A stretch of DNA of 64,000 bases from Gemmatimonadales bacterium. Its GTDB lineage: Bacteria > Gemmatimonadota > Gemmatimonadetes > Gemmatimonadales > GWC2-71-9. Position 1 is the stretch's first letter. The number at the start of each line of letters is the position of its first letter. Under the pieces are notes generated by a model. The model saw nothing but the letters and a program-made list of their open reading frames with translations. It was not told the DNA's origin and ran no database searches. The stretch covers positions 9,829-73,828 of the forward strand of contig JBDIWC010000002.1 in NCBI GenBank assembly GCA_039794085.1. The letters run 5' to 3'. This document shows, piece by piece, positions 1 through 64,000 of the stretch. A program made the translations under genes and the position numbers.

Positions 1-42
1 GACGGGCCGCGAACTCCCCGGCGCCCCCGGGCCTGACCCCCC

Positions 43-1353
43 ATGCGCGCTCTGCTGGAGGGGGTTCTCCGGCTCGTGCTCCGGCTCTACTTTCGCACCA
101 TCGTCGTCCATGGTCTGGATCAGTTGCCTCCCGGCGGCCGGTTGATCTTCGTCCTCAACCATCCCAACGGACTGGTGGATCCGTTGTTCGTGCTCCTGAA
201 GAGCGGGCGCCGAGTCTCCTTCCTCGCCAAGGCCCCCCTCTTCCGGCTCCCGGTCCTCGGCTACTTCCTTCGGCTCACCGAGACCATCCCGGTCCACCGG
301 CCGGAAGACAACGCGGGCGACACGGCGCGCAATCAGGAGACCTTCGCACGGGCCCGCCAGGTTCTCCAGCACGGCCGGGCGATCGCGATCTTTCCCGAGG
401 GCACCACCCACAGCGACCCCTCGCTCAAGCCGCTCCGCACCGGGGCCGCCCGCATCGCCCTGGCCGCCACCGCCGATGGGCCGGTCTCCCTGGTGCCCAC
501 CGGGCTCACCTACAGCAACAAGGCCCGGTTCCGGAGCCGTGCCACGGTCCAGTTCGGGGTACCCATCGTGCTTCCCGTCGGCGCCGCCCCTGACCCCGAC
601 GCCCCGGACCCCATTGCGGTCCAGGCCCTGACTCAGCAGCTCCGGGATGCCCTGGGCCAGGTCACCGTGCAGGCCGACCGGGCCGAGATCATCGACCTCC
701 TGGCGCGCACCACGCGCCTCCTGGCTCCCCGTTCCGATCCCGACTCCGCAGTGGTCCTCCATCGCCGCATCGCCGAGGGCTACGCCCGGCTCCGCGAGGA
801 GGACCCCACGCGCCTGGCCCGGCTTCGCCACCGGGTGGAGCGGCACCTGGGCTTGCTGGACACGGTGGGCATCCCGCCCGAGGCCCTCAACTCGGCCTCC
901 TATCGTCCCCAACGCGTCGCCCTCTTCACGGCCCACCGGATCGCCCGGATTCTGTTGCTGGTCCCCCTCGGCGTCCCGGGGTTCGTGGTGCATGCCCCGG
1001 CGTGGGTGATGGTCGGACGCCTGGCCCGCCGCTACGCCAAGGGAGCCAGCGAGGTGGTGTCCACCGCTCAGATTCTGGGCGGGATGCTTCTGTACCCCCT
1101 GACCTGGATCGGTCTGGGGGGTGCGGTGTACCTCTGGCGTGGCTCGGTGTCCGCCGGCGTGACCCTGACCCTGGCACCCCTCGCCGGGTATGCGGCACTG
1201 CGACTCATGGAGCAGGCGGACTCCCTGATCACCGCCACCCGGGGCTATCTCTTCTTTGTCGCGGGGCGCGAGGGGTTCCAGCGGCTGGCCGCGGCGCAGC
1301 AGGCGCTGCGGGCCGACCTGGAAGCGGTGGGTCGCGAGAATCTTTCCGCGTGA
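43..1353 (+). CDS. lysophospholipid/1-acyl-sn-glycerol-3-phosphate acyltransferase family protein with C-terminal membrane extension
   Basis: PlsC-like acyltransferase motifs NHPNGLVDP (HxxxxD) and FPEGTT; hydrophobic C-terminal helices. Confidence 0.7.
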   Translation: MRALLEGVLRLVLRLYFRTIVVHGLDQLPPGGRLIFVLNHPNGLVDPLFVLLKSGRRVSFLAKAPLFRLPVLGYFLRLTETIPVHRPEDNAGDTARNQETFARARQVLQHGRAIAIFPEGTTHSDPSLKPLRTGAARIALAATADGPVSLVPTGLTYSNKARFRSRATVQFGVPIVLPVGAAPDPDAPDPIAVQALTQQLRDALGQVTVQADRAEIIDLLARTTRLLAPRSDPDSAVVLHRRIAEGYARLREEDPTRLARLRHRVERHLGLLDTVGIPPEALNSASYRPQRVALFTAHRIARILLLVPLGVPGFVVHAPAWVMVGRLARRYAKGASEVVSTAQILGGMLLYPLTWIGLGGAVYLWRGSVSAGVTLTLAPLAGYAALRLMEQADSLITATRGYLFFVAGREGFQRLAAAQQALRADLEAVGRENLSA

Positions 1354-1376
1354 GCCCGTGGTATCGGGGTTTGTAG

Positions 1377-1790
1377 GAAAACCACGAAAAGCACGAAAAC
1401 ACACGAAGGCATGGCGTCGTCATTTTCGTGTCGTTCCGTGTATTTCGTGGTACAAGTGGGAAGGACGGGTTTGGCTTTCCATCAGCGGGGGCCGTAAGCG
1501 ACGCCAGGACTGATCGAGTACGGGTACGAGTACGGGTACGGAAGACGCCCCTTCCTATCGCGGAGTTCGTTGCGCCCTCGCGTCCCTGCGCCCTTGCGTT
1601 AATCTTGCGGTGGGATCGAGCGAGGGGGACGCCGGAACGACGGGTTTGGCCTTCTGTCAGCGGAAGTCGTGAGCGACGTCAGGGCCTGATCGAGTACGGC
1701 TACGAGTACGAGTACGTGCACGGCCCCCCCTGATTCCCTACTCCCGACTCCCTACTCCCTGCTCCCAACCCCTACACCACCGGGGTCGGG
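1377..1790. repeat. composite intergenic repeat element: CACGAA-triplet hairpin (1386-1454), two copies of an approx 85-bp direct repeat each ending in a GTACGR hexamer tract (1472-1555 and 1638-1725), then CCCTACTCCC motifs (1731-1780)
   Basis: arm CCACGAAAAGCACGAAAACACACGAAGG and inverted arm TTTTCGTGTCGTTCCGTGTATTTCGTGG; GTACGGGTACGAGTACGGGTACGG; same modules recur at other loci. Confidence 0.8.
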
Positions 1791-2746
1791 AGAGTCCCCC
1801 CCTCGAACCAGGCCCGCAGATTGGCCAGCGCCAGCTTCCCCATCGCGGTTCGCGTCTCGAGTGTGGCGCTTCCCAGGTGAGGCAACAACACCACCTGCTC
1901 CATCGCCCGCAGGGCTTCCGGAACGTTCGGCTCCTCGGCGTACACATCGAAGCCGGCCCCGGCCAGCCGTCCTTCGGAAAGGGCCGCGACCAACGCCGCT
2001 TCGTCGACGATGCTCCCCCGGGCGGTGTTGATCAGCACGCTCGACGGCGGCATGAGGGCCAGCCGCCGGGCATCGATCAGGTGATGCGTCTCGGGGGTAG
2101 ACGGCACATGGAGGGTCACCACGTCGGATTCGATGAGGAGTCTATCCAGCGACACCTTCTCCGCCTCGATCCCACCGAGTTCCCAGGGGGGAACCGGGCT
2201 CCGCGAGGCGTACCGGATGCGCATGCCGAGCCCCGCATGGGCCCGCCGCGCGACAGTGGCCCCGATCCTCCCCATCCCCACCACACCCAGCCGGAGCCCG
2301 TGGGCCGATCGTCCCAGAAGTTGGGTCGGTTCCCACCCGGTCCATCCACCACTCCGCACCAGGCGCTCCCCCTCGCCCAGGCGCCGCAGTACCGCCAGGA
2401 TCAGCGCGATCGTCAGCTCGGCTGTCGCTTCGGTGAGCACTCCCGGCGTGTTGGAGACCCGGACACCGACACTTCGAGCCGCCTCCAGGTCGATGTTGTC
2501 CACCCCCACGCCGAAGTTGGCGAGCAATCCGGTGCGCCGGCCCGGCGTCCGCAGCAGGTTGGCGGAAAACCTGTCCCTGACGGTGCAAAGGATGGCGTCC
2601 GATTTCCGTAGCGCCTTGCGCAGATCGTCCGCTGTGGGCGGCCTGAATCCGGGAGGGTGCCGCACCTCGCCGAGGGTGCTCAGGGCGGACTCCACTTCGG
2701 TGGGGAGTCGCCGGGTCTGGTAGATGGTTGGTTTCGTCGAGGTCAT
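1772..2746 (-). CDS. D-isomer-specific 2-hydroxyacid dehydrogenase (glyoxylate/hydroxypyruvate reductase)
   Basis: NAD-binding GVVGMGRIGATVARRA, catalytic region typical of GhrB/HprA family; 324 aa. Confidence 0.85.
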   Translation of the reverse strand: MTSTKPTIYQTRRLPTEVESALSTLGEVRHPPGFRPPTADDLRKALRKSDAILCTVRDRFSANLLRTPGRRTGLLANFGVGVDNIDLEAARSVGVRVSNTPGVLTEATAELTIALILAVLRRLGEGERLVRSGGWTGWEPTQLLGRSAHGLRLGVVGMGRIGATVARRAHAGLGMRIRYASRSPVPPWELGGIEAEKVSLDRLLIESDVVTLHVPSTPETHHLIDARRLALMPPSSVLINTARGSIVDEAALVAALSEGRLAGAGFDVYAEEPNVPEALRAMEQVVLLPHLGSATLETRTAMGKLALANLRAWFEGGTLPTPVV

Positions 2747-2782
2747 GCTGCATTATACCGGCGACCCCATGCCGCAGGTACC

Positions 2783-4099
2783 ATGCCCTCACCCTCCCGT
2801 CATCAGCACCCGCGCGACCTGCTCGAGTTCTGTTTCCGCGAGGGTGTGCGGGCGGTCTCCCCGGACGTTGCCTTGCGCGGTGTTCTCCGCGCTCCCCCCA
2901 GCTCGGCGGCCACTCCGTGGATTCTGGGGATAGGGAAGGCCGCGGCCGGGATGGTGGCTGTCGCGGGAGAGGTGCTCACGGGGGCGGGACACGGATCAGC
3001 CGAGGGACTTGCGGTCCTGGATGAACCACCGGGACGGGAGCTCCCGGTGCTCTGGTGCGTGGGGGATCACCCCGTTCCGCGTGCCGCATCCCTGCACGCG
3101 GCGGAGCAGTTGAGGGAGACGGTGGCTCGCATCCCCGCCGGACACCCGGTGTGGGTCTTCCTGAGCGGAGGGGCGTCGAGTCTCATCGCGGCGCCGATCG
3201 GACCGATCACCCCGGAGGATCTCCGCGAGCTGTGGAGAGTGCTTCTCTCCAGCGGTCTCCCGATCGGAGAGATGAACGCGATCCGGAAGCTGGTTCTTGA
3301 ACACGCCGGGGGCCGGCTCGGCGTGGCACTGGGCGGCGGTGGCCGCGCGGTGTCGCAATATCTGATATCGGATGTCCCGGGAGACGACATCGCGGACATC
3401 GGGTCGGGTCCCTGCGTGGGAACGGTGGATCATCGAGAGATGGTACGAGCACACCTCGCTTCCCTGCCCCTGAGCCCTGCGCTCCGTGACCGGATCCTCA
3501 CCGTGCTCGAGGCCAGTCCCCCGCCCCGTGCCGATGATCCCGCCCTGGCGGGAATAACTCATCGGATCGTGGCCACCAACCGGCACGCCCGGGAGGCGGT
3601 GGGAGCCGCGGCCCGCACGCTGGGATGGGAGGTGGAGGTGGAGGGGACTCCGGTGACGGGCGAGGCGCGCCTTGTGGGCCGGGAGTTCGCCGCATTTCTC
3701 GTCGCTCAGGAACCGGGATCCGTTCCTCGGCTTATCGTGCGCGGGGGAGAAACGACGGTAAAACTCCCCTCCACCGGGACGTGTCCACCGGGAGGGCGCA
3801 ACCAGGAGCTGGCCCTGGCGGCGGCGGAGGTGTTGTCGGGAGACAGGATGAACCAGCCGGTGGTTCTGGCCGCGGGAACCGACGGGCGGGACGGGACGAC
3901 GGAGGCAGCAGGAGCCGTGGTGGACGGGGAGACGTGGGAGCGGATCCGGACCCTGGGTATCGACCCGGAGCGAGCCCTGACGGACCATCGTGCGCACGAG
4001 GCGCTGGCGGCCGTCGATGCGCTGGTGATCACCGGAAGGACGGGGACGAATGTGATGGATCTTCTGCTGGGTGTGGTCCCACCCCGAGGCGGGTGGTAG
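2783..4099 (+). CDS. glycerate kinase, MOFRL family (GckA/TtuD-like)
   Basis: MOFRL C-terminal motifs GGETTV, AAGTDGRDG; start at ATG 2783 chosen to avoid overlap with the convergent dehydrogenase (ORF N-terminal extension rejected). Confidence 0.75.
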   Translation: MPSPSRHQHPRDLLEFCFREGVRAVSPDVALRGVLRAPPSSAATPWILGIGKAAAGMVAVAGEVLTGAGHGSAEGLAVLDEPPGRELPVLWCVGDHPVPRAASLHAAEQLRETVARIPAGHPVWVFLSGGASSLIAAPIGPITPEDLRELWRVLLSSGLPIGEMNAIRKLVLEHAGGRLGVALGGGGRAVSQYLISDVPGDDIADIGSGPCVGTVDHREMVRAHLASLPLSPALRDRILTVLEASPPPRADDPALAGITHRIVATNRHAREAVGAAARTLGWEVEVEGTPVTGEARLVGREFAAFLVAQEPGSVPRLIVRGGETTVKLPSTGTCPPGGRNQELALAAAEVLSGDRMNQPVVLAAGTDGRDGTTEAAGAVVDGETWERIRTLGIDPERALTDHRAHEALAAVDALVITGRTGTNVMDLLLGVVPPRGGW

Positions 4100-4250
4100 G
4101 AATCACCACGTACCCGTACTCGTACATCTGCACGTTGGCTGGGAAGGTATACCCGTGGGTGCGCCGCTTGCGGCGCACCAGGGCCGTGAATGATTCTCTG
4201 CCTTGGGGTGCGCCGCAAGCGGCGCACCCACAAACGCCGGCACACCCACA
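4100..4250. repeat. repeat element: GTAC hexamers plus twin hairpins GGTGCGCCGC-TTGC/AA-GCGGCGCACC (4152-4172, 4205-4225) and CACAAA-type motif
   Basis: two near-identical perfect 9-bp-stem palindromes 50 bp apart; CACAAACGCCGGCACACCCACAAGG. Confidence 0.6.
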
Positions 4251-4254
4251 AGGC

Positions 4255-4605
4255 TCAGGGCTCCTCCGAGGGCGCATCGCGCCGCACGGGATCACCTTGT
4301 TGCATCAGCAAGCGTCCCGTGAAATCGAGCCGGTCCTCGAGCTCAGACACCCGGGCCCGCATCTCTTCGGCGTTCTGCTGGAGCTGCTCATTCTGATCGA
4401 GCACCTGCTGCAGATCCGCACGGTTCTGCTCGGCCCGTCGGCGAATCGTGAGGTGCCGAGCGCCGAGGGCCAAGGCGGCGGCCAGCAGGGCGTGGAGGGT
4501 GGCGTGCGCCGGTTCACCGGGCAAGGCGGCGAACCACACGGAAACGAGGTTGGCGGCGGACAGGGCCCAGGCCGTGGGAATCCAGGCGCGGTGCTTGAAC
4601 CACAT
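4255..4605 (-). CDS. small membrane coiled-coil protein, PspB-like (phage-shock protein B-like)
   Basis: N-terminal hydrophobic segment then coiled coil ADLQQVLDQNEQLQQNAEEMRARVSELEDRL resembling PspB; flanked on both sides by repeat elements. Confidence 0.4.
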   Translation of the reverse strand: MWFKHRAWIPTAWALSAANLVSVWFAALPGEPAHATLHALLAAALALGARHLTIRRRAEQNRADLQQVLDQNEQLQQNAEEMRARVSELEDRLDFTGRLLMQQGDPVRRDAPSEEP

Positions 4606-4865
4606 AGGAACCTCCTGGTGACGAGAGCCCGCGACACCTCTCCCTTCCTTTTCCGTACACCTACACGTACACGTACACGTACTCGTACTCGTACACGATA
4701 GGGCGGATCCCGGAAAAGATATCCTCTTTTCCGTACACGTTCTCGTACACGTTCTCGTACACGTTCTCGTACTCGAACGGCCCCGAATACCCCTGAAGCA
4801 ACTGCCGTGTACGGGTACGGGTACGGGCCCCTCCCCCCTTCTATGCCCTATGTCCTACGTCCTAT
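4606..4865. repeat. hexamer/12-mer microsatellite block: (GTACAC/GTACTC)n, (GTACACGTTCTC)x3, (GTACGG)x3, near-palindrome GGAAAAGATATCCTCTTTTCC
   Basis: read directly: cgtacacgtacacgtacacgtactcgtactcgtacacg; gtacacgttctcgtacacgttctcgtacacgttctcgtactcg; gtacgggtacgggtacggg. Confidence 0.8.
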
Positions 4866-5300
4866 TCACGGCACCAACCCCGGGACGGGATGAAAATCAT
4901 GTCCCAGCAGAACCGTCAGGTCCACCCGACGGAGGGTGTCGATCTTCACGACCACGCGTCCCACGCCGAGCGACCGCACCACGCGGAATCCGGCATCCTT
5001 GTCTCCCCGCCGAACCAGGATCAGGGTCGAATCGAGGATCGTGTCGGCGGTGCCAAAAAATACGACGTCGATTCCGTCCCGGCGCAACTGGGCGGTTCCC
5101 GCCCGGGCCAGCCGGGATCGCCGGGTGGCGTTGAGCACCTCCGCGGTCACCCGCTCGGATCCCCGGGTGGCCACGGCACTCGGCATCGAGGGGGTGTCGT
5201 GGCGGAACAGAATGGCTCCGGCCACGATCACGACACCCGCGGCGATGGCTACAACTGCGGCGCGAGGGATCGAACGGGAGAGGAAACGAGACTGTTCCAA
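4866..5300 (-). CDS. LytR_C (LytR cell-envelope-related C-terminal) domain membrane protein
   Basis: TM helix IPRAAVVAIAAGVVIVAGAILF followed by LytR_C-like domain (VTAEVLNATRRSRLARAGTAQLRRDGIDVV...VDLTVLLGHDF); start uncertain (TTG about 5300 or ATG 5186). Confidence 0.55.
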   Translation of the reverse strand: MEQSRFLSRSIPRAAVVAIAAGVVIVAGAILFRHDTPSMPSAVATRGSERVTAEVLNATRRSRLARAGTAQLRRDGIDVVFFGTADTILDSTLILVRRGDKDAGFRVVRSLGVGRVVVKIDTLRRVDLTVLLGHDFHPVPGLVP

Positions 5301-5851
5301 AATCGATAGGTCGGTTCCGGGATGGGCCAGGCCGACCGGGCAAGGTGCTCGAGGCGGCGGCGCGCCACCTCGAGCAGCACCCCCGTGGGGTTGGTGGGGA
5401 ACTCGCGGGCCAGGGCGGCCCGCTCCTCCCGATCGAAAGGGCGCCCGGGATCGAGAAAGTCGGCACAGTAGAGCACGCGTCCCACCATGTCCCACTCCGC
5501 GAGCCCCACGGAGTGATACCGCACGGCGTCGAGCACTCCACGATCGGTCTCTCCGTGCCCCTTGGCCCGGGCGGCACTCGCGGGACCATGGCGCAGCTCG
5601 ATCGGTCCCGGGGTGGTCGGCGCGGCGAGTTCCAGGTCCTCCAGCGGGGCATCGCGAAGAGCGTCGTGAAGCCACACCGCCCGGAGCCATCGATGGGTCT
5701 CCGAATCGGGCACCCCCATCTCCAATGCCCAGAGATAGGCCAGCGCGGCCACGCGCTTGACATGATCGATCCGGTCCTCGCTCATGATGGCCCAGTCGGG
5801 AATCGAGGGACGCAGTTCGGGCCGGATCGAGGGATCGGAATTCCGGTTCAT
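5249..5851 (-). CDS. yqeK: HD-superfamily hydrolase YqeK (bis(5'-nucleosyl)-tetraphosphatase-like)
   Basis: HD motif region RVAALAYLWALEMG...AVWLHDALRD; start may be internal ATG at about 5785. Confidence 0.65.
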   Translation of the reverse strand: MNRNSDPSIRPELRPSIPDWAIMSEDRIDHVKRVAALAYLWALEMGVPDSETHRWLRAVWLHDALRDAPLEDLELAAPTTPGPIELRHGPASAARAKGHGETDRGVLDAVRYHSVGLAEWDMVGRVLYCADFLDPGRPFDREERAALAREFPTNPTGVLLEVARRRLEHLARSAWPIPEPTYRFWNSLVSSPVRSLAPQL

Positions 5852-6351
5852 CCCCGACCGATCCTGCTCCGCGGGGGCACGCGACCGGGCGTCACCCGAC
5901 CCGGCGAGGGAGCGTCGGTCTCTGCCAGTGGATTCATCACGCCCAGTTCCTCCAGCTCATGGTGCCAAAAGGTCCGATCCCGGAGGCCGGGATGCGGCAC
6001 GGTCAACCGTTGGTCCGACAGCTCCGCGGAGCCGTGAAGCACCAGGTCACAATCGAGGAGGCGAGGAGCCCAGCGGCTTCCGTCGCGCACCCGTCCCGCA
6101 CACCGCTCGATCTCCAGGAGTGCCTCCAGGAGGTCATGCGGAGAGAGAGTCGTCTCCAGAAGGACCATCTGGTTGAGATACCGGGGCTGGTCAAACCCTC
6201 CCAGCGGCTCCGTTTCCTCGATGCTGCTGCAGGCAACCACCCGGGTTCCGGACAGGCTGGCCAATCCCCTCCGCGCTCCCTCCAGGGCCCCCGCCCGATC
6301 GCCCAGGTTGCTCCCCAGCGCCACGCACGCCCGTACCGTGGTGGTCATCAC
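5848..6351 (-). CDS. folK: 2-amino-4-hydroxy-6-hydroxymethyldihydropteridine pyrophosphokinase (HPPK)
   Basis: [39 protein letters not shown] conserved HPPK motifs; ATGA overlap with upstream gene. Confidence 0.85.
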
Positions 6352-8477
6352 GATTCCAGTGCCAAACTGCGCGCGATGACCTGGAGTTGAGAAGCGAGGA
6401 CCTCCAAGTCCCCGATCACCTTATCCAGATCGGCCTGGCCCCGTCGTGCCGCCGCCGCCTGTCCCGCGACATGATCGGCATCGGACCGGGCGGTCTGGGC
6501 CGCCTCGGCCACCTGCCGGATCTGGGCCTCGAGGCGGTGCCCTTCGCGTTCCTGATCGGTGGAGGCCTCGGCGATGGTCCGGGCCTCCAGCCCCGCAGTA
6601 CGTGCCGAGGACACGATGGCCTCCAGGGCACGGGCCGCCTCGGCGCTGACCTCTCCCACTCCGGACACCACGGTCTGGCCCAATTCCATCTGGGCTGTCA
6701 TGCCCCTCACAGCACTGGCGACCTCCCGCATGATCTGGGCCGCTTCTTCCGTCATTTCGGTGCTCTGCAGCGCGAGCGACCGCACCTCCTCCGCCACCAC
6801 GGCGAACCCCCGGCCCTCGGCACCCGCCCGAGTCGCCTCGATCGCCGCGTTGAGGGCGATGAGGTTGGTGGCGTCGGCCACGTCACGGATCGAGTCGATG
6901 AAGGTGGCGATCCGATCGGCGGCGGCCCCCAGCTCAGCCACCCGCGCCGAGGTGTCCTCCACGAAGCTCCGGACCTGAACCAGGCGGTCGATGGCATCCC
7001 CGATCGCCACCCGGTGGCGGTCGGCCGCATCGGCCGCGGCCCGGCTCGCCGTGGCGGCCCGGCGCCCCCCCTCCGCCGTTTCCGCGGATCGGCGGGTCAG
7101 TTCGCCCATGGTGGTGAGTCCCGCCTGGGCAAAGGTCTCATTGACTCCGATCTTCCGGCGCATTCCCTCCGCGGCCGACCCGAGGGCCACGGCGCTCCCC
7201 CGCAGCGACTGGGAGGCCCCCACCAGGGTCCGCACCTGGCGTTCGATCTGTTCCACCGTCCTCACCAGGGGGCGACGCAGTTCCGCGAGATGAATCGCCG
7301 TGGCGATCTGCCCTCCCAACGCCGCAATGGCGGCGAGATCGCGCGGGCCGTAGTAGTGCCGTTTGTGGTGTTCCAGTTCCAACGTTCCCAGCGTCATGTC
7401 GGCCATGCGCAGGGGGTGGATCACGATGGTCTTCCGGCCGGGGTCCTGGAATCCGAGCCGGGGGTCCTTCTCCGCGTCCGGGATCATCACGGTGATCCCC
7501 CTCTCGACGGCATCACGCCGGATCCGTTCCAGCGCGGGTCCCGCCGGTCCGCGCCCGGGACGTCCCAGCACCGCGCGGTAGAGGAGGGTGGCCTCGCCGG
7601 TCCCGGTGCGGAAGATGGAGTAGTCACCCCAGTCGACCAGGCGATAGGCGAGTCGCTCGATCTCCCCCAGGGCCCCGTGCAGGCTCGTCGTTCCGAGGAC
7701 GGCGGATTGCATCTGGTGCACCTTGTTGAGATCCTCGGCGGCGATGGCCTCCTCCAACAGGGTGCGGGCCAGGAGGCCCATCGCCCCCAGGGCAATGAGC
7801 ACGGCGGGCCACCCGGCGGGGGAGAGCGTCGCCACCGCCCAGACGATGACCGTGGCCGCCAGCAACGTCATCAGATAGGCGACGATCTCCCAGCGCAGGA
7901 TGAACAGGCGTTCCTCGAGCAACAATTTGTCGCGCACCAGCAGGGAGAAGTAGAACAACAACCGGGAAAAGGCGAAGTAGGCGAACACGAAGGCGGCGGC
8001 CGCCGGGAGGTAGTTGATCGAGAGCCCCTCCACGCCCGACGCGACATGCACCTGGGCATAGACGCCGTACGCCGCGGCAAAGGCCAGCACCTCCCGACCC
8101 GAATTGATCGCCGCGGCCACCAGGGGCTTCCGCGCCACCAGAAGGTCACCCAGCAACACTCCGGACCCGAGGGCCAGGACCACGGCACTGGGCGGCGCGA
8201 CCAACGCGCCGACCACCCCCGTGATCCCGCTCTGCGTGAGATACGAGTACTTGCTGAGACGGACCGGCGCGATGCGGAGACCGAATGCCCCCAGCGCCAG
8301 TGCCGTGGTCAGAAGCGGCACCTCCATCCACCGGGTGTCGAGCACGAGGCTCGTTGCCGCCACCACCAATCCCCCGATCCACAGGAGAGTGGCGTAGGTC
8401 GACAGGACCTGACCCACCAGGACGGGGGACCGGGGAGCCCGGGGGGAGTGGGAGGTGGACTCAGAGGAAATAGTCAC
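6348..8477 (-). CDS. membrane sensor: N-terminal multi-TM domain + GAF domain + methyl-accepting chemotaxis protein (MCP) signalling domain
   Basis: about 280 aa of TM helices; GAF-like segment; MCP highly conserved region [32 protein letters not shown]. Confidence 0.8.
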
Positions 8478-9918
8478 CGACTCGAATCCCGTAGCGCTCT
8501 GGGTTGGACACCTTGACGATGGACCGGAGGAAGGCCCCTCCCCCGGGAACCTCCTCGGCGAGATTCACGGTCACTCCGGGGGGAGGTATCACCGCCCCGT
8601 CGGGGTCGACCGTCAGGTGGACCAGGGGGCGATGCAGGAATTCCCGGTTCGGGTTGACGCTGGCCACGACACCGACTTCGAAGGTGTCGAGTACCACACA
8701 GGTCCCCACCGGATAGATCCCGATCAGGTTGATGAGTGCCTTCACGACGACCGGGTCGTACCCGCGCCGGGGATTCTCCCACATTTCCCGCAGCACCTGA
8801 TCGGGCTCGATCGGGGTGGTCTGGTACACCCGGCGGGTCGTGGCGGCATCGAACCCGTCTGCCACGGCCACGATGCGCGAATAGATCCCGAGTTCCCGAG
8901 GGCGGACATGCCGGGGATAGCCGGTGAGGTCGGTCTTCATGTGGTGCTCATGCGCCACCAGGATGGACCGGTAGGGGATTTCGTCGTATCCCCGGAGCCG
9001 GAACAGGGTCAGAGCCCCCCGCCAGGGGTGCTGTTGAATGAGGGTCCACTCGTCCTCCTCCAGCCCCCCGACCTTGTTGAGCACCTCCACCGGGATCCGC
9101 GCCTTGCCGACATCGTGCAGCAGCGCCGTCATTCCCAGATCGTAGAGTTGCAGCTTGGTCAGACCGATCTTCCGGCCGAGGGCCACCGCGAAGATGCAGA
9201 CGTTGACCGAGTGGGTGAAGGTGTACTCGTCGTAATCGCGCAGTGTGGTGAGACCGAGGATCGAGGTTTCATTGTTGAGAACCTGGTCCACGATCATCTG
9301 GACCGCCTGCTTGGCGCGCTTCAGGTTGCTGGTTCGACCGATCCGGATCGAGTTGATCACCTCCCGGGTCACGGCCACCCCATGCGAATAGGTGCGCTTG
9401 GCCTGCTCCCGGGCATGGCGCAACTCATCTGCGGCATCGGAACCGGAGGTGGCGTCCAGTTCCAGCCCACGAACCTTCGATCCCTGCAAACGCTCCAGCA
9501 GCAGTTCCTGACGACGCTCGGCCGGTTCCTGGCCCAGGGTCAGGAAGAGACTCAGCAGGACCTGCCACTCCGAGCGCTCCACCCCGGGATGGATGCGCAA
9601 GACCCCCACCTCAAAGGCTCGAAAGAGCTGCATGATGTGGGAGATCGCCGTGAAGTTGTCGAGCTCCAGGCGCAACCGTGTCGAGTTGACGAAGATGAAG
9701 TCCCCCGCGATGCGTATTTCAATCTCCCCCTCGGCGGTGAGGACCGCCTGGCATTCGCGCTGGAGGTCATCCAGCGCCTTCTGCACCGTGGTGTTTTCGA
9801 GGGGATAGAGCTTGAGGCTGCGCAGCGCGGCGTACAGGGTCAGCAGGAGGGTTCGCCCCGCCACCCGCAGAAACGCCTCATCGCCGTCCCGGTGGACCTC
9901 ACGGTCAGGTCCCGTCAT
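8461..9918 (-). CDS. HD-GYP domain c-di-GMP phosphodiesterase with uncharacterised N-terminal domain
   Basis: LHDVGK ... [12 protein letters not shown] (HD...GYP); ATG at 9918 overlaps stop of upstream gene (ATGA); ORF N-terminal extension rejected. Confidence 0.8.
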
Positions 9919-11612
9919 CACGCCGGCCACCCCCGCAGAATGCGGGACACGGCATTCCGCACCGACAACTCCTTGTCCCGCTCGTTGCGCTCCAGCACGG
10001 CACGCGCCTCGGGCGTGCGAATTCGTCCGAGGGCATAGACGGCGCAGGTGCGGATATCGGCGGGGGCCCGGCGGCGAATCCACCCCCGGGGTTCGAGCAC
10101 CCGGGTCAGTGCATCCAGGCCGGACGGTCCCGCCACCTCGGCGTACGCTTCGAAATACTGCAACCGTTCGGATCGTTCCAGGGTCAACCGGGACTTCCCC
10201 CGGACCACGGATTCCAGGCGAGACAGAGCCCCCTTGAAGCCCTTCTCCCGGACCACCTCCACCGCCGCGAGGCGCACCTCCCGTTCCGCATCCTCCAACG
10301 CGGGCTCCAGCGCGCCGAGTGCCCCGGGCGACCCGATCTGTCCCAGGGAGGTCACTGCGGCGGCGCGCAGCGGGGGCTCGGGGGCGCTGAGGAGGTCGGC
10401 CAGGCCGGGGACTGCGGCCTGAAGCTGCAGGCGCCCGCAGAGCTGCACCAGCGCAAGTCGCGCAGGGGAGTCGGGGACCCGCAAGAGCCGCAGCACTCCT
10501 TCGGTATCCGTGGCCGCCAGCCGGTCCGCCGCCGCCTCCAGGATCCGTTTCACCTCCTCGTCGGCCATGGTCGGAAGGCCGGCAAGGATCGGCTCCAGAG
10601 CCGGGGGACGCAGGACGCCTATCAAATCCACGATTCCACCCTCTGCCAGGGAACTGCCCGACTCATCCATGGCCTGGACCAGCTGAGTCACGATGGCGGG
10701 AGAACTCAGCTGCACCTCGAATCCCTCCAGACGCTGATGGAGGTCGGGCTGCAGGTTGCTCGCTCTCTTCCGTGCGACCTGGAATTCCCGAAGCAGTCGG
10801 GCGACGGCGGAGAACTGTCCCTGCGTGAGCAGATTCGGGAAGAGGGTGTCGAAGATCTCGATCGCCTCCCGTCGCGCCTCGAGCCCCTCCTGGAGTTCCA
10901 GGATGTCGAGGACGATGTCGAGGGCACTGCTCCGGATGTCCCGGGAGTACTCCTGGGCCACCTGTCGGCGCAACGCCTGCACCTCTCCATCGTCCAGGAA
11001 GTACAGGGTGCTGTCGAACTCGTCGAGGTCCACCACACCGGGAACCCGGGCCGGAGGAGCCGGATCCTGCCGCACCCGCTCCCGAACCTCCTCCGGAGCG
11101 GCGACCGCCTCGAGGTCGAGGGCCTGGGGGTCGAGGACCCCCATGTCGGTGACCACCTCCGCAAAATGGTAGGAGAGGAACTCGAAGTCCTGTTCCCAGA
11201 GCAGGGTGAGGAGGTCGTCTCCGGCATCCGCCGCCAACACCCGCGCCCGTCCGACCAGATTCAAGAAGGTGAAGATCTCCTTCTCCTCCACCCCGCGCCG
11301 GAGGGTCAGGTGACGCATGCCATCCTTGTACAGGCTCCAGGCAAAGCTCTCCGATCGGGTGGATTGGCTGTACACCAGGTCACCGTCCCAGAACATGTCG
11401 GTCTCGACGATCGTGAGCGCGACTTCGTCGGCCACCTCCCAGACCGGGACGAAGGCCTCCTGGAGGGTCTCCCGGGCCCGCTGGAACATCGGGTTGTTGG
11501 GAAGGTACATCTGGAACGCCCGGGCCGATTTCCAGATGGTCCGCAACAGGTCGCCAACGGAAGCGCACCCCGGTGCCTCGGCCCCCCCACCCAGCACGAC
11601 CGGGTCGGTCAT
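9918..11612 (-). CDS. HEAT/PBS-lyase-like repeat protein with unknown N-terminal domain
   Basis: C-terminal repeated AxxALGxIGxPxAxxxLxxxLxDxxxxVRxxA HEAT-like units; start taken at ATG 11612 (MTDPVV) because upstream extension is low-complexity and overlaps lexA. Confidence 0.55.
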   Translation of the reverse strand: MTDPVVLGGGAEAPGCASVGDLLRTIWKSARAFQMYLPNNPMFQRARETLQEAFVPVWEVADEVALTIVETDMFWDGDLVYSQSTRSESFAWSLYKDGMRHLTLRRGVEEKEIFTFLNLVGRARVLAADAGDDLLTLLWEQDFEFLSYHFAEVVTDMGVLDPQALDLEAVAAPEEVRERVRQDPAPPARVPGVVDLDEFDSTLYFLDDGEVQALRRQVAQEYSRDIRSSALDIVLDILELQEGLEARREAIEIFDTLFPNLLTQGQFSAVARLLREFQVARKRASNLQPDLHQRLEGFEVQLSSPAIVTQLVQAMDESGSSLAEGGIVDLIGVLRPPALEPILAGLPTMADEEVKRILEAAADRLAATDTEGVLRLLRVPDSPARLALVQLCGRLQLQAAVPGLADLLSAPEPPLRAAAVTSLGQIGSPGALGALEPALEDAEREVRLAAVEVVREKGFKGALSRLESVVRGKSRLTLERSERLQYFEAYAEVAGPSGLDALTRVLEPRGWIRRRAPADIRTCAVYALGRIRTPEARAVLERNERDKELSVRNAVSRILRGWPA

Positions 11613-11880
11613 GAGGTCGACGGCCCCATCCGGGGGAAGGGGCGGAGACACCGGGGGAGGATGGACAGGATCACAGGCGCACGCTCGCTTGCCCGTTGAT
11701 GGCGGAAATGGTGCCCCGGGCCGTCGCCTCGGGGGGCTGAACAAACTGCGAGCATTCAAGTTAGTCATGACGGGACAGGAAAAACACCACCTCCGGCCCT
11801 CCGAATGTCCCCTCTTGCGCTTCGGCTTGCATTCGGTAACTTGGAGAGTGAGATTTCGGCACTTCTTCGGGAGGGAGACC

Positions 11881-12489
11881 ATGCCCCTGACCAAACGCCA
11901 GCGAGAAATCCTTTCCTATCTGGAGGGGTACATCGGAGAGCACGGCTATGCCCCGAGCTTCGAGGAAATCGCAGGCCAGTTCACTTTCCAGTCCCTCGCC
12001 ACCGTCCACGAGCATTTGAGCAACCTCGAGCGGAAGGGTGTGATTCGCCGCTCCTACAACGAGAGCCGGTCGATTGAAATCGTCCCGCCCGCGGGAACGT
12101 CCGGCGCCTCGGAGATCCCTCTGCTCGGAACGGTCGCCGCGGGACTTCCGATCGAGTCGCTCGTCCACCAGGAAACTCTTGCCGTCCCCGATGACATGCT
12201 TCCCCGCCGTGGCCCCAATTTCGCCCTCCGGGTCAGCGGCAACTCCATGATCGATGATCACATCCTCGACGGGGATTGCGTCGTGGTCCACGGTCGGCAG
12301 ACGGCCGAAAATGGTGAGATGGTGATCGCGCTCGTCAACGGTGCGGAGGCCACCGTGAAGAAGTTCTATCGCGAGCCGGGTGGATGGATCCGGCTCCAGC
12401 CCGCCAACGCCGCCATGGTCCCCCTCCGGTTCCAGGAGCAGGATGTCATCATCCAGGGAGTGGTGGTCGGGGTGATCCGTCGTTTCTAG
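11881..12489 (+). CDS. lexA: LexA repressor
   Basis: N-terminal wHTH MPLTKRQREILSYL, cleavage-site AG (VAAG), Ser/Lys peptidase S24 domain GNSM...VKKF; 202 aa. Confidence 0.9.
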   Translation: MPLTKRQREILSYLEGYIGEHGYAPSFEEIAGQFTFQSLATVHEHLSNLERKGVIRRSYNESRSIEIVPPAGTSGASEIPLLGTVAAGLPIESLVHQETLAVPDDMLPRRGPNFALRVSGNSMIDDHILDGDCVVVHGRQTAENGEMVIALVNGAEATVKKFYREPGGWIRLQPANAAMVPLRFQEQDVIIQGVVVGVIRRF

Positions 12490-12595
12490 AGCAGGGAGTA
12501 GTCCCTTACGGACAGGATTGAACGCGAAACTCGAACAATATTTGGGGCGACGCCCGACCCCCCCGTCAGACCCGTCGATCGCCCCGGCCGCGCCG

Positions 12596-12850
12596 TGCGA
12601 GGGGGAGGGCCACACAAAGCACAGAAGTCACAAGAGGCACAACCTCGGGGCGCATGGGGGCCCCCCTGGGGCGAGAGAGGTTTCTGTGCCTTTTGTGCTT
12701 CTTGTGGTTGGCTCTGGGGGCGGGGAGAGGGCTCCGGAGGGACAGGAACCCATGCCGAAGAAAACCCACGCGAAACCCCGAGGTGCCTCTGTGGTTCCGG
12801 CTCGGCCAGCTTGGGGAGTAGGGAAGGGGGAGTAGGGGAATGGGGATGGA
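12596..12850. repeat. repeat element, CACAAA variant: CACAAAGCACAGAAGTCACAAGAGGCACAACC ... GGTTTCTGTGCCTTTTGTGCTTCTTGTGG, then GGGAGTAGGG (reverse CCCTACTCCC) motifs
   Basis: inverted arms around a GC-rich palindromic loop; gggagtagggaagggggagtagggg at about 12815-12842. Confidence 0.7.
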
Positions 12851-12993
12851 GCACCCCTGGGCTCGCCGGGCTCCAGCCCGGCACGCACCGAGGTTCCAAG
12901 GCCGTCGTCGATCTGATCATGGTGTCCCTGAATGAGCCGATCTGCCTGATTCCCCTGCTTGTACCGGGCCCCCCCAACGGCTAGATTCCGCCC

Positions 12994-13779
12994 GTGATCG
13001 GACGCACAGTCCACCTGCTCCTGCACTTCGACGGCACCGGTTTCCATGGATGGCAGCGCCAGAGTGCTGATCGCACCGTCCAGGGGGAACTGGAGGCCGT
13101 CCTTCGTCGGTTGTGCGGTCACCGGATCGTGGTTCACGGAGCGGGCCGGACCGATGCCGGGGTCCATGCGATCGGAATGAGCGCGAGCTGCACCGTGCCC
13201 GAGCGCTGGACCCCTCCGGATTTGTGCCGTGCGCTCAACGCTCTCCTGCCCCCGGATTGCTGGGTGGTGTCGGCCACGGAAGCCATCTCCGGTTTTCACG
13301 CGCGGCGCTCGGCCACGGAGCGGGAGTACCGGTACGACGTCGGGATCACTCCAGGCTGCCGTTCGCCCTTTCGGAGGCGATACGAGTGGCCCCTCGCGAT
13401 CCCCCTCGACCGGACGGCCCTCGACATGGCGGCGCACATGATGCTCGGTGACCACGATTTCCGGAGCCTGGCGGTCCGCACCGCGGATCGGAGCGACACC
13501 CGGTGCCGGGTGCGCGTGGCCCGATGGGAGAGCCGGGGCCCGGGGACCGACCTCCGTTTCCACATCGCCGCCAACCGATTTCTGCACCACATGGTGCGGA
13601 TCCTGGTGGGAACCATGGTGGAGATCGGACGGGGCCGACGCCCTCCGGAGGACCTCGCGGCACTTCTGGAACGGCGTCCCGAGGTGCGTGCCGCGGCCCC
13701 GGCGCCCCCGGGGGGACTCTTTTTCGTGACGGCGCGGTATCCGTCTCACTGGTTCCCCCACCTGGGTCACCCGGCATGA
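12994..13779 (+). CDS. truA: tRNA pseudouridine(38-40) synthase
   Basis: HFDGTGFHGWQRQ, catalytic GAGRTDAGVHA, FLHHMVR motifs. Confidence 0.85.
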   Translation: MIGRTVHLLLHFDGTGFHGWQRQSADRTVQGELEAVLRRLCGHRIVVHGAGRTDAGVHAIGMSASCTVPERWTPPDLCRALNALLPPDCWVVSATEAISGFHARRSATEREYRYDVGITPGCRSPFRRRYEWPLAIPLDRTALDMAAHMMLGDHDFRSLAVRTADRSDTRCRVRVARWESRGPGTDLRFHIAANRFLHHMVRILVGTMVEIGRGRRPPEDLAALLERRPEVRAAAPAPPGGLFFVTARYPSHWFPHLGHPA

Positions 13780-15194
13780 CCTCCTCCCCATTCCTCCTGC
13801 GCACGGTGCCCCTGGTTGTCGTGCTCCTGGGATGCAGCCACGATCCCCACACCGGGGACCTGGTGCGCGGCATGCAGGCCCAGCGGGGGGCCTCTCCCGT
13901 CCCCTCGCTGGATGGGTCCCGGCGCACGGCGATCGTGGAGGCCGCCGCCCGGGTGGGACCGTCGGTGGTGTCCCTCCATGTGGCCTCCCGGCGCCGTGTC
14001 ACCAGTGCCCCCGGCCCGTTCGATTTCTTTTTTGTGCCGCGGCAGTCGGAACAGGTCGTGGAGAGTTACGGTACCGGGTTCCTGATCCGCTCCGACGGCA
14101 TCGTCGTCACGAACCAGCACGTCGTGGCCGGCGCGGAAACCATCACGGTCTCTCTCCCCAACAACACCGAGGTCGAGGGAACCCTTCTCGGGGAGGACCC
14201 CACCACCGACATCGCGGTGGTCCGTATCCCGGGGCGGGGGTATCCCGTCCCCCCGATCGGGAGGAGCACGGATCTGATGATCGGGGAATGGGTCATCGCT
14301 CTCGGCAATCCCTATACCTATCTGCTCGGCAACGCCGAACCGACCGTGACGGCGGGCGTGGTCAGCGCCACGGGGCGCAACATCCTTCCCAGCGGTGACC
14401 AGCCGGGCATGTACCTCGACATGATCCAGACCGATGCGGCCATCAACCCCGGCAACTCGGGGGGGCCGCTGGCCAACGCGTCCGGCGAGGTGGTCGGGCT
14501 CGCATCCTCCATCTTCACGAGCGGAGGCGGATCGATCGGGCTCGGGTTCGCCATTCCGGTGGAGCGGGTCCTGCGCGTCGCCGAGGACATCATCCGCAAT
14601 GGCACGGTACGCCGTGCCTGGACGGGTCTGGACGTGGCCGGAGCGAGCGCCATGCGGGACTGGAAGAGCCGGGGCGGCGTGTCCGTGACCCGGGTGGCCC
14701 CCGGAGGACCGGCCGCGCGTGCCGGACTCGGTGAGGGCGCCGTGCTGGTGGAGGCCAACGGACGCCCGCTGCGCAACTACCTCGACTGGGAGGCCGTGAA
14801 GCTCGATCTGCGCGTGGGCGACACGATCTCCCTCCGCTACCGCGGCCCCCGGGGAGCACGAACGGTCCGGATCGTCACCGGGGATCTTCCCACCGTCACC
14901 GCCGAGAAGATCTCCGTGCTCCGGGGTCTCGAACTGGTCACCGTGACCCCCGCAGTTCAGGCCGAGCGCGGCCTGCGATCCGCCCGAGGTGCCCTGGTAT
15001 TCCGCCTCCCCCGGGAGGTGGCTGAGGCCACCGGACTTCGCGAGGGTGACGTGATCGTGGCGGTGAACCGGACGGTGATCACCTCGGCTGCTCAGGTGGG
15101 GCCGATCTTCGAGTCGATGAGGCGGCGACAACTCTTCCGGATCACGTTCGAGCGGGATGGACAATTCATCTTCACCGACCTCGAGTTTCGATGA
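13776..15194 (+). CDS. htrA: HtrA/DegP-family serine protease with two PDZ domains, lipoprotein signal
   Basis: lipobox VVLLGCS; catalytic TNQHVV (His), DIAVV (Asp), GNSGGPL (Ser); ATG 13776 overlaps truA TGA (ATGA). Confidence 0.85.
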   Translation: MTSSPFLLRTVPLVVVLLGCSHDPHTGDLVRGMQAQRGASPVPSLDGSRRTAIVEAAARVGPSVVSLHVASRRRVTSAPGPFDFFFVPRQSEQVVESYGTGFLIRSDGIVVTNQHVVAGAETITVSLPNNTEVEGTLLGEDPTTDIAVVRIPGRGYPVPPIGRSTDLMIGEWVIALGNPYTYLLGNAEPTVTAGVVSATGRNILPSGDQPGMYLDMIQTDAAINPGNSGGPLANASGEVVGLASSIFTSGGGSIGLGFAIPVERVLRVAEDIIRNGTVRRAWTGLDVAGASAMRDWKSRGGVSVTRVAPGGPAARAGLGEGAVLVEANGRPLRNYLDWEAVKLDLRVGDTISLRYRGPRGARTVRIVTGDLPTVTAEKISVLRGLELVTVTPAVQAERGLRSARGALVFRLPREVAEATGLREGDVIVAVNRTVITSAAQVGPIFESMRRRQLFRITFERDGQFIFTDLEFR

Positions 15195-16633
15195 GCGACA
15201 CCACGCGGTATCAGACCCCCCTCTCCACCCGCTACGCATCGCCGCAGATGCAGGCCTTGTGGGGGGCGCAGCACCGCGCCGGCCTCTGGCGCCGGATCTG
15301 GCTCGCACTGATGGAGGCCCAACGCGAACTGGGACTCGACATTCCCGCCGAGGCGATCGACGACCTCCGCGCGCATCTTGACGACGCCGACCTCGCGGTG
15401 GCCGCCGACTATGAGCGCCGATTTCGCCACGATGTGATGGCTCACATCCACGCCGTGGGTGACCGGGCCCCTCGCGCACGACCCTACCTGCACCTGGGTG
15501 CCACCAGCGCCTTCATCACCGACAACGCCGACCTCCTGGTCCTCCGGGATGGGCTCCAACTCCTGCTCGGCCGGACCCTCGCGCTTCTCGACACCCTGGC
15601 CCGGCAGGCCCGCGCCCATGCGGACCTCCCCTGCCTGGCCTACACCCACTTCCAGCCGGCCCAGCTCACCACCGTGGGCAAGCGGATGACGCTCTGGGCC
15701 CAGGATTTCGCCCTCGACGTGGAGGAGCTGCTCCACCGCCTCGCCACACTGCGGGCCCGCGGGTGCAAGGGCACGACGGGAACCCAGGCGTCGTTTCTCG
15801 AGCTCTTCGGAGGGGACCACGAGCGGGTCCGTGCCCTGGACCGCCTGATCAGTGACCGCCTCGGGTTTGCGGCGGCCTTTGCCGTCACCGGGCAGACCTA
15901 CCCCCGCAAGGTGGACGCGATGGTCCTCGATGCGTTGAGCGGTCTCGCCCAGTCCGCCGCCAAGATGGCGGTGGATCTGCGGCTGTTGCAGCACGAAGGC
16001 GAGATCCTGGAGCCCTTCGAATCCGACCAGATCGGGTCCAGTGCCATGGCCTACAAGCGCAATCCGATGCGGGCCGAACGCATCGGGGCGCTCGCGCGCT
16101 TCGTCATGGCGCTCCAGGCCAACGGAGCACAGACCGCAGCCACCCAGTGGCTCGAGCGCACCCTGGACGACAGCGCCAACCGCCGCATGACCCTGCCCGA
16201 GGCGTTTCTCGGGGTCGATGCCCTCCTGCTCCTCGCCAACAACGTGGCCTGGGGGTTGGAGGTCAGGGCCCCGGTCATCGCCCGGCATGTGGAGGCCCAG
16301 ATGCCTTTTATGGCCACCGAGCGCTGGCTCATGCTGGCCACGGCCCGAGGCGGGGACCGGCAGACTCTGCACGAGGTCATTCGCACCCACAGCATGGCCA
16401 CCGCGACCGCGGTGGCTGCCGGGTCTCCCAATGACCTCCTGGAGCGCCTGGCGGCGGATCCCGCGTTCTCGTCGATCCCCGCGGATCAGCTCCGGGCCGA
16501 ACTCGACCCCCGCCGGTATGTGGGCCGCGCACCGGAACAGGTGACCGAGTTCCTGGAGGAACATCTCGCGCCGCTCCTGCGGCGCGCCCGGCCTCTCGCC
16601 ACCGCACTCACGGCCGCGGAGATCCGCGTATGA
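15191..16633 (+). CDS. purB: adenylosuccinate lyase
   Basis: fumarate-lyase signature GSSAMAYKRNPMRAE; 480 aa; ATGA overlap with htrA. Confidence 0.9.
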   Translation: MSDTTRYQTPLSTRYASPQMQALWGAQHRAGLWRRIWLALMEAQRELGLDIPAEAIDDLRAHLDDADLAVAADYERRFRHDVMAHIHAVGDRAPRARPYLHLGATSAFITDNADLLVLRDGLQLLLGRTLALLDTLARQARAHADLPCLAYTHFQPAQLTTVGKRMTLWAQDFALDVEELLHRLATLRARGCKGTTGTQASFLELFGGDHERVRALDRLISDRLGFAAAFAVTGQTYPRKVDAMVLDALSGLAQSAAKMAVDLRLLQHEGEILEPFESDQIGSSAMAYKRNPMRAERIGALARFVMALQANGAQTAATQWLERTLDDSANRRMTLPEAFLGVDALLLLANNVAWGLEVRAPVIARHVEAQMPFMATERWLMLATARGGDRQTLHEVIRTHSMATATAVAAGSPNDLLERLAADPAFSSIPADQLRAELDPRRYVGRAPEQVTEFLEEHLAPLLRRARPLATALTAAEIRV

Positions 16634-17544
16634 CCGGCCTGCGGAGCACCACGCTCCCGCTTCCCCTCTGCAGGCGGGGGAAGGTCCGGGAGGTCTATGA
16701 GGTCGACGCGGAACACCTCCTGCTCGTGGCCAGCGACCGGGTCAGCGCCTTCGACGTCGTCATGACCGAGCCGGTCCCGCGCAAGGGCGAGGTGCTCACC
16801 CAGATCTCCGCGTTCTGGTTCCGTCGCCTCGCCTCGCTGGGACCCACCCACTTCCTGACGGCCGACTGGCGGGAGATCGTGGACCGGATTCCCGCCCTCG
16901 CCTCTCATCCCGAGGGCGCGGGACGGTCGACGCTGGTCCGGCGCACGACTCCGGTCCCCTTCGAGTGCGTCGTGCGGGGCTACCTGTCGGGATCGGCCTG
17001 GGCGGAGTATGCCGCCCACGGCACCTTGGCCGGGGAACCGATGCCGCCGGGCCTCCCGGAAGCCGCCCGTCTCGACCCCCCGATCTTCTCACCGGCGACC
17101 AAGGCGGAAACCGGACATGATGAAAACGTGCCCTTCTCCCGGGTACGGGCTGCCCTCGGGACAGTCGCGGATCGGCTTCGGGAGCGGAGCCTGGCTCTTT
17201 TTCGGGCCGCGTCGGCCCATGCGCGCACTGTGGGCCTGATCCTGGCCGACACCAAATTCGAGTTCGGACACGACAGCAGCGGAGAGCTGGTGCTCATCGA
17301 CGAGATCCTGACTCCCGACAGCTCCCGGTTCTGGCCTCTCGAACCGGGAGAGGCAGCGGCCCACCGATCGGGATTCGACAAGCAGCCCCTGCGGGACCAC
17401 CTGGCCCGGATGAAGGCGTCCGGCGCCTGGAATGGAGACCCCCCGCCCCCTCCCCTTTCTCCCGACGTGATCACCGCGATGACAACCCGCTACCTCGACG
17501 TGTATCATCGTCTGACCGGGGTCCCCCTGCCCGAGGTATCCTGA
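16630..17544 (+). CDS. purC: phosphoribosylaminoimidazole-succinocarboxamide (SAICAR) synthase
   Basis: GKVREVYEV, DRVSAFD, LADTKFEFG motifs. Confidence 0.9.
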   Translation: MTGLRSTTLPLPLCRRGKVREVYEVDAEHLLLVASDRVSAFDVVMTEPVPRKGEVLTQISAFWFRRLASLGPTHFLTADWREIVDRIPALASHPEGAGRSTLVRRTTPVPFECVVRGYLSGSAWAEYAAHGTLAGEPMPPGLPEAARLDPPIFSPATKAETGHDENVPFSRVRAALGTVADRLRERSLALFRAASAHARTVGLILADTKFEFGHDSSGELVLIDEILTPDSSRFWPLEPGEAAAHRSGFDKQPLRDHLARMKASGAWNGDPPPPPLSPDVITAMTTRYLDVYHRLTGVPLPEVS

Positions 17545-18170
17545 TGCGCATCGCTCCCGAGGGATGGCCGTTCATCGGCATGGCGGCCGGCCTCCTGGCC
17601 CTCCTCGCGCTGGTCGCGCCGTGGTGGGTTCCCCTCCTCTGGCTCCCGGTGGCCGTCTGGGTGGTGGCCTTCTTCCGCGACCCGCCACGCGACACGGTGC
17701 GCGGGGACCGATTGATCCTGGCCCCGGCCGATGGCCGAATCGTCAGCATCATCCCGATCGATGAACCCGAGTTTCTCGGAGGCCCGGCCACCCGGGTGTC
17801 GATCTTCATGAACGTGTTCAACGTCCACGTGAACCGGTATCCCTGCGAGGGGACCGTCGCCCACCGGGCCTATCACCCCGGCCGCTTCCTGAACGCGGCC
17901 TCGGAAAAGGCGAGCCGGGAGAACGAGCAGGCGACGATCGGACTGGACACGGCCCGGGGACGGATCCTCCTCCGGCAGATCGCCGGGCTGGTCGCGCGCC
18001 GCATCGTGACCGATCACGGCCCGGGGACCCCCGTGACCCAGGGGAGCCGGCTCGGCCTGATCCGGTTCGGATCCCGGGTCGATGTGTTCCTTCCTCCCGG
18101 GGTCACCGTGCGGGTCGCGCTGGGCGATCGCACGCGGGCCGCCGACACCGTTCTGGCGGAGTGGTCATGA
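17544..18170 (+). CDS. psd: phosphatidylserine decarboxylase family protein (short PSD-like form)
   Basis: N-terminal TM, FMNVFNVHVNRYP, LIRFGSRVDVFLP (GS-containing pyruvoyl-site region); TGATG overlap with purC. Confidence 0.7.
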   Translation: MRIAPEGWPFIGMAAGLLALLALVAPWWVPLLWLPVAVWVVAFFRDPPRDTVRGDRLILAPADGRIVSIIPIDEPEFLGGPATRVSIFMNVFNVHVNRYPCEGTVAHRAYHPGRFLNAASEKASRENEQATIGLDTARGRILLRQIAGLVARRIVTDHGPGTPVTQGSRLGLIRFGSRVDVFLPPGVTVRVALGDRTRAADTVLAEWS

Positions 18171-18979
18171 TCCCCCCCCCTTCCCCTCCCCCCGCCCCCC
18201 AGACGGAGGAGCGCCGGCGAAGCGGTCGCATGAGGCGCGTGGTCGTCGTCATTCCCAGCGCCCTGACCCTGGGCAATCTCTTCTTCGGATTCTGGTCCAT
18301 CGTCTCGGCCTATCGGGGGAATTTCGTCTGGGCCGGGTGGTTCATCGTCTTTGCCGCCGTCCTCGACATGCTCGATGGACGGGTGGCGCGGCTCTCCGAC
18401 GCCGGCAGCCGATTCGGGGCGGAACTCGATTCCCTCGTCGACGTCATCTCGTTCGGCGTGGCCCCCGCCTTTCTCATGTACTTTCTGGAGTTCCAGGCCG
18501 CGGGACGCTTCGGATGGGTGCTGTGCTACCTGTACGTGGTCGCCACGGCTGTCCGGCTGGCCCGCTACAACGTGCTCGCCAGCGGGGGGTCGTCCAGCCA
18601 GTGGTTCACGGGCCTCCCCTCGCCGTCGGCCGGCATGACGCTGGCCGTGTATTATCCCTTCAGTCAGACCGAATGGTATCGGGCCTCGTTGGCGTATCTC
18701 GATCTGCAGCACGAGGGGTTGACGGTTCTCCTCCTGCTGCTGGCGGTGTTGATGGTGAGCAATGTGAAATACCCTCGCTGGCCCCGCATCGGATTGCGGA
18801 CCTGGGGCGGCCGCCTCGGCATTCTTGCCCATGCGGTGATCCTCGGGGGTGCCCTTCTGGACCCGGCCGCTTTCCTCTTTCCTCTCGGTCTCGGCTACAT
18901 GGCCTTTGGCATGCTCCGCACCATGGTGCTCGGATTGATCGAACGCAACGACCCCACGTCTCCCCGGAGTGCCGCATGA
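18161..18979 (+). CDS. pssA: CDP-diacylglycerol--serine O-phosphatidyltransferase (CDP-alcohol phosphatidyltransferase)
   Basis: DMLDGRVAR...GAELDSLVD CDP-OH transferase motif, multiple TM helices; start possibly ATG at about 18230. Confidence 0.8.
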   Translation: MVMIPPPSPPPAPQTEERRRSGRMRRVVVVIPSALTLGNLFFGFWSIVSAYRGNFVWAGWFIVFAAVLDMLDGRVARLSDAGSRFGAELDSLVDVISFGVAPAFLMYFLEFQAAGRFGWVLCYLYVVATAVRLARYNVLASGGSSSQWFTGLPSPSAGMTLAVYYPFSQTEWYRASLAYLDLQHEGLTVLLLLLAVLMVSNVKYPRWPRIGLRTWGGRLGILAHAVILGGALLDPAAFLFPLGLGYMAFGMLRTMVLGLIERNDPTSPRSAA

Positions 18980-19230
18980 AGTTTCGGGCTCACATCCGCA
19001 TCCTCCCCCGCCCCGGCCTCCTGGACCCCCAGGGGCAGGCCATCGCCCATGCCCTCACCGAGCTCGACTTTTCGGAGGCGAGCACGGTCCGAGTCGGCAA
19101 GGCGATCGAGGTCGACCTGGAGGCGGCGAACGCCACGGCCGCCACCCGGAGGGTGCGAGCCATGTGCGACACCCTCCTGGCCAATCCGGTCACCGAGGAT
19201 TTCCGCATCGAGATCGAGACCCTCTCGTGA
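18976..19230 (+). CDS. purS: phosphoribosylformylglycinamidine synthase subunit PurS
   Basis: 84-aa PurS fold sequence MKFRAHIRILPRPGLLDPQGQAI...; ATGA overlap with pssA stop. Confidence 0.8.
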   Translation: MKFRAHIRILPRPGLLDPQGQAIAHALTELDFSEASTVRVGKAIEVDLEAANATAATRRVRAMCDTLLANPVTEDFRIEIETLS

Positions 19231-19940
19231 TCCGCGTTGCCGTGGTCGTCTATCCCGGGACCAACTGTGAACACGAGACCGTGCGCGCCGTGGAGCTGGC
19301 CGGCGGATCCGCTTCTTTGGTCTGGCACCGCGCCACGTCCCTGGGTGGGGCCGACGCCGTGATCCTTCCCGGGGGGTTCAGCTACGGAGACTACCTCCGC
19401 TCCGGCGCCATTGCGCGCTTCAGTCCGATCACCGAGGCGATTCGCCGTCACGCGGCCGACGGGGGGCCGGTGGTCGGCATCTGTAACGGGTTCCAGATCC
19501 TCTGCGAGGCGGGACTCCTCCCCGGCGCCCTGACCCGCAACGCCGGGCTGCGCTTCACGTCGCGACCCGCGGACGTGATCGTCCACCGCACCGATACGGT
19601 GGTGACCCGCGACTATGCCCCGGGCGCCCGGCTCCGCCTGCCGGTTGCCAACGGTGAGGGACGTTTCGTGGCCGATTCGAAGACCCTCGCCCGGTTGCGG
19701 GACAACGCCCAGATCGTGTTCACCTATGCCGCGGACCCCGCGGACCGCCTCATTCCCGGGAACCCCTCGGGCGCCCGGGAGGACATCGCCGGCATCTGCA
19801 ACCCGGGAGGCACCGTGGTGGGATGCATGCCTCACCCGGAACGGGTCGCGGATCCTCTCGTCTCATCAGGCGACGGGGCCGCCTTCTTCACTTCGCTCGT
19901 CACCTCCCTCGTGGGCGTTGCGCCCGCGCGACTCCCCTGA
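19227..19940 (+). CDS. purQ: phosphoribosylformylglycinamidine synthase I (glutaminase subunit PurQ)
   Basis: IRVAVVVYPGTNCEHE, catalytic GICNGFQ, HPER; GTG start overlapping purS TGA (GTGA). Confidence 0.85.
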   Translation: MIRVAVVVYPGTNCEHETVRAVELAGGSASLVWHRATSLGGADAVILPGGFSYGDYLRSGAIARFSPITEAIRRHAADGGPVVGICNGFQILCEAGLLPGALTRNAGLRFTSRPADVIVHRTDTVVTRDYAPGARLRLPVANGEGRFVADSKTLARLRDNAQIVFTYAADPADRLIPGNPSGAREDIAGICNPGGTVVGCMPHPERVADPLVSSGDGAAFFTSLVTSLVGVAPARLP

Positions 19941-19961
19941 CCCCCTGAGACGAACCGACCG

Positions 19962-20282
19962 ATGACCATCGACAAACCGAGCCGGAACGAAGACGAGTAC
20001 TTCGCCAGGCAGAACGCCGAACTGCTGGAAGCCACGCGCGCCCGGGCCGCCGAGGAGGCGGCCGCGGCGGAACGCCAGTCTCACTTCATGAAGTGCCCCA
20101 AGTCCGGCCACGACCTCATCACGACCACCATCGAGAACACCCAGATCGACACCTGCCCCGTCTGCGGGGGAATCTGGCTGGACGCGGGGGAACTGGATCA
20201 ATTGACCCGCCGCGAGGACCCGGGAGTCTTTCGGAAGATCCTGGGCGACGTGGCGGCCGCGCTCCGCATGAGACCGTCGTGA
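19962..20282 (+). CDS. small zinc-ribbon protein (TFIIB-type zf, CxxC...CxxC-GxWLD) inserted between purQ and purL
   Basis: CPKSGHDL...[17 protein letters not shown]; 106 aa; its stop overlaps purL GTG start. Confidence 0.5.
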
Positions 20283-22579
20283 CCCAATCCGGGACCGTCG
20301 CCTCCGTCCTGCCGCGCCCCGGCGACCCGCCGATCACCCCCGCTCTGGTCCGGGAGCATAATCTGACCCCGGGGGAGTATCGTCGCATCCGGGCGGTTCT
20401 GGACCGGGCTCCGACCCTGACGGAGCTCGGTGTCTTTTCCGCCCTCTGGTCGGAGCACTGTTCCTACAAGCATTCCCGTCCCATCCTGCGCACCTTTCCC
20501 GTCACCGGGCCTCACGTCATCCAGGGGCCCGGCGAGAACGCCGGCGTTCTCCGACTCCCCGAGGGCTGGGCCGTCGCATTCAAGATCGAGTCGCACAACC
20601 ATCCGTCCGCGGTGGAACCCTATCAGGGGGCAGCCACAGGTGTGGGGGGGATTCTCCGCGACGTGTTCACCATGGGTGCCCGCCCCGTGGCGCTTCTCAA
20701 CTCCCTCCGGCTCGGTCCCCTCGACGTGCCCCGCAACCGGTACCTGTTTGCGGGAATCGTCCGCGGCATCGGAGATTACGGCAACTGCATGGGCGTCCCG
20801 ACCCTGGGCGGTGAGGTGGTGTTCGGAGACGGGTACACCGGCAACCCGCTCGTCAACGCGATGTGTGTCGGTCTCCTGCGGGAGGAGGACCTGATCCGCG
20901 CCAGGGCCGAGGGCGTGGGCAATCTCCTTCTCGTGGTCGGAGCCGCCACGGGACGGGACGGGATCCATGGAGCGAGCTTCGCCTCCGAAGAGCTGACCGA
21001 GGCGAGCGAGGCCCGGCGCCCCCAGGTCCAGGTGGGTGATCCCTTCACCGAAAAACTCCTGCTGGAGGCGAGCCTCGCCTTGATCCAGTCGGGGGAGATC
21101 GTCGCCATTCAGGACATGGGCGCCGCCGGTCTCACCAGTTCCTCGGCGGAAATGGCGGCCCGCGGCGGAGTCGGGGTCGAACTCGACACCAGCCGGGTCC
21201 CGCTGCGCGAACCGGGCATGAGCCCCTATGAGATTCTCCTCTCGGAATCCCAGGAACGGATGCTCGTCGTGGCCGAACCGGACCGGCTTGCGGCCATCGA
21301 GACGATCTGCCGTCGCTGGGAGTTGACGGCAACACCCATCGGCCGCGTGACGGATGACGGTCTCTTCCGGGTGGTGCATGAGGGGAGGACCGTGGCGGCG
21401 ATCCCCGGCGTTTCGCTCGTGGAGGACTGCCCGGTGTACCACCCGGAAGCGCGGGAAAGCCGAGCCGCCGTGACCCGGCGCAGGACACGCCCCCCCGCGA
21501 ACCGCCCGATGCCGGGAGTCGAAGAGACTCTCGAACGGCTTCTCGATTCCCCGAGCCTGGCCAGCAAGAGATGGGTCTGGGAACAATACGACAGCACCGT
21601 GCAGGCCAACACCGCGTTCGGACCGGGCGGGGACGCCGGGGTAATCCGGGTGCCGGGAACCACGTTCGGTCTCGCGGTGTCGGTCGACTGCAACAACCGC
21701 CAGGTAGCCCTGGACCCCTACGAAGGGGGAAAGGCCGCCGTGGCGGAGGCCGCACGCAATGTGGCCTGCACCGGTGCCGTCCCGTTGGGAATCACCGATT
21801 GCCTCAATTTTGGCAGCCCCGAGAAGCCGGACGTGTTCTTCCAGTTTCGCGAGGCGTGCCGGGGCATCGGGGACGCCTGCCGGGCGTTCGACATCCCGGT
21901 GACGGGGGGCAACGTGAGTTTCTACAACGAGAGTCCCACCGGAGCCATCGATCCCACCCCTGTGATCGGCATGGTGGGACTCCTTCCCGACATCACCCGG
22001 CGCACCCCGAGCGGATTTGAGTCACCCGGGCACCTCGTCGCCATTCTCGGAATCACCACCGGCCATCTCGGCGGTTCCTCCTTCTGGGCCGAGGTTCTCG
22101 ACGTTGTGGGCGGAGCTCCTCCTCCGGTTCATCTCGGGCGGGAGCGTGCTCTCCAGCGACTCCTGGCCGATGCCACCTCCTCGGGAATCCTCGCCTCGGC
22201 CCATGACTGCTCCGACGGCGGCCTGGGCGTTGCCCTCGCGGAAGCTTGTCTCGGGGGTCCCTCCCGGTCCACGCCCCCCGGTGCATCACTCGATCTGACC
22301 ACCTATGCCCCCTCCCTCTCTCCCCACGCCCTCCTCTTCGGAGAGGACCACGCGCGGGTGGTCGTAAGCTTCCCGAGAAGCCGACGCAACGACCTGGCGG
22401 GACTCGCTCGGCTCCACGGAGTTCCCCTGTTCGGCGCGGGCCGGGTGACCGCCCCGGGCACTCCCCTGCGTGTCACGGTGGGGAAGGTCACGTGGACGTG
22501 GGAAACCGATCGTTTGCGACACCTCCATGAGCAGGCGATCCCCCGCCGGATGAATCACACTCCCCGCGGAGAGGGCTGA
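20279..22579 (+). CDS. purL: phosphoribosylformylglycinamidine synthase II (PurL)
   Basis: [12 protein letters not shown]-synthase-related N and C domains duplicated; GTG start at 20279 (ORF N-terminal extension rejected). Confidence 0.9.
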
Positions 22580-22582
22580 GCG

Positions 22583-23977
22583 ATGTGCGGCATCATCGGG
22601 GTCACCGGCCTGCGGGATGCGGCGCGGCTCTGTCACATGGGTCTCTACGCCTTGCAGCACCGGGGCCAGGAGAGCGCCGGCATCGTCTCCATCGATCCGG
22701 ACGGCCAGCCGCACCTGCACCGGGGGATGGGACTCGTGTCCGAGGCGATTCCGGAGGAGCCCCTCTCCCGTCTGGTCGGTCCGCTCGCGGTGGGCCATAC
22801 CCGGTATGCCACCACGGGGAGCAGCGTGCTCGCCAATGCCCAGCCCCATGTGGTCAACTACAGGAATGGACCCCTCGTCCTGGCCCACAACGGCAACCTG
22901 ACCAATGCCGGCCCGATCCGCGCCGAGCTGGTGGACAAGGGATCGATCTTCAGCAGTTCGTCGGACAGCGAAGTCATCATTCACTTGATTGCCCGAAGCG
23001 AAGCCCCCGACCCTGAACTCCAGATCCGGGTGGCCCTCGAGCGCGTGGAAGGGGCATTCAGCCTGGTCATGGCGGTGGGCCACACCCTCTATGCCGTCGT
23101 CGACCCCCGGGGCTTCCGCCCCCTCTTCCTCGGCGCCCTCGACACCGGTCACGTCGTGGCCAGTGAGACCTGCGCCTTCGACCTGCTCGGCGCGACGGTG
23201 ATCCGGGAACTGCAGCCGGGCGAGTTCATGCGGGTCCATGAGGGGCGCATCGAGACCCTCACCCCCCTCCGGCCCAGGCCGGTGAGCCGGTGCATCTTCG
23301 AGCTGGTCTATTTTGCCCGCCCCGACAGCATCGTGTTCGGCCAGTCAGTCGACGGAGTGCGCCGGGAACTGGGCCGGCAACTCGCCCGGGAACAGCCGGT
23401 ACACAACGGCGAAGTCGTCTTCAGTGTCCCCGACAGCAGCAACGCCATGGCGCTGGGTTATTCGGAAACCAGCGGGATCAAGCTGGAACATGCCCTGATC
23501 CGTAACCACTACGTCGGGCGGACCTTCATCAACCCGACCCAGTCGGCTCGGGTGGCCAAGGTCCGGATCAAGTTCAATCCCGTCCGGGAGGTCATCGAGG
23601 GCCGCTCCGTGGTGGTCGTGGACGACAGTCTTGTCCGGGGCACCACCAGCAAGGGTCTGGTGCAGATGATTCGTGCCGCCGGGGCCCGCGAGGTGCACCT
23701 CCGGATCGCCTCGCCCCCGATCACCGGACCCTGCCACTACGGCATCGACACACCGCGTCGCGAGGAGCTGATCGGCGCCACGCACACCGTGGAGGAGATC
23801 AGGACCTTTCTCGGGGTCGACTCCCTGGGCTACCTTTCTCTGGAGGGCATGCACAAGGCCGTGGCCGGAACCACCCGCTACTGCAATGCCTGTTTTTCCG
23901 GAGCCTATCCCGTGCTGCCCACCAATGACCTGGCACGCACGCGTCACTTGTACCCCGTTCCCGGGAGGTCGGGATGA
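22583..23977 (+). CDS. purF: amidophosphoribosyltransferase
   Basis: N-terminal MCGIIGV (Ntn Cys1), PRTase motif VVVVDDSLVRGTTS. Confidence 0.9.
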   Translation: MCGIIGVTGLRDAARLCHMGLYALQHRGQESAGIVSIDPDGQPHLHRGMGLVSEAIPEEPLSRLVGPLAVGHTRYATTGSSVLANAQPHVVNYRNGPLVLAHNGNLTNAGPIRAELVDKGSIFSSSSDSEVIIHLIARSEAPDPELQIRVALERVEGAFSLVMAVGHTLYAVVDPRGFRPLFLGALDTGHVVASETCAFDLLGATVIRELQPGEFMRVHEGRIETLTPLRPRPVSRCIFELVYFARPDSIVFGQSVDGVRRELGRQLAREQPVHNGEVVFSVPDSSNAMALGYSETSGIKLEHALIRNHYVGRTFINPTQSARVAKVRIKFNPVREVIEGRSVVVVDDSLVRGTTSKGLVQMIRAAGAREVHLRIASPPITGPCHYGIDTPRREELIGATHTVEEIRTFLGVDSLGYLSLEGMHKAVAGTTRYCNACFSGAYPVLPTNDLARTRHLYPVPGRSG

Positions 23978-26640
23978 GCGAACCTTGGACCACGCCCCTC
24001 GTCTATTTCTTCGGTCAGGGCCGCGCCGACGGTACCTCCGCGATGAAGGATATTCTCGGGGGCAAGGGAGCGGGACTCGCCGAAATGACCAATCTCGGGA
24101 TTCCGGTTCCTCCCGGGTTCACCCTCGCGTCCTCCCTCTGCACCACCTATCTCGAGGACCGGCACTTTCCCCCCCGGCTGCGCGCCCAGGTCGAGTCGAA
24201 TCTCGGCCGCCTCGAGGCCGCCACCAACCGCCAGTTCGGGGGCACCGACGCCCCCCTTCTGCTGGCCGTCCGATCCGGGGCTGCGGTGTCGATGCCCGGC
24301 ATGATGGAGACCATTCTCAACCTCGGCCTGAACGAGCAGACGGTCGAGGCCCTGGCGCGGGAGAGTGGCGACGAACGGTTCGCCCTCGATTCATGGCGGC
24401 GCTTCCTGCAGATGTATTCCACCGTCGTGTTCGACGTGCCGAAGCCCCTGTTCGAGAAGGAGATCACGGCCGTCAAGACCTCCCTCGGTGTCGAGCGGGA
24501 TGTCGATATCCCGACCGACGGACTCGCTCGTCTGGTCGAGACCTTTCGCGACATCACCGAGAAGCATACGGGGACACCCTTCCCGTCCGATCCCCTCGAT
24601 CAGCTCTGGGGGGCCATCCAGGCCGTCTTCGAGTCGTGGAACACCCGGCGGGCCATCGACTACCGGCGCCTCCACGGCATCCCCTCGAGCATGGGCACCG
24701 CCGTGAACATCATGGCGATGGTCTTCGGCAACATGGGCGATACCAGCGGCACCGGGGTCGTCTTCACCCGCAGTCCCTCCACCGGGGAACCCCGTCTCTA
24801 TGGCGAGTTCCTGATGAATGCCCAGGGGGAGGACGTCGTCTCCGGCGTCCGGACCCCGGCACCGATCGACCAACTGGCTCAGCATCTGCCCGAGGCCCAC
24901 GCCGAACTTCAGCGCGTGGCCCGAACCCTGGAGCGCCACTTCCGCGACATCCAGGATCTCGAATTCACCATCGAGCGCGGCCGCCTCTACCTCCTGCAGA
25001 CTCGCCGCGCCCAGCGCTCCGGCCCCGCCGCCGTCCGCGCCGCCGTGGACATGGTGGACGAGGATCTGATCAGCCGGGAGGAGGCGATCGCCCGGATCCC
25101 CCCGGGCGACCTCGACCAGCTTCTCCACCCCACCATCGATGCCACCGCCCGCCTCGATCTCTTGACCACCGGCCTTCCCGCCTCTCCGGGCGCCGCCTCG
25201 GGACGTATCGTTTTCACCGCCGACGTCGCCCAGGAGCGGGGACGGCAAGGCGAACCGGTCATCCTGGTTCGAGAGGAAACCAGTCCCGAGGATTTCCACG
25301 GCATGGTGGAGGCCCGCGCCATCCTCACCGCCCGGGGCGGGATGACGTCCCACGCCGCCGTGGTGGCCCGGGGAATGGGGAAACCCTGCGTGGCGGGGGC
25401 GACGGCCCTCACGGTGGATGCCACCGCGGGAACCCTCTCCGTCGACGGGCGCTCGGTGCCCGAGGGCGAGTGGATCACCCTGGATGGCAGCACCGGACGG
25501 GTCTATGCGGGGCAAGCCGCGCTGGTGGACCCCCGCCCGGGGGAACATTATGAGCGGGTGATGGCGTGGGCCGATGAGCTCCGGCATCTCCGGGTCCGGG
25601 TGAATGCCGACACCCCGGCCGACGCCCACCGCGGCCGCGATTTTGGCGCCGAGGGGATCGGACTCTGTCGGACCGAGCACATGTTCTTCGAGGGGGAACG
25701 GATCAACGCCATGCGGGAGATGATTCTGGCCCAGGACCTCGCCGGGCGGGAACGGGCGCTGGCCAAGCTCCTCCCGATGCAGCGCAACGACTTCGAGGGG
25801 ATCTTCCGAGCCATGGAGGGACATCCCGTCACGATCCGTCTCCTCGATCCCCCCCTGCATGAGTTCCTGCCGCACGAGCCGGAAGAGATCGCGGTCCTGG
25901 CCGAGCAGATGGGACTGACCCCCGCGGACATCCACCGCAGCGTGGACCGCCTCCGGGAAGTGAACCCGATGCTGGGGCTGCGCGGATGCCGGCTCGGCAT
26001 CATCCATCCCGAGATCACGGCGATGCAGGTGCGTGCCATCTTCGAGGCGGCATGCACCATCGCCTCGCGCAAGGGGCGGGTGCAACCCGAGGTCATGATT
26101 CCTCTCGTGGCTCATGTACACGAGTTCCGGCGTCAGGCCCTGATCGTTCGCCAGGTGGCCGAGGAAGTGTTCCGGGAAAGACAGATCACGGTTCCGTACC
26201 TGCTCGGCACGATGATCGAACTGCCGCGCGCCGCTCTCACCGCCGATGAAATCGCCCGGGAGGCCCAGTTCTTCTCCTTCGGGACCAATGACCTGACCCA
26301 GACCACCTGGGGATTGTCACGAGACGACGCCGGGGTCTTCCTCCCGCTCTACGTCCACGAGGGTGTGGTCGAACAGGACCCCTTCGTGGTCCTCGACGAA
26401 CACGGGGTCGGCAAGCTCATCACCATGGCCGCCGAACTGGGACGCACCACACGCGCGGACCTGAAGCTCGGGATCTGCGGGGAGCATGGCGGGGATCCCG
26501 CGGCCATCGCCTTCTGCGAAAACCTCCGGATGAACTACGTGTCCTGCAGCCCTTTCCGGGTTCCGATCGCGCGCCTCGCCGCGGCCCAGGCGGCCCTGAC
26601 CTCCCGAGGAACCATCAACCGGACGCAAGCCACCGTATGA
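23974..26640 (+). CDS. ppdK: pyruvate, phosphate dikinase
   Basis: 888 aa; phosphohistidine region [22 protein letters not shown]-utilising C-terminal domain; ATGA overlaps with purF and purE. Confidence 0.9.
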
Positions 26641-27140
26641 GCACTCCTCCCGCCCCGCGCGTGGGGATCGTCATGGGCTCCTCCTCGGACTGGTCCGTCA
26701 TGGAGCACGCGGCCCGGAGGCTCGACCAGTTCCACGTGCCCTGCGAAACCCGGATCGTGTCGGCCCACCGAACCCCCGACCTGCTCTGGACATATGCGGA
26801 GCAGGCGGCGGAACGGGGTCTCGCCTGCATCATCGCCGGCGCGGGAGGAGCCGCCCATCTGCCGGGAATGCTCGCCGCCACGTGCACCGTTCCTGTCCTC
26901 GGGGTCCCCGTCCCCAGCCGTCATCTGCAGGGGATGGACTCGCTCCTCTCAATTGTCCAGATGCCGGCCGGAATCCCGGTGGCCACCTTCGCCATCGGCG
27001 AGGCCGGCGCACACAACGCCGCGCTCTTTGCCATCGCATTGCTGGGTGTGACGGATCCCGGGATCCGGGCCGAGCTCGACCTCTTCCGGGCGTCCCAGCG
27101 CGACATGGTCCTCCACCAGACGCTTCCTCCCCACCCATGA
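26637..27140 (+). CDS. purE: N5-carboxyaminoimidazole ribonucleotide mutase
   Basis: [21 protein letters not shown] class I PurE motifs. Confidence 0.9.
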
Positions 27141-28288
27141 TCCTCCCCGGCGCCACCCTGGGACTCCTGGGCGGAGGCCAACTGGGCCGCATGTTCACGG
27201 CCCAGGCGCGCCGGATGGGGTACGAGGTGGTGGTGCTCGATCCGGATCCCGGAAGCCCGGCGGGAGCTCTGGCCACGAGGCATCTCGCCGCATCCTACAC
27301 CGACGCCGCCGCACTGGAGGAGATGGCGCGGACCACCAGCGTTGTCACCACCGAGTTCGAGAACGTGTCCGCCGACGCGCTCCACCTGCTTGCCACCCGG
27401 GTACGCGTCGCTCCGGGAGCCACCGCCGTGCATACGACCCAGGACCGGGTCCGGGAAAAGCAGTTCCTGCATGACCAGGGAATCGCCACCGCGCCCTTTG
27501 CCGTGGTCCGTACCCCGGACGACCTGGCCGGTGCCTGGACCCAGGTTGGCGCGCCGGCCCTCTTCAAGACCAGCCAGCTCGGCTACGACGGCAAGGGCCA
27601 ACTCCCGGTTTGCACCCTGCGCGACTTGGAGGACGCCTTCACCCACCTCGGCGGCGTGCCCGGGGTGCTCGAGCACCGGCTTCCCCTGGAGACCGAACTC
27701 TCCGTCGTTCTCGCCCGGGGTGACGACGGGCGGGTGGCCGCCTTTCCCGCCGGTGACAACATCCACCACCAGGGGATTCTCGACACCACCACGCTCCCTT
27801 CGGCGCTTCCCGCCTCGATCACGGAGCAGGCAACCCGCTGCGCCAGCCTCATCGCCGAGCGTCTGGAGTACGTCGGGGTGCTCGGCGTGGAGTTCTTCGT
27901 GGCACGAGGAGGGCTCCTCTACGCCAATGAGATCGCGCCTCGGCCGCACAACAGCGGTCACTTCACCCAGGACGCCTGTACTCTCTGCCAGTTTGAACAG
28001 CAAGTCCGGGCGATCTGCGGCCTTCCCCTGGGGCACCCCGCCCTGTTGTCTCCCGTGTGCATGATCAACCTGCTCGGCGATCTCTGGGAGCACGGACCCC
28101 CGCGCTGGGACCGGGTCCTCGATCTTCCTGGAGTCACCCTGCACCTGTACGGCAAGGCGACACCCCGGCCGGGGCGGAAAATGGGTCACCTGAATTGTCT
28201 GGCCCCCACGGCGGCGGAGGCGTTCGCCCTCGCACACCGGGCCCGGGATCTTCTCGTCTCCGGGGCCCCCGCCACACAGGGAACCTGA
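27137..28288 (+). CDS. purK: N5-carboxyaminoimidazole ribonucleotide synthase (ATP-grasp)
   Basis: [15 protein letters not shown]-grasp core; ATG 27137 overlaps purE TGA; ORF N-terminal extension rejected. Confidence 0.85.
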
Positions 28289-28339
28289 CCGCCCGGATCC
28301 CGAACAAGTTCAGCTCACGAACCGCTGGTGATCCGGCTC

Positions 28340-28470
28340 TTCAGGCGTCGGAGGGTCGACCACAAAAAGCACAAAAAAACACAAAAGGTACGATCCCCTG
28401 GCTTCGTCCCCCCTCCGAGGGGCCTCCTGCCTTTTGTGTCTTCTGTGCCTCTTGTGGCCATTTTTCCCAC
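28340..28470. repeat. repeat element, CACAAA variant hairpin: CCACAAAAAGCACAAAAAAACACAAAAGG ... CCTTTTGTGTCTTCTGTGCCTCTTGTGG
   Basis: inverted arms about 28 nt each around a 40-nt GC-rich loop, between convergent purK and metalloprotease genes. Confidence 0.8.
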
Positions 28471-28582
28471 CCACCGGACAACTGGAACACCTCGCCAGGA
28501 GCGGCTCACGAACCGCCCCGGCACACGCACGACGGGCCGGGAGCACCAGCCCCCGGCCCGCCCACGACACCCGGCCCGGCTG

Positions 28583-31219
28583 CTACTTCGTCGGGTTCAG
28601 AATATCATCGATCTGCGCCCGGGCCGCTTCAAGATGCGCCCGGGTTTCCCGGTTGGAGGCCTTGGCCACGGCCGCCTGCAGTTGTCCGTCGAGGGCACGA
28701 AGCTCACTGCGGAGCAACGCCTTGACATCGCTCGTGGCCCGCGCGGGCTGGAACTGCCGGGCAAACTGAGGTGGCAGCCCCGGCGGCAGGGCCGGGGTCG
28801 CCGGCGGGTTGAGCTTGTTGCCCGCCGTGGTCAGGTAGACCCGCTGCAGTTCCCGGCGGAAGGGATCGATCGACACCGAGCCGGCCCGCAGCTCGGACCA
28901 GACTCCGCCTCGCAGATCCGAGAGCATGTCGCCCAGGGAGTAGACGTTCGCCTTGTTGGGCTCCAGGGCCTCGAACTCGATCAACCGTTCCATCCGGCGA
29001 TCGTTGAGGAGGCCATTCAGCACACCCGCCTGCGCGCCGTTGATGCGCCGAATGGCACCCTCGACCTCGATCTTTCGCAACACATCGGTGTTCAGGAAGA
29101 AGGTTGGGGTGGCGAAGGCGTTCTCGTTGAGGAAGCGAACGGCCTCCCGCTGCCGGCTCCGGCTGATGGGCACGAAGCGGACGCCGTCCTGTCCCGCCAC
29201 CTTTTCCTGGGCCAAGGTTCCACCCACCACCTGGGTGACGTGGCTCAGTTCCCGCGACCACTGTCCCACCAGACGGCCGTAGAGCATCTCCAGGTCGTCG
29301 TAATTTTCACCGTCCGTCGTTCCCGCCTGAAGGAGAAGGGGGACAAGACGCTTGATGTTCCGGATCCCCCAGCCGGTGGCCTTCACGGGGTCGTCATCAC
29401 CGACCGCCTCGTTATGGTCACCCGGGTCGGACCCGCCGGACCCCTGCACGTTGAACCGGTACCAGGGCACCGAGTCCTGCTCCCGGGCCCATTGGTCGAG
29501 GGTGGCCTTTTCCGCATCCGGCGAGGTGGCCCCGGGAATCGGCTTGTACCCCCACATCGTGGCCCACTTGTCATAGGGGCCGATGATCGGCGAGAGGTCC
29601 TCAATGGCGATGCTGTCCTCGGGCTGGGCCACATAGTTCCAGCGCGAATAGTCCATCAGCGTCGGCGTGTGTCCCATCCGGGCCACCCAGGTCCGACTGC
29701 GAACGCTGTCGACCGGGTAGGTGGATGACGCTTTCTGATTGTGCTGGAAGCCGAGGGTGTGCCCCACCTCGTGCGCCACCACGTACTCCACCAGCCGACC
29801 CATGAGGGAATCGGGATAGGGCCACTGCAGCGCACGCGGATCGAGGTGCCCCACCTGGGTGAAGTACCAGCTCCGCAGCAGATTCATGATGTTGTGGTAC
29901 ATGTAGACGTCGGCTTCGAGAATCTCGCCGGTCCGCGGGTCGTGAACATGGGGTCCCTGGGCATTCTCCGTGGTGGAGGGGAGCCAGCGGATCACCGAGT
30001 ACCGGGCATCCTCGGCGGACCAGTTCGGGTCCTCCGCCTTGGTCGGGGCGTCCTTGGCCACGATTCCGTTCCGGAATCCGGCGGCCTCGAAGGCGGGCTT
30101 CCACTGCTCGATCCCCGCCTTCACGTAGGGGACAAGCCAGGTGGGCGTTGCGGGATCCACGTAATAGGTGATCGGCTTGACCGGATCGGAAATGGCGGCG
30201 GTCGGATCCTTCTTCTCGAGGCGATACCGGGTGATGAAGGTGCGCTGCTGGGCCCTCTGTTCCGGGCGACTGAAGTCCAGGTAGCCGGTCGAGAAGTATC
30301 CCACGCGACGGTCGAAGAGCCGCGGCATCATCGGGTCATCGGGGAGCTTCACCATGCTCCAGTGCATCACCAGGGACGTGGTCCGGTTGGCGGCATTGTT
30401 GCCTCCGAAGGGACCACCACCACCGCCCCCCGCGGCGCCCGGAGGAGGTCCGGCTGTGAGCACGGCCTCGACCTCGACATTGATCGGATATCCGGCCACC
30501 CGCTCGATGAACGAACGGGTCTGGTCGGGATTCCCCCGCATGTTGTTGCCGGGCCCGATCTCGGGCGGCGGACTGGTGAAGAGCCGGGTCACGTCCACCA
30601 CCGCCGCGCTGTCGGGTCCGTAGGTCTCGACATTGAAGGCGCCCAGGATGGGCCCGTAGTTGGACGCGTCCACCGCCTGAGCGATGGGAGACGAGGGGTC
30701 GGCCACCAAGTTGTAGTTGATGGAGCGCACGATCATCCGGTTCCCGCGCCGCTCCCACCGGAGCACACGGGGCTGTCCCACCTGCTGTCCCCCGTAGGGA
30801 CCGCCGCCGCTGGCGCCTTCGGGCGCCTTGGCCAGCCGGGCCACCACGAGAATCTCCTTGCCCAGCAGGGCGTCGGGAATCTCGAACATCAACTTGCTGC
30901 CCACCATGTGACTCTTCCAGAGCCCATCCTGGCTCTTGGCTTCACTGGTGATGACCCGGTCATACGGACGGGGAGCGGGCTCCCCCGCTCCACCCCCAGG
31001 GCCACCGGCTCCGGGGCCACCCGGACCGCCCGGACGAACGGCGCCGCCGGGACCGCCAGGCGTGGGACGAGAGGGCTGCTCGGCCGGAGTCGGCGTGACG
31101 GCTGGTGTGGGTTGACCCGGGACCGGAGCCGGTGGAAGCGGTGGCGGAGGCTTGTAGCAGCCGCCCGCGACGAACGTGGCGCCAAGCAGGAGCAGGCGCA
31201 GGGAATCAATCTTCGGCAA
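28583..31219 (-). CDS. secreted/lipoprotein zinc metalloprotease (HExxHxxGxxH metzincin-like; DUF5117/DUF4953-type)
   Basis: HEVGHTLGFQHN zinc-binding motif; lipobox FVAGGC; Gly/Pro-rich linker; start assigned to TTG about 31219 preceded by GGAGG (ORF upstream extension rejected). Confidence 0.7.
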   Translation of the reverse strand: MPKIDSLRLLLLGATFVAGGCYKPPPPLPPAPVPGQPTPAVTPTPAEQPSRPTPGGPGGAVRPGGPGGPGAGGPGGGAGEPAPRPYDRVITSEAKSQDGLWKSHMVGSKLMFEIPDALLGKEILVVARLAKAPEGASGGGPYGGQQVGQPRVLRWERRGNRMIVRSINYNLVADPSSPIAQAVDASNYGPILGAFNVETYGPDSAAVVDVTRLFTSPPPEIGPGNNMRGNPDQTRSFIERVAGYPINVEVEAVLTAGPPPGAAGGGGGGPFGGNNAANRTTSLVMHWSMVKLPDDPMMPRLFDRRVGYFSTGYLDFSRPEQRAQQRTFITRYRLEKKDPTAAISDPVKPITYYVDPATPTWLVPYVKAGIEQWKPAFEAAGFRNGIVAKDAPTKAEDPNWSAEDARYSVIRWLPSTTENAQGPHVHDPRTGEILEADVYMYHNIMNLLRSWYFTQVGHLDPRALQWPYPDSLMGRLVEYVVAHEVGHTLGFQHNQKASSTYPVDSVRSRTWVARMGHTPTLMDYSRWNYVAQPEDSIAIEDLSPIIGPYDKWATMWGYKPIPGATSPDAEKATLDQWAREQDSVPWYRFNVQGSGGSDPGDHNEAVGDDDPVKATGWGIRNIKRLVPLLLQAGTTDGENYDDLEMLYGRLVGQWSRELSHVTQVVGGTLAQEKVAGQDGVRFVPISRSRQREAVRFLNENAFATPTFFLNTDVLRKIEVEGAIRRINGAQAGVLNGLLNDRRMERLIEFEALEPNKANVYSLGDMLSDLRGGVWSELRAGSVSIDPFRRELQRVYLTTAGNKLNPPATPALPPGLPPQFARQFQPARATSDVKALLRSELRALDGQLQAAVAKASNRETRAHLEAARAQIDDILNPTK

Positions 31220-31357
31220 GGAATCCTCCGGAAGGGAACCGGTGCCCGGACCGGGCGAATGTGCGTTCGGAACCAACACGCGGGAACGGTGGATACTAGC
31301 CCGGTCGGGGCGATGGGGGAAGGTCGCCGCGGGGTCCCCCACCCATCCGGACCGACG

Positions 31358-32644
31358 TTACGCCGACTCCTCCCTGGATGCTGCGCTCGACGCCGTGTCC
31401 TGAAGCCGACTCAGAATGTTGATCCCCGTCGCCGCTTCGATCTGCTTGGTCAACTGAATGATCGCTGTCGGGAGCTGCCCCGCGGCGTTGGCCACTCCCG
31501 TGGCCCCACTGCCTGAATCGAATACCGTCACCTTGTCGATCTGCATCTCCCCCACCGACCCGCTGATCTCCCGGATGATGTCGGGGAGCATGTTCAGAAT
31601 GAAGATCCGCTCGGCCTCCGTCCCCGCCGACTGATACAGCTTGATCGTCTGCTCCAGCACGAACAGCTTCGCCTTCCCGTCCTCCGCGATCGTGGCGGCA
31701 ACACCCTTGGCGCGCGCTTCGGCCGCTTCCTGTTCAGCCCGCGCGGGAAGGAGCACATCGGCCTCGAGGCGCCGCTGTTCCAGACTGATTCTCTCCTGCT
31801 GCAGCGTCTGCTCGGCCACCACCCGCGCCTTCTCGCCGGCCACCACCGCCTCGGACTCGCGCGCCATCGCCTCCCCCTCCAGTTCGGCCCGTCTCACCCG
31901 GAGTCGATTGCTTTCCTCGGCGATGCGCAGGTCCGCCTGCAACGCCGCCACCTGCGCCGCCTGTCGCGCGGCTGCTTCCGTCTGTTCCGCCTCCGCCGAC
32001 CGCTGCGCCTCGGCCACCCGGGAGATCTTGAGAATCTCCGCCGTCTTCTGACGTCCGATTGAGCCGAGGTAGTTCACCTCGTCGGTCACGTTCTGGATCT
32101 TCAGGGTGTCGAGCTCGAGGCCGAGCTTGCGGAGATCCTCGTCGGCCTCCTCGATCAGCCGTTGGGCAAACTTCAGCCGGTCCTCGTTCACCTCTTCGGG
32201 GGTCAGGGTGGCGAGCACACCGCGGAGGTTCCCTTCCAGGGTGTCCTTGGCAATCTGCATCACCTCGTCGAACGGCTTGTCGAGGAGCCGCTCCACCGCG
32301 TTGTGCGACGTCGGATCGCGTCCGCTGACTTTCACGTTCGCGATGCCCTGCACCAGCAGGGGAATGCCACCCTTCGAGTAGGCGTTCCGAACCGCCACCT
32401 CGATCGGGATGGTGCGGAGGTCGATCCGCGACACCCGCTCGATCAGGGGGATCCGCAGAGTCCGGCCTCCGCGCAGAACGCGATAGCCAATCTCACGCCC
32501 GTCGACCGCAGTGCGCCTCCGGCCGGTGATGACCACCATCTCGTTGGGCAGGCAGATGACGATCAGGGCCTTGACCGCGAGGATGATGGCGAGGATGACG
32601 CCCAGGAGGACGGCTCCGATGGTCCCGACAACGACGAGGTCCAT
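31358..32644 (-). CDS. SPFH/band-7 flotillin-like protein (YqiK/FloA family)
   Basis: N-terminal TM then SPFH domain and long Ala/Glu-rich coiled coil; start ATG 32644 (MDLVVVG). Confidence 0.8.
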   Translation of the reverse strand: MDLVVVGTIGAVLLGVILAIILAVKALIVICLPNEMVVITGRRRTAVDGREIGYRVLRGGRTLRIPLIERVSRIDLRTIPIEVAVRNAYSKGGIPLLVQGIANVKVSGRDPTSHNAVERLLDKPFDEVMQIAKDTLEGNLRGVLATLTPEEVNEDRLKFAQRLIEEADEDLRKLGLELDTLKIQNVTDEVNYLGSIGRQKTAEILKISRVAEAQRSAEAEQTEAAARQAAQVAALQADLRIAEESNRLRVRRAELEGEAMARESEAVVAGEKARVVAEQTLQQERISLEQRRLEADVLLPARAEQEAAEARAKGVAATIAEDGKAKLFVLEQTIKLYQSAGTEAERIFILNMLPDIIREISGSVGEMQIDKVTVFDSGSGATGVANAAGQLPTAIIQLTKQIEAATGINILSRLQDTASSAASREESA

Positions 32645-32654
32645 GCGTTTTCTC

Positions 32655-33218
32655 TCAGGTGGAGGGGGGAATCTCGAGCTGAGTGGCCGCCATGACGCTG
32701 GCCACCCCATGGGAGGTACTCAGGATGATCACTTCCTGGCCGACCGCGAGGGGAGCGTCCACTTCGCCGGCCAGGGTCGCCGTCAGGTACATCTCGCGCC
32801 CGGCGATGAGGCAGGCGATCTGCCCCGGATTTTCCGCGCTGATCGGAAGGACGACCCGGGCCAGGGCTCCGTGGAAGTCCTCGTCCCCCAGGATGTCGAC
32901 GGAGGAGTCGGTCCGACGGAGCCAGGTGAAGACGCCGTGAGCCAGTCCCATCGACACGACGCCGAGCGCCGCCGCCGTCCCCATCACGATGACGGGTGCC
33001 ACTCCGAATGCCGTCAGGAGGAGGCCGGTCACACCGAAGGCCGCGAGGAGGAAGGTGAGGTTCCGGGTGCTGAAGAGCCCGAGAAGGAAATGCGTCGCGC
33101 CACCCGAGTCGCCGTCGTCCAGGTCGGCAGCGTCCGCCCCGTCGTCGTCGCCGCCCAACGTGGAGAACATCAGGAGGCCGAGTCCAATGATGGTGCACAG
33201 CAGATAGACCGACGTCAT
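32655..33218 (-). CDS. NfeD-like membrane protein (YqiJ family), partner of flotillin
   Basis: TM helices, acidic linker, C-terminal OB-fold-like region; immediately upstream of flotillin gene on same strand. Confidence 0.6.
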   Translation of the reverse strand: MTSVYLLCTIIGLGLLMFSTLGGDDDGADAADLDDGDSGGATHFLLGLFSTRNLTFLLAAFGVTGLLLTAFGVAPVIVMGTAAALGVVSMGLAHGVFTWLRRTDSSVDILGDEDFHGALARVVLPISAENPGQIACLIAGREMYLTATLAGEVDAPLAVGQEVIILSTSHGVASVMAATQLEIPPST

Positions 33219-33311
33219 CCACGATCACCTCGTGGCGTTGGGAGAGTGCCTGAAGATTGTCTGGTCGGGCCAGGCTTGGGAAGAGTAAGCCGGTGCCGCC
33301 TTGCGGGAATC

Positions 33312-33602
33312 TCAGGCATCGGCGTGGGCCGCCCTTTCGGCAGCGAAGACCTCCTCCGGGGATTTTCCGGTCAATCGCATGTACATGGCGTCGGGACAGA
33401 GATCGATCTCGGCTCCCCAGGCAATGGCACCGTGGGAAGCAATCTGAACCGACTCAAAGAGCTTCGGGTTGTTCCAGGCGGCAAAGACACCGCGTCCGGC
33501 CAGGTCGGAGAGATCAATTTCCCCTTCGGCACCGTCATCAAAACGAAGCCAGATCCTGTGGTCCGCGAGCGCCTTGACGTCAACAGGCTTCGGCATGGTC
33601 AC
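33312..33602 (-). CDS. DUF2442 family protein
   Basis: 96 aa, pattern RIWLRFDDGAEGEIDLS...AWGAEIDLCPDAMY typical of DUF2442. Confidence 0.5.
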   Translation of the reverse strand: MTMPKPVDVKALADHRIWLRFDDGAEGEIDLSDLAGRGVFAAWNNPKLFESVQIASHGAIAWGAEIDLCPDAMYMRLTGKSPEEVFAAERAAHADA

Positions 33603-33632
33603 CGGCCTCCTGAATCGTGGAAGACAACAACA

Positions 33633-33881
33633 CTACCACCGCCGACACGGCAAAGCCTCGCCATGCTCCATCCGGTTGGCCAACGATCGGAGGGCGAGCG
33701 CCTGGACTCGGGCAACAGCATCGGGCCGTGTCACTCCGTAAGCCATGACACCGGGGAGGTCAGTGATCTCCGCCAACCAGCGGCCATCCGACTCCTGTTC
33801 GACTTCAAGGTGAAGCACCATGGGAATTCCCTTTCGTGGGCCCCTGCAATGTAGCACCAATGACGGGAGGGGCCCCAGCAT
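33633..33881 (-). CDS. HicB-like / UPF0150 family small protein (putative type II antitoxin-like)
   Basis: MVLHLEVEQESDGRWLAEITDLPGVMAYGVTRPDAVARV resembles HicB N-terminal fold; true start probably ATG about 33821. Confidence 0.45.
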   Translation of the reverse strand: MLGPLPSLVLHCRGPRKGIPMVLHLEVEQESDGRWLAEITDLPGVMAYGVTRPDAVARVQALALRSLANRMEHGEALPCRRW

Positions 33882-33932
33882 CTCGACTCCAACCGGCGGC
33901 CGCTGGCTTCAATGTGGGGTCCGGAAAGAGAA

Positions 33933-33955
33933 AGGCCCCAACCGAGGCTGGGGCC
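33933..33955 (-). terminator. intrinsic terminator of ssrA
   Basis: 7-bp GC stem GGCCCCA/TGGGGCC followed on the minus strand by TTTCTCTTTCC, 13 nt past tmRNA 3' end. Confidence 0.5.
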
Positions 33956-33967
33956 CTTCCTGGAGCA

Positions 33968-34329
33968 TGGAGGCGCAGGGAATTGAACCCTGGTCCGAAT
34001 CAAGTTCCAGCACCACGTCTACGTGCGTAGGCCGGTCTTCATGCTTTGGGGCCCGGACGGCGACTCGGCCGGCCTTCCGTACCCCTTCCTCCTGAGATCT
34101 CGCCGCAGACGTCGGAGGACCGCCCTTGGCCAGCCCGGATTTGCGATCCGATGACGACGCCCCGGGCGGGCTTCGAACACCGGAGGTGCTTCAGCGAGCA
34201 GAGCTCAGCTTAAGCAGCCATTGCCAGGTTAGAGTTGGCAAGTAGTGTTTTCCAAACGGTTTAGCCAGGAGCCTGGACCTGGGCACGCTGCGATACCTTC
34301 TTCTGACCCGTCGAAACCGGTCGCCCCCC
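33968..34329 (-). ncRNA. ssrA: tmRNA (transfer-messenger RNA, SsrA)
   Basis: 5' GGGGGCGACCGGUUUCGACGGG (tmRNA consensus), 3' GGUUCAAUUCCCUGCGCCUCCA T-arm/acceptor with G3:U wobble, internal tag ORF GCC AAC TCT AAC CTG GCA ATG GCT GCT TAA (ANSNLAMAA) at 34210-34239. Confidence 0.75.
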
Positions 34330-34669
34330 TGTAGGAGAACACCTGAATGGTAGCGGCACCGGTACCCGGCGGCAACCCCGGCAACCCACAGTACGCAGGG
34401 TGAGCCTCGGCCGGAGCCGAAGCCACCGAGTCGCAATGAGTTGGGCGGCCGGGGCTTGTAAAATAATTCACAAAGGGACGAAAACAAGACGTGACCCCGC
34501 CGGGGTTCGGATTTCCCGGGGCTCACGCCCCTTGCTCGGCCAGTTGAGGTGGGAAGGGCGGTTCACGAACCGCCCCTACGCGCCACCGGGTGCGCAGGCA
34601 AGACCTGACCCCACCCACCGCTGAGTGCGGTGTCCCCCGGGGACTCTCCACCCCGAGGGCAACCGAGCC

Positions 34670-35253
34670 TCAGAACCAGAACCCGACTGTGACCGGGAAC
34701 CACTGCTTGCCTGCGATGCGAGTGCCAGTCAGCCCCAACCATCGGGCCTCGACTTGGAGAGGGATTCTGAGCAGGCGGCTCCGCACACCCACACCGGCGC
34801 TGAGAGCCGGTGAAAACACCGTCTGTTTCAACGTCATGGCCGGAGCGCCGGAGATGGGGCTGGCAGGCAGGAACACTCGCCTGTTGCTGACCGCAGCCCC
34901 GCCACCCACCGCCACGTAGGGGCCCACCTTCCCCGACGTGATCGGGACCACTCCCTCGAGCGTCACCGCGGCCACCTTGTCGATGGAAACGGACCGGGCG
35001 TTCGACTGGGTCACCGCCGGATCGATGCGAGCATAATCCCCGCCCAGGCGGATCAGGACCGGGGACCCGGAGGGACGGAACGTGAGTGCCCCCCGTGCCG
35101 ACAGGTTGGCGCCCACGTTGAGGACGCCGCCCGCCGGGGAACCGAGTACCTTCCCAATCCCCAAAGACGCCGTCCATCGAGGCTCTTGGCTGTGACCGCG
35201 CTCTGAAGCGCCGAGGACGAGCGTTCCAAGAAGGATTCCCGATGTGACTTTCA
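34670..35253 (-). CDS. outer-membrane beta-barrel protein (OmpA-like porin-family barrel), signal peptide
   Basis: strong RBS AAGGAGG 7 nt before ATG (MKVTSGILLGTLVLGAS), alternating amphipathic strands, C-terminal ...VGFWF aromatic terminus; long ORF-track N-extension rejected. Confidence 0.55.
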
Positions 35254-35271
35254 TCTTCACTGCCTCCTTGA

Positions 35272-36297
35272 TCACGGCGCGAACTGCACTGCCACCCACT
35301 GGTTGCACCCCATACCCCCAGTACTTGCGCAGGTTGCGCCGTACCCGGTGTTCGACTGCCACAGGGGAGCAAATCCGTTCCGTATCTGAGTGACTCGAGG
35401 TGCATGAAAGAAGAAACCCGGCGGTGGTGCAATGAAATCGGAGAAGATGTCATCACCATTCACATTGAGGAACCCATCGGTTTCCTTCACGATCACGTCG
35501 AGGAAGGCCACTTCGAAGACGGTGCTCCCATGCACCACCATACCTCCTGTGCACCGGGGATCACCCTCACCGACAACTTCGGAGTTGCCAATGCCTTCGC
35601 AGCGCAGTCGGCTTTGGAAGAGCCCGTTCGAGTCCGTGGAAGGGAACTCAAACTCATTTCCTTCAGAACAGTTGCCGTTGTCACAGATTCCGTTGGTTTG
35701 AAGGGTCACCAGTCTTTGTTCGGGAGTCCCTCCCCCACCTCCATCGATGTTGCACTCGAGCAAGACCGTGGGATCGCAGAACTCGGATGTCATGGGCACC
35801 ACGGTCAGCGTGTCGCCACCGGTGCGCTGTTTGCGTCCCGGCCGCCACTTCGATTCCGCAGGCGCGATGAGGAGGGTGGGAACAACGGGAGCTACCGACT
35901 TGTCGAGAATCACTGCAGCCCCCGACCGGGAGATCCCAAAAAGATCCGTGGAACCCGGAGTTCGAACGACGACCGAGACCTCCTCGTCGGAGCGCCACGT
36001 TTTCCGGTGGGCTGCCAGTGGCATGTAGACTTCGACTCTTGGCAGCGCCCTGATTGCACCCCGGACGTCCTCTGCGCGCTCGCCCGTCGCCTTGCGCATG
36101 GCCTCCAGCACGGCCTGACCCTCTGGCCAATCCGCGAAGTTCTCAAGCACGAGTTTGTATTCCGGCATCGTTGACTCGCGGAGGGCCCGATGAAGGGCCG
36201 CCCGGGCCGTCGGATCCTGGAGCGCACTATTCAGCCAGCGCGCGAAAGTGAGGAACTGCCCCGTCTGACTACCAACCGCCCCGGTTTCCTGCCCCAC
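35272..36297 (-). CDS. hypothetical protein with Cys/Gly/Asn-rich central region, no recognisable domain
   Basis: 341-aa ORF 18 nt upstream of OMP gene on same strand; start (GTG 36297) uncertain; preceded by 16-nt homopolymer. Confidence 0.4.
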   Translation of the reverse strand: MGQETGAVGSQTGQFLTFARWLNSALQDPTARAALHRALRESTMPEYKLVLENFADWPEGQAVLEAMRKATGERAEDVRGAIRALPRVEVYMPLAAHRKTWRSDEEVSVVVRTPGSTDLFGISRSGAAVILDKSVAPVVPTLLIAPAESKWRPGRKQRTGGDTLTVVPMTSEFCDPTVLLECNIDGGGGGTPEQRLVTLQTNGICDNGNCSEGNEFEFPSTDSNGLFQSRLRCEGIGNSEVVGEGDPRCTGGMVVHGSTVFEVAFLDVIVKETDGFLNVNGDDIFSDFIAPPPGFFFHAPRVTQIRNGFAPLWQSNTGYGATCASTGGMGCNQWVAVQFAP

Positions 36298-36330
36298 GGT
36301 GGGACTTGCGCCTTTCTCGGGGGCTGAAAG

Positions 36331-36346
36331 CCCCCCCCCCCCCCCC
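36331..36346. repeat. homopolymeric tract C16 (G16 on coding strand) adjacent to hairpin GGGGGC-TGAAA-GCCCCC
   Basis: read directly: gggggctgaaagcccccccccccccccc, 34-50 nt upstream of the 36297 start codon. Confidence 0.9.
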
Positions 36347-36574
36347 GGAATCTCCTGCAGAACATCCCAACGCTGTGACCATCCCGATGATGAACGACGG
36401 TGCTCGAAATCTCATCTCCGTCCTCCTGTGGTTCGCTCGTCGCGCCAGCCGCACCAACGCTCACCAATTCAGAACCAAGTACCATCACTTCGCTGGACAG
36501 GCGCACAAGCAACAGTGTCGCTGGTGAGCTATTGTCCAGATTACATAACACCGTACCACTGTCTTGTCAACCCC

Positions 36575-36588
36575 CAGACTTAAGTCTG
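36575..36588. promoter_or_regulatory. perfect 14-bp palindrome CAGACTTAAGTCTG in low-GC intergenic region
   Basis: read directly; lies between GGDEF gene stop and hypothetical gene start, near TTGTCAA. Confidence 0.3.
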
Positions 36589-36633
36589 TAGTCATTGCGG
36601 GCGCCAGCCGGGATGACGACGAGGGGGGTGGTC

Positions 36634-38004
36634 TCACCCTGACCGCACGCAGTTCCGGCCCGCCTCCTTCGCCCGGTACAGCGCCGCATCGGCCTGGGCC
36701 GCCAGGTTCTCCCGGGCATTGGTCGTTCCCGGCCACGCCGCCACTCCGAACGACGCCGTGAGCGACCACTCGGTCCCCTGAAACATCCACGTTGCCTCCG
36801 CCAGCGCCTCCCGGACCCGTTCCGCCACGCCACAGCCATGGGCCAGATCCTGATCGGGAAGCCAGATGGCGAACTCCTCTCCTCCCACCCGGCCCGACAC
36901 ATCCCGTCCCCGCACCAGTCGCTCCAGGATCGCCGCGAAGTGGACCAGCGCCGCATCGCCGGCGGCGTGACCCAGGGTGTCGTTCACCCGCTTGAAGTGA
37001 TCGAGATCGGCCGCGATGTACACTCCGCGCACCACGCCCACGGCCTGCATCGCCGCCTCGAACCCCCGGCGGTTGCGGAGTCCGGTGAGGGGGTCCCGCA
37101 CCGCCTGATCCTGCTCCTCCCGCCGGGCAAGGGCCGCCTGGAGCCGGGGGCCCGCCGCGTCGAGTGCATTCTGCAACGCGGCGAACGCTGGGCCGCAGAG
37201 CTCATCGCCACCCGCTGTCCAGAGAACGGCGGCTCCCACCGGCTCTCCCTCCGCAGAGATCGGATAGACCAGGCTCCGCCGCTCCCGGTGGCGCCGGTCC
37301 CCCGGGTCGATTCCCACGGGATCGTAGGCCACCACCATCTCGCGGTTCTCCCCCCGGGCCACCCGGTCCGCCGCCGTTCCCGGCATCACGCGCGCATGCA
37401 GGAGCCGGGTGTCCCCCCGGAGCGCCACCCCAAGGATCTCCACTCCCCTCGAATGCCGCAGGACCACGAGGGTGTCCCCCTCGCAGATCCGTTCCAACTG
37501 GTGGGCCAATCGGACCGCGATGCTCTCGACCGATTCCCCCGGGCGCTCCTGTTCCCGGGCCACCCGGGTGAGGAGCGGCCGGGACTGGAGAAGATGGAGT
37601 AGATGCCGAAGGTCCTCGATTGCGTCCGGAGGGGGTAAGGAGTCGTGGACCAGCATTCCCGCCGCGGGTGGCCGGGCGACCCAGAGGAGCGTGCCCCAGG
37701 CCGTCCTCTCCACCCCCTCACGGTCGTTGCCCCGTGCCACCGTCCGCAGGCGCTCCTCCAGTGCCTCATGGGTTTCGGTCCCCGAGGCCACGGTTCCATG
37801 GAAGATCACGTCGTTCTGGTCCAGGCAGATCAGGATCCCGCGCGCTCCGGTGGCCCTGAGAACCCAGTCGAGAAGGGGATCGGTCCCGCTGCCCCGGGAT
37901 GGAGCAGGCGCGGTCCGCTCACCCCGCGATGCCCGGCGGCCCCGTGCCACCCAGCCCGCGATCCCGCCCGCGGCGAGCCCCACGAGCAGGAGAACCACCT
38001 CCAT
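36634..38004 (-). CDS. diguanylate cyclase (GGDEF) with N-terminal TM anchor and GAF-like sensory domains
   Basis: RVGGEEFAIWLP (GGEEF active site), RxxD-like region; start ATG 38004 one nt after corA stop. Confidence 0.8.
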   Translation of the reverse strand: MEVVLLLVGLAAGGIAGWVARGRRASRGERTAPAPSRGSGTDPLLDWVLRATGARGILICLDQNDVIFHGTVASGTETHEALEERLRTVARGNDREGVERTAWGTLLWVARPPAAGMLVHDSLPPPDAIEDLRHLLHLLQSRPLLTRVAREQERPGESVESIAVRLAHQLERICEGDTLVVLRHSRGVEILGVALRGDTRLLHARVMPGTAADRVARGENREMVVAYDPVGIDPGDRRHRERRSLVYPISAEGEPVGAAVLWTAGGDELCGPAFAALQNALDAAGPRLQAALARREEQDQAVRDPLTGLRNRRGFEAAMQAVGVVRGVYIAADLDHFKRVNDTLGHAAGDAALVHFAAILERLVRGRDVSGRVGGEEFAIWLPDQDLAHGCGVAERVREALAEATWMFQGTEWSLTASFGVAAWPGTTNARENLAAQADAALYRAKEAGRNCVRSG

Positions 38005-38005
38005 G

Positions 38006-38926
38006 TCAGCGTGGTCCGCCCAACCACCCGCGCCGACGGAACCACCAGGCGATCCCCACCGAGAGGAACACCATCGCCACCAGCACGAGGGGATAGCCGA
38101 ATCGGCTCGCCAGCTCGGGCATATGGGCAAAGTTCATCCCGTAGACACCGACGATGAACGTGAGGGGGAGAAAGAAGGCGCTGAAGACGGTGAGCACTCG
38201 CATGACCTCATTGGTCCGGTGCGACGCCACCGACAGATGCACCGCAAGGAGGTTGTTCAACTCCTCGATCAACTGGTCGGCGTAGAAGTGCCATGCCTCC
38301 GCGCTCTCCCGCAGATCCTGGAACAGGGGCACGGCACGCTCGGCCGGGGCCACGAACTGATGGATCACGCCCTGGGTCTTGAACAGCACCCGGCGAATCA
38401 GGGTCACCCGCCTCTTCTGGAGATAGATCGTCTCCAGCGGCGCCGGCCCGCTCCGGTCGAACACGCTCTCCTCGAACCGCTCGATCACCTCTTCAAGTTC
38501 CTCCAGCGGCGGACCGTACGTGGCGAGCACCGCATGGGTGACCACCGCCAGAAGCGAGGAGGCGGTGTCCTCCGATGTCCGGCGTTCGGTCAGGTTTCCC
38601 CGGGCCTCCAGCATGGCGGCGAAGAAGGGCTGGTCCACCCGCCGGATGGTCATGAAAAGGTCCGGCCGGTAGAAGATGGAGATCTTGCGCGTGACCTCCT
38701 GCACGCCCGAGGCGTCCGGCGGCGCCGCTTCATCGATGGCCCGGAGAATCACGAAGGTGGTGTCGCCGATCCGTTCGTACTTGGGCAGATGCTCGGGGTC
38801 GAGACAGTCCTCCACCGAGGTTCGGTGAAGCCCATGCTCGATGGCAAGGAGACCCAGCTCCTCGCGCGTGGGGTTGACCACATCGATCCAGGCCAGGCCG
38901 TTCGTCACGGGAATCTGGCGAATCAT
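38006..38926 (-). CDS. corA: magnesium/cobalt transporter CorA
   Basis: YGMNF (GMN) motif followed by two C-terminal TM helices. Confidence 0.85.
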   Translation of the reverse strand: MIRQIPVTNGLAWIDVVNPTREELGLLAIEHGLHRTSVEDCLDPEHLPKYERIGDTTFVILRAIDEAAPPDASGVQEVTRKISIFYRPDLFMTIRRVDQPFFAAMLEARGNLTERRTSEDTASSLLAVVTHAVLATYGPPLEELEEVIERFEESVFDRSGPAPLETIYLQKRRVTLIRRVLFKTQGVIHQFVAPAERAVPLFQDLRESAEAWHFYADQLIEELNNLLAVHLSVASHRTNEVMRVLTVFSAFFLPLTFIVGVYGMNFAHMPELASRFGYPLVLVAMVFLSVGIAWWFRRRGWLGGPR

Positions 38927-39681
38927 GGTTCCATCCCTCGCAGAATGCGCACGGCGGCCATCGCGGCTCCGAACCCGTTGTCCACGTTCACCACGGTGAC
39001 GCCCGCCGCACAACTGTTCAGCATTCCCAGCAGCGCGGCCACCCCTCCAAACGAGGCCCCGTACCCCACGCTGGTGGGCACCGCAATGACCGGTTGCCGC
39101 ACCAGTCCCCCGACCACGCTGGGCAGCGCCCCTTCCATGCCAGCCACCACGATGATGACTCCGGCACGCCGGAGCGCGTCACCGTTGGAGAGAAGGCGGT
39201 GGATCCCCGCCACCCCAACGTCGTTCAGCCGCTCCACCGCTACTCCCGCCGCCTCGGCCACAACGGCGGCCTCCTCACTTACCGGAAGGTCGCTGGTGCC
39301 GGCGGTGACGATGCACACTGGCGCTCCCACGGGATCCCCCGTCGTGGAGGAGCGGAGCCAGAGGGTTCGGCCGAGGGTGTTGTAGTGAACGTCGGGATAC
39401 GCGCGGCACACGAGCTCGGCCTGCACCGGTGTCGCCCGGGTGACCAGAAAGGAGCCATGCACCTCGGCCAGGCGACCACAGATCTGCACCACCTGTTCCG
39501 GTTCCTTGCCCGCCCCGAACACCACCTCGGGAAACCCGGTGCGCAGGGCCCGGTGATGATCGATGGAGGCGAAGGGGAGATTCCCGGTGGGGAAGTCCCG
39601 GAGCCGGGCCAGCGCATCCTCCGGAGAGAGTCGGCTCTCCGCCACCGCGCTCAGCAGGGCCGCGAGATCGTCGCGGTTCAC
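38923..39681 (-). CDS. LarB-like PurE-family (AIR carboxylase-related) protein
   Basis: C-terminal PurE-like fold PVCIVTAGTSDLPV...IIVVAGMEGALPSVVGGL...PTSVGYGAS; 252 aa with N-terminal extension as in LarB; GTG start overlaps dus TGA. Confidence 0.6.
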   Translation of the reverse strand: MNRDDLAALLSAVAESRLSPEDALARLRDFPTGNLPFASIDHHRALRTGFPEVVFGAGKEPEQVVQICGRLAEVHGSFLVTRATPVQAELVCRAYPDVHYNTLGRTLWLRSSTTGDPVGAPVCIVTAGTSDLPVSEEAAVVAEAAGVAVERLNDVGVAGIHRLLSNGDALRRAGVIIVVAGMEGALPSVVGGLVRQPVIAVPTSVGYGASFGGVAALLGMLNSCAAGVTVVNVDNGFGAAMAAVRILRGMEP

Positions 39682-40661
39682 GCCGCGCAGGACACCGGTT
39701 CGAGGTAGGCCTGGAAGATCGCTTCGGCCTCGGCCATCGACTCGACCTGAAAGAGCCGCTGGCGGAGCGTCGAGGAACCGGGGAGCCCCTTGGTGTACCA
39801 GCCGAAGTGCTTCCGGAACTCGACCACGGTGCGCCGGGTGTCGCCCTGGAGCTCGAGGGCGAGCCGGGCATGCTCCAAGGCCACCGCGAACCGCTCCGCA
39901 GCAGACGGCGCCTCCGGGAGCGGTTCCCCGCGAAGGAGTGCCCGGCCCGCGGCAAAAACCCACGGATTTCCGAAGCTCCCCCGCCCCACCATCACCCCCG
40001 CGCACCCCGTGTGATCCCGCATCCGCACGATGTCCTGGGGCGACACGACATCGCCATTGCCGATGACGGGAATGTCCAGCGCCTCGACGACCCGGGCAAT
40101 CTCGTCCCAGTCGGCAGAGCCGGTGAACATCTGGGTCCGGGTCCGGGCGTGCAGCGTGAAGGCACGGGCTCCGGCATCCTGGATCCGCAGGGCGATCTCC
40201 ACGGGTGTCCGCGTTGCACTGTCCCAGCCGCTTCGGGTCTTGACGGTGACCGGGAGGTGAGTGGCCTGGACCACCGCCCGGATGATCCGGTTCACCAGGT
40301 CCATGTCCCGGAGGCACCCCGACCCCCCGTTCCGCTGTACCACCTTCTTGACCGGGCACCCGAAGTTGATGTCGATGAAATCGGGGGCGTAGGCTTCGGT
40401 CACCACGGCGGCGGCCCGCGCCATTCCCTCCGGATCGGCCCCGTAAATCTGAACCCCGATCGGCCGTTCCGATTCCGCGAACTCGGCTCCCTCCAATGTC
40501 CGGCGGATGCCCCGGCGAATTGCCTCCGCCGAGAGAAACTCCGACATGAGCACGTCCGCCCCCATCCTCCGGCAGATCTGCCGAAAGGGAGCCTCGCTCA
40601 CCCCGGCCATGGGAGCCAGGATCAGCGGGGTATCGAGTGACGGCGCATACGGTAAACGCAT
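39678..40661 (-). CDS. dus: tRNA-dihydrouridine synthase
   Basis: LAPMAGVSEAPFR, INFGCP, TVKTRSGW Dus family motifs. Confidence 0.85.
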   Translation of the reverse strand: MRLPYAPSLDTPLILAPMAGVSEAPFRQICRRMGADVLMSEFLSAEAIRRGIRRTLEGAEFAESERPIGVQIYGADPEGMARAAAVVTEAYAPDFIDINFGCPVKKVVQRNGGSGCLRDMDLVNRIIRAVVQATHLPVTVKTRSGWDSATRTPVEIALRIQDAGARAFTLHARTRTQMFTGSADWDEIARVVEALDIPVIGNGDVVSPQDIVRMRDHTGCAGVMVGRGSFGNPWVFAAGRALLRGEPLPEAPSAAERFAVALEHARLALELQGDTRRTVVEFRKHFGWYTKGLPGSSTLRQRLFQVESMAEAEAIFQAYLEPVSCAA

Positions 40662-40794
40662 GATTACAAGTTACTTATGATGCTTGATCGCCACAAGGAA
40701 CGGCACGGTTCCGGGCATCCTCGTCTCCTCCCCGCTCCAAGGTTTGGTGAACCACCGGTATGCATTTCAGCAAAGCCGCCATGAACGCTGCTCT

Positions 40795-40910
40795 TTAACC
40801 ACGAAATCCACGAAACGACACGAACGCGACGGACCTGACCGTGTTCTTGGGATAGACCGCATCGGGTGGACGGGGCGGAACGGATTTCGTGCTTTTTCGT
40901 GACTTTCGTG
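40795..40910. repeat. repeat element, CACGAA hairpin: CCACGAAATCCACGAAACGACACGAACG ... GGATTTCGTGCTTTTTCGTGACTTTCGTGG
   Basis: inverted arms about 50 bp apart in divergent dus/ptsN intergenic region. Confidence 0.8.
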
Positions 40911-40945
40911 GTTCCATCTCTCCCCGTCTGGTATCTTCACTCCCC

Positions 40946-41428
40946 ATGCGACTCGTTGACTTCCTCGACCCCGGCGCCGTCAGTCTCGATCTCTCCGGGG
41001 TCACACCGGAGGCAGTACGGGCGGAACTGGTGGCGTTGTTGCGGATCGGGGACCGGGCCCACGAGGAGAGACTGTGCCGTCTTCTGGCTCGGCGTGAGCG
41101 GCTCGGAAGTACCGGCATCGGTCGGGGAATCGCCATCCCTCATTGCCGGTCCCTCGGCATGACCCGGCTCCACCTCGCTTTCGGACGCCATCGCACCGGC
41201 ATCGACTACACAGCGATCGACGGGAGACCGGTGCGGTTCTTCTTTCTCATCGTGGCCCCGCCGGTCGAGGTGGCCAACCGGTATCTGCCGGTTCTGGGGC
41301 GCATTGCGTTGCTGGCCCGGGACCGTGAGGTTCCCCGGCGGCTGGCCCGCGCTCGGACGGTGGAGGAGATCGTCGCCGTACTGGACGGCCGGGACGGCCT
41401 CGATCAGGGGGGTCACACCACCGGCTGA
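40946..41428 (+). CDS. ptsN: PTS EIIA(Ntr)-type regulatory protein (PtsN-like)
   Basis: PTS EIIA type-2 fold with phosphorylatable His region GIGRGIAIPH; start ATG 40946. Confidence 0.7.
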   Translation: MRLVDFLDPGAVSLDLSGVTPEAVRAELVALLRIGDRAHEERLCRLLARRERLGSTGIGRGIAIPHCRSLGMTRLHLAFGRHRTGIDYTAIDGRPVRFFFLIVAPPVEVANRYLPVLGRIALLARDREVPRRLARARTVEEIVAVLDGRDGLDQGGHTTG

Positions 41429-42279
41429 AACTCCGCGGCACGTTCCCGGACGAACGCCTCGAAGGTGCGAGGCTCGCGGCCACCCACGGTTCTGATCACA
41501 TCCGTGACGGTGGCATTGGAGCCGTCGGCCAGTTCGTCGCCCAGAGCCACCAGGTCATCCGCCAGCCATTGGGGACATCCGCCGCGCACCAGGCGATCCC
41601 GGGCCTCATGCCGGAGCAGATCCACATAGGCGACCCGATGCCCCGTCACCCGGGAGATGGTTTCGGCCACCTGTAGCATGGTGAGGGAGGCGGGACCGGT
41701 CACCTCGAGCGTCCGGGCCGCGCCCTCGATCGATGTCGTCAGCACCCCCGCGGCCACCGCCGCTATGTCCCCCACGTCGACATAGGCCACCCGCGCATCC
41801 CCGATCGACCCGTACAGACGACCCTCCTCCCGCACGGTCGGCGCGTCTCCCAGGAAGTTCTGCATGAAGGCGGCACACCGCAGGCTGGTGAGCGGCATGC
41901 CGAAGGCCGCCCACTGCTCCTCGGACCGGGCATGCCACCGGAGCAACGACACCGGGGAATCGGCCCGTGCTCCGAGGCCCGACATCCGGACGCAGTGCTC
42001 CACCCGATGTCGCTGGGCCGCCCCCATCAGGTGACGCTCCATTTCGACCTGGGAGGGATCGGGAGATGAGGCCAGGAACACCCTCCGGATCCCTTCCAGG
42101 GGAGCATCGAGAGTTTCGGGGATGGCCAGGTTTCCCACCATCACCGGCACACCCCTGTCCCGCAGGTCAGCACCGCGGCGAGGATCCCGGACCAGGGCGC
42201 GCACCGGGACCTTTCGTTCCATGAGCTCCCGTACCACCCCGCTCCCCACCTTCCCCGTGGCCCCGATGACGAGAATCAT
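41413..42279 (-). CDS. NmrA-like / atypical SDR NAD(P)H-binding protein
   Basis: N-terminal Rossmann MILVIGATGKVGSGVVREL. Confidence 0.7.
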   Translation of the reverse strand: MILVIGATGKVGSGVVRELMERKVPVRALVRDPRRGADLRDRGVPVMVGNLAIPETLDAPLEGIRRVFLASSPDPSQVEMERHLMGAAQRHRVEHCVRMSGLGARADSPVSLLRWHARSEEQWAAFGMPLTSLRCAAFMQNFLGDAPTVREEGRLYGSIGDARVAYVDVGDIAAVAAGVLTTSIEGAARTLEVTGPASLTMLQVAETISRVTGHRVAYVDLLRHEARDRLVRGGCPQWLADDLVALGDELADGSNATVTDVIRTVGGREPRTFEAFVRERAAEFQPVV

Positions 42280-42306
42280 GTTCCCTCCTTTGTGCCGCGA
42301 TCCTTC

Positions 42307-43860
42307 CTATTCCCACTCGATCGTGGCGGGTGGTTTGGAACTGATATCGTAGACCACCCGATTCACCCCGTCCACCTCGTTGGCGATCCGGTTGGCCACC
42401 CGGGCCAGGACATCGGCCGGAAAGGGGTACCAATCGGCTGTCATGCCGTCCCGGCTGGTGACCGCCCGAAGTGCGATGACCTGATCATAGCTCCGTTCGT
42501 CTCCCACCACACCCACGGAGCGGACGGGGAGGAGCACCGCGAAGGCCTGCCAGATCTCATCGTAGAGATCGGCCGCGCGGATTTCCTCCAGAAAGATATG
42601 ATCCGCGGCCCTCAATCGGTCCAGTCCCTCCCGGGTCACCGCCCCCGGAATCCGGATGGCGAGTCCCGGCCCCGGGAAGGGGTGTCGTCCGACCATCTCC
42701 TCGGGGAGGCCCAGTTCGCGGCCCACCTGGCGGACCTCGTCCTTGAACAGCTCGCGAAGGGGCTCCAGCAATCCGAAGGGGAGGCGTTCGGGGAGCCCCC
42801 CGACGTTGTGGTGAGTCTTGATGGTGGCCGAGGGTCCTCCGTGACTGCTCATCGACTCGATCACATCGGGGTAGAGGGTCCCCTGCACCAGCCAGCGGAC
42901 GTCGCTCCCCACCGCCTTCGCCTCCCGCTCGAACACATCGATGAAGGTGTGGCCGATGCGCTTCCGCTTCACCTCGGGATCGCTGACTCCCTCCAGCGCG
43001 GCCAGAAACTCCTCGGTGGCATCGACCACCCGGAGATCAATGCCGAGATGGCGGCGGAAGGTGCGCTCGACCTGATCCCGCTCGTGCAGCCGCAGGAGTC
43101 CGTGATCCACGAAGATGCAGGTGAGGCGATCGCCGACGGCGCGGTGCACCAGGGCGGCGGCCACCGAGGAGTCGACGCCGCCCGACAGTCCGCAGATCAC
43201 CCGGTCGGTGTTCCCCACCTGGTCCTGCACCCGGGTGATCTCCGAGGCGACGAAGTGCTCCGCCGTCCAGTCGGGAGTGCATCCGCAGATGTCGAAGAGA
43301 AAGGTCCCGAGCATCTCCGACCCACGCGGGGTGTGGGCGACTTCCGGATGAAACTGGACCCCGAAGAGGGGGAGGGTCTCGTGTTCGATCGCCGCGATCG
43401 GGGTGTTGTCGCTGGACGCCACGACCCGGAAGCCCGGCGGGGGCTCCATCACGGAATCACCGTGGCTCATCCAGACGGGGGTCTCCTCACCGGGAGAGAA
43501 CGTCGGAAAGAGGCGCCCCCCCGTGACACGCAGGTCCGCCCTCCCGTACTCGCGCCGATCGGCCCGGTGCACGCGTCCTCCGGCCAGGTGGGCCATCACC
43601 TGCATGCCGTAGCAGAGGCCGAGCACGGGGACCCCGAGGTCCAGAAGGCCCGGATCGGCGGTGGGCACGTTGTCGCCGTACACCGAGGAGGGACCACCCG
43701 AGAGAATGATCCCCCGGGGATTCCACCGCCGGATCCACTCCAGATCCCGCGAGGGGGGATGGATCTCACAGTACACGCGGGCCTCCCGCACCCGTCTCGC
43801 GATGAGCTGAACGTACTGGGCGCCGAAGTCGATGATGAGGATGCCGGGGTGGTGCGTCAT
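42307..43860 (-). CDS. guaA: GMP synthase (glutamine-hydrolysing)
   Basis: class I GATase (GLCYGMQ), PP-loop SGGVDSSV, C-terminal dimerisation domain ...KPPATIEWE. Confidence 0.9.
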
Positions 43861-45143
43861 GACGGTCCGCGGTCGGAGGAGAGGAGGGAGAGGGGATCGG
43901 GCCGCTCGCGGCGGAACAGGTCATCGACCGTTTCGCGGGCGCGGGCGAGCGCCGAGCGTCCCCCGGCCACCACCACCTCCGGGGGCCGTCTCCGCAAGTT
44001 ATAGTTCGACCCCATGCTGTAGGCGTAGGCGCCGGCACCCAGCACCGCGAGCACGGTTCCGGCGGGCACCGCGGGGAGCACTCGATCCCGGGCCAGCCAG
44101 TCGCCGGTCTCGCACACCGGGCCCACCACGTCCGTGGGACCGACCGGGCCGGCGACGGGGCACACCGGGACAATGTGATGATAGGCCTGGTAGAGACTCG
44201 GCCGGGACAGGTCGTTCATCCCGGCATCCACAATGACAAAATCCTTCCCCCCGGAATGTTTCCGGTAGAGGACTCGAGTGAGGAGAACTCCCCCCGGCCC
44301 CACCAGGTACCGGCCCGGTTCCATCTGCGCCTCAAGTCCGCTCTGGCGGACCCCGGTGGCCACCGCCGCCGCGAGGTCCCGGGGGTCGAGCGCGACTTCG
44401 TCCCGGAACCGCATGCCGATGCCCCCCCCGAGGTCGAGCACCCGCAGATCATCGGCGAGGTGGTTCGCTCTCAGGCGATCGAGAAGGCCGAGCAGGCACG
44501 TGAGTCCGTTCCCATAGGGAGCGGGTACGAGGAGTTGGCTTCCCAGGTGCATTCCCAGAGTGTGAAAGGCAAGCCGGGGCGAGGCCGCAATCTTCTCGGC
44601 GGCGGCCTCCACCTGGTCGGCGGGAATGCCGAACTTGATCCCGGCCTGGCCGGTGGAAATGTAAGGATGAGTCTCGGTCGTCACTCCGGGATTCACCCGG
44701 ATACCCACCGCCACATCCCGCCCTTGGTGCGCGGCGACCCGGGCCAGAAGGTCAATTTCCTTCGGGGACTCCACATGGATCGCCCCGAGGCCGGCCCGCA
44801 CCGCCTCCGCCAGCTCCTTCTCGGTTTTCCCGACGCCGCTGTAGACGATGCGGTCGGCGGGAATTCCCGCCCGGAGCGCCGCCGCCATCTCCCCGCCGGA
44901 CACGATGTCCGCCCCGGCGCCGAGAGCGGCGAGGGTTTCCAGAATGGCCCGGGAGCCATTGGCCTTGACGGCATAGCGGACACGGAGAGGCACCCCCTGA
45001 CCGGCGAAGGCCTGGTGCAGGAGATCGTGCCGTGACCGGAGCACATCCAGATTGTACACGAAGATCGGGGTGTCGAACTCCCGGGCCACGGTGGCGAGGG
45101 AGACCCCCGCCATGTCCAGCGAGCCATCCGGCGCACGGCTCAT
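43857..45143 (-). CDS. lysA: diaminopimelate decarboxylase
   Basis: PLP fold YAVKAN, GGGIG, C-terminal beta domain; start taken at ATG about 45143 downstream of proS stop. Confidence 0.85.
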
Positions 45144-45205
45144 CCCTCCCTCCGCCAGAAGGTCCGCCTCCCACGGTTCCCTCGGGTCGACGGGCGGGAC
45201 CACCC

Positions 45206-46648
45206 TCAGTACGCCTTGGCCCAGACCGCCTCGTCCCGCGCGGGATTCCCACACCAGAGACAGGTGGCCGGCGGGGACTCGGACCGGAACTCGGCATCAG
45301 GAAGCACGCGAATGGTGGCCTTGGTGGTGCTCTTGATGTCCGCTTCGCACGCCACCTGACCGCACCACCCCCCGTAGACGAATCCTCCGTCTCCCTCCAT
45401 GAGCGCGATGAAATCGTCCCGGCTCACGCCGCGATGACTGTTGGCCTCCCGCCGCTGGAGGGCGGCCGTCAGCATGTCGGCCTGCATGAGATCCAGCGCC
45501 TCACGAACCGTTGCCACCACCCCCGCGCGAGGCGCCGGCGCCTTCCCGCCGGTGCGCCGGGCCAGCATCACCGTGCCCTGGGCCAGGTCCCGCGGCCCGA
45601 TCTCCATCCGGAGTGGCACCCCGCGCGTCTCCCATTCGTAGTACTTCGCCCCCGGCTTGATCCCCTCCCGAACGTCGATCGTGGCGCGAATCCCGGCCTC
45701 CCGCAGCTCCGCGAGGAGAGCGTGGCCCGCCTCCGCGGTGGCGCTCCGTTCCTCGTCGCTCCGCCAGATGGGGACCACCACGACCTGCCACTGCGCCAGG
45801 CGGGGCGGGCAGACGAGGCCGGCATCGTCACCGTGGGTCATGATGAGGCCGCCGATCAGGCGGGTGGACACTCCCCAGGACGTGCTCCAGACATGGTCCA
45901 GTCCCCCGTCCGCCGTCTGGTAGGTCACGTCGAACGCCCGGGCAAAGTTCTGGCCCAGGTTGTGGCTGGTACCGGCCTGGAGCGACTTGTTGTCCTGCAT
46001 CAGAGCTTCGCAGGCGTAGGTCCGCACCGCCCCGGCAAAGCGCTCTGAATCGCTCTTGCGCCCGGTGAGCACCGGCATCGCCATCCACGATTCCATGAAG
46101 GTGCGGTAGATCCCGAGGATCCGGAGAGTTTCCTCCTCCGCCTCCGCCTCGCTGGCATGTGCGGTATGGCCCTCCTGCCAGAGGAACTCGGTGGTCCGCA
46201 GGAAGAGGCGCGTCCGCAGTTCCCATCGCACCACGTTGGCCCACTGGTTGAGCAGCACCGGAAGGTCCCGGTAGCTCTGGATCCACTTCGACAGCATCGC
46301 GTAGATGATGGTTTCCGACGTGGGGCGCACGACCAGAGGCTCCTCCAGGAGCTTGCCCCCTCCGTGGGTCACCACCGCCGTTTCCGGGGCGAATCCCTCG
46401 ACATGCTCCGCTTCCTTGGCCAGGAAGCTTTGCGGAATGAAGAGCGGGAAATACGCATTCTGATGCCCGGTGTCCTTGAACATCCGGTCCAGACCCCGTT
46501 GCATCTCCTCCCAGATGGCGTACCCGTTGGGCCGGATGACCATGCACCCCCGGACCGGACTGTAGTCGGCGAGTTCGGATCGCAGGACGAGTTCGTTGTA
46601 CCAGGCGTTGAAGTCCTTCGCCCGGGGAGTCAGACCTTTGTCAGCCAT
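45206..46648 (-). CDS. proS: prolyl-tRNA synthetase (archaeal/eukaryote-like class II type)
   Basis: 480 aa; class II motifs, anticodon-binding and C-terminal Zn-binding-like region CLWCGNPA. Confidence 0.9.
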
Positions 46649-47987
46649 CGTGGGCCATCGGCGTTTCGTGGGAGGTGGCGGATGCCGCGAGGGCAGTCCG
46701 AAGCGTGGCGACCGCGCGGTCGCGCGGAACGTGCCGCTGGGTGTTGGTGGCCAGGTCCTTCAGCACCACCTCCCCGCGGGCGCGGTCGTCAGGGCCGATC
46801 ACAACGGCCCAGGTGGCCCGCCGAGCGTCGGCGTGGCGCAGTTGGCGGCCCAGTGCCTGGACAGAGAGGCCATACTCGGTCCGTACCCCGGCCCTCCGCA
46901 GTTCTGCCGCCAGGGAAAGGACGTGGACCTGATCCTCAGGAGTGACTCCGGCCACCCAGACATCGAGTCGTCCGGGTGTCCCGGGGACGAGGTTCCGGTC
47001 CTTCAATAGTTCCCCGAGCACCACGTCTCCCATGCCAAATCCGCAGGCGGGAAGGTCGACGCCGCCCAGCGCGAGCAGGAGACCGTCATACCGCCCGCCG
47101 CCACAGATGGCACGGAGGGATCGTCCCGCATCGAAGAGTTCGAACACGGTACCTGTGTAGTAGGCGAGGCCACGCACGATGGTCAGGTCGACATCGACGA
47201 AGTCACCGACACCCAACGCCTCCAGCCCGGCCACCACGGCGCGGAGACCGGTGCCGGCGTCCTCCCCCCCCGGGACCATCGCCAGGGCTTCCTCGACGGC
47301 GGGCATCCCCCGGAGTCCGGCCACCGCGCGGAGGGGTTCCGCCATCCCGGATCCGAGCCCGGAGCGCTCCAGCATCTCGTCGAGGGCCGCCGGTGTGAGG
47401 CGCTCGATCTTGTCCACCACCTGGTAGGCCTCGGAGAGCATCTCCTCGACCACCCCGGCCTGCCGAAGCAGCGCCGCGAGCACCCGGCGGTCGGAGAGCC
47501 GTACCCGGACCTCCCGGGGTCCCAGCCCCAGTTCCCGCATGATCTCGAGGGCCAGCGCAATCACCTCGGCGTCCGCGAGCGGTCCGGGTTCGCCGATCAG
47601 ATCGCAGTTGAGCTGGAAGTGTTCCCGGAGCCGGCCCCGCTGCTGCCGTTCATAGCGAAAGAGCTGTGGCGTGGCGAACCACCGGATCGGTTTGCGGAGT
47701 CCATTCGCCCGAGCCGCCACCATCCGAGCGAGGGTGGGCGTCATTTCCGGACGCAGTGCCACCTGCCGCCCCCCCTTGTCCTCGAACGCATAGAGCTGGG
47801 TCACGATTTCGGGGCCGCTCTTGGAGGTATAGAGTTCCAGTGGCTCCAGGGGAGGACCGTCGTATTCATCGAAACCGAAGCGGAGGGCCACGCGCCGCCA
47901 GGCAGCAACAATGTGTGCGCGGAGGGCAAAGTCGTCGGGATAGAAGTCGCGGAATCCCGGCAGCGCCTTGGTGTGCATCCCGGGCAA
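46641..47987 (-). CDS. hisS: histidyl-tRNA synthetase
   Basis: ALRPEMTP (HisRS motif), class II motifs, anticodon-binding domain. Confidence 0.9.
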
Positions 47988-48029
47988 AATAAGCCCCCCG
48001 CCCCGCGGGTACCACCCCGAAAACCTCTG

Positions 48030-49322
48030 CTACAGGGGATGCGGGGGTGGGTCGACGACTTCGGCCAGACCGAGGTCCGCGAGAACATCCCCCACGGTGT
48101 GGAAGGAACCGGTGACCAGGACCGTGGCGGCGCCCTCGCGCACCACCCGGAGCGCCTCCTGGAAGTCGGGCACCAGGCTCCAGTGGGCCCGCGGGGTCGG
48201 TCGGTCGGTGCGCTCAAGCCACTCCTGGAGCCAGGTCGTGTTCCACCCGCGGTCCAGGGCGGTCGGAGCCACGGTGAGAACGCCCCGATCGATCACCGCG
48301 TCGAGGGCCACCAGCATCTCGGGCCAGGGCTTGTCCCCGAGGATGGAGACCAATGCGTGCACCGGACCCGGCAGCGGTTCAGCCCGAAGCGCATCGGTGA
48401 GGGAGGCCATTCCGTCGGGATTGTGAGCCACATCGAAGAGCCAGCGGCCCCGGCGGTCGAGCCGGCCGGGCACCGTCACCGTCGAGAAGGCCCTTTCCAC
48501 CGCCGCTTCCGGAGGGCGGTACGGTTCCGGCAGCGCCCGGAGGGCGGCGTGAGCCACGGCCGCATTTCGTCGTTGATGCGAGCCTCGGAGCCGCAGGTCT
48601 CCTTCCCATCTCCCGTCCGGCGCGAGGGGCCGCCACAGAAGTTCGCCCCGGCCGGAAGCGGCCACCGCCTCCCGTGCCGCCGTCTCAAGGACACCCCGCA
48701 CGACCGGGTCCCGCTCGCCCACCACGAACGGCCTCCCCGGCTTGGCGATCCATGCCTTTTCACGGGCAATCGCCTCCACTGTGTCTCCGAGGTACTTCTG
48801 GTGATCCTTCGCGATCCCCGTGACCACCGAGACGAGGGGGTCGACCACGTTCGTGCTATCGAGGCGTCCGCCGAGCCCCACTTCCACCACCGCGATCTCG
48901 GCGCCGCGGGCGGCCATGTCGGCAAAGGCCATGGCCGTCGTGGTTTCGAAGAAGGTGGCTCCCAGGTGGGTGGCCCGCGGTTGCAGGCGACGGGCCCACA
49001 TCGTCACGGCGCCCTCGCTGATGGGCTCCCCATCGACCCGGATGCGCTCCCGGAAGGAGGTCAGGTGGGGAGAGGTGTACAGTCCGACCCGCCATCCCGC
49101 CTCGGAGAGGGCACCCGCCATGAGGTGGGAGACGCTCCCCTTCCCGTTCGTGCCCCCCACGTGGACCATGGGAACCACTCGCTCCGGATGTCCCAGGCTG
49201 TCCAGGAGGTCCCGGGTGGTGTCGAGCCCGAACTTGATCGTCGTGATCCGGGGAAAGAGCCAGGCCAGGGCGTCGGGATAGGATCCGATGAGCGACGCAG
49301 GCTCCGCGAAGGAGGTGGACAT
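48030..49322 (-). CDS. folC: bifunctional folylpolyglutamate synthase / dihydrofolate synthase
   Basis: P-loop HVGGTNGKGS, Mur-ligase family domains. Confidence 0.85.
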   Translation of the reverse strand: MSTSFAEPASLIGSYPDALAWLFPRITTIKFGLDTTRDLLDSLGHPERVVPMVHVGGTNGKGSVSHLMAGALSEAGWRVGLYTSPHLTSFRERIRVDGEPISEGAVTMWARRLQPRATHLGATFFETTTAMAFADMAARGAEIAVVEVGLGGRLDSTNVVDPLVSVVTGIAKDHQKYLGDTVEAIAREKAWIAKPGRPFVVGERDPVVRGVLETAAREAVAASGRGELLWRPLAPDGRWEGDLRLRGSHQRRNAAVAHAALRALPEPYRPPEAAVERAFSTVTVPGRLDRRGRWLFDVAHNPDGMASLTDALRAEPLPGPVHALVSILGDKPWPEMLVALDAVIDRGVLTVAPTALDRGWNTTWLQEWLERTDRPTPRAHWSLVPDFQEALRVVREGAATVLVTGSFHTVGDVLADLGLAEVVDPPPHPL

Positions 49323-49396
49323 GGCTTCACAACCACGAAGCCGGTGGTCGGAGCAGTCCGATCACCGGCTTCGGTCCGGGGCGGGATGGTCGCGTC

Positions 49397-50275
49397 TCAG
49401 GCCGCGTCACCCGCATCCGAAGGTTGGGGACGGTATCTCTGCATGTGGCGCAGGAGACGGGCGGTGGTTTCCCGGAGAGAGCCCCGGGGAACCACTCCGT
49501 CGATCTGGCCATGGTCCAGGAGGAATTCCGCCGTCTGAAACCCCTCGGGAAGATCCTGACCAATGGTCTGCTTGATCACTCGCTGCCCGGCGAACCCGAT
49601 CACCGCGCCCGGCTCGGCCAGGATCACGTCCCCCTGCATGGCAAAGGAGGCGGACACCCCGCCGGTGGTCGGGTCGGTGAGAATGCTGAGATAGGGAATC
49701 GAGAGGGAGCGGAGGCGGGCGATAGCGGCGGAGGTCTTGGCCATTTGCATCAGGGAAAAGACGCCCTCCTGCATGCGGGCGCCGCCCGAGGTGCTGACCA
49801 GGATCAGGGGGACACGTTTCTCGGCGGATCGTCTGGCCAACCGGGTGATCTTCTCTCCCACGACCGATCCCATCGACCCTCCCATGAAGGCGAAGTTCAT
49901 CACCCCGAGGTGGGCCTGCATCCCCTCGATCTTGCAGGCTCCCGTCATGATGGCATCGGCACACCCGGCCTTCCGCTGGTTGGCCACCAGGCGATCGGGG
50001 TACTGCTCGAACTGGAGCGGATCCAGGGACGTCACCGCAGGCCAGAGCTCCCGCCACGTCCCGGCATCCACCAACATGCCGACGTACCCTTCCGCGTGGA
50101 ACCGGCGATGGTGCCCGCACTCCGGGCAGACGTTAAATGCCTTCTCGAACTTCTCCCGCAGATCGGTGTGCCCGCAGCCGGGACACTTGTCCCACGCATC
50201 GCGGGGGATCTCGAGCCGCTCTCGTTGAGAGGCGCGCGGCTTCCGCTCTTTCTTAAACCAGGCCATAACAGCCAT
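49397..50275 (-). CDS. accD: acetyl-CoA carboxylase carboxyltransferase beta subunit
   Basis: N-terminal zinc ribbon CPGCGH...CPECGHH; carboxyltransferase domain GGARMQEG. Confidence 0.85.
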   Translation of the reverse strand: MAVMAWFKKERKPRASQRERLEIPRDAWDKCPGCGHTDLREKFEKAFNVCPECGHHRRFHAEGYVGMLVDAGTWRELWPAVTSLDPLQFEQYPDRLVANQRKAGCADAIMTGACKIEGMQAHLGVMNFAFMGGSMGSVVGEKITRLARRSAEKRVPLILVSTSGGARMQEGVFSLMQMAKTSAAIARLRSLSIPYLSILTDPTTGGVSASFAMQGDVILAEPGAVIGFAGQRVIKQTIGQDLPEGFQTAEFLLDHGQIDGVVPRGSLRETTARLLRHMQRYRPQPSDAGDAA

Positions 50276-50385
50276 AGGTATCTGTCCGAAGGAGAAGGTG
50301 GTCTCGGGAAACCGGACGCGTCGGCATCACCTGCAATCTGGGGCAGAAACGCAACACGCGCTAGGCCCCAACACCCAAGATGTTG

Positions 50386-51627
50386 TCATACAACGAGATA
50401 GCTCGACCGCCTCGATTCCTGCGCGGCCCGGAGAACCAACCCCATGCCCATGGCCGTCGTGAGCACAAAGGAGCCTCCGTAGCTGAAAAACGGCAGGGGA
50501 ATCCCCGTGATCGGCATGAGATTGACGGTCATTCCCACGTTTTCAATGATGTGGGTTGCCAGAAGCCCGAGCACGCCGAACGCCACGAGACTACCGAAGG
50601 GATCCACGGCTTCGCGCGCGATGCGGACCAGCGCGAACAGCAGTGCCAGAAACAGCACGAGGGCGAGGAGCACCCCCAGGAACCCGAGTTCCTCCCCGAC
50701 GATGGGGAAGATGAAATCGGTGTGCTGCTCCGGGATGAACGCGAGCCGTTTCTGGGGGCCCTCAAGGAACCCGTTTCCCGTCCATCCTCCCGATCCAACC
50801 GCCACGCGCGACTGGATGGCCTGATAGCCCGAGCGCACCGGGTCGGATTCGGGATTGAGGAAGGTCACCAGGCGCTGTTGCTGATAGGGTTTGAGGCGAT
50901 TCCAGAGCATGATGGCGAGAACACCCATGGCGCTGTTCACGACATAGACAAAGACTCCCTCCCCGACCCACCGGCGCCAGGCAATCAGCAGCAGGAACAG
51001 GAGGATCATCCATCCGGCCCAGAGCCGGGTGTCCACGGCAAGGAGAAGACTGATGACGGGAGAGGCGAGCATCAGCAGGAGGGAGGGGCGCACCCCGGCC
51101 CAGAACAACATGGAGAAAAAGATGCCCACGAAGACGATCGCACTTCCCAGATCGGGCTGCGCCATCACGAGGAGAAAGGGCGCCCCGGCGATGAGGGCGG
51201 GGCGGATGAGGGCACGGAGAGTTTGTGGTGCTTCCCGGAGGTCGGTGAGGTAACGAGCCAGAAAGAGGATGGTGGCGATCTTGGCCAACTCGGAGGGCTG
51301 GCCCAACCGGATGCCGCCCACGGTGAGCCAGCTGCGGGAACTCGCCGCCCCCCCCGCCCCCGTTCCCATGACGAGGGTGAGTCCGAGGATCAGAAGCGAG
51401 AGGACCCAGATGCCGGGAGCGGCCCACTCCAGGATCCGGAAGGACACCCGGGACATGACCAGAGCGACGACCACGCCCAGCCCCATCCAGGCCAGCTGGC
51501 GAGTCCAGGCCCCGGTGGCGTTGGTCGGTACGTCGGTCTGGCCGGCCGAGTACAGGATGGTGATTCCGAACAAGGCGAGGAGGACCACCAGGACCACCAA
51601 TCCGCGATCGGCGCGGGGGGCGCTCAT
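50386..51627 (-). CDS. rodA: rod-shape-determining SEDS protein RodA
   Basis: 10-TM FtsW/RodA/SpoVE family; start ATG 51627 overlapping mrdA stop; ORF N-extension rejected. Confidence 0.85.
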   Translation of the reverse strand: MSAPRADRGLVVLVVLLALFGITILYSAGQTDVPTNATGAWTRQLAWMGLGVVVALVMSRVSFRILEWAAPGIWVLSLLILGLTLVMGTGAGGAASSRSWLTVGGIRLGQPSELAKIATILFLARYLTDLREAPQTLRALIRPALIAGAPFLLVMAQPDLGSAIVFVGIFFSMLFWAGVRPSLLLMLASPVISLLLAVDTRLWAGWMILLFLLLIAWRRWVGEGVFVYVVNSAMGVLAIMLWNRLKPYQQQRLVTFLNPESDPVRSGYQAIQSRVAVGSGGWTGNGFLEGPQKRLAFIPEQHTDFIFPIVGEELGFLGVLLALVLFLALLFALVRIAREAVDPFGSLVAFGVLGLLATHIIENVGMTVNLMPITGIPLPFFSYGGSFVLTTAMGMGLVLRAAQESRRSSYLVV

Positions 51628-53477
51628 GGCGCACCGCCGCCACGACCCACCAGGTCCGGCGTGAGGAACACCGGCCGGGGGGCCGAGTCTTCCGGAAAAA
51701 GGAGCTTGATGTCGACAGGCTGGTCTCCCTCGGAGGGTTCGAGATACCGGCGGATCACCCGGGCCACGTACGGGCCCACGGATGATCCGTGCAGTCCCTT
51801 CTCCATGATCGCCCCCACGATGATCTCCGGCTTGTCGGCGGGGGCAAACCCGATGAACCACCCATGATCAGCCCCGTGGGGATTCTGGGCCGTTCCGGTC
51901 TTGCCGGCCATTTGAAAATCGGCGCTCCGGCTGGCGGCCGCGGTGCCCCGCTCCACCACCGCGATCAGGGCCCGCCGGAGCCCCGCCACCGCGTCGGGTG
52001 CGAGGGCGAGATCCCGGGTTTCGGCGGTGGTCCGGGCCACGAGATACGGGGCCGGGGACACCCCGTCGGTGGCGAGGGCCTGGTAGAGCCTCATCACGTT
52101 CATCAGGCTCTGATCATTCTCTCCCTGGCCGATCGAGAGGTTCAGCACCACCGCATTGGTCCAACCGCGCGGTCCGTAGAGCCGGTCGTAATACGCCGTT
52201 CCCGAGGGGAAGGAAGATCGGGTGTCCCCGCCGAGGTCAATTTCGCTCCGCTCCCCGAATCCCATCTCGATCCCGTCCTCCAGAATCGCATTGAGACCCA
52301 GCCGAAGTCCAAGCTGGTAGAAATAGACGTCGCAGCTGGCCGCAATAGCCCCTTCCAGATCGAGGGACCCATGCCCTTCCCTCTTCCAGCAGCGGAAGGT
52401 TCGATTGCCGAATCGGAGTCCCCCCCGGCACGGCTGGTCCATGTGGGTGTCCAGCCGGGCCAGGCCCCGCCGCATGGCCATCGCGGCGATGGCGAGCTTG
52501 AAGGGGGAGGCGGGCGGATAGGTTCCCTGGGTGGCGCGATTGAAGAGCGGCTTGCCCGCCTCCTCGCTGGTGAGAGCCCGGTACTGGTCGCTAGAGATCC
52601 CGCCCACGAACTCGTTCGGATCGTACGTGGGGGCACTGTACATCGCGAGGATCCCCCCATCCGGGGCCATCGCCACCATCGCCCCACTGAACTGGGGGAA
52701 GGCCGCCTGCCACAGACTGTCAATGTACTCCTGAAGGGGAAGATCGATCGTGGTCTGAATCGCGTCCCCGGGAACCGGCATTCGGGACAGCGCCGAGGTC
52801 TCCTCCCGGACCATGCGTCCCCGGGCATTCACTTCGATGAATCGCACCCCATCCCGTCCGCGAAGGATCGAATCGTACCGCGCCTCCAGACCATCCTTCC
52901 CGACCACGGTGCCCAGGCGCGCACCGGGAAATCCCGTCGAGGCGAGTTCTCGTTCCGAGATCTCCCCGACATACCCGACCACGTGAGCCACCGCGCTCCC
53001 GGCCGGGTAACGGCGCCGCGGTTCGGTTTGGACCACCAGACCGGGAAGGGAGATCCGATGCTCCTCCAGGCGGGCGATCAGATCAAAGGACGTACTTCCG
53101 AGCACCAACGCCGGCTGGTAGGGGGCGCTCCGGTACCGGGACAGCACCTGGGCCACCGTGGCGCTGTCGAGCGGAACCAGTTTCTGGAACCGATCAAGAA
53201 CAGCCCGGAGGGAGTCCACCGAGGGAGCGAAGAGCTTGACCGTGTACCCGGGGACGTTCTCCGCGATCACCAGGCCGTTGCGGTCGAGGATCGGACCCCG
53301 GGGGGCGGACAGCACCACCTCCCGGAGCCGGTTGCTCTGAGCCCGCAGCCGGTACCGGTCGTTCTGGAGAACCTGGAGCCGGAAGAACGCCCCCCCCACC
53401 ACAAGAAACACAACCGCCAGGATGACGCGTGCCAGGACCGCGCGATCCCGCAGTCGATATGGATCGAGGTAGCTCAT
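51624..53477 (-). CDS. mrdA: penicillin-binding protein 2 (elongasome transpeptidase)
   Basis: 617 aa, N-terminal TM, PBP dimerisation and transpeptidase domains (SxxK, SxN, KTG motifs). Confidence 0.9.
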   Translation of the reverse strand: MSYLDPYRLRDRAVLARVILAVVFLVVGGAFFRLQVLQNDRYRLRAQSNRLREVVLSAPRGPILDRNGLVIAENVPGYTVKLFAPSVDSLRAVLDRFQKLVPLDSATVAQVLSRYRSAPYQPALVLGSTSFDLIARLEEHRISLPGLVVQTEPRRRYPAGSAVAHVVGYVGEISERELASTGFPGARLGTVVGKDGLEARYDSILRGRDGVRFIEVNARGRMVREETSALSRMPVPGDAIQTTIDLPLQEYIDSLWQAAFPQFSGAMVAMAPDGGILAMYSAPTYDPNEFVGGISSDQYRALTSEEAGKPLFNRATQGTYPPASPFKLAIAAMAMRRGLARLDTHMDQPCRGGLRFGNRTFRCWKREGHGSLDLEGAIAASCDVYFYQLGLRLGLNAILEDGIEMGFGERSEIDLGGDTRSSFPSGTAYYDRLYGPRGWTNAVVLNLSIGQGENDQSLMNVMRLYQALATDGVSPAPYLVARTTAETRDLALAPDAVAGLRRALIAVVERGTAAASRSADFQMAGKTGTAQNPHGADHGWFIGFAPADKPEIIVGAIMEKGLHGSSVGPYVARVIRRYLEPSEGDQPVDIKLLFPEDSAPRPVFLTPDLVGRGGGAP

Positions 53478-53968
53478 CGATCACCCCTGGGGGCAAGCAG
53501 GTCACGGAACAGGATGAAGACAAGAGTGCCGGTCACCGCCGTGGACAGCGCCTGCAGCGGCGACCAGAGCGTGGCCGCCGTCACCAGGTCCGCCGAGGTG
53601 GTTCCGTTGGCCATGAGGGTGAGGATGTTCCGCACCCAGAGGCCGCCGGCCACGAACCCCGCATTCACCAGGACATTGTCCGCAAAAAACACCGATCGGC
53701 CCCACGAGGCCAGCCAGGCCACCAACGTGTGGGCCAGGGCTCCGGCACCAAACCGGGCCGGTCCCAGCACATCAACCGTCACCCCGACGACCCATCCCGC
53801 CACGGCTGCGGCCCCGGGACGGGTGCGCATGGCATACAACAGCAGAGCCACCAGCAGGAAATCGGGGGCCGCACGCCCCGCAAAGAGCCGGGGACGCACA
53901 TAGAAATGCAGGGCCACCAGCAGGGCCATGATACCCCAGACCGCCAGGCGTCCCTCGCGTTCCCGCAT
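53474..53968 (-). CDS. mreD: rod-shape-determining protein MreD
   Basis: small polytopic membrane protein directly after mreC; ATGA overlaps at both ends. Confidence 0.6.
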   Translation of the reverse strand: MREREGRLAVWGIMALLVALHFYVRPRLFAGRAAPDFLLVALLLYAMRTRPGAAAVAGWVVGVTVDVLGPARFGAGALAHTLVAWLASWGRSVFFADNVLVNAGFVAGGLWVRNILTLMANGTTSADLVTAATLWSPLQALSTAVTGTLVFILFRDLLAPRGDR

Positions 53969-54810
53969 CACGATCCCCCACTGTCGCCGGGAAGGAGCGG
54001 GGAGGGCGCGCGGGCCGGCCGGGCCACCAGCACATGGGACACGATCCCGGGGTTGACCAGGGGGCGAAGGGCGTAGACCCTCTCCCATCCCGGTTGTTCC
54101 TGGCGGATTCCGATCACCTGTCCGATCGGAATTCCCCGGGGATAGACATCTCCCAGTCCAGCACTGACCACCACCGTTCCCACGTCCAGGGTATCCCGAT
54201 ACGCGACCCCGCGAAACTCCAGAATCGCATCGGTGGCCAGGGTGCTCGCCCCGGGAGCGACCACTCCCAGCACGGCGCCATCCGCGGTCACTCCCGACAC
54301 CCGGAACTCGGGGTGGGCCCAGGTATTGGCGATGCTGGACCGGGGGCCCACTTCCGCCACAACGCCGAGAAGCCCCTCGGGCACGAGGACGATGTCATAT
54401 TGCCTTACGCCGTCCTCCCTCCCGACACTGAGGAGAAGGGTCCGTCCATCGGTGGGAACCGGCTGATGAAGCACCTCCGCTCCGACGAACCACATGCCGA
54501 GCCGCGGCCCGACGTCCAGCAGACGGCGCAGACGGTCATTCTCCTGCTGGAGGGCGGAACGGTCGAGGACACCCAGCGCGAGGGTGTCCCGGGCCGCCTC
54601 GAGGGCCTGGAACCGGCTCCGGCTGGTTCGTCCTTCCAGGGCGCGCTCCTGCAGCCAGACCACCGGACGGAGGGCGGTGGCCCGCAGGGTATTGGCCAGC
54701 GATTGGGTGAGGGGTGTCGGGGTGGCGAGAGCGGCCCCGGAGAGCACAACACAACTCGTGAGGAGGAGAGTATCCCGGCGGGTGGGGGACCGATCGGGAA
54801 GATGCCGCAT
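53968..54810 (-). CDS. mreC: rod-shape-determining protein MreC
   Basis: N-terminal TM, coiled coil, two beta domains; position between mreB and mreD. Confidence 0.8.
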   Translation of the reverse strand: MRHLPDRSPTRRDTLLLTSCVVLSGAALATPTPLTQSLANTLRATALRPVVWLQERALEGRTSRSRFQALEAARDTLALGVLDRSALQQENDRLRRLLDVGPRLGMWFVGAEVLHQPVPTDGRTLLLSVGREDGVRQYDIVLVPEGLLGVVAEVGPRSSIANTWAHPEFRVSGVTADGAVLGVVAPGASTLATDAILEFRGVAYRDTLDVGTVVVSAGLGDVYPRGIPIGQVIGIRQEQPGWERVYALRPLVNPGIVSHVLVARPARAPSPLLPGDSGGS

Positions 54811-54814
54811 GGCG

Positions 54815-55852
54815 TCAGCTGTAGAGCACGTTGCGGTACTTCTCGAAGTCGTCGAGGATCCGTCCGGTGCCGCGCACCACGCAGGTCAGGGGATCCTCAT
54901 CCACATGGATGGGGAGCCCCGTTTCCTGGGACAGCAGCAGATCGAGCCCCCGGATCAGAGCCCCTCCCCCTGTCATGATGATTCCGCGGTCCACGATGTC
55001 ACTCGACAGTTCCGGGGGAGTGATCTCAAGCGCTCGCCGCACGGCGTCCACGATCTGCTGTACCGGCTCCTGGACCGCCTCGCGGATTTCGCTGGAGTGC
55101 ACCCGGACGGTTTTGGGAATGCCGCTCACCAGATCCCGGCCCTTGACCTCCATCTCCCGCTCGTCTCCCGAAGGAAAGGCCGATCCGATCTTGATCTTGA
55201 TCGCTTCCGCCGTGGGTTCCCCGACGAGGAGGTTGTAGTTCTTCCGCATGAACTGCACGATCGCCTGATCCAGCTCGTCACCTCCGATGCGGATCGAGGT
55301 GTCGGACACAATCCCGGACAGGGCAATGACCGCAATCTCCGTGGTTCCGCCCCCGATGTCGATGACCATGTTGCCCGTGGGCGTCTCGACCGGGAGACCG
55401 ACACCGATGGCGGCGGCCATCGGTTCGGCCACCATCAGCACCTGCTTGGCTCCCGCGGTTTCCGCGGAATCCCTCACGGCCCGGCGCTCGACCTCGGTGA
55501 TCCCGGACGGTACGCAGACGATGACTTTCGGTTTGACCCGGAAGAAATGCTTGTCGATGATCGTCTTGAGAAAATACCGGAGCATCTTCTCGGTCACATC
55601 GAAATCGGCGATCACTCCGTCCTTGAGGGGACGCACCGCGATGATCCCGTCGGGCGTCCGGCCGAGCATGCGCTTGGCCTCCAGACCAATCCCCTTGATC
55701 CGTCCGGTGGACCGCTCCAGCGCCACGACGGAGGGCTCGTTGAGCACGATACCCTCCCCCTTGACGTAGATCAGGGTGTTGGCTGTGCCGAGGTCCACCG
55801 CGATTTCATTCGCCGGCAGCCAGGCACCCATGTTGAACAGCGGAAATTTCAT
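54815..55852 (-). CDS. mreB: rod-shape-determining actin homologue MreB
   Basis: actin fold motifs IAVDLGTANTLIYV, MVIDIGGGTTEIAV. Confidence 0.9.
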   Translation of the reverse strand: MKFPLFNMGAWLPANEIAVDLGTANTLIYVKGEGIVLNEPSVVALERSTGRIKGIGLEAKRMLGRTPDGIIAVRPLKDGVIADFDVTEKMLRYFLKTIIDKHFFRVKPKVIVCVPSGITEVERRAVRDSAETAGAKQVLMVAEPMAAAIGVGLPVETPTGNMVIDIGGGTTEIAVIALSGIVSDTSIRIGGDELDQAIVQFMRKNYNLLVGEPTAEAIKIKIGSAFPSGDEREMEVKGRDLVSGIPKTVRVHSSEIREAVQEPVQQIVDAVRRALEITPPELSSDIVDRGIIMTGGGALIRGLDLLLSQETGLPIHVDEDPLTCVVRGTGRILDDFEKYRNVLYS

Positions 55853-56037
55853 CAACGGACCGGGGGACTCAAGATGGACTGCGCGCAGGGCTGAACACGA
55901 GCCCGCAAATCGTACTGGCACCTGACCCGAATGCCCCCGTCCACTGGCATGACGGTTGTGCGATTTCCCATGGAGTCCCTAAGGTAGTGGCCGCCATGAA
56001 CTTCAACAAGGGCGTCGCGCCAACGCGACACCGAGCT

Positions 56038-56502
56038 TCATACACCTGTGCTCCCGAACCCTCCGGCCCCCCGGACGGTTCCCGGGAGTTCCTGAACCTC
56101 TCGAAAGGCGGCCACCTCCACCCGGGCCACGATCGCCTGGGCGATCCGCATGCCACGTTGGACCTCGAACGGTTCCTGGCCCAGATTGACCAGGGCCACC
56201 CGAAGCTCCCCACGATAGTCGCTGTCGATCGTGGCCGGGGCATTGGGGAGCCCCAGCCCATGCTTCAGGGCCAGCCCGGACCGCGGCCGGATCTGGATCT
56301 CGAACCCCGGGGGTACGGCCACAGCGAAGCCGGTTCCCACCAGACGCCGCTCCATCGGGTGGAGGACAACGACCTCCGCGCTGGCCAGATCGTACCCCGC
56401 GGCTCCCTCGGTGGCGCGCGTCGGCAGGGGAAGTCCCTCGCCGTGGGGGAGCCGGGTGATGAGGATTTCTGGCATGGCCGGGTCAGCAGACCGAAGTGGC
56501 AT
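56038..56502 (-). CDS. dut: dUTP diphosphatase
   Basis: [25 protein letters not shown] dUTPase motifs; start may be internal ATG about 56475. Confidence 0.85.
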
Positions 56503-57595
56503 CCACCAGCGGGAGTCCGAAAGCTTCCGCCACTCCGGGGTAGACCACCTTCCCCTCCACGACGTTCAGGCCGAGCCGGAGGGCCGGATCCTCCCGGCAG
56601 GCAGTCTTCCATCCCAGGCGGGCCAACCGGAGCCCGTAGTTCAGGGTGGCATTGGTGAGGGCCAGCGTGGAGGTGCGGGGAACGGCCCCGGGCATGTTGG
56701 CGACGCCATAGTGCAGGACTCCGTCGACGAAATAGACCGGATCCTCATGGGTCGTGGGACGGATGGTCTCCACGCACCCGCCCTGGTCCACCGCCACATC
56801 CACGATCACGGCGCCCGCCTTCATGACGCTCAGGTCCGCCCGGGTGACGAGATTGGGCGCCTTGGCACCCGGCAGGAGGACGGCCCCCACCACCAGGTCA
56901 GCCCGGGTGAGGGCATCCAGAATGTTGTAGCGGTTGGAGTACACGGTCCGGACGTTGGCGGGGAGGACGTCAGAGAGGTAGCGGAGCCGGTCGAGGGAGA
57001 CGTCGAGAATCGTGACCGTGGCGCCGAGCCCGGCGGCCATCTTGGCGGCGTTGATGCCGACGACTCCTCCCCCGATGATGAGCACCTCCGCCGGCGCCAC
57101 GCCGGGCACACCCCCGAGGAGCACACCCCGGCCTCCGTAGACCTTCTCCAGGTACTTGGCGCCTTCCTGGACCGCCATCCGACCGGCCACCTCCGACATC
57201 GGGGTCAAGAGGGGTAGCTCTCCGTGCGGAAGCTGCACGGTTTCATAGGCCACGGCAATCGCGCCGGAGTCGATGACCGCCCGCGTGAGCTCCTCGGCGG
57301 CGGCGAAGTGGAAGTAGGTGTAAATGATCTGCCCGGCCCGCATGTGGGGCCACTCCGTGGCGATCGGCTCCTTCACCTTCATGATCATCTCGGCCTTGTT
57401 CCACACCTCCGCCGCCGCGGGCTCCAGACGCGCTCCCGCCTGTTGATAGTCCGAGTCCGCGAACCCGCTCCCCTCCCCCGCCCCCGCCTCGACATACACC
57501 GTATTCCCCGCCCCCACCAGAATTTCCACGCCGGCGGGCACGAGGGCCACCCGGTTTTCATTGGTCTTGATTTCCCGCGGCACGCCGATGATCAT
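56483..57595 (-). CDS. ald: alanine dehydrogenase
   Basis: [23 protein letters not shown]-binding [15 protein letters not shown]. Confidence 0.85.
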
Positions 57596-57626
57596 GTGGA
57601 TCTCGTCTGGCAAAGGTCGATGGGGG

Positions 57627-58880
57627 TCAGGGGCCCAGGCGCACGACGGTTTGCCGTGCCGGGGCGAGGAACTCCGCCGCCACCCCGGCCACGTCGGCCT
57701 CGGTGACGGCGTCAATATCGGCGAGCACCCGGGAGAGTGGTCGCCAGATGTCCTGGTGCAGTTCGGTGGAGGCCATCCGATGCATCCGGCTCGCGGGGCT
57801 CTCGAGCGACAGCATGAGTTGGCCCTTCAATTGACGCTTGCCATCGGCCAGTTCCCCGGCCGGAATGCCCTCCGAGGCCACGCGCGCCAGTTCCGCCAGG
57901 ATCGCGTCGCGTGCCGCGTCCGCCGTCTCGGGCCGGGTGCCGACGTACACACCGAACACGCCGGTCGCCTGGTAGAGGTGCTGCCAGGCGTAGACGGCAT
58001 AGGCCAGTCCCAGTTCCTCGCGCACCCGCTGGAAGAGGCGGCTCGACATGCCTCCCCCCAGGAGATTGACGGCCACGGCCAGGGCGTAGCGCCGGGGATC
58101 CCGGGCCGTGATCGTGTCGGACCCGATCACCATGTGCACCTGGGTCGTGTCGCGGGACTCCTCGTGCACGGCACCCCGCACGGCAGGAGCCCCGACGATC
58201 GGTGCGCGGGGAGGCTGCCGGGCCGGATCAGGGGCGAACCATCCCTCGCGATCCAATGCCGCAAGCAGCACTTCGGGCTCGAGGTGTCCGGCCGCCGCAA
58301 TCACACAGTTGCCGAGGTGGTATCCGGTCTGATGGTGGGACGCGAGATCTTCGGCGGTGAGGCCCCGAACGGTCTCGGGTGTTCCCAGAATCGAGAAACC
58401 ATACGGGTGGGTGGGCCACAGGGCCCGGGCATGGAGGTCGAACACCAGATCGTCCGGGGTGTCGAGCACCCCGTGGATCTCCTCCAGGACGACGTTCCTT
58501 TCCAGCGCCAAGTCGCTCTCGCGGAGGAGGGGATGCATGACGAGATCGGAGAGGATATCCACCGCCAGGGGGAGATCCTCGTCGAGCACATGCGCTTGAA
58601 AGGAGGTGTGATCCCTCGAGGTCCAGGCGTCGAGACTCCCGCCCCGCACCTCCAGGGCCAGGGCCAGATCCCGGGCCGACCGGCGACGGGTGCCCTTGAA
58701 CACCATGTGCTCCAGCAGATGGGACACCCCCATGGCCCCGGGGGACTCATGGGCACTCGCGGTCCGCACCCAGACACCCACCACGGCGGATCGCACTGCG
58801 GGGAGCACCTCGACCAGCACCCGCACCCCGTTGGGTGCCGTGTACCGGACGAGGCCCTCATCCAACGTCTCAACCTGCAT
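57627..58880 (-). CDS. M16-family zinc peptidase (insulinase/pitrilysin-like)
   Basis: inverted zinc motif [11 protein letters not shown] (HxxEH). Confidence 0.85.
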
Positions 58881-58882
58881 GG

Positions 58883-60964
58883 TTACTCCTTCGGGAGCAA
58901 CGCCTTGCGGGAGAGACGCATCCGGCCCCGCTCGTCGACCTCGAGGAGCTTCACCTTGACGATGTCGCCCTTTTTCACCACATCCTCGGTCTTCTCGGTC
59001 CGGGCATGCTGCAGTTCGCTGATGTGGAGGAGGCCTTCCACCCCGGGAATGATCTCCACGAAGGCCCCGAAGGCGGTCGTGCTCTTGACCGGGCCCTCGT
59101 ACACGCGGCCGATCTCCGGCTCCGCCACGATGGCCTGGATCATGTCCCGGGCCTTGGCCCCTGCCTCACCCCCGACAGCCGCCACGGTGATGATCCCGGA
59201 ATCGTCGACCGAGATCTTGGCGCCGGTGGCATCCTGGATTCCGCGAATCGTCTTGCCCTTGGGACCGATGATGTCCCCGATCTTGTCGGGCTTGATCTGG
59301 ATCGTGAAGATCCGCGGGGCGTAGGGGGAGAGCTCGGCCCGGGGCTCGGCGAGCACCTTGGTCATTTCGCCGAGAATGTGGAGCCGGCCCACCCGGGCCC
59401 GGTCCAGCGCATCCGACATGATCGCCAGATCGAGGCCCTCGATCTTGATGTCCATTTGAATCGAGGTGATCCCGTCCTTCGTTCCGGCCACCTTGAAGTC
59501 CATGTCGCCAAGATGGTCCTCGCTCCCCAGAATGTCGGTGAGGATCGCCATCTTCTTTCCCTCCTTGATCAACCCCATCGCCACACCGGCGCAGGGGGCC
59601 TTGAGGGGAACCCCGGCATCCATCATCGCCAGGGCGCCACCACAGACGCTCGCCATCGAGGAGGATCCGTTCGACTCGAGAATCTCGGAGACGATCCGGA
59701 GGGTGTAGGGGAAGGAGTCGAAGTCGGGCAGCAGCGGCTGCAGGGCCCGTTCGGCCAGGGCGCCGTGGCCGATCTCGCGGCGGCTCGTCCCCCGCATCAT
59801 CCGCACCTCGCCAGTGCAGTAGGGGGGGAAGTTGTAGTGCAACATGAACGACTTGGAGGTTTCGCTCGCCACGTCGATGCTGTCGATCCGCTGTTCGTCG
59901 TCGGAGGTACCGAGTGTCACGGCGACCAACGCCTGGGTCTCGCCCCGGGTGAACAAGGTCGATCCATGCGCCCGCGGGAGAAGGCCGGTTTCGATGGTGA
60001 TGGGGCGGACCGTGTCGCAATCGCGGCCATCCACCCGCTCCCCCTTGTCCAGCACCTGAGCCCGCATGACGCGGTACTCAATCTCCTCGATCTCCTGGCT
60101 GATCTCCTTGCCGCGATCCGGGAACTCAGCCGCCAGGGCCTCCTTCACCTCGCGCTTGACCTGGGCCAGACCGGCACTCCTCCCGGCCTTGTCCTTGGCG
60201 TTGATCGCCTTGGCCATCGCCTTCTCGGTCAGGGCCGTGACTCGGCTCACCAGCGCCTCATCCCGGGCGGGAGGCGTCCATTCCATCTTCGGGCGGGCGG
60301 CCTGCCCGATCAGGCGTCCGGTGATCGCCACCAGGTCGCGGATCCCCTGCTGTGCCACCTTCAAGGCCTCGACCATCTCCGCCTCGGAGACCTCGAGCGA
60401 GCCTCCCTCGACCATCACGATCGAGTCGGCCGTTCCACTCACGACCAGATCGATGGTGGAAAACTCGAGCTGCTGGAAGGTGGGATTCAGGATCCAGTTC
60501 CCGTCCACGCGACCCACCCGCACCGCGGCCAGGGGCCCCTTCCAGGGCACCTTCGAGAGGGCGAGCGCCGTCGCGGCCGCCGTGGCCCCGATCACATCGG
60601 CGTCGTTTTCCTGGTCGGCCGAGATGACGGTGACGAAGACCTGGATCTCGTTCTTGAACCCCTCGGGAAAGAGGGGCCGAATCGAGCGGTCGATCAGGCG
60701 GCAGGCGAGGGTTTCCTTGTCGGAGAGCCGGCCTTCCCGCTTGATGAAGCCGCCGGGAAACTTGCCCGCCGCGTAGGTCTTTTCCCGATACTCGACTGTG
60801 AGGGGGAAGAACGGGAGGGTGGAGAGGTTGGGCGAGACCGTCACGGCCGCGAGGACCATCGTGTCCCCGTACCGGATCAGCACGGAGCCCGCCGCCTGCT
60901 TGGCCATCCGCCCGGTCTCGAGCGTCAGGGTCCGTCCGGCGAAATCAGTTTCAATCTTGTGCAC
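58883..60964 (-). CDS. pnp: polynucleotide phosphorylase
   Basis: 693 aa, two RNase PH domains, KH and C-terminal S1 domain (GDIVKVKLLEVDERGRMRLS). Confidence 0.9.
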   Translation of the reverse strand: MHKIETDFAGRTLTLETGRMAKQAAGSVLIRYGDTMVLAAVTVSPNLSTLPFFPLTVEYREKTYAAGKFPGGFIKREGRLSDKETLACRLIDRSIRPLFPEGFKNEIQVFVTVISADQENDADVIGATAAATALALSKVPWKGPLAAVRVGRVDGNWILNPTFQQLEFSTIDLVVSGTADSIVMVEGGSLEVSEAEMVEALKVAQQGIRDLVAITGRLIGQAARPKMEWTPPARDEALVSRVTALTEKAMAKAINAKDKAGRSAGLAQVKREVKEALAAEFPDRGKEISQEIEEIEYRVMRAQVLDKGERVDGRDCDTVRPITIETGLLPRAHGSTLFTRGETQALVAVTLGTSDDEQRIDSIDVASETSKSFMLHYNFPPYCTGEVRMMRGTSRREIGHGALAERALQPLLPDFDSFPYTLRIVSEILESNGSSSMASVCGGALAMMDAGVPLKAPCAGVAMGLIKEGKKMAILTDILGSEDHLGDMDFKVAGTKDGITSIQMDIKIEGLDLAIMSDALDRARVGRLHILGEMTKVLAEPRAELSPYAPRIFTIQIKPDKIGDIIGPKGKTIRGIQDATGAKISVDDSGIITVAAVGGEAGAKARDMIQAIVAEPEIGRVYEGPVKSTTAFGAFVEIIPGVEGLLHISELQHARTEKTEDVVKKGDIVKVKLLEVDERGRMRLSRKALLPKE

Positions 60965-61002
60965 GTGTGTGTCCCAATTTGGAAGGAAGACGCCAATACA
61001 AC

Positions 61003-61030
61003 GATGGCGCCCCCAGAGTGGGACGCCATC
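61003..61030 (-). terminator. rpsO terminator / pnp leader stem-loop
   Basis: imperfect inverted repeat GATGGCGCCCCCAGAGTGGGACGCCATC between rpsO stop and pnp start. Confidence 0.4.
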
Positions 61031-61045
61031 GCAGAACCGCCGCGG

Positions 61046-61306
61046 CTAGTGCCGGAGGCCCAGCTCGGCGATCAGGGCACGGTACCCCTCGAGGTCCGTG
61101 CGCTTGTAGTAGGTCAGCAACCGCCGACGGGATCCCACCATCTTGAGCAGACCGCGGCGCCCGTGGTGATCCTTGGCGTGGGTCCGGAAGTGGTCGGTGA
61201 GGGAGTTGATCCGTTCGGTGAGGAGCGAAACCTGGACCCGGGTGGACCCGGTGTCGGTTTCATGCATGCGATGCTTCTCGACCACGGCCTGCTTGTTGTA
61301 CGTCAT
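61046..61306 (-). CDS. rpsO: 30S ribosomal protein S15
   Basis: 86 aa aligns with S15 ([22 protein letters not shown]...HHGRRGLL); start ATG 61306 preceded by GAGGAAAG. Confidence 0.85.
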
Positions 61307-61371
61307 TGCTTTCCTCGGCTGGCCCGGACGGGCCTTCATCGTTTGATACCGTAATCATCTATAGCATTTCA

Positions 61372-61400
61372 ATATAGCTTCTGTCCGGTCGGGAAATCAA
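61372..61400 (-). promoter_or_regulatory. candidate sigma70-type promoter of rpsO (-35 TTGATT, 17-nt spacer, -10 CTATAT)
   Basis: AT-rich block on minus strand TTGATTtcccgaccggacagaagCTATATtgaaatgc about 60 nt upstream of rpsO ATG. Confidence 0.35.
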
Positions 61401-61691
61401 CTCCTGATCCGATGACCGGCGGACCGACCTTGTCCATCTTTCCCCGAGAGCCCGGGTCCGCCCGAGAGAAGCCTGAGAATCTGCCACTCAGGGAGAGCAA
61501 GATCACCGGACCAGTTCCCCTGGACCGGGCTCGAGAAGTACTGGATATACAACATCAGGTGGTAGGTACTATGATATTATCCTACAAGTTGTTATGGCTG
61601 ATTGGCAAAGGTGTCACGAACCAGCTGAATCGCTGACTCTGTTGCCCCGGTCGGCACGGGCGACGCACGCGTCGCCCCTACACGGAGATCC

Positions 61692-62933
61692 CTACTCCCT
61701 GCTCCCTGCTCCCAGCCGATACATCCGGACCCACTCCAGGTCGTCCTCGTCCTGCCAGACGCCGAGAATCCAGTCGGATCCGACGTCCATGGTGCGGAAG
61801 CGGGGGGGGAGACGGACTTCTCCGAGGACCCTCCCGTCCCCGTCGAAGACAACATGAATCCGCGGCATCGTGTCGAGAGCGGCGTAGCGCTCCACCCAGA
61901 GGGTCCCGTCCGAGGCCCGTTTCAGGCCCTGCATCACCGGTTCCAGGTCGGGCACCGGCCAATTATCCCAGGCGGTGGCGATCCGCTCCCGCTGGGGACC
62001 GGGATCCGTGGCCTCGATACGCGCCTCCTTCATCGCCGCATACAGGTCCGGGGGAAAGGCCCTGGTGGGCTCGTCCATCCGGATCAGCCCGGCGAGTGAA
62101 CCATCCCGTCTCCGGCCCTCGATTTCCCAGCGATCCGAACTCATGGCCCAGATCAGGGAATCGGCCACGACGGCCTGCGCCATCCGCCGCACCGGGAGCG
62201 ACATGATTTCGACGGTCCGGATCCGGCTGCCTTCCATGCTGATGGAGAGGAAGGATTCCCCGGCGGGAAGGGTCGTCAGCGTGTCGACCGGACCGGGAGG
62301 GCCCTGGAGAAGTGCAAATCGCGTGGTGTCCCTGATCACACCGGACTGTGGGATGGAGTTGCCACCGAAACTCAATCCGCCCGGCCGCACCAGCCAGGTG
62401 TTGTCCCCCGCATGCGCCAGCACGGTCCGTCGACCACCTCCGCCCGCCTCCCCGGCAAAGGACACCTCGCGGGCCAGGCCGGTCGTGGTAAAGATGCTCA
62501 GACGTGCGTGGGATCCATCCCAGACACCGAAGGAGTCCGCCGGAAGCGGGACGAGCGACACCATCCCCTCGAACTCGCCCGGGCCCCCGCCCTTCCGGCC
62601 GAAGGTGGCCCGCCGGGTTCCATCGGCGTCGAAGATCGCGATCGTGCTGGTTCCGGCACTCGCCACCACAAGGCTCCCGTCCGACAGCCGGTGCGCCCCG
62701 ACGATCCGGAGGAGTTCCCCCTCCCCGGTGACCGGGGCGATCTCCACCAAGGGAATCTCGTCAATCTCCCGCCAGACGACCCCTCCAGCGCTTCCGTTGT
62801 CCACAATGCGGATGCCGGCACTGTCCCGGATCTCGGTGCGGAGCGCGGGGTCATGGCCCGAGCCGGCGGATCCGCCACAAGCGGCGAGGGTGACGCCGAG
62901 CAGGAGTCCGGGAGTGCGCGCACACGAATGCAT
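61692..62933 (-). CDS. lipoprotein with beta-propeller-like (NHL/TolB-like) repeats, unknown function
   Basis: lipobox GVTLAACGG after ATG 62933; repeated G-rich beta-strand blades; stop codon embedded in CCCTACTCCCTGCTCCC motif. Confidence 0.5.
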   Translation of the reverse strand: MHSCARTPGLLLGVTLAACGGSAGSGHDPALRTEIRDSAGIRIVDNGSAGGVVWREIDEIPLVEIAPVTGEGELLRIVGAHRLSDGSLVVASAGTSTIAIFDADGTRRATFGRKGGGPGEFEGMVSLVPLPADSFGVWDGSHARLSIFTTTGLAREVSFAGEAGGGGRRTVLAHAGDNTWLVRPGGLSFGGNSIPQSGVIRDTTRFALLQGPPGPVDTLTTLPAGESFLSISMEGSRIRTVEIMSLPVRRMAQAVVADSLIWAMSSDRWEIEGRRRDGSLAGLIRMDEPTRAFPPDLYAAMKEARIEATDPGPQRERIATAWDNWPVPDLEPVMQGLKRASDGTLWVERYAALDTMPRIHVVFDGDGRVLGEVRLPPRFRTMDVGSDWILGVWQDEDDLEWVRMYRLGAGSRE

Positions 62934-63099
62934 TGAGCGGCCCTTTCGTTGGGATACCGGCGGTTCAGGGTGGCAAGCCCGGGTGAGTAGATCGGAATAT
63001 GCCTCAACCGGGGTTCGATGGCCAGTCCCCCGGCGGAGTCGCGAAGAAGAGGTGAGGGTCACTCCCCTTCAGCCGCCCCAAGAAGGGGTCACGCGAAGC

Positions 63100-64000
63100 C
63101 GCGAAGAGTGCCAATCCGCTCCCCGCCACCCAATAGTGATGGTGACGGGGTCGGGAGGGGCGTTTCGTGTGTTTTCGTGCTTTTCGTGGTTCCGATTCGC
63201 TGGCGCAGGGTTCCACGGCGCGACTCTCGGCGCAACGCGGGAGGGTCATTCCCCCGCCCACAACCCCAAACGGGGTCACGCGAAGACGCGAAGGGGGGGA
63301 AAACGCGGACATCGTCATCGGGCCGGAATCCGGAATGGGCTCGCACGAAGACACGAAGACACGAAGGGGTGGGCATCGACGGGATCATCGTGAACTTCCA
63401 CTCCTCTCCCCTCACTTTTCGGAAGAGTTCACACGAAGGCACGAAGGACACGAAGCCCCCCCCAGCCACCAATTGTGTGATGGTGGTGAGTGTCGGGAGG
63501 GGCCTTTCGTGCGTTTTCGTGTCTTTCGTGGTTCCCATTCAGCACGAGCCGGGCTCTGCACGACTCTGCCCGGTGAGCAAGGGAGGTCACTCCCCGCCCA
63601 CAACCCAGACGGGGTCACGCGAAGACGCGAAGAGTGCCAAGCCACTCCCCACCACCAACGTGGTGGTGGGGATGAGGTCGAAGGGTCTTTCGTGTATTTT
63701 CGTGTCTTTCGTGGTTCCCATTCAGCACGAGCCGGGCTCTGCACGACTCTGCCCGGTGAGCAAGGGAGGTCACTCCCCGCCCACAACCCAGACGGGGTAA
63801 CGCGAAGCCGCGAATGGGGGGGGGACGCGGACACCGTCATCGGGCCGGAATCCGGAATGGACTCGCACGAAGGCACGAAGGCACGAAGGGGTGGGCATCG
63901 CCGGGATCCTCGTGAATTTCCCCTCACTTCTCGGAAGAGCTCACGCGAAGCCGCGAAGAGTGCCAAGCCACTCCCCACCACCAGATTGGCGATGACGGTG
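63100..64000. repeat. mosaic tandem array (3 or more units of about 185-330 bp) of the CACGAAG/CGCGAAG-triplet hairpin modules plus CCACCA..TGGTGG mini-hairpins; continues beyond window end
   Basis: near-identical about 95-bp blocks at 63521-63616 and 63713-63808; arms CACGAAGACACGAAGACACGAAGG, CACGAAGGCACGAAGGCACGAAGG, TTTCGTGTATTTTCGTGTCTTTCGTGG, GTCACGCGAAGACGCGAAG repeated. Confidence 0.85.

Follow-up and report, generated by a model that had tools for sequence, protein, structure and literature searches.

Hairpin repeats tied to a nuclease gene are already known as a kind. In the REP/REPIN-RAYT system, the repeats occur as intergenic singlets, as inverted doublets that form hairpins of 70-120 nt and as clusters, and gene-less copies far outnumber the small nuclease gene, which is itself flanked by inverted repeats. 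The REP unit is an imperfect palindrome with the outer tetranucleotide GT[A/G]G, and the RAYT protein is an HUH/Y1 (IS200-like) transposase. MITEs are non-coding, shorter than 500 bp, bounded by terminal inverted repeats and lineage-specific in their presence; a longer, gene-bearing form has the same ends, and classical MITE copies share their internal sequences. The intervening sequences (IVS) of 23S rRNA lie in helices of that RNA and are cut out by RNase III. They have a small ORF (PF05635), or none, within inverted repeats that pair into a long stem once transcribed, and they are tolerated in transcription units. Mu (L1-L3/R1-R3), Tn7 (TnsB sites) and IS21 carry several direct binding repeats at each end, three in the case of Mu, with the two ends inverted. 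These sites are about 19-22 bp long and are bound by DDE transposases, and the elements are kilobases long and make target duplications. Our analysis of hairpins in a Gemmatimonadales bacterium gives good support to a family link with cassettes in which similar arms bracket a gene for the GxxExxY protein.

The window analysed here, a stretch of 64,000 nucleotides with a G+C content of 64-69% that homologues of its Dus and PurK assign to Gemmatimonadales, was found by direct reading to contain four dispersed hairpins and one nested array. All of the loci named in the original prediction exist, and its central claim of a genuine dispersed family of intergenic hairpins was borne out: CACRAA-N3-CACRAA occurs 8 times against 0.02 expected from shuffles, and CACGAA alone occurs 65 times against 26 expected. 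In the isolated elements, the left arm has the form (A)ACCAC(G/A)AA-nn(n)-CAC(G/A)AA-nnn(n)-CAC(G/A)A(A/G), and the right arm is the same arm inverted, terminating in GTGG(TT). Each arm consists of three CAC(G/A)AA-type hexamers 9-10 bp apart and ends in CCAC or GTGG. Most copies have a first spacing of 9 bp and a second of 10 bp, and some of those in the array have 8-9 bp, which agrees with the predicted distance of about one helical turn between cores. The hairpins are 71-117 bp long, with inverted arms of 27-34 nt, and contain no ORF. Their loops measure 17-61 nt rather than the predicted 13-50 nt; they are unrelated to one another and show no similarity to the loops of Gemmatimonadaceae hairpins.

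Pfam searches of the flanking ORFs placed each hairpin among its neighbours. The hairpin at 1381-1451 (5′ arm 1381-1407, ACCACGAAAAGCACGAAAACACACGAA; loop 17 nt; 3′ arm 1425-1451; DNA fold z = -4.8) lies between convergent genes for an acyltransferase (+) and a 2-hydroxyacid dehydrogenase (-). A candidate extra arm of variant type, with five CGCAAG/CGCAGG/CGCGAG units and a CCAC end, is present at 1569-1609 (-) in the same composite intergenic region. The hairpin at 12610-12707, a CACA(A/G)A variant with a four-unit left arm (12610-12643) and a right arm at 12681-12707 (z = -4.7), separates the tandem genes lexA (+) and truA (+). At 28360-28457, a CACAAA / T(T/C)TGTG variant (arms 28360-28388 and 28430-28457; z = -5.1) lies between the convergent genes purK (+) and a Met-zincin gene (-). 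The fourth hairpin, at 40797-40913 (arms 40797-40824 and 40886-40913; loop 61 nt; z = -3.5), sits between two divergent genes, dus (-) and, starting 33 nt away with an ATG at 40946, a ptsN-like EIIA-2 gene (+). The nested or tandem array occupies 63080-64000 and continues beyond the window end. It has at least 11 arms: arms of two CGCGAA units at 63092, 63279, 63618, 63801 and 63944 (+), arms of three CACGAA units at 63344, 63432 and 63866 (+), and arms of three TTCGTG units at 63164-63188, 63506-63530 and 63689-63713. These form at least three hairpins (63084-63196, 63424-63538 and 63610-63721). Contrary to the predicted mirroring of arms, the array combines left arms of two CGCGAAG units with right arms of three TTTCGTG units, which are not mirror images.

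Six of the seven window elements folded as DNA gave z values from -3.5 to -5.1, equalled by none of 200 shuffles; the exception, 63084-63196 (z = -0.7), has a left arm of two CGCGAA units only. RNA folds were similar to the DNA folds, and the hairpins at 12610 and 28360 each folded clearly better on one RNA strand. For 28360-28457, G.U pairs give the - strand -61 kcal/mol against -44.7 kcal/mol. Rfam covariance models found only a tmRNA at gathering score in the window, and no rRNA gene; when five element-rich loci and the array were searched at the thresholds E≤1 or E≤5, nothing relevant came up. A described Rfam RNA family was rejected on these results. The bidirectional terminators that had been proposed fared no better. 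Since convergent, tandem and divergent neighbours all occur, the window hairpins show no preference for 3′ ends. A consensus terminator scan of positions 1-20000 reported neither 1381-1451 nor 12610-12707, and by eye the T-runs after the four hairpins are short and confined to some sides, with no consistent pattern. The long, interrupted stems, loop sizes and inconsistent T-runs led us to reject intrinsic (Rho-independent) terminators, which have a short stem rich in G+C, a small loop and a U-tract at the 3′ end.

The arms are not confined to this bacterium. We scanned viral contigs and a species-representative genome set with the pattern TTCGTG-N2-5-TTCGTG-N2-5-TTCGTGG, and at least 120 stretches were found in each. 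The arm grammar is present both in viral contigs and across most bacterial phyla. Among the matches listed are Verrucomicrobiota, Planctomycetota, Acidobacteriota, Chloroflexota, Bacteroidota, Desulfobacterota, Methylococcales, Nitrosomonas, Heliobacteria, Gemmatimonadales and others, with the isolates Herpetosiphon aurantiacus DSM 785, Desulfobacter vibrioformis, Rhodocyclus purpureus and Flavobacterium spp.; cultured phage genomes gave no match. Raw counts prove little, because by arithmetic about 70 chance matches of this 19-base gapped pattern are expected in the 596 Gb genome collection and a control pattern, TCTGGT x3, was also abundant in viral contigs (at least 95 matches). The control was poorly chosen, but it is useful for contrast. 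Its matches are in-frame Ser/Gly coding repeats with identical spacers in 53/95 and a partner arm in 7/95, whereas true arms have identical spacers in 27/147, inverted partners in 38/147, varied purine-rich spacers and conserved flanks. A common architecture, tttaA-CCACGAA-(g/t)na-CACGAA-nna-CACGAA, is shared by the window arms and the pattern matches. Three units per arm are the rule, with a fourth in 17 of 297 arms. The periods are (9,9) in 152 cases, (10,10) in 57, (9,10) in 46 and (10,9) in only 4, so that the first spacing is usually not longer than the second.

A strong partner with outward-facing CCAC ends lies within 150 nt upstream of about 40% of arms (107/268). Of the 65 arms with flanks of 3 kb, 39 (~60%) are solo over that distance. 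Around the same 65 arms, no arm pairs 1-3 kb apart were found. The loci include 117 gene-less hairpin doublets alongside these solo arms and same-orientation arrays (L222, L196). In viral contigs, solo arms often lie just 5′ of start codons, and on crude gene calls the CAC-sense strand coincides with the mRNA sense in 48 cases against 27, a weak and noisy statistic. The pattern matches share no neighbour gene: BLAST clusters of downstream and all ORFs were generic phage and housekeeping families, and Pfam searches of 86 downstream ORFs revealed no common family. The GxxExxY gene was present in only 3 of the 240 loci listed by arm pattern, and most arms therefore lie far from it.

At locus L129, inverted arms exactly enclose a 128-codon ORF that encodes a GxxExxY protein (TIGR04256, 2.7e-42; PF13366 PDDEXK_3, 3.3e-42). 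The cassette set was made of the best 80 metagenome loci matching three seed GxxExxY proteins from arm-bearing loci, and a gene was considered evaluable if at least 80 nt were available on both sides (n=73). A three-unit arm was found on both sides in 50 of these, only on the 5′ side in 11, only on the 3′ side in 9 and on neither side in 3. The association is near-obligate in this set, with at least one arm in 70/73 genes (96%), a figure that may overstate the whole family because the seeds came from arm-bearing loci and only best matches were used. The same loci carry 6.37 arms per kb in the 150 nt next to the gene and 0.25 per kb in the remainder, a 26-fold difference. As judged by HMM, 47 of 72 inverted arm pairs 180-1200 nt apart enclose GxxExxY; four more pairs (L129, L382, L423 and L438) enclose it on the strand opposite to the ORF first chosen. 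A full cassette is about 0.45-0.5 kb long and consists of a 5′ arm of three (A)ACCAC-N-R-A units repeated every 9-10 bp, a gene of some 115-130 codons and an inverted 3′ arm. The 5′ arm contains an in-frame ATG in 48/67 cases, and the 3′ arm starts at a median of 11 nt past the stop codon.

The hexamer differs between cassettes (CACGGA, CACAGA, CACGAA, CGCGGA, CACAAA, CACTGA, CACCAA or CGCGAA), yet the majority hexamer is identical in both arms of 46 out of 53. In a methylase|SNF2 context, the arms of L422 are CACGGA/CACAGA on both sides and those of syntenic relatives (70-75% protein identity) are CACGAA; all units of a cassette can therefore change together. Cassettes also lie within co-directional operons (PglZ|BrxL, HsdS|YhcG and methylase|SNF2) that are not split by them. 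Among cultured organisms, Bacteroides finegoldii (protein WP_032839887.1) has a full cassette, in which radA is followed by CACAGA x3, the gene, TCTGTG x3 and then a gene for an FAD protein. In Gemmatirosa kalamazoonensis, which belongs to the window's phylum, the gene is followed by a CGCGGA-type hairpin, and Gemmatimonadaceae MAG contigs with an identical GxxExxY protein have one to three tandem CGCGGAT hairpins after the gene, the number varying by sample. Predicted proteins of this clade have N- and C-terminal extensions (such as TRNTRR or PRVPPIPRGPRNPSV) that by eye resemble translated arms. Partial and altered forms include a truncated gene copy adjoining a hairpin (L456) and an extra 5′ arm and loop between the stop codon and the 3′ arm (L439, L446). 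Further from these, arms are more widely spaced in Bernardetia and reduced to one unit in Treponema, Fusobacteria and Prevotella examples have direct-repeat flanks without inverted arms, and the flanks of the Persicobacter gene have no arms. No GxxExxY relatives were confirmed in viral contigs by back-translated peptide patterns.

GxxExxY (TIGR04256/PF13366, PDDEXK_3) forms a family of 22,451 clusters at 50% identity (E≤0.001). An AF2 model of the Gemmatirosa-type protein (pLDDT 90) predicts a minimal PD-(D/E)XK nuclease that is Cas4-like by fold, and its next-ranked fold relatives are restriction endonucleases, lambda-exonuclease-like enzymes, Hjc resolvases and tRNA-splicing endonucleases. 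In the modelled fold the catalytic D...E-x-K is conserved: D71, D75 and K83 are invariant and E81 is kept in at least 90% of sequences. The modelled protein has no additional DNA-binding domain, and a sequence search of the PDB returned no relative with a solved structure. PDDEXK_3 has been listed as ‘Unknown; Prokaryota & Viruses; multiple transfers’ (PMC3424549). In the literature that we searched, GxxExxY, PDDEXK_3, TIGR04256 and PF13366 were mentioned only in passing, and nothing relevant was found on the hexamer repeat or on IVS proteins with inverted repeats; a description may exist elsewhere. The cassette is apparently undescribed.

The coordinated base changes in the two arms had been taken as a sign of selection on a stem. 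Part of this stands, in that both arms have the same hexamer type and a whole cassette may switch together. The pairing itself, however, is imperfect. Over the 117 gene-less hairpins, complementarity is 92% in the cores and only 61% in the spacers, and the two arms are unequally spaced in 31. Arms may be systematically mismatched, as in L219 (CACTAAT with ATTCGTG) and L015 (CACAGAG with CTTCGTG). Where it is known which strand is transcribed, as in cassettes, 51 wobble-compatible differences are in sense and 48 in antisense, with no strand bias. Imperfect pairing, mismatched arms and the absence of wobble bias indicate that the conserved object is the arm rather than a continuous helix; as read from these alignments, it is a set of three phased ACAC-N-R-A sites. 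About 60% of arms are solo, and concerted evolution of terminal repeats would account for the likeness of the two arms no less well than pairing does. Conserved cores and drifting spacers are also in keeping with the earlier suggestion that the phased triplets resemble protein-recognition modules. An RNA role for some copies may nevertheless exist, because two window copies show the one-strand G.U asymmetry described above.

The window copies are gene-less, since a profile built from 71 GxxExxY sequences detected no gene and no remnant in the six-frame translation of the 64-kb window (hmmsearch --max). At least one is also lineage-specific. In the window and a 98% relative (GCA_041741375.1), the ptsN-dus spacer includes the hairpin and measures 284-302 nt, while in relatives at 82-83% Dus identity it is 77-101 nt long and lacks the hairpin, with synteny kept. 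These empty sites, which the original prediction had proposed to look for, are not clean: about 200 nt differ, against 117 nt for the hairpin itself. Comparison of the window with the 98% relative shows every core base of this hairpin intact (36/36) and about 9 changes in the spacers and loop, a contrast that is suggestive though not significant. For 1381-1451 and 28360-28457, related contigs were either identical to the window or ended at the hairpin, and gave no filled and empty sites to compare. In a close relative, two independent contigs stop 4-5 nt short of 28360-28457, which is what an assembler does at a multi-copy repeat. No direct repeat indicative of target-site duplication was seen, and no clean filled/empty pair was available; the flank consensus, TTAA/GAA..TTC, is palindromic, and it is therefore indistinguishable from an arm extension.

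Set against the systems described at the outset, the hairpins and cassettes resemble REP/REPIN-RAYT in their singlets, 70-120 nt doublets and clusters, in the bracketed nuclease gene and in the excess of gene-less copies, and the outer GTGG/CCAC of the arms resembles the REP tetranucleotide. In contrast to the palindromic REP unit, an arm is made of three phased direct hexamers without an internal palindrome, and the protein is a Cas4-like PD-(D/E)XK enzyme by predicted fold instead of an HUH/Y1 transposase. The arm grammar also crosses most phyla with a variable hexamer, and the gene is often multi-copy, located in operons and provided with a start codon within the arm. Like MITEs, the elements have terminal inverted repeats, are non-coding and shorter than 500 bp, exist also as a longer form with a gene between the same ends, and are lineage-specific in their presence. 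Internal sequences of the copies are unrelated here, unlike those of classical MITEs, and the ‘parent’ of about 0.5 kb encodes a nuclease of 115-130 aa and no DDE, HUH, serine or tyrosine transposase. The earlier proviso that the copies might be portions of a known IS or MITE with a transposase is thus countered, as the associated gene is no known transposase. As in IVS, stem-forming inverted repeats enclose a small ORF or nothing inside transcription units, but the hairpins lie outside rRNA genes, the ORF family is another one and the arm is a triple hexamer. Like Mu, Tn7 and IS21, they have multiple direct motif repeats at each end with the ends inverted, but the units are 6 bp long and recur every 9-10 bp, and no DDE gene is present.

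Several other candidates were rejected. The arm flank consensus contains AAC...GTT, as do integron attC sites, which have RYYYAAC...GTTRRRY core sites and R/L boxes in cassettes lined up beside intI/attI; arms on both sides of the ORF, single dispersed copies among housekeeping genes and gene-less arrays in one orientation do not fit an integron cassette. The likeness to iterons that had been proposed could not be upheld, since plasmid and phage iterons are repeats of 17-22 bp by a rep gene or origin and the units here, 6 bp long and repeating every 9-10 bp, are scattered over many places in chromosomes and have unrelated neighbours. DnaA boxes, parS, sigma-54/ECF promoters, hammerhead cores and A-tract bending were dropped on reading the sequence, and a coding HEx repeat was dropped as periods of 8 and 10 are out of frame.

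On balance, we think it probable that the window hairpins are gene-less, non-autonomous members of the cross-phylum GxxExxY cassette family, REPIN/RAYT-like or MITE-like in character, which is the option of the original prediction that the evidence favours. By analogy with REP/REPIN-RAYT and with MITEs and their transposases, the arms would be cis sites recognised by the cassette nuclease, three phased sites per end, and GxxExxY may bind or cut them and so allow the elements to move. Gene-less doublets, solo arms and arrays would then be spread, kept or rearranged in trans. The window copies would have kept two arms round a short, unrelated loop, could occupy any intergenic space and would have been gained in this lineage. 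The hairpins are expected to fold when transcribed, and in full cassettes the fold could enclose the start codon; any effect of the fold on host transcripts would be secondary. Several observations count against this explanation, namely the lack of a gene in the window and in all but 3 of the 240 pattern loci, the unrelated loops, the absence of a visible target-site duplication, the ~60% of solo arms, the distant family members without inverted arms and the unclean empty ptsN-dus sites. Moreover, we know of no lone PD-(D/E)XK nuclease that carries out transposition.

An alternative is that the arms are RNA stems useful to the host, acting in RNase III processing, as insulators or as 3′-end stabilisers like the stems of rRNA intervening sequences, and that GxxExxY genes are parasites which settle in their loops or home into them. 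We consider this unlikely. Cassette arms are indeed part of the mRNA, with start codons in the 5′ arm (48/67) and the 3′ arm 11 nt past the stop; operons tolerate cassettes without being split, two of the four window copies lie between convergent genes, and 12610 and 28360 fold better on one RNA strand through G.U pairs. Stems maintained for their pairing, however, are hard to reconcile with the lack of overall wobble bias (51 vs 48), spacers that are 61% complementary, unequal spacing in 31/117 hairpins, ~60% of arms without a partner within 3 kb and the same-orientation tandem arrays at L222 and L196. The terminator scan missed both hairpins in the first 20 kb, T-runs are inconsistent, and relatives lack the ptsN-dus hairpin in the corresponding spacer. 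It is quite unlikely, too, that the hairpins are inert relics, that is, former GxxExxY cassettes that are immobile in themselves and have lost their gene through recombination between the arms or close to them. Their arm grammar is identical to that of full cassettes and partial forms are frequent (one-armed genes in 20/73, the truncated gene of L456 and the extra arms of L439 and L446), but the loops have no detectable gene remnant (hmmsearch --max, six-frame window) and bear no relation to the gene ends. The great excess of hairpins over genes in the pattern-selected loci (about 117 against 3) also speaks against decay, and many-arm arrays such as 63080-64000 are hard to obtain by decay alone.

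Duplex DNA binding arrays, iteron- or operator-like, for a nucleoid or regulatory host protein unrelated to GxxExxY seem improbable. A single conserved factor does not fit a hexamer that varies widely between lineages and cassettes, and such arrays would account poorly for copies between convergent genes, for the lack of a common neighbour or downstream gene family and for the tight, specific association with one small nuclease gene. This holds despite an arm design of three units with a 9-10 bp period, conserved cores and free spacers, solo arms often just 5′ of start codons in viral contigs, and a CAC-sense that follows the mRNA sense in 48 vs 27 cases on crude gene calls. There is only a negligible chance that the arms are low-complexity or slippage repeats with no common origin, a reading that the original prediction had itself raised. 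The abundance of the TCTGGT x3 control in viral contigs (at least 95) and the ~70 matches expected in 596 Gb would agree with it; it is effectively refuted by the Ser/Gly coding nature of the control, by the varied spacers, conserved flanks and inverted partners of true arms, by the count of 8 vs 0.02 expected in the window and by the 26-fold arm density next to GxxExxY.

As a tentative proposal, the GxxExxY cassette itself may be a new class of minimal autonomous selfish element of ~0.5 kb, in which a lone Cas4-like nuclease recognises the three phased hexamers of each arm and so spreads or maintains itself together with a much larger gene-less population of hairpins, solo arms and arrays across most bacterial phyla and their viruses, defence operons included. 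The repeat probably breaks metagenome assemblies, as many GxxExxY contigs are only 1-2 kb long and the contigs of the close relative end at 28360. The link to the arms also explains the odd N- and C-terminal peptides in predicted proteins. A gene tied to a precise cis-element gives this large family a testable enzyme substrate, and the spread of hairpin repeats through genomes could be studied in the cassettes and their hairpins as a second system, separate from REPIN-RAYT.

The intergenic region that houses the first hairpin (window 1354-1771) is composite in makeup. It contains a local direct repeat of 91 nt, in which 1455-1545 matches 1634-1716 at 84%, and a CGCAAG-type arm of five units with a CCAC end on the minus strand (1569-1609). 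At the far end of the window, the segments between arms of the terminal array repeat at a higher order. Specifically, 63190-63280 resembles 63592-63619 and 63366-63431 resembles 63888-63939, with 91-95% identity across 21-34 nt. These higher-order repeats point to recent local duplication. Tandem arrays of arms in the same orientation were also found outside the window, at loci L222 (5379-5625) and L196 (6496-6740). In both, the strand is pyrimidine-rich, TTCGTGG(TT) closes every module, and partner arms are absent.

A hairpin of a different type from those built of three-hexamer arms lies at window 4155-4231, in the gap between ORF candidates 2657-4099 (+) and 4255-4605 (-). This hairpin consists of a perfect inverted pair of 25 nt (GTGGGTGCGCCGCTTGCGGCGCACC and its complement), each arm of which is itself a GC-rich palindrome, and it is possibly a real terminator. 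The window also encodes a LexA homologue (11317-12489, plus strand) with LexA_DNA_bind and Peptidase_S24 domains. Counting from the first ATG, approximately 190 residues precede the DNA-binding domain; the protein either has an atypical N-terminus or actually begins further downstream. Among RNA genes, a tmRNA was identified on the minus strand at 33965-34328 (Rfam, 130.9 bits), for which ARAGORN gave the tag peptide ANSNLAMAA. ARAGORN also called a 96-nt tRNA-Ser(gga) at 16059-16154 (-), within a plus-strand ORF (15191-16633) that is well backed by GC3. Since Rfam gave no tRNA at 16059-16154, this tRNA is probably spurious.

In a close relative, two independent Logan contigs, L467 (7220) and L468 (6651), both end 4-5 nt short of the site matching the window hairpin at 28360-28457, and many GxxExxY contigs are merely 1-2 kb in length. 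The arm and hairpin repeats probably break up metagenome assemblies.

Several GxxExxY nuclease cassettes (L448 1192-1648, L424, L446 and L398) are flanked by co-directional defence-system genes, the pairs being PglZ and BrxL (BREX), DNA methylase and SNF2 helicase, and type I HsdS and YhcG nuclease. Another (L434) sits between two aldehyde dehydrogenase genes. In three contigs from different samples (L456, L457 and L458, ~4415-5105), the GxxExxY protein and upstream genes are identical, while the tandem CGCGGAT hairpins 3' of the gene vary from 1 to 3; L456 has a second, truncated copy of the gene. These differences could be true polymorphism or an assembly effect. In an Acidobacteria-like cassette (L372, ~1905-1945), the 3' arm is direct, whereas it is inverted in the otherwise orthologous cassettes of L370, L373 and L377, a contrast that suggests a local inversion of the arm. 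Finally, P0241, P0245, P0253, P0262 and other family members (250-277 aa) carry a tandem pair of GxxExxY domains, which arose either when neighbouring cassettes fused or when an arm was read through.

Follow-up and report, generated by a model that had tools for sequence, protein, structure and literature searches.

The edge of the 64,000-nt stretch of Gemmatimonadales DNA analysed here (hereafter the window) is a genuine non-coding pile-up of short hairpin repeats extending over at least 1.1–1.2 kb. We consider the region a BIME-like cluster of a new short interspersed repeat family, a reading to which we assign a probability of about 0.5. Its building block, an arm of three spaced heptamers, is apparently a widespread, undescribed repeat class of uncultured bacteria and their phages.

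Anatomy of the array

The mosaic at 63047–64000 is composed of forward arms (two or three copies of CRCGAAG) and reverse arms (three copies of TTTCGTG followed by GGTTCC). As an initial sequence-only reading had proposed, it is non-coding and built from hairpin arms that also occur elsewhere in the window (Table 1). The doublet CRCGAAG-N-CRCGAAG was found ten times in the window, every time on the plus strand within 63092–63958, with 0.10 matches expected. The pair TTTCGTG-NN-TTTCGTG was also found ten times (0.12 expected), four times in the array and otherwise at 1374–1449, 28361 and 40800–40910. The mosaic of hairpin modules is thus real. Forward arms start at 63092, 63279, 63344, 63432, 63618, 63801, 63866 and 63944 and carry CACGAAG or CGCGAAG at 8-nt spacing, the third copy being sometimes degenerated to TGCCAAG. 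Reverse arms start at 63163, 63505 and 63688, with 9–10-nt spacing between the TTTCGTG copies.

The arms make up four units in which two types alternate, so that the higher-order pattern repeats about every 525 nt. The short type consists of one hairpin, the long type of two solo forward arms and one hairpin. The alternation of unequal units had been recognised before, with a count of at least three that now becomes four. Each hairpin of about 110 nt comprises a forward arm, an inner stem CCCC.CCACCA / TGGTGG.GGGG and a reverse arm; the CCACCA...TGGTGG inner hairpins described earlier are hence present. An identical block of 95 nt at a spacing of 192 nt had also been reported. The repeat exists, but it is larger and offset, with 135 nt at 96% identity and a spacing of 183 nt. 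A second repeated pair, 63265–63403 and 63787–63925, shares 89% identity at a spacing of 522 nt. Open reading frames predicted across the array had been taken for artefacts, which is supported by their GC3 of 0.59–0.68, compared with 0.81–0.88 in the neighbouring genes, and by the lack of a Pfam match.

Table 1 Features of the array, its flank and the isolated hairpins, in window coordinates
Feature	Position	Strand	Description
Isolated hairpin	1376–1456		Same arm family; between convergent genes
Isolated hairpin, CACAAAA variant	28354–28464	-	Between convergent purK and metalloprotease genes
Isolated hairpin (dusB hairpin)	40793–40917		Between divergent dusB and PTS-EIIA-like gene
Lipoprotein gene	61692–62933	-	NHL-type beta-propeller repeats; start MHSCARTPG..., lipobox LAAC
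Lipoprotein-gene 5' leader/promoter region	62934–63046	-	Conserved; GGACTGGCC...GGCATATTCCGATCT...CCCAACGAAAGG; outside the repeats
Unit I, short type	63047–63233	+	Linker and hairpin H1
H1 forward arm	63090–63114	+	CGCGAAG, CGCGAAG, TGCCAA
H1 inner stem-loop	63115–63160	+	
H1 reverse arm	63161–63196	+	TTTCGTG x3 and GGTTCC
Unit II, long type	63234–63571	+	Two solo arms and hairpin H2
Unit II solo arm, two-unit	63277–63300	+	
Unit II solo arm, three-unit	63342–63368	+	CACGAAG x3
Hairpin H2	63426–63538	+	Forward arm 63430–63456, reverse arm 63503–63538
Unit III, short type	63572–63759	+	Copy of unit I
Hairpin H3	63612–63721	+	Forward arm 63616–63640, reverse arm 63686–63721; perfect inner stem CCCCACCACCA/TGGTGGTGGGG
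Unit IV, long type	63760–64000	+	Copy of unit II; cut by window end
Unit IV solo arms	63799–63822, 63864–63890	+	
H4 forward arm	63942–63966	+	Followed by start of inner stem
135-nt block	63497–63631, 63680–63814	+	Two copies

Flanking genes

The array is flanked by rseP-dxr-cdsA on one side and by genes for an NHL lipoprotein, rpsO, pnp and an M16 peptidase on the other, with both rseP and the lipoprotein gene encoded on the minus strand. Naming the latter a beta-propeller lipoprotein was reasonable, given its lipobox and its NHL-repeat similarity to PDB 6d69 (E 1.7e-11). The gene has a GC3 of 0.81, and its ORF is also present on Logan contigs. With housekeeping genes and this lipoprotein gene as neighbours, the array has no adjacent cas, integrase or transposase gene, as stated before, and neither an integrase gene nor a cassette array was found near it.

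The leader between lipoprotein gene and array is conserved upstream of the orthologue and the paralogue in three related loci (L206, L207 and L209). In L206 (GCA_017973855.1), both NHL-lipoprotein paralogues are preceded by a conserved leader of about 130 nt, GCCGTGGGTGCGGGGGA...CCGCCGGGACTGGCC (4395–4520 and 5870–6000). The window gene retains part of it upstream, and the leader may be a regulatory element. At the other end of the gene, tandem heptamers (GGGAGYA)3–4 on the minus strand occur at 61689–61723 and again at 1728–1776. They overlap the stop codons of two minus-strand genes, that of the NHL lipoprotein and the gene at 1772–2752, and their G3N4 pattern could form a G-quadruplex.

The conserved leader is immediately preceded by the array, and in relatives arms are found upstream of the paralogue too. 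Both observations would fit an operator or enhancer array in which the arms are binding sites of a regulator controlling the adjacent NHL-lipoprotein gene or genes; heptamer direct repeats 8–10 bp apart are typical of multimeric regulators. The same arms, however, adjoin unrelated window genes such as purK and dusB and follow stop codons in phage tail operons as well as in numerous genomes. Moreover, array size differs among close relatives between zero and over 1 kb, whereas gene and leader stay conserved. We regard such an operator function as quite improbable.

Extent and reality of the array

The same lipoprotein gene is found in the Logan short-read assemblies SRR28812185 and SRR28812187, which match 62835–63534 with 0–1 mismatch, so that independent assemblies reproduce this part of the window. 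Their contigs on the lipoprotein side stop where the 135-nt duplicate of 96% identity begins. The far end was reached through the RseP protein (P0038), which a homologue search identified and two further Logan contigs of the same samples (L221/L222) carry; its nearest named homologues, with about 60% identity, belong to Gemmatimonadota and Gemmatimonadales MAGs. On both contigs the rseP stop codon is followed by 21 nt and a CTTCGTG x3 arm, and about 95 nt further on by GGAACCACGAAATACACGAAAATGCACGAAA, where the contig ends. The array thus runs past position 64000, as had been supposed, and, because its far end sits 21 nt past the rseP stop codon, it fills the whole spacer between rseP and the NHL-lipoprotein gene. 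The readable parts, about 955 nt in the window and about 140 nt at the far end, give a lower bound of at least 1.1 kb for the array and of at least 1.2 kb from gene to gene.

A CRISPR array had been discounted from the outset. This holds for the array itself, which in place of a constant direct repeat of 24–48 nt with unique spacers of similar size has mixed direct and inverted repeats, units of 187 and 338 nt and 'spacers' that are themselves repeated. It holds for the flanks too, where the genes on either side, rseP-dxr-cdsA among them, include no cas gene.

Short-read assemblies fail to cross the region, as they would if the repeat had been collapsed or mis-joined during assembly. Yet the proximal 490 nt, or their orthologue, are present in three independent data sets (the window, L001/L002 and L209), L221/L222 provide the distal 160 nt with the same module types, and the break points match true repeats longer than 31 nt. 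An assembly artefact is barely credible.

Local amplification of the units

In a BLAST comparison of one higher-order repeat with all related loci and the remainder of the window, only the 28–31-nt arms matched. The linkers and inner stems matched exclusively the orthologous spacer in the close relative L209 (GCA_041741375.1) and the far-end contigs L221/L222. That the arms alone are dispersed, with inner stems and linkers confined to this spacer, indicates local tandem amplification of the array rather than nested insertion of miniature elements. L209 contains the same modules in a different order, on a contig that likewise breaks off within the array; in its proximal hairpin, a forward arm of the CACGAAG type is paired with the reverse arm known from window unit I. 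In L206, which is more distantly related, the spacer measures 488 nt and holds just two degenerate arms and no array. Among the origins first considered, a repeat-expansion hotspot or satellite-like array accords best with these tandem duplications and the confinement of linkers and inner stems to this spacer and its L209 orthologue. Probably one hairpin with its linkers was amplified in place between rseP and the NHL-lipoprotein gene. Likely routes are slippage or unequal recombination at the near-identical arms, in the course of which arm types would have been exchanged.

A cluster of nested MITE insertions had been among the suggested origins, and several features resemble those of a miniature transposable element inserted serially, with the three-heptamer arms as terminal inverted repeats and multi-site transposase-binding ends. 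Convergent arm pairs with the outer ends CCAC...GTGG look like terminal inverted repeats, dispersed arms can be identical at loci far apart, related genomes differ in whether they carry the dusB hairpin, and arms are found in phages too. Against such insertions, target-site duplications are absent in 51 arm pairs: direct repeats in the flanks were at control level (k=5, 1 vs. 0.1 expected; k=4, 3 vs. 0.8 expected), and the excess of inverted flank 2-mers (27 vs. 11) merely lengthens the inverted repeat by 2 nt. Hairpin interiors differ at every locus, the array linkers are undispersed, so that no whole unit or element recurs outside the spacer, different hairpins combine different arms, and solo arms are the commonest form in phages. 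No transposase-like ORF was located between any arm pair examined. This evidence does not support nested insertions as the origin of the array, and we consider a miniature transposable element unlikely. Transposon ends of the Mu/Tn7 multi-site type were dropped for lack of a 5-bp duplication.

Isolated hairpins and other repeats in the window

Outside the array, the dispersed element in the window is only the 28–31-nt arm, at 1380, 28358 and 40797. Arms in this Gemmatimonadota-like genome occur singly or as convergent pairs closing hairpins of about 80–125 nt. The arm at 1381–1408 is identical in 28 of 28 positions to the reverse arm of unit I on the opposite strand, although the two loci are 62 kb apart, and the second arm of the same hairpin resembles one arm of the hairpin at 40797. 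These matches across loci indicate that arms have been shuffled from one hairpin to another. The window and GCA_041741375 both carry the dusB hairpin, which GCA_017973855 lacks. In the two occupied sites the six heptamers show no change, while about 5 of 11 spacer bases differ, at a flank divergence of about 3%. A clean insertion boundary is undefinable because the spacer of the hairpin-less relative does not align.

Intergenic repeats of a second, hexameric kind are found at 4636–4870 and 1459–1716. The former contains (CGTACA)7 and (CGTACACGTTCT)3, followed by (GTACGG)3, at 4654–4827; in the latter, a 175-nt tandem duplication carries (GTACGR)n at 1507–1540 and 1683–1716. A 25-nt inverted repeat, GTGGGTGCGCCGCTTGCGGCGCACC, with 100% complementarity and a 27-nt loop lies at 4155–4231. 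A homopolymer of 16 C at 36331–36346 and a C-rich run of about 29 nt at 18172–18200 could both be slippage-prone.

The arm class in uncultured bacteria and phages

The arm is defined by an outer (T)TTAAC or GGAAC followed by three C-R-C-R-purine-rich heptamers with 1–3 unconstrained bases between them. In the genome of the window the heptamers are CACGAAA, CACGAAG or CGCGAAG, and the arm measures 28–31 nt. Metagenome and viral contigs were searched with the exact pattern TTTCGTG-N1-3-TTTCGTG-N1-3-TTTCGTGG, which matched at least 120 metagenome stretches and 82 viral stretches on contigs of 30–69% GC. Exactly three units were present in 82 of 88 viral and 119 of 134 metagenome TTTCGTG sites among the matches listed. 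A second family with the heptamer CACGGAT (ATCCGTG) showed the same architecture in at least 120 viral stretches, with three units in 110 of the 125 sites listed. The outer flank GG|TTAAA is conserved and reads (A-rich)TTTAAC-CACGAAA on the opposite strand, which gives an arm flank consensus of TTTAAC|CACG...CGTG|GTTAAA; spacers of the TTTCGTG family are mostly 'NA'. Further heptamer variants include CGCGAAG, CGCAGAG and CACGAAT, among others, and CACGGAT and CACGAAA arms alternate within one phage operon.

Two control heptamers also matched 41 and 65 viral stretches, in the form of long microsatellite-like or 9-nt-period tandem arrays. The argument for a class therefore rests on the architecture and not on raw counts. 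As the matches were gathered by exact patterns, family frequencies are biased, and many of the viral contigs may be mutually related.

Mosaic arrays like that of the window also occur in L031 and L018. In L018 (OIYX01000040.1, 3340–3800), more than ten solo arms in tandem, (CCATTCGTGT)n and TTTCGTG units that each close with GGTTC, occupy the interval between two genes whose translations suggest gcvH and rpmH. The exact 23-mer of the CGCGAAG arm, CGCGAAGNCGCGAAGAGTGCCAA, was found once in 185,579 species genomes, in an Anaerolineales MAG (L003, JANWXR010000050.1). There, a CGCGAAG-arm hairpin at 6700–6800 shares this 23-mer with the window array and lies about 30 nt upstream of a putative dnaA, judged by eye from the N-terminal translation, with a TTATCCAC box nearby. 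Other tandem repeats adjoin arms in viral contigs, namely (CGTTGGG)14 in L178 (approximately 4240–4350) and (CCTGATTC)4 in L136 (approximately 9420–9465). Cultured phages and plasmids gave no arm match, the class is absent from Rfam, and literature searches with exact arm 16-mers returned no relevant paper.

Placement at cistron ends and candidate recognition

Arms are positioned at cistron ends. With solo arms read as CCACGAAA, the upstream neighbour was co-oriented in 69 cases and opposite in 24, with an even 39 vs. 39 for the downstream neighbour. A long co-oriented ORF stops at most 18 nt upstream of 51 of the 170 solo arms, compared with 10 of 170 on the other strand; these orientation statistics derive from crude ORF calling on foreign contigs. 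Often the TAA of TTAAC is itself the stop codon of the upstream gene. Arms occupy the intergenic gaps of a phage tail module, where they separate tape-measure and tail-assembly genes. A search of viral contigs for relatives of the L196 phage tail protein had no hits.

Arms less than 150 nt apart were convergent in 53, divergent in 10 and tandem in 40 cases. Complementarity between the spacers of paired arms was 41.6%, compared with 36.4 ± 5.6% by chance. As spacers are not complementary beyond chance, a pair amounts either to three helices of 7–8 bp with mismatches between them or to two independent arms.

Conserved heptamer cores, free spacers and a copy number fixed at three together suggest a multimeric nucleic-acid-binding factor that would read each arm as a whole by contacting the heptamer cores. 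The alternation of two heptamer families within one phage operon and the chance-level complementarity of the spacers also favour recognition of the cores. Other candidate signals were rejected. Spacing and -10/-12 elements do not fit an ECF-sigma or sigma-54 promoter, the loci are too many for DnaA boxes or an origin, and the sense arms lack the YC dinucleotides of a Rho rut site. CsrA sites fit the CACGGAT family only, and type III antitoxin arrays were dismissed since there is no toxin gene and the repeats are inverted.

RNA folding

The hairpins are far more stable than shuffled sequence, with z-scores of -2.3 to -8.7 overall and of -2.3 to -6.2 for the hairpins of about 110 nt in the array. 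The isolated hairpin at 28354–28464 folds 18 kcal/mol better as minus-strand RNA. The window's only Rfam match at gathering score is a tmRNA gene on the minus strand (33965–34328, 130.9 bits). For the array, Rfam gave no match at gathering score and chance-level matches alone at E ≤ 10, and a scan of 62700–64000 for sigma-70-like promoters and intrinsic terminators revealed nothing above shuffled sequence.

A structured non-coding RNA locus, likewise listed among the first proposals, would be transcribed from the plus strand, antisense or divergent to the flanking genes, into a multi-hairpin RNA. It could possibly bind the CACGAAA/UUUCGUG arms of many mRNAs, as a sponge or as their antisense partner. 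Across the four hairpin units, all 12 of 12 one-sided arm changes are G-U/A-U exchanges that keep pairing on the plus strand only, units with CGCGAAG arms fold 6–11 kcal/mol better as plus-strand RNA, and two compensatory changes are located within the inner stem. The G/A differences may, however, reflect chimeric hairpins of the independently existing CGCGAAG and CACGAAA families, and the whole region folds about equally well on either strand. The outcome of the Rfam search and of the promoter and terminator scan, as well as the missing array in the distant relative L206, also argue against such a locus, which we hold to be rather unlikely.

Comparison with known repeat systems

Among the closest parallels are the REP/BIME elements of enterobacteria and Pseudomonas. 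These are short extragenic imperfect palindromes located after genes, between co-directional or convergent genes, and they form clusters of alternating orientation with conserved linkers and strain-variable size at which short-read assemblies break. Correspondingly, forward and reverse arms alternate with conserved linkers over the four units of the array. The 64 kb of the window contain three isolated hairpins besides the array. REP elements differ in being one palindrome of 20–40 nt with a GTAG head, whereas here three heptamers are spaced, single arms are common, and the outer motif is AAC-CACG in place of GTAG/CTAC. Furthermore, the arm class spans contigs of widely different GC content, occurs in phages and was seen with no RAYT gene.

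Intergenic tandem heptamers are known as STRR from cyanobacteria and as TAACTGA repeats from Beggiatoaceae, Cyanobacteria and Bacteroidetes; such repeats are often near start or stop codons and patchy across phyla, and an RNA-binding regulator has been proposed (MacGregor 2015, PMC4679880). In contrast to the arms, STRR and TAACTGA repeats have contiguous 7-nt units in copy numbers of 2–43 and unrelated sequences, while the arms have a fixed number of three copies (88–93% of sites), spacers of 1–3 nt, a TTAAC flank and frequent inverted pairing. None of REP/BIME, STRR and TAACTGA repeats shares this three-unit, spaced and flanked architecture.

The pneumococcal BOX (boxA-boxB(n)-boxC), the Correia elements of Neisseria and RUP are similarly modular, hairpin-forming, non-coding and intergenic with variable internal modules. 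The arms are distinguished from these elements by the absence of a target-site duplication, by interiors unconserved between loci and by the dispersal of the arm only.

Integron attC sites are segmented imperfect hairpins located immediately downstream of a co-oriented gene's stop codon, and their outer triplets AAC...GTT are their most conserved bases. The arms have AAC...GTT flanks as well and start at stop codons. However, attC sites consist of R and L boxes and not of three repeated boxes, solo arms cannot form an attC, the hairpins stand between housekeeping genes (purK, dusB, rseP), and the array has no ORFs between its hairpins as a cassette or CALIN array would.

The stoperators and start-associated sequences of mycobacteriophages are likewise short and asymmetric, and they recur, co-oriented with transcription, in many of the short gaps between the genes of a phage. 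They are single sites of 13 bp, each tied to a particular phage cluster and its repressor, whereas the arm class is common to bacterial chromosomes and many unrelated contigs.

Proposed function and significance

As members of a BIME-like repeat family, arm pairs would form stable hairpins that punctuate or stabilise transcripts, as REP/BIME elements do, and the array may be a by-product or sink of the system of arm and factor rather than a gene. Two observations count against this reading. Neither a RAYT-like nor another mobilising gene was found in the sequences examined, which leaves the dispersal of the arms unexplained by it, and the eight forward arms of the array, compared with three reverse arms, are antisense to both flanking genes, unlike the co-oriented solo arms.

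A broader reading, which we put forward only tentatively, regards the arm as a conserved cis-acting punctuation signal, bound by a host RNA- or DNA-binding factor in many uncultivated lineages including Gemmatimonadota and Chloroflexota. Phages would copy the arm between the cistrons of their late operons, heptamer families would be interchangeable through their shared ACACG core and three-fold 9-nt spacing, and the array next to rseP would act as a high-copy sink or insulator.

The array itself is probably a by-product, and its value lies in being the most concentrated natural example of the arms. If the class is as it appears, a common and sharply defined signal has gone unnamed by annotation pipelines, Rfam and the literature searched. 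It could explain the recurrent assembly breaks in Gemmatimonadota MAGs and might serve as a host-linking marker for orphan phage contigs. It could also offer a handle on the biology of gene boundaries, that is, on termination, processing, translational coupling and factor binding, in lineages without genetics.
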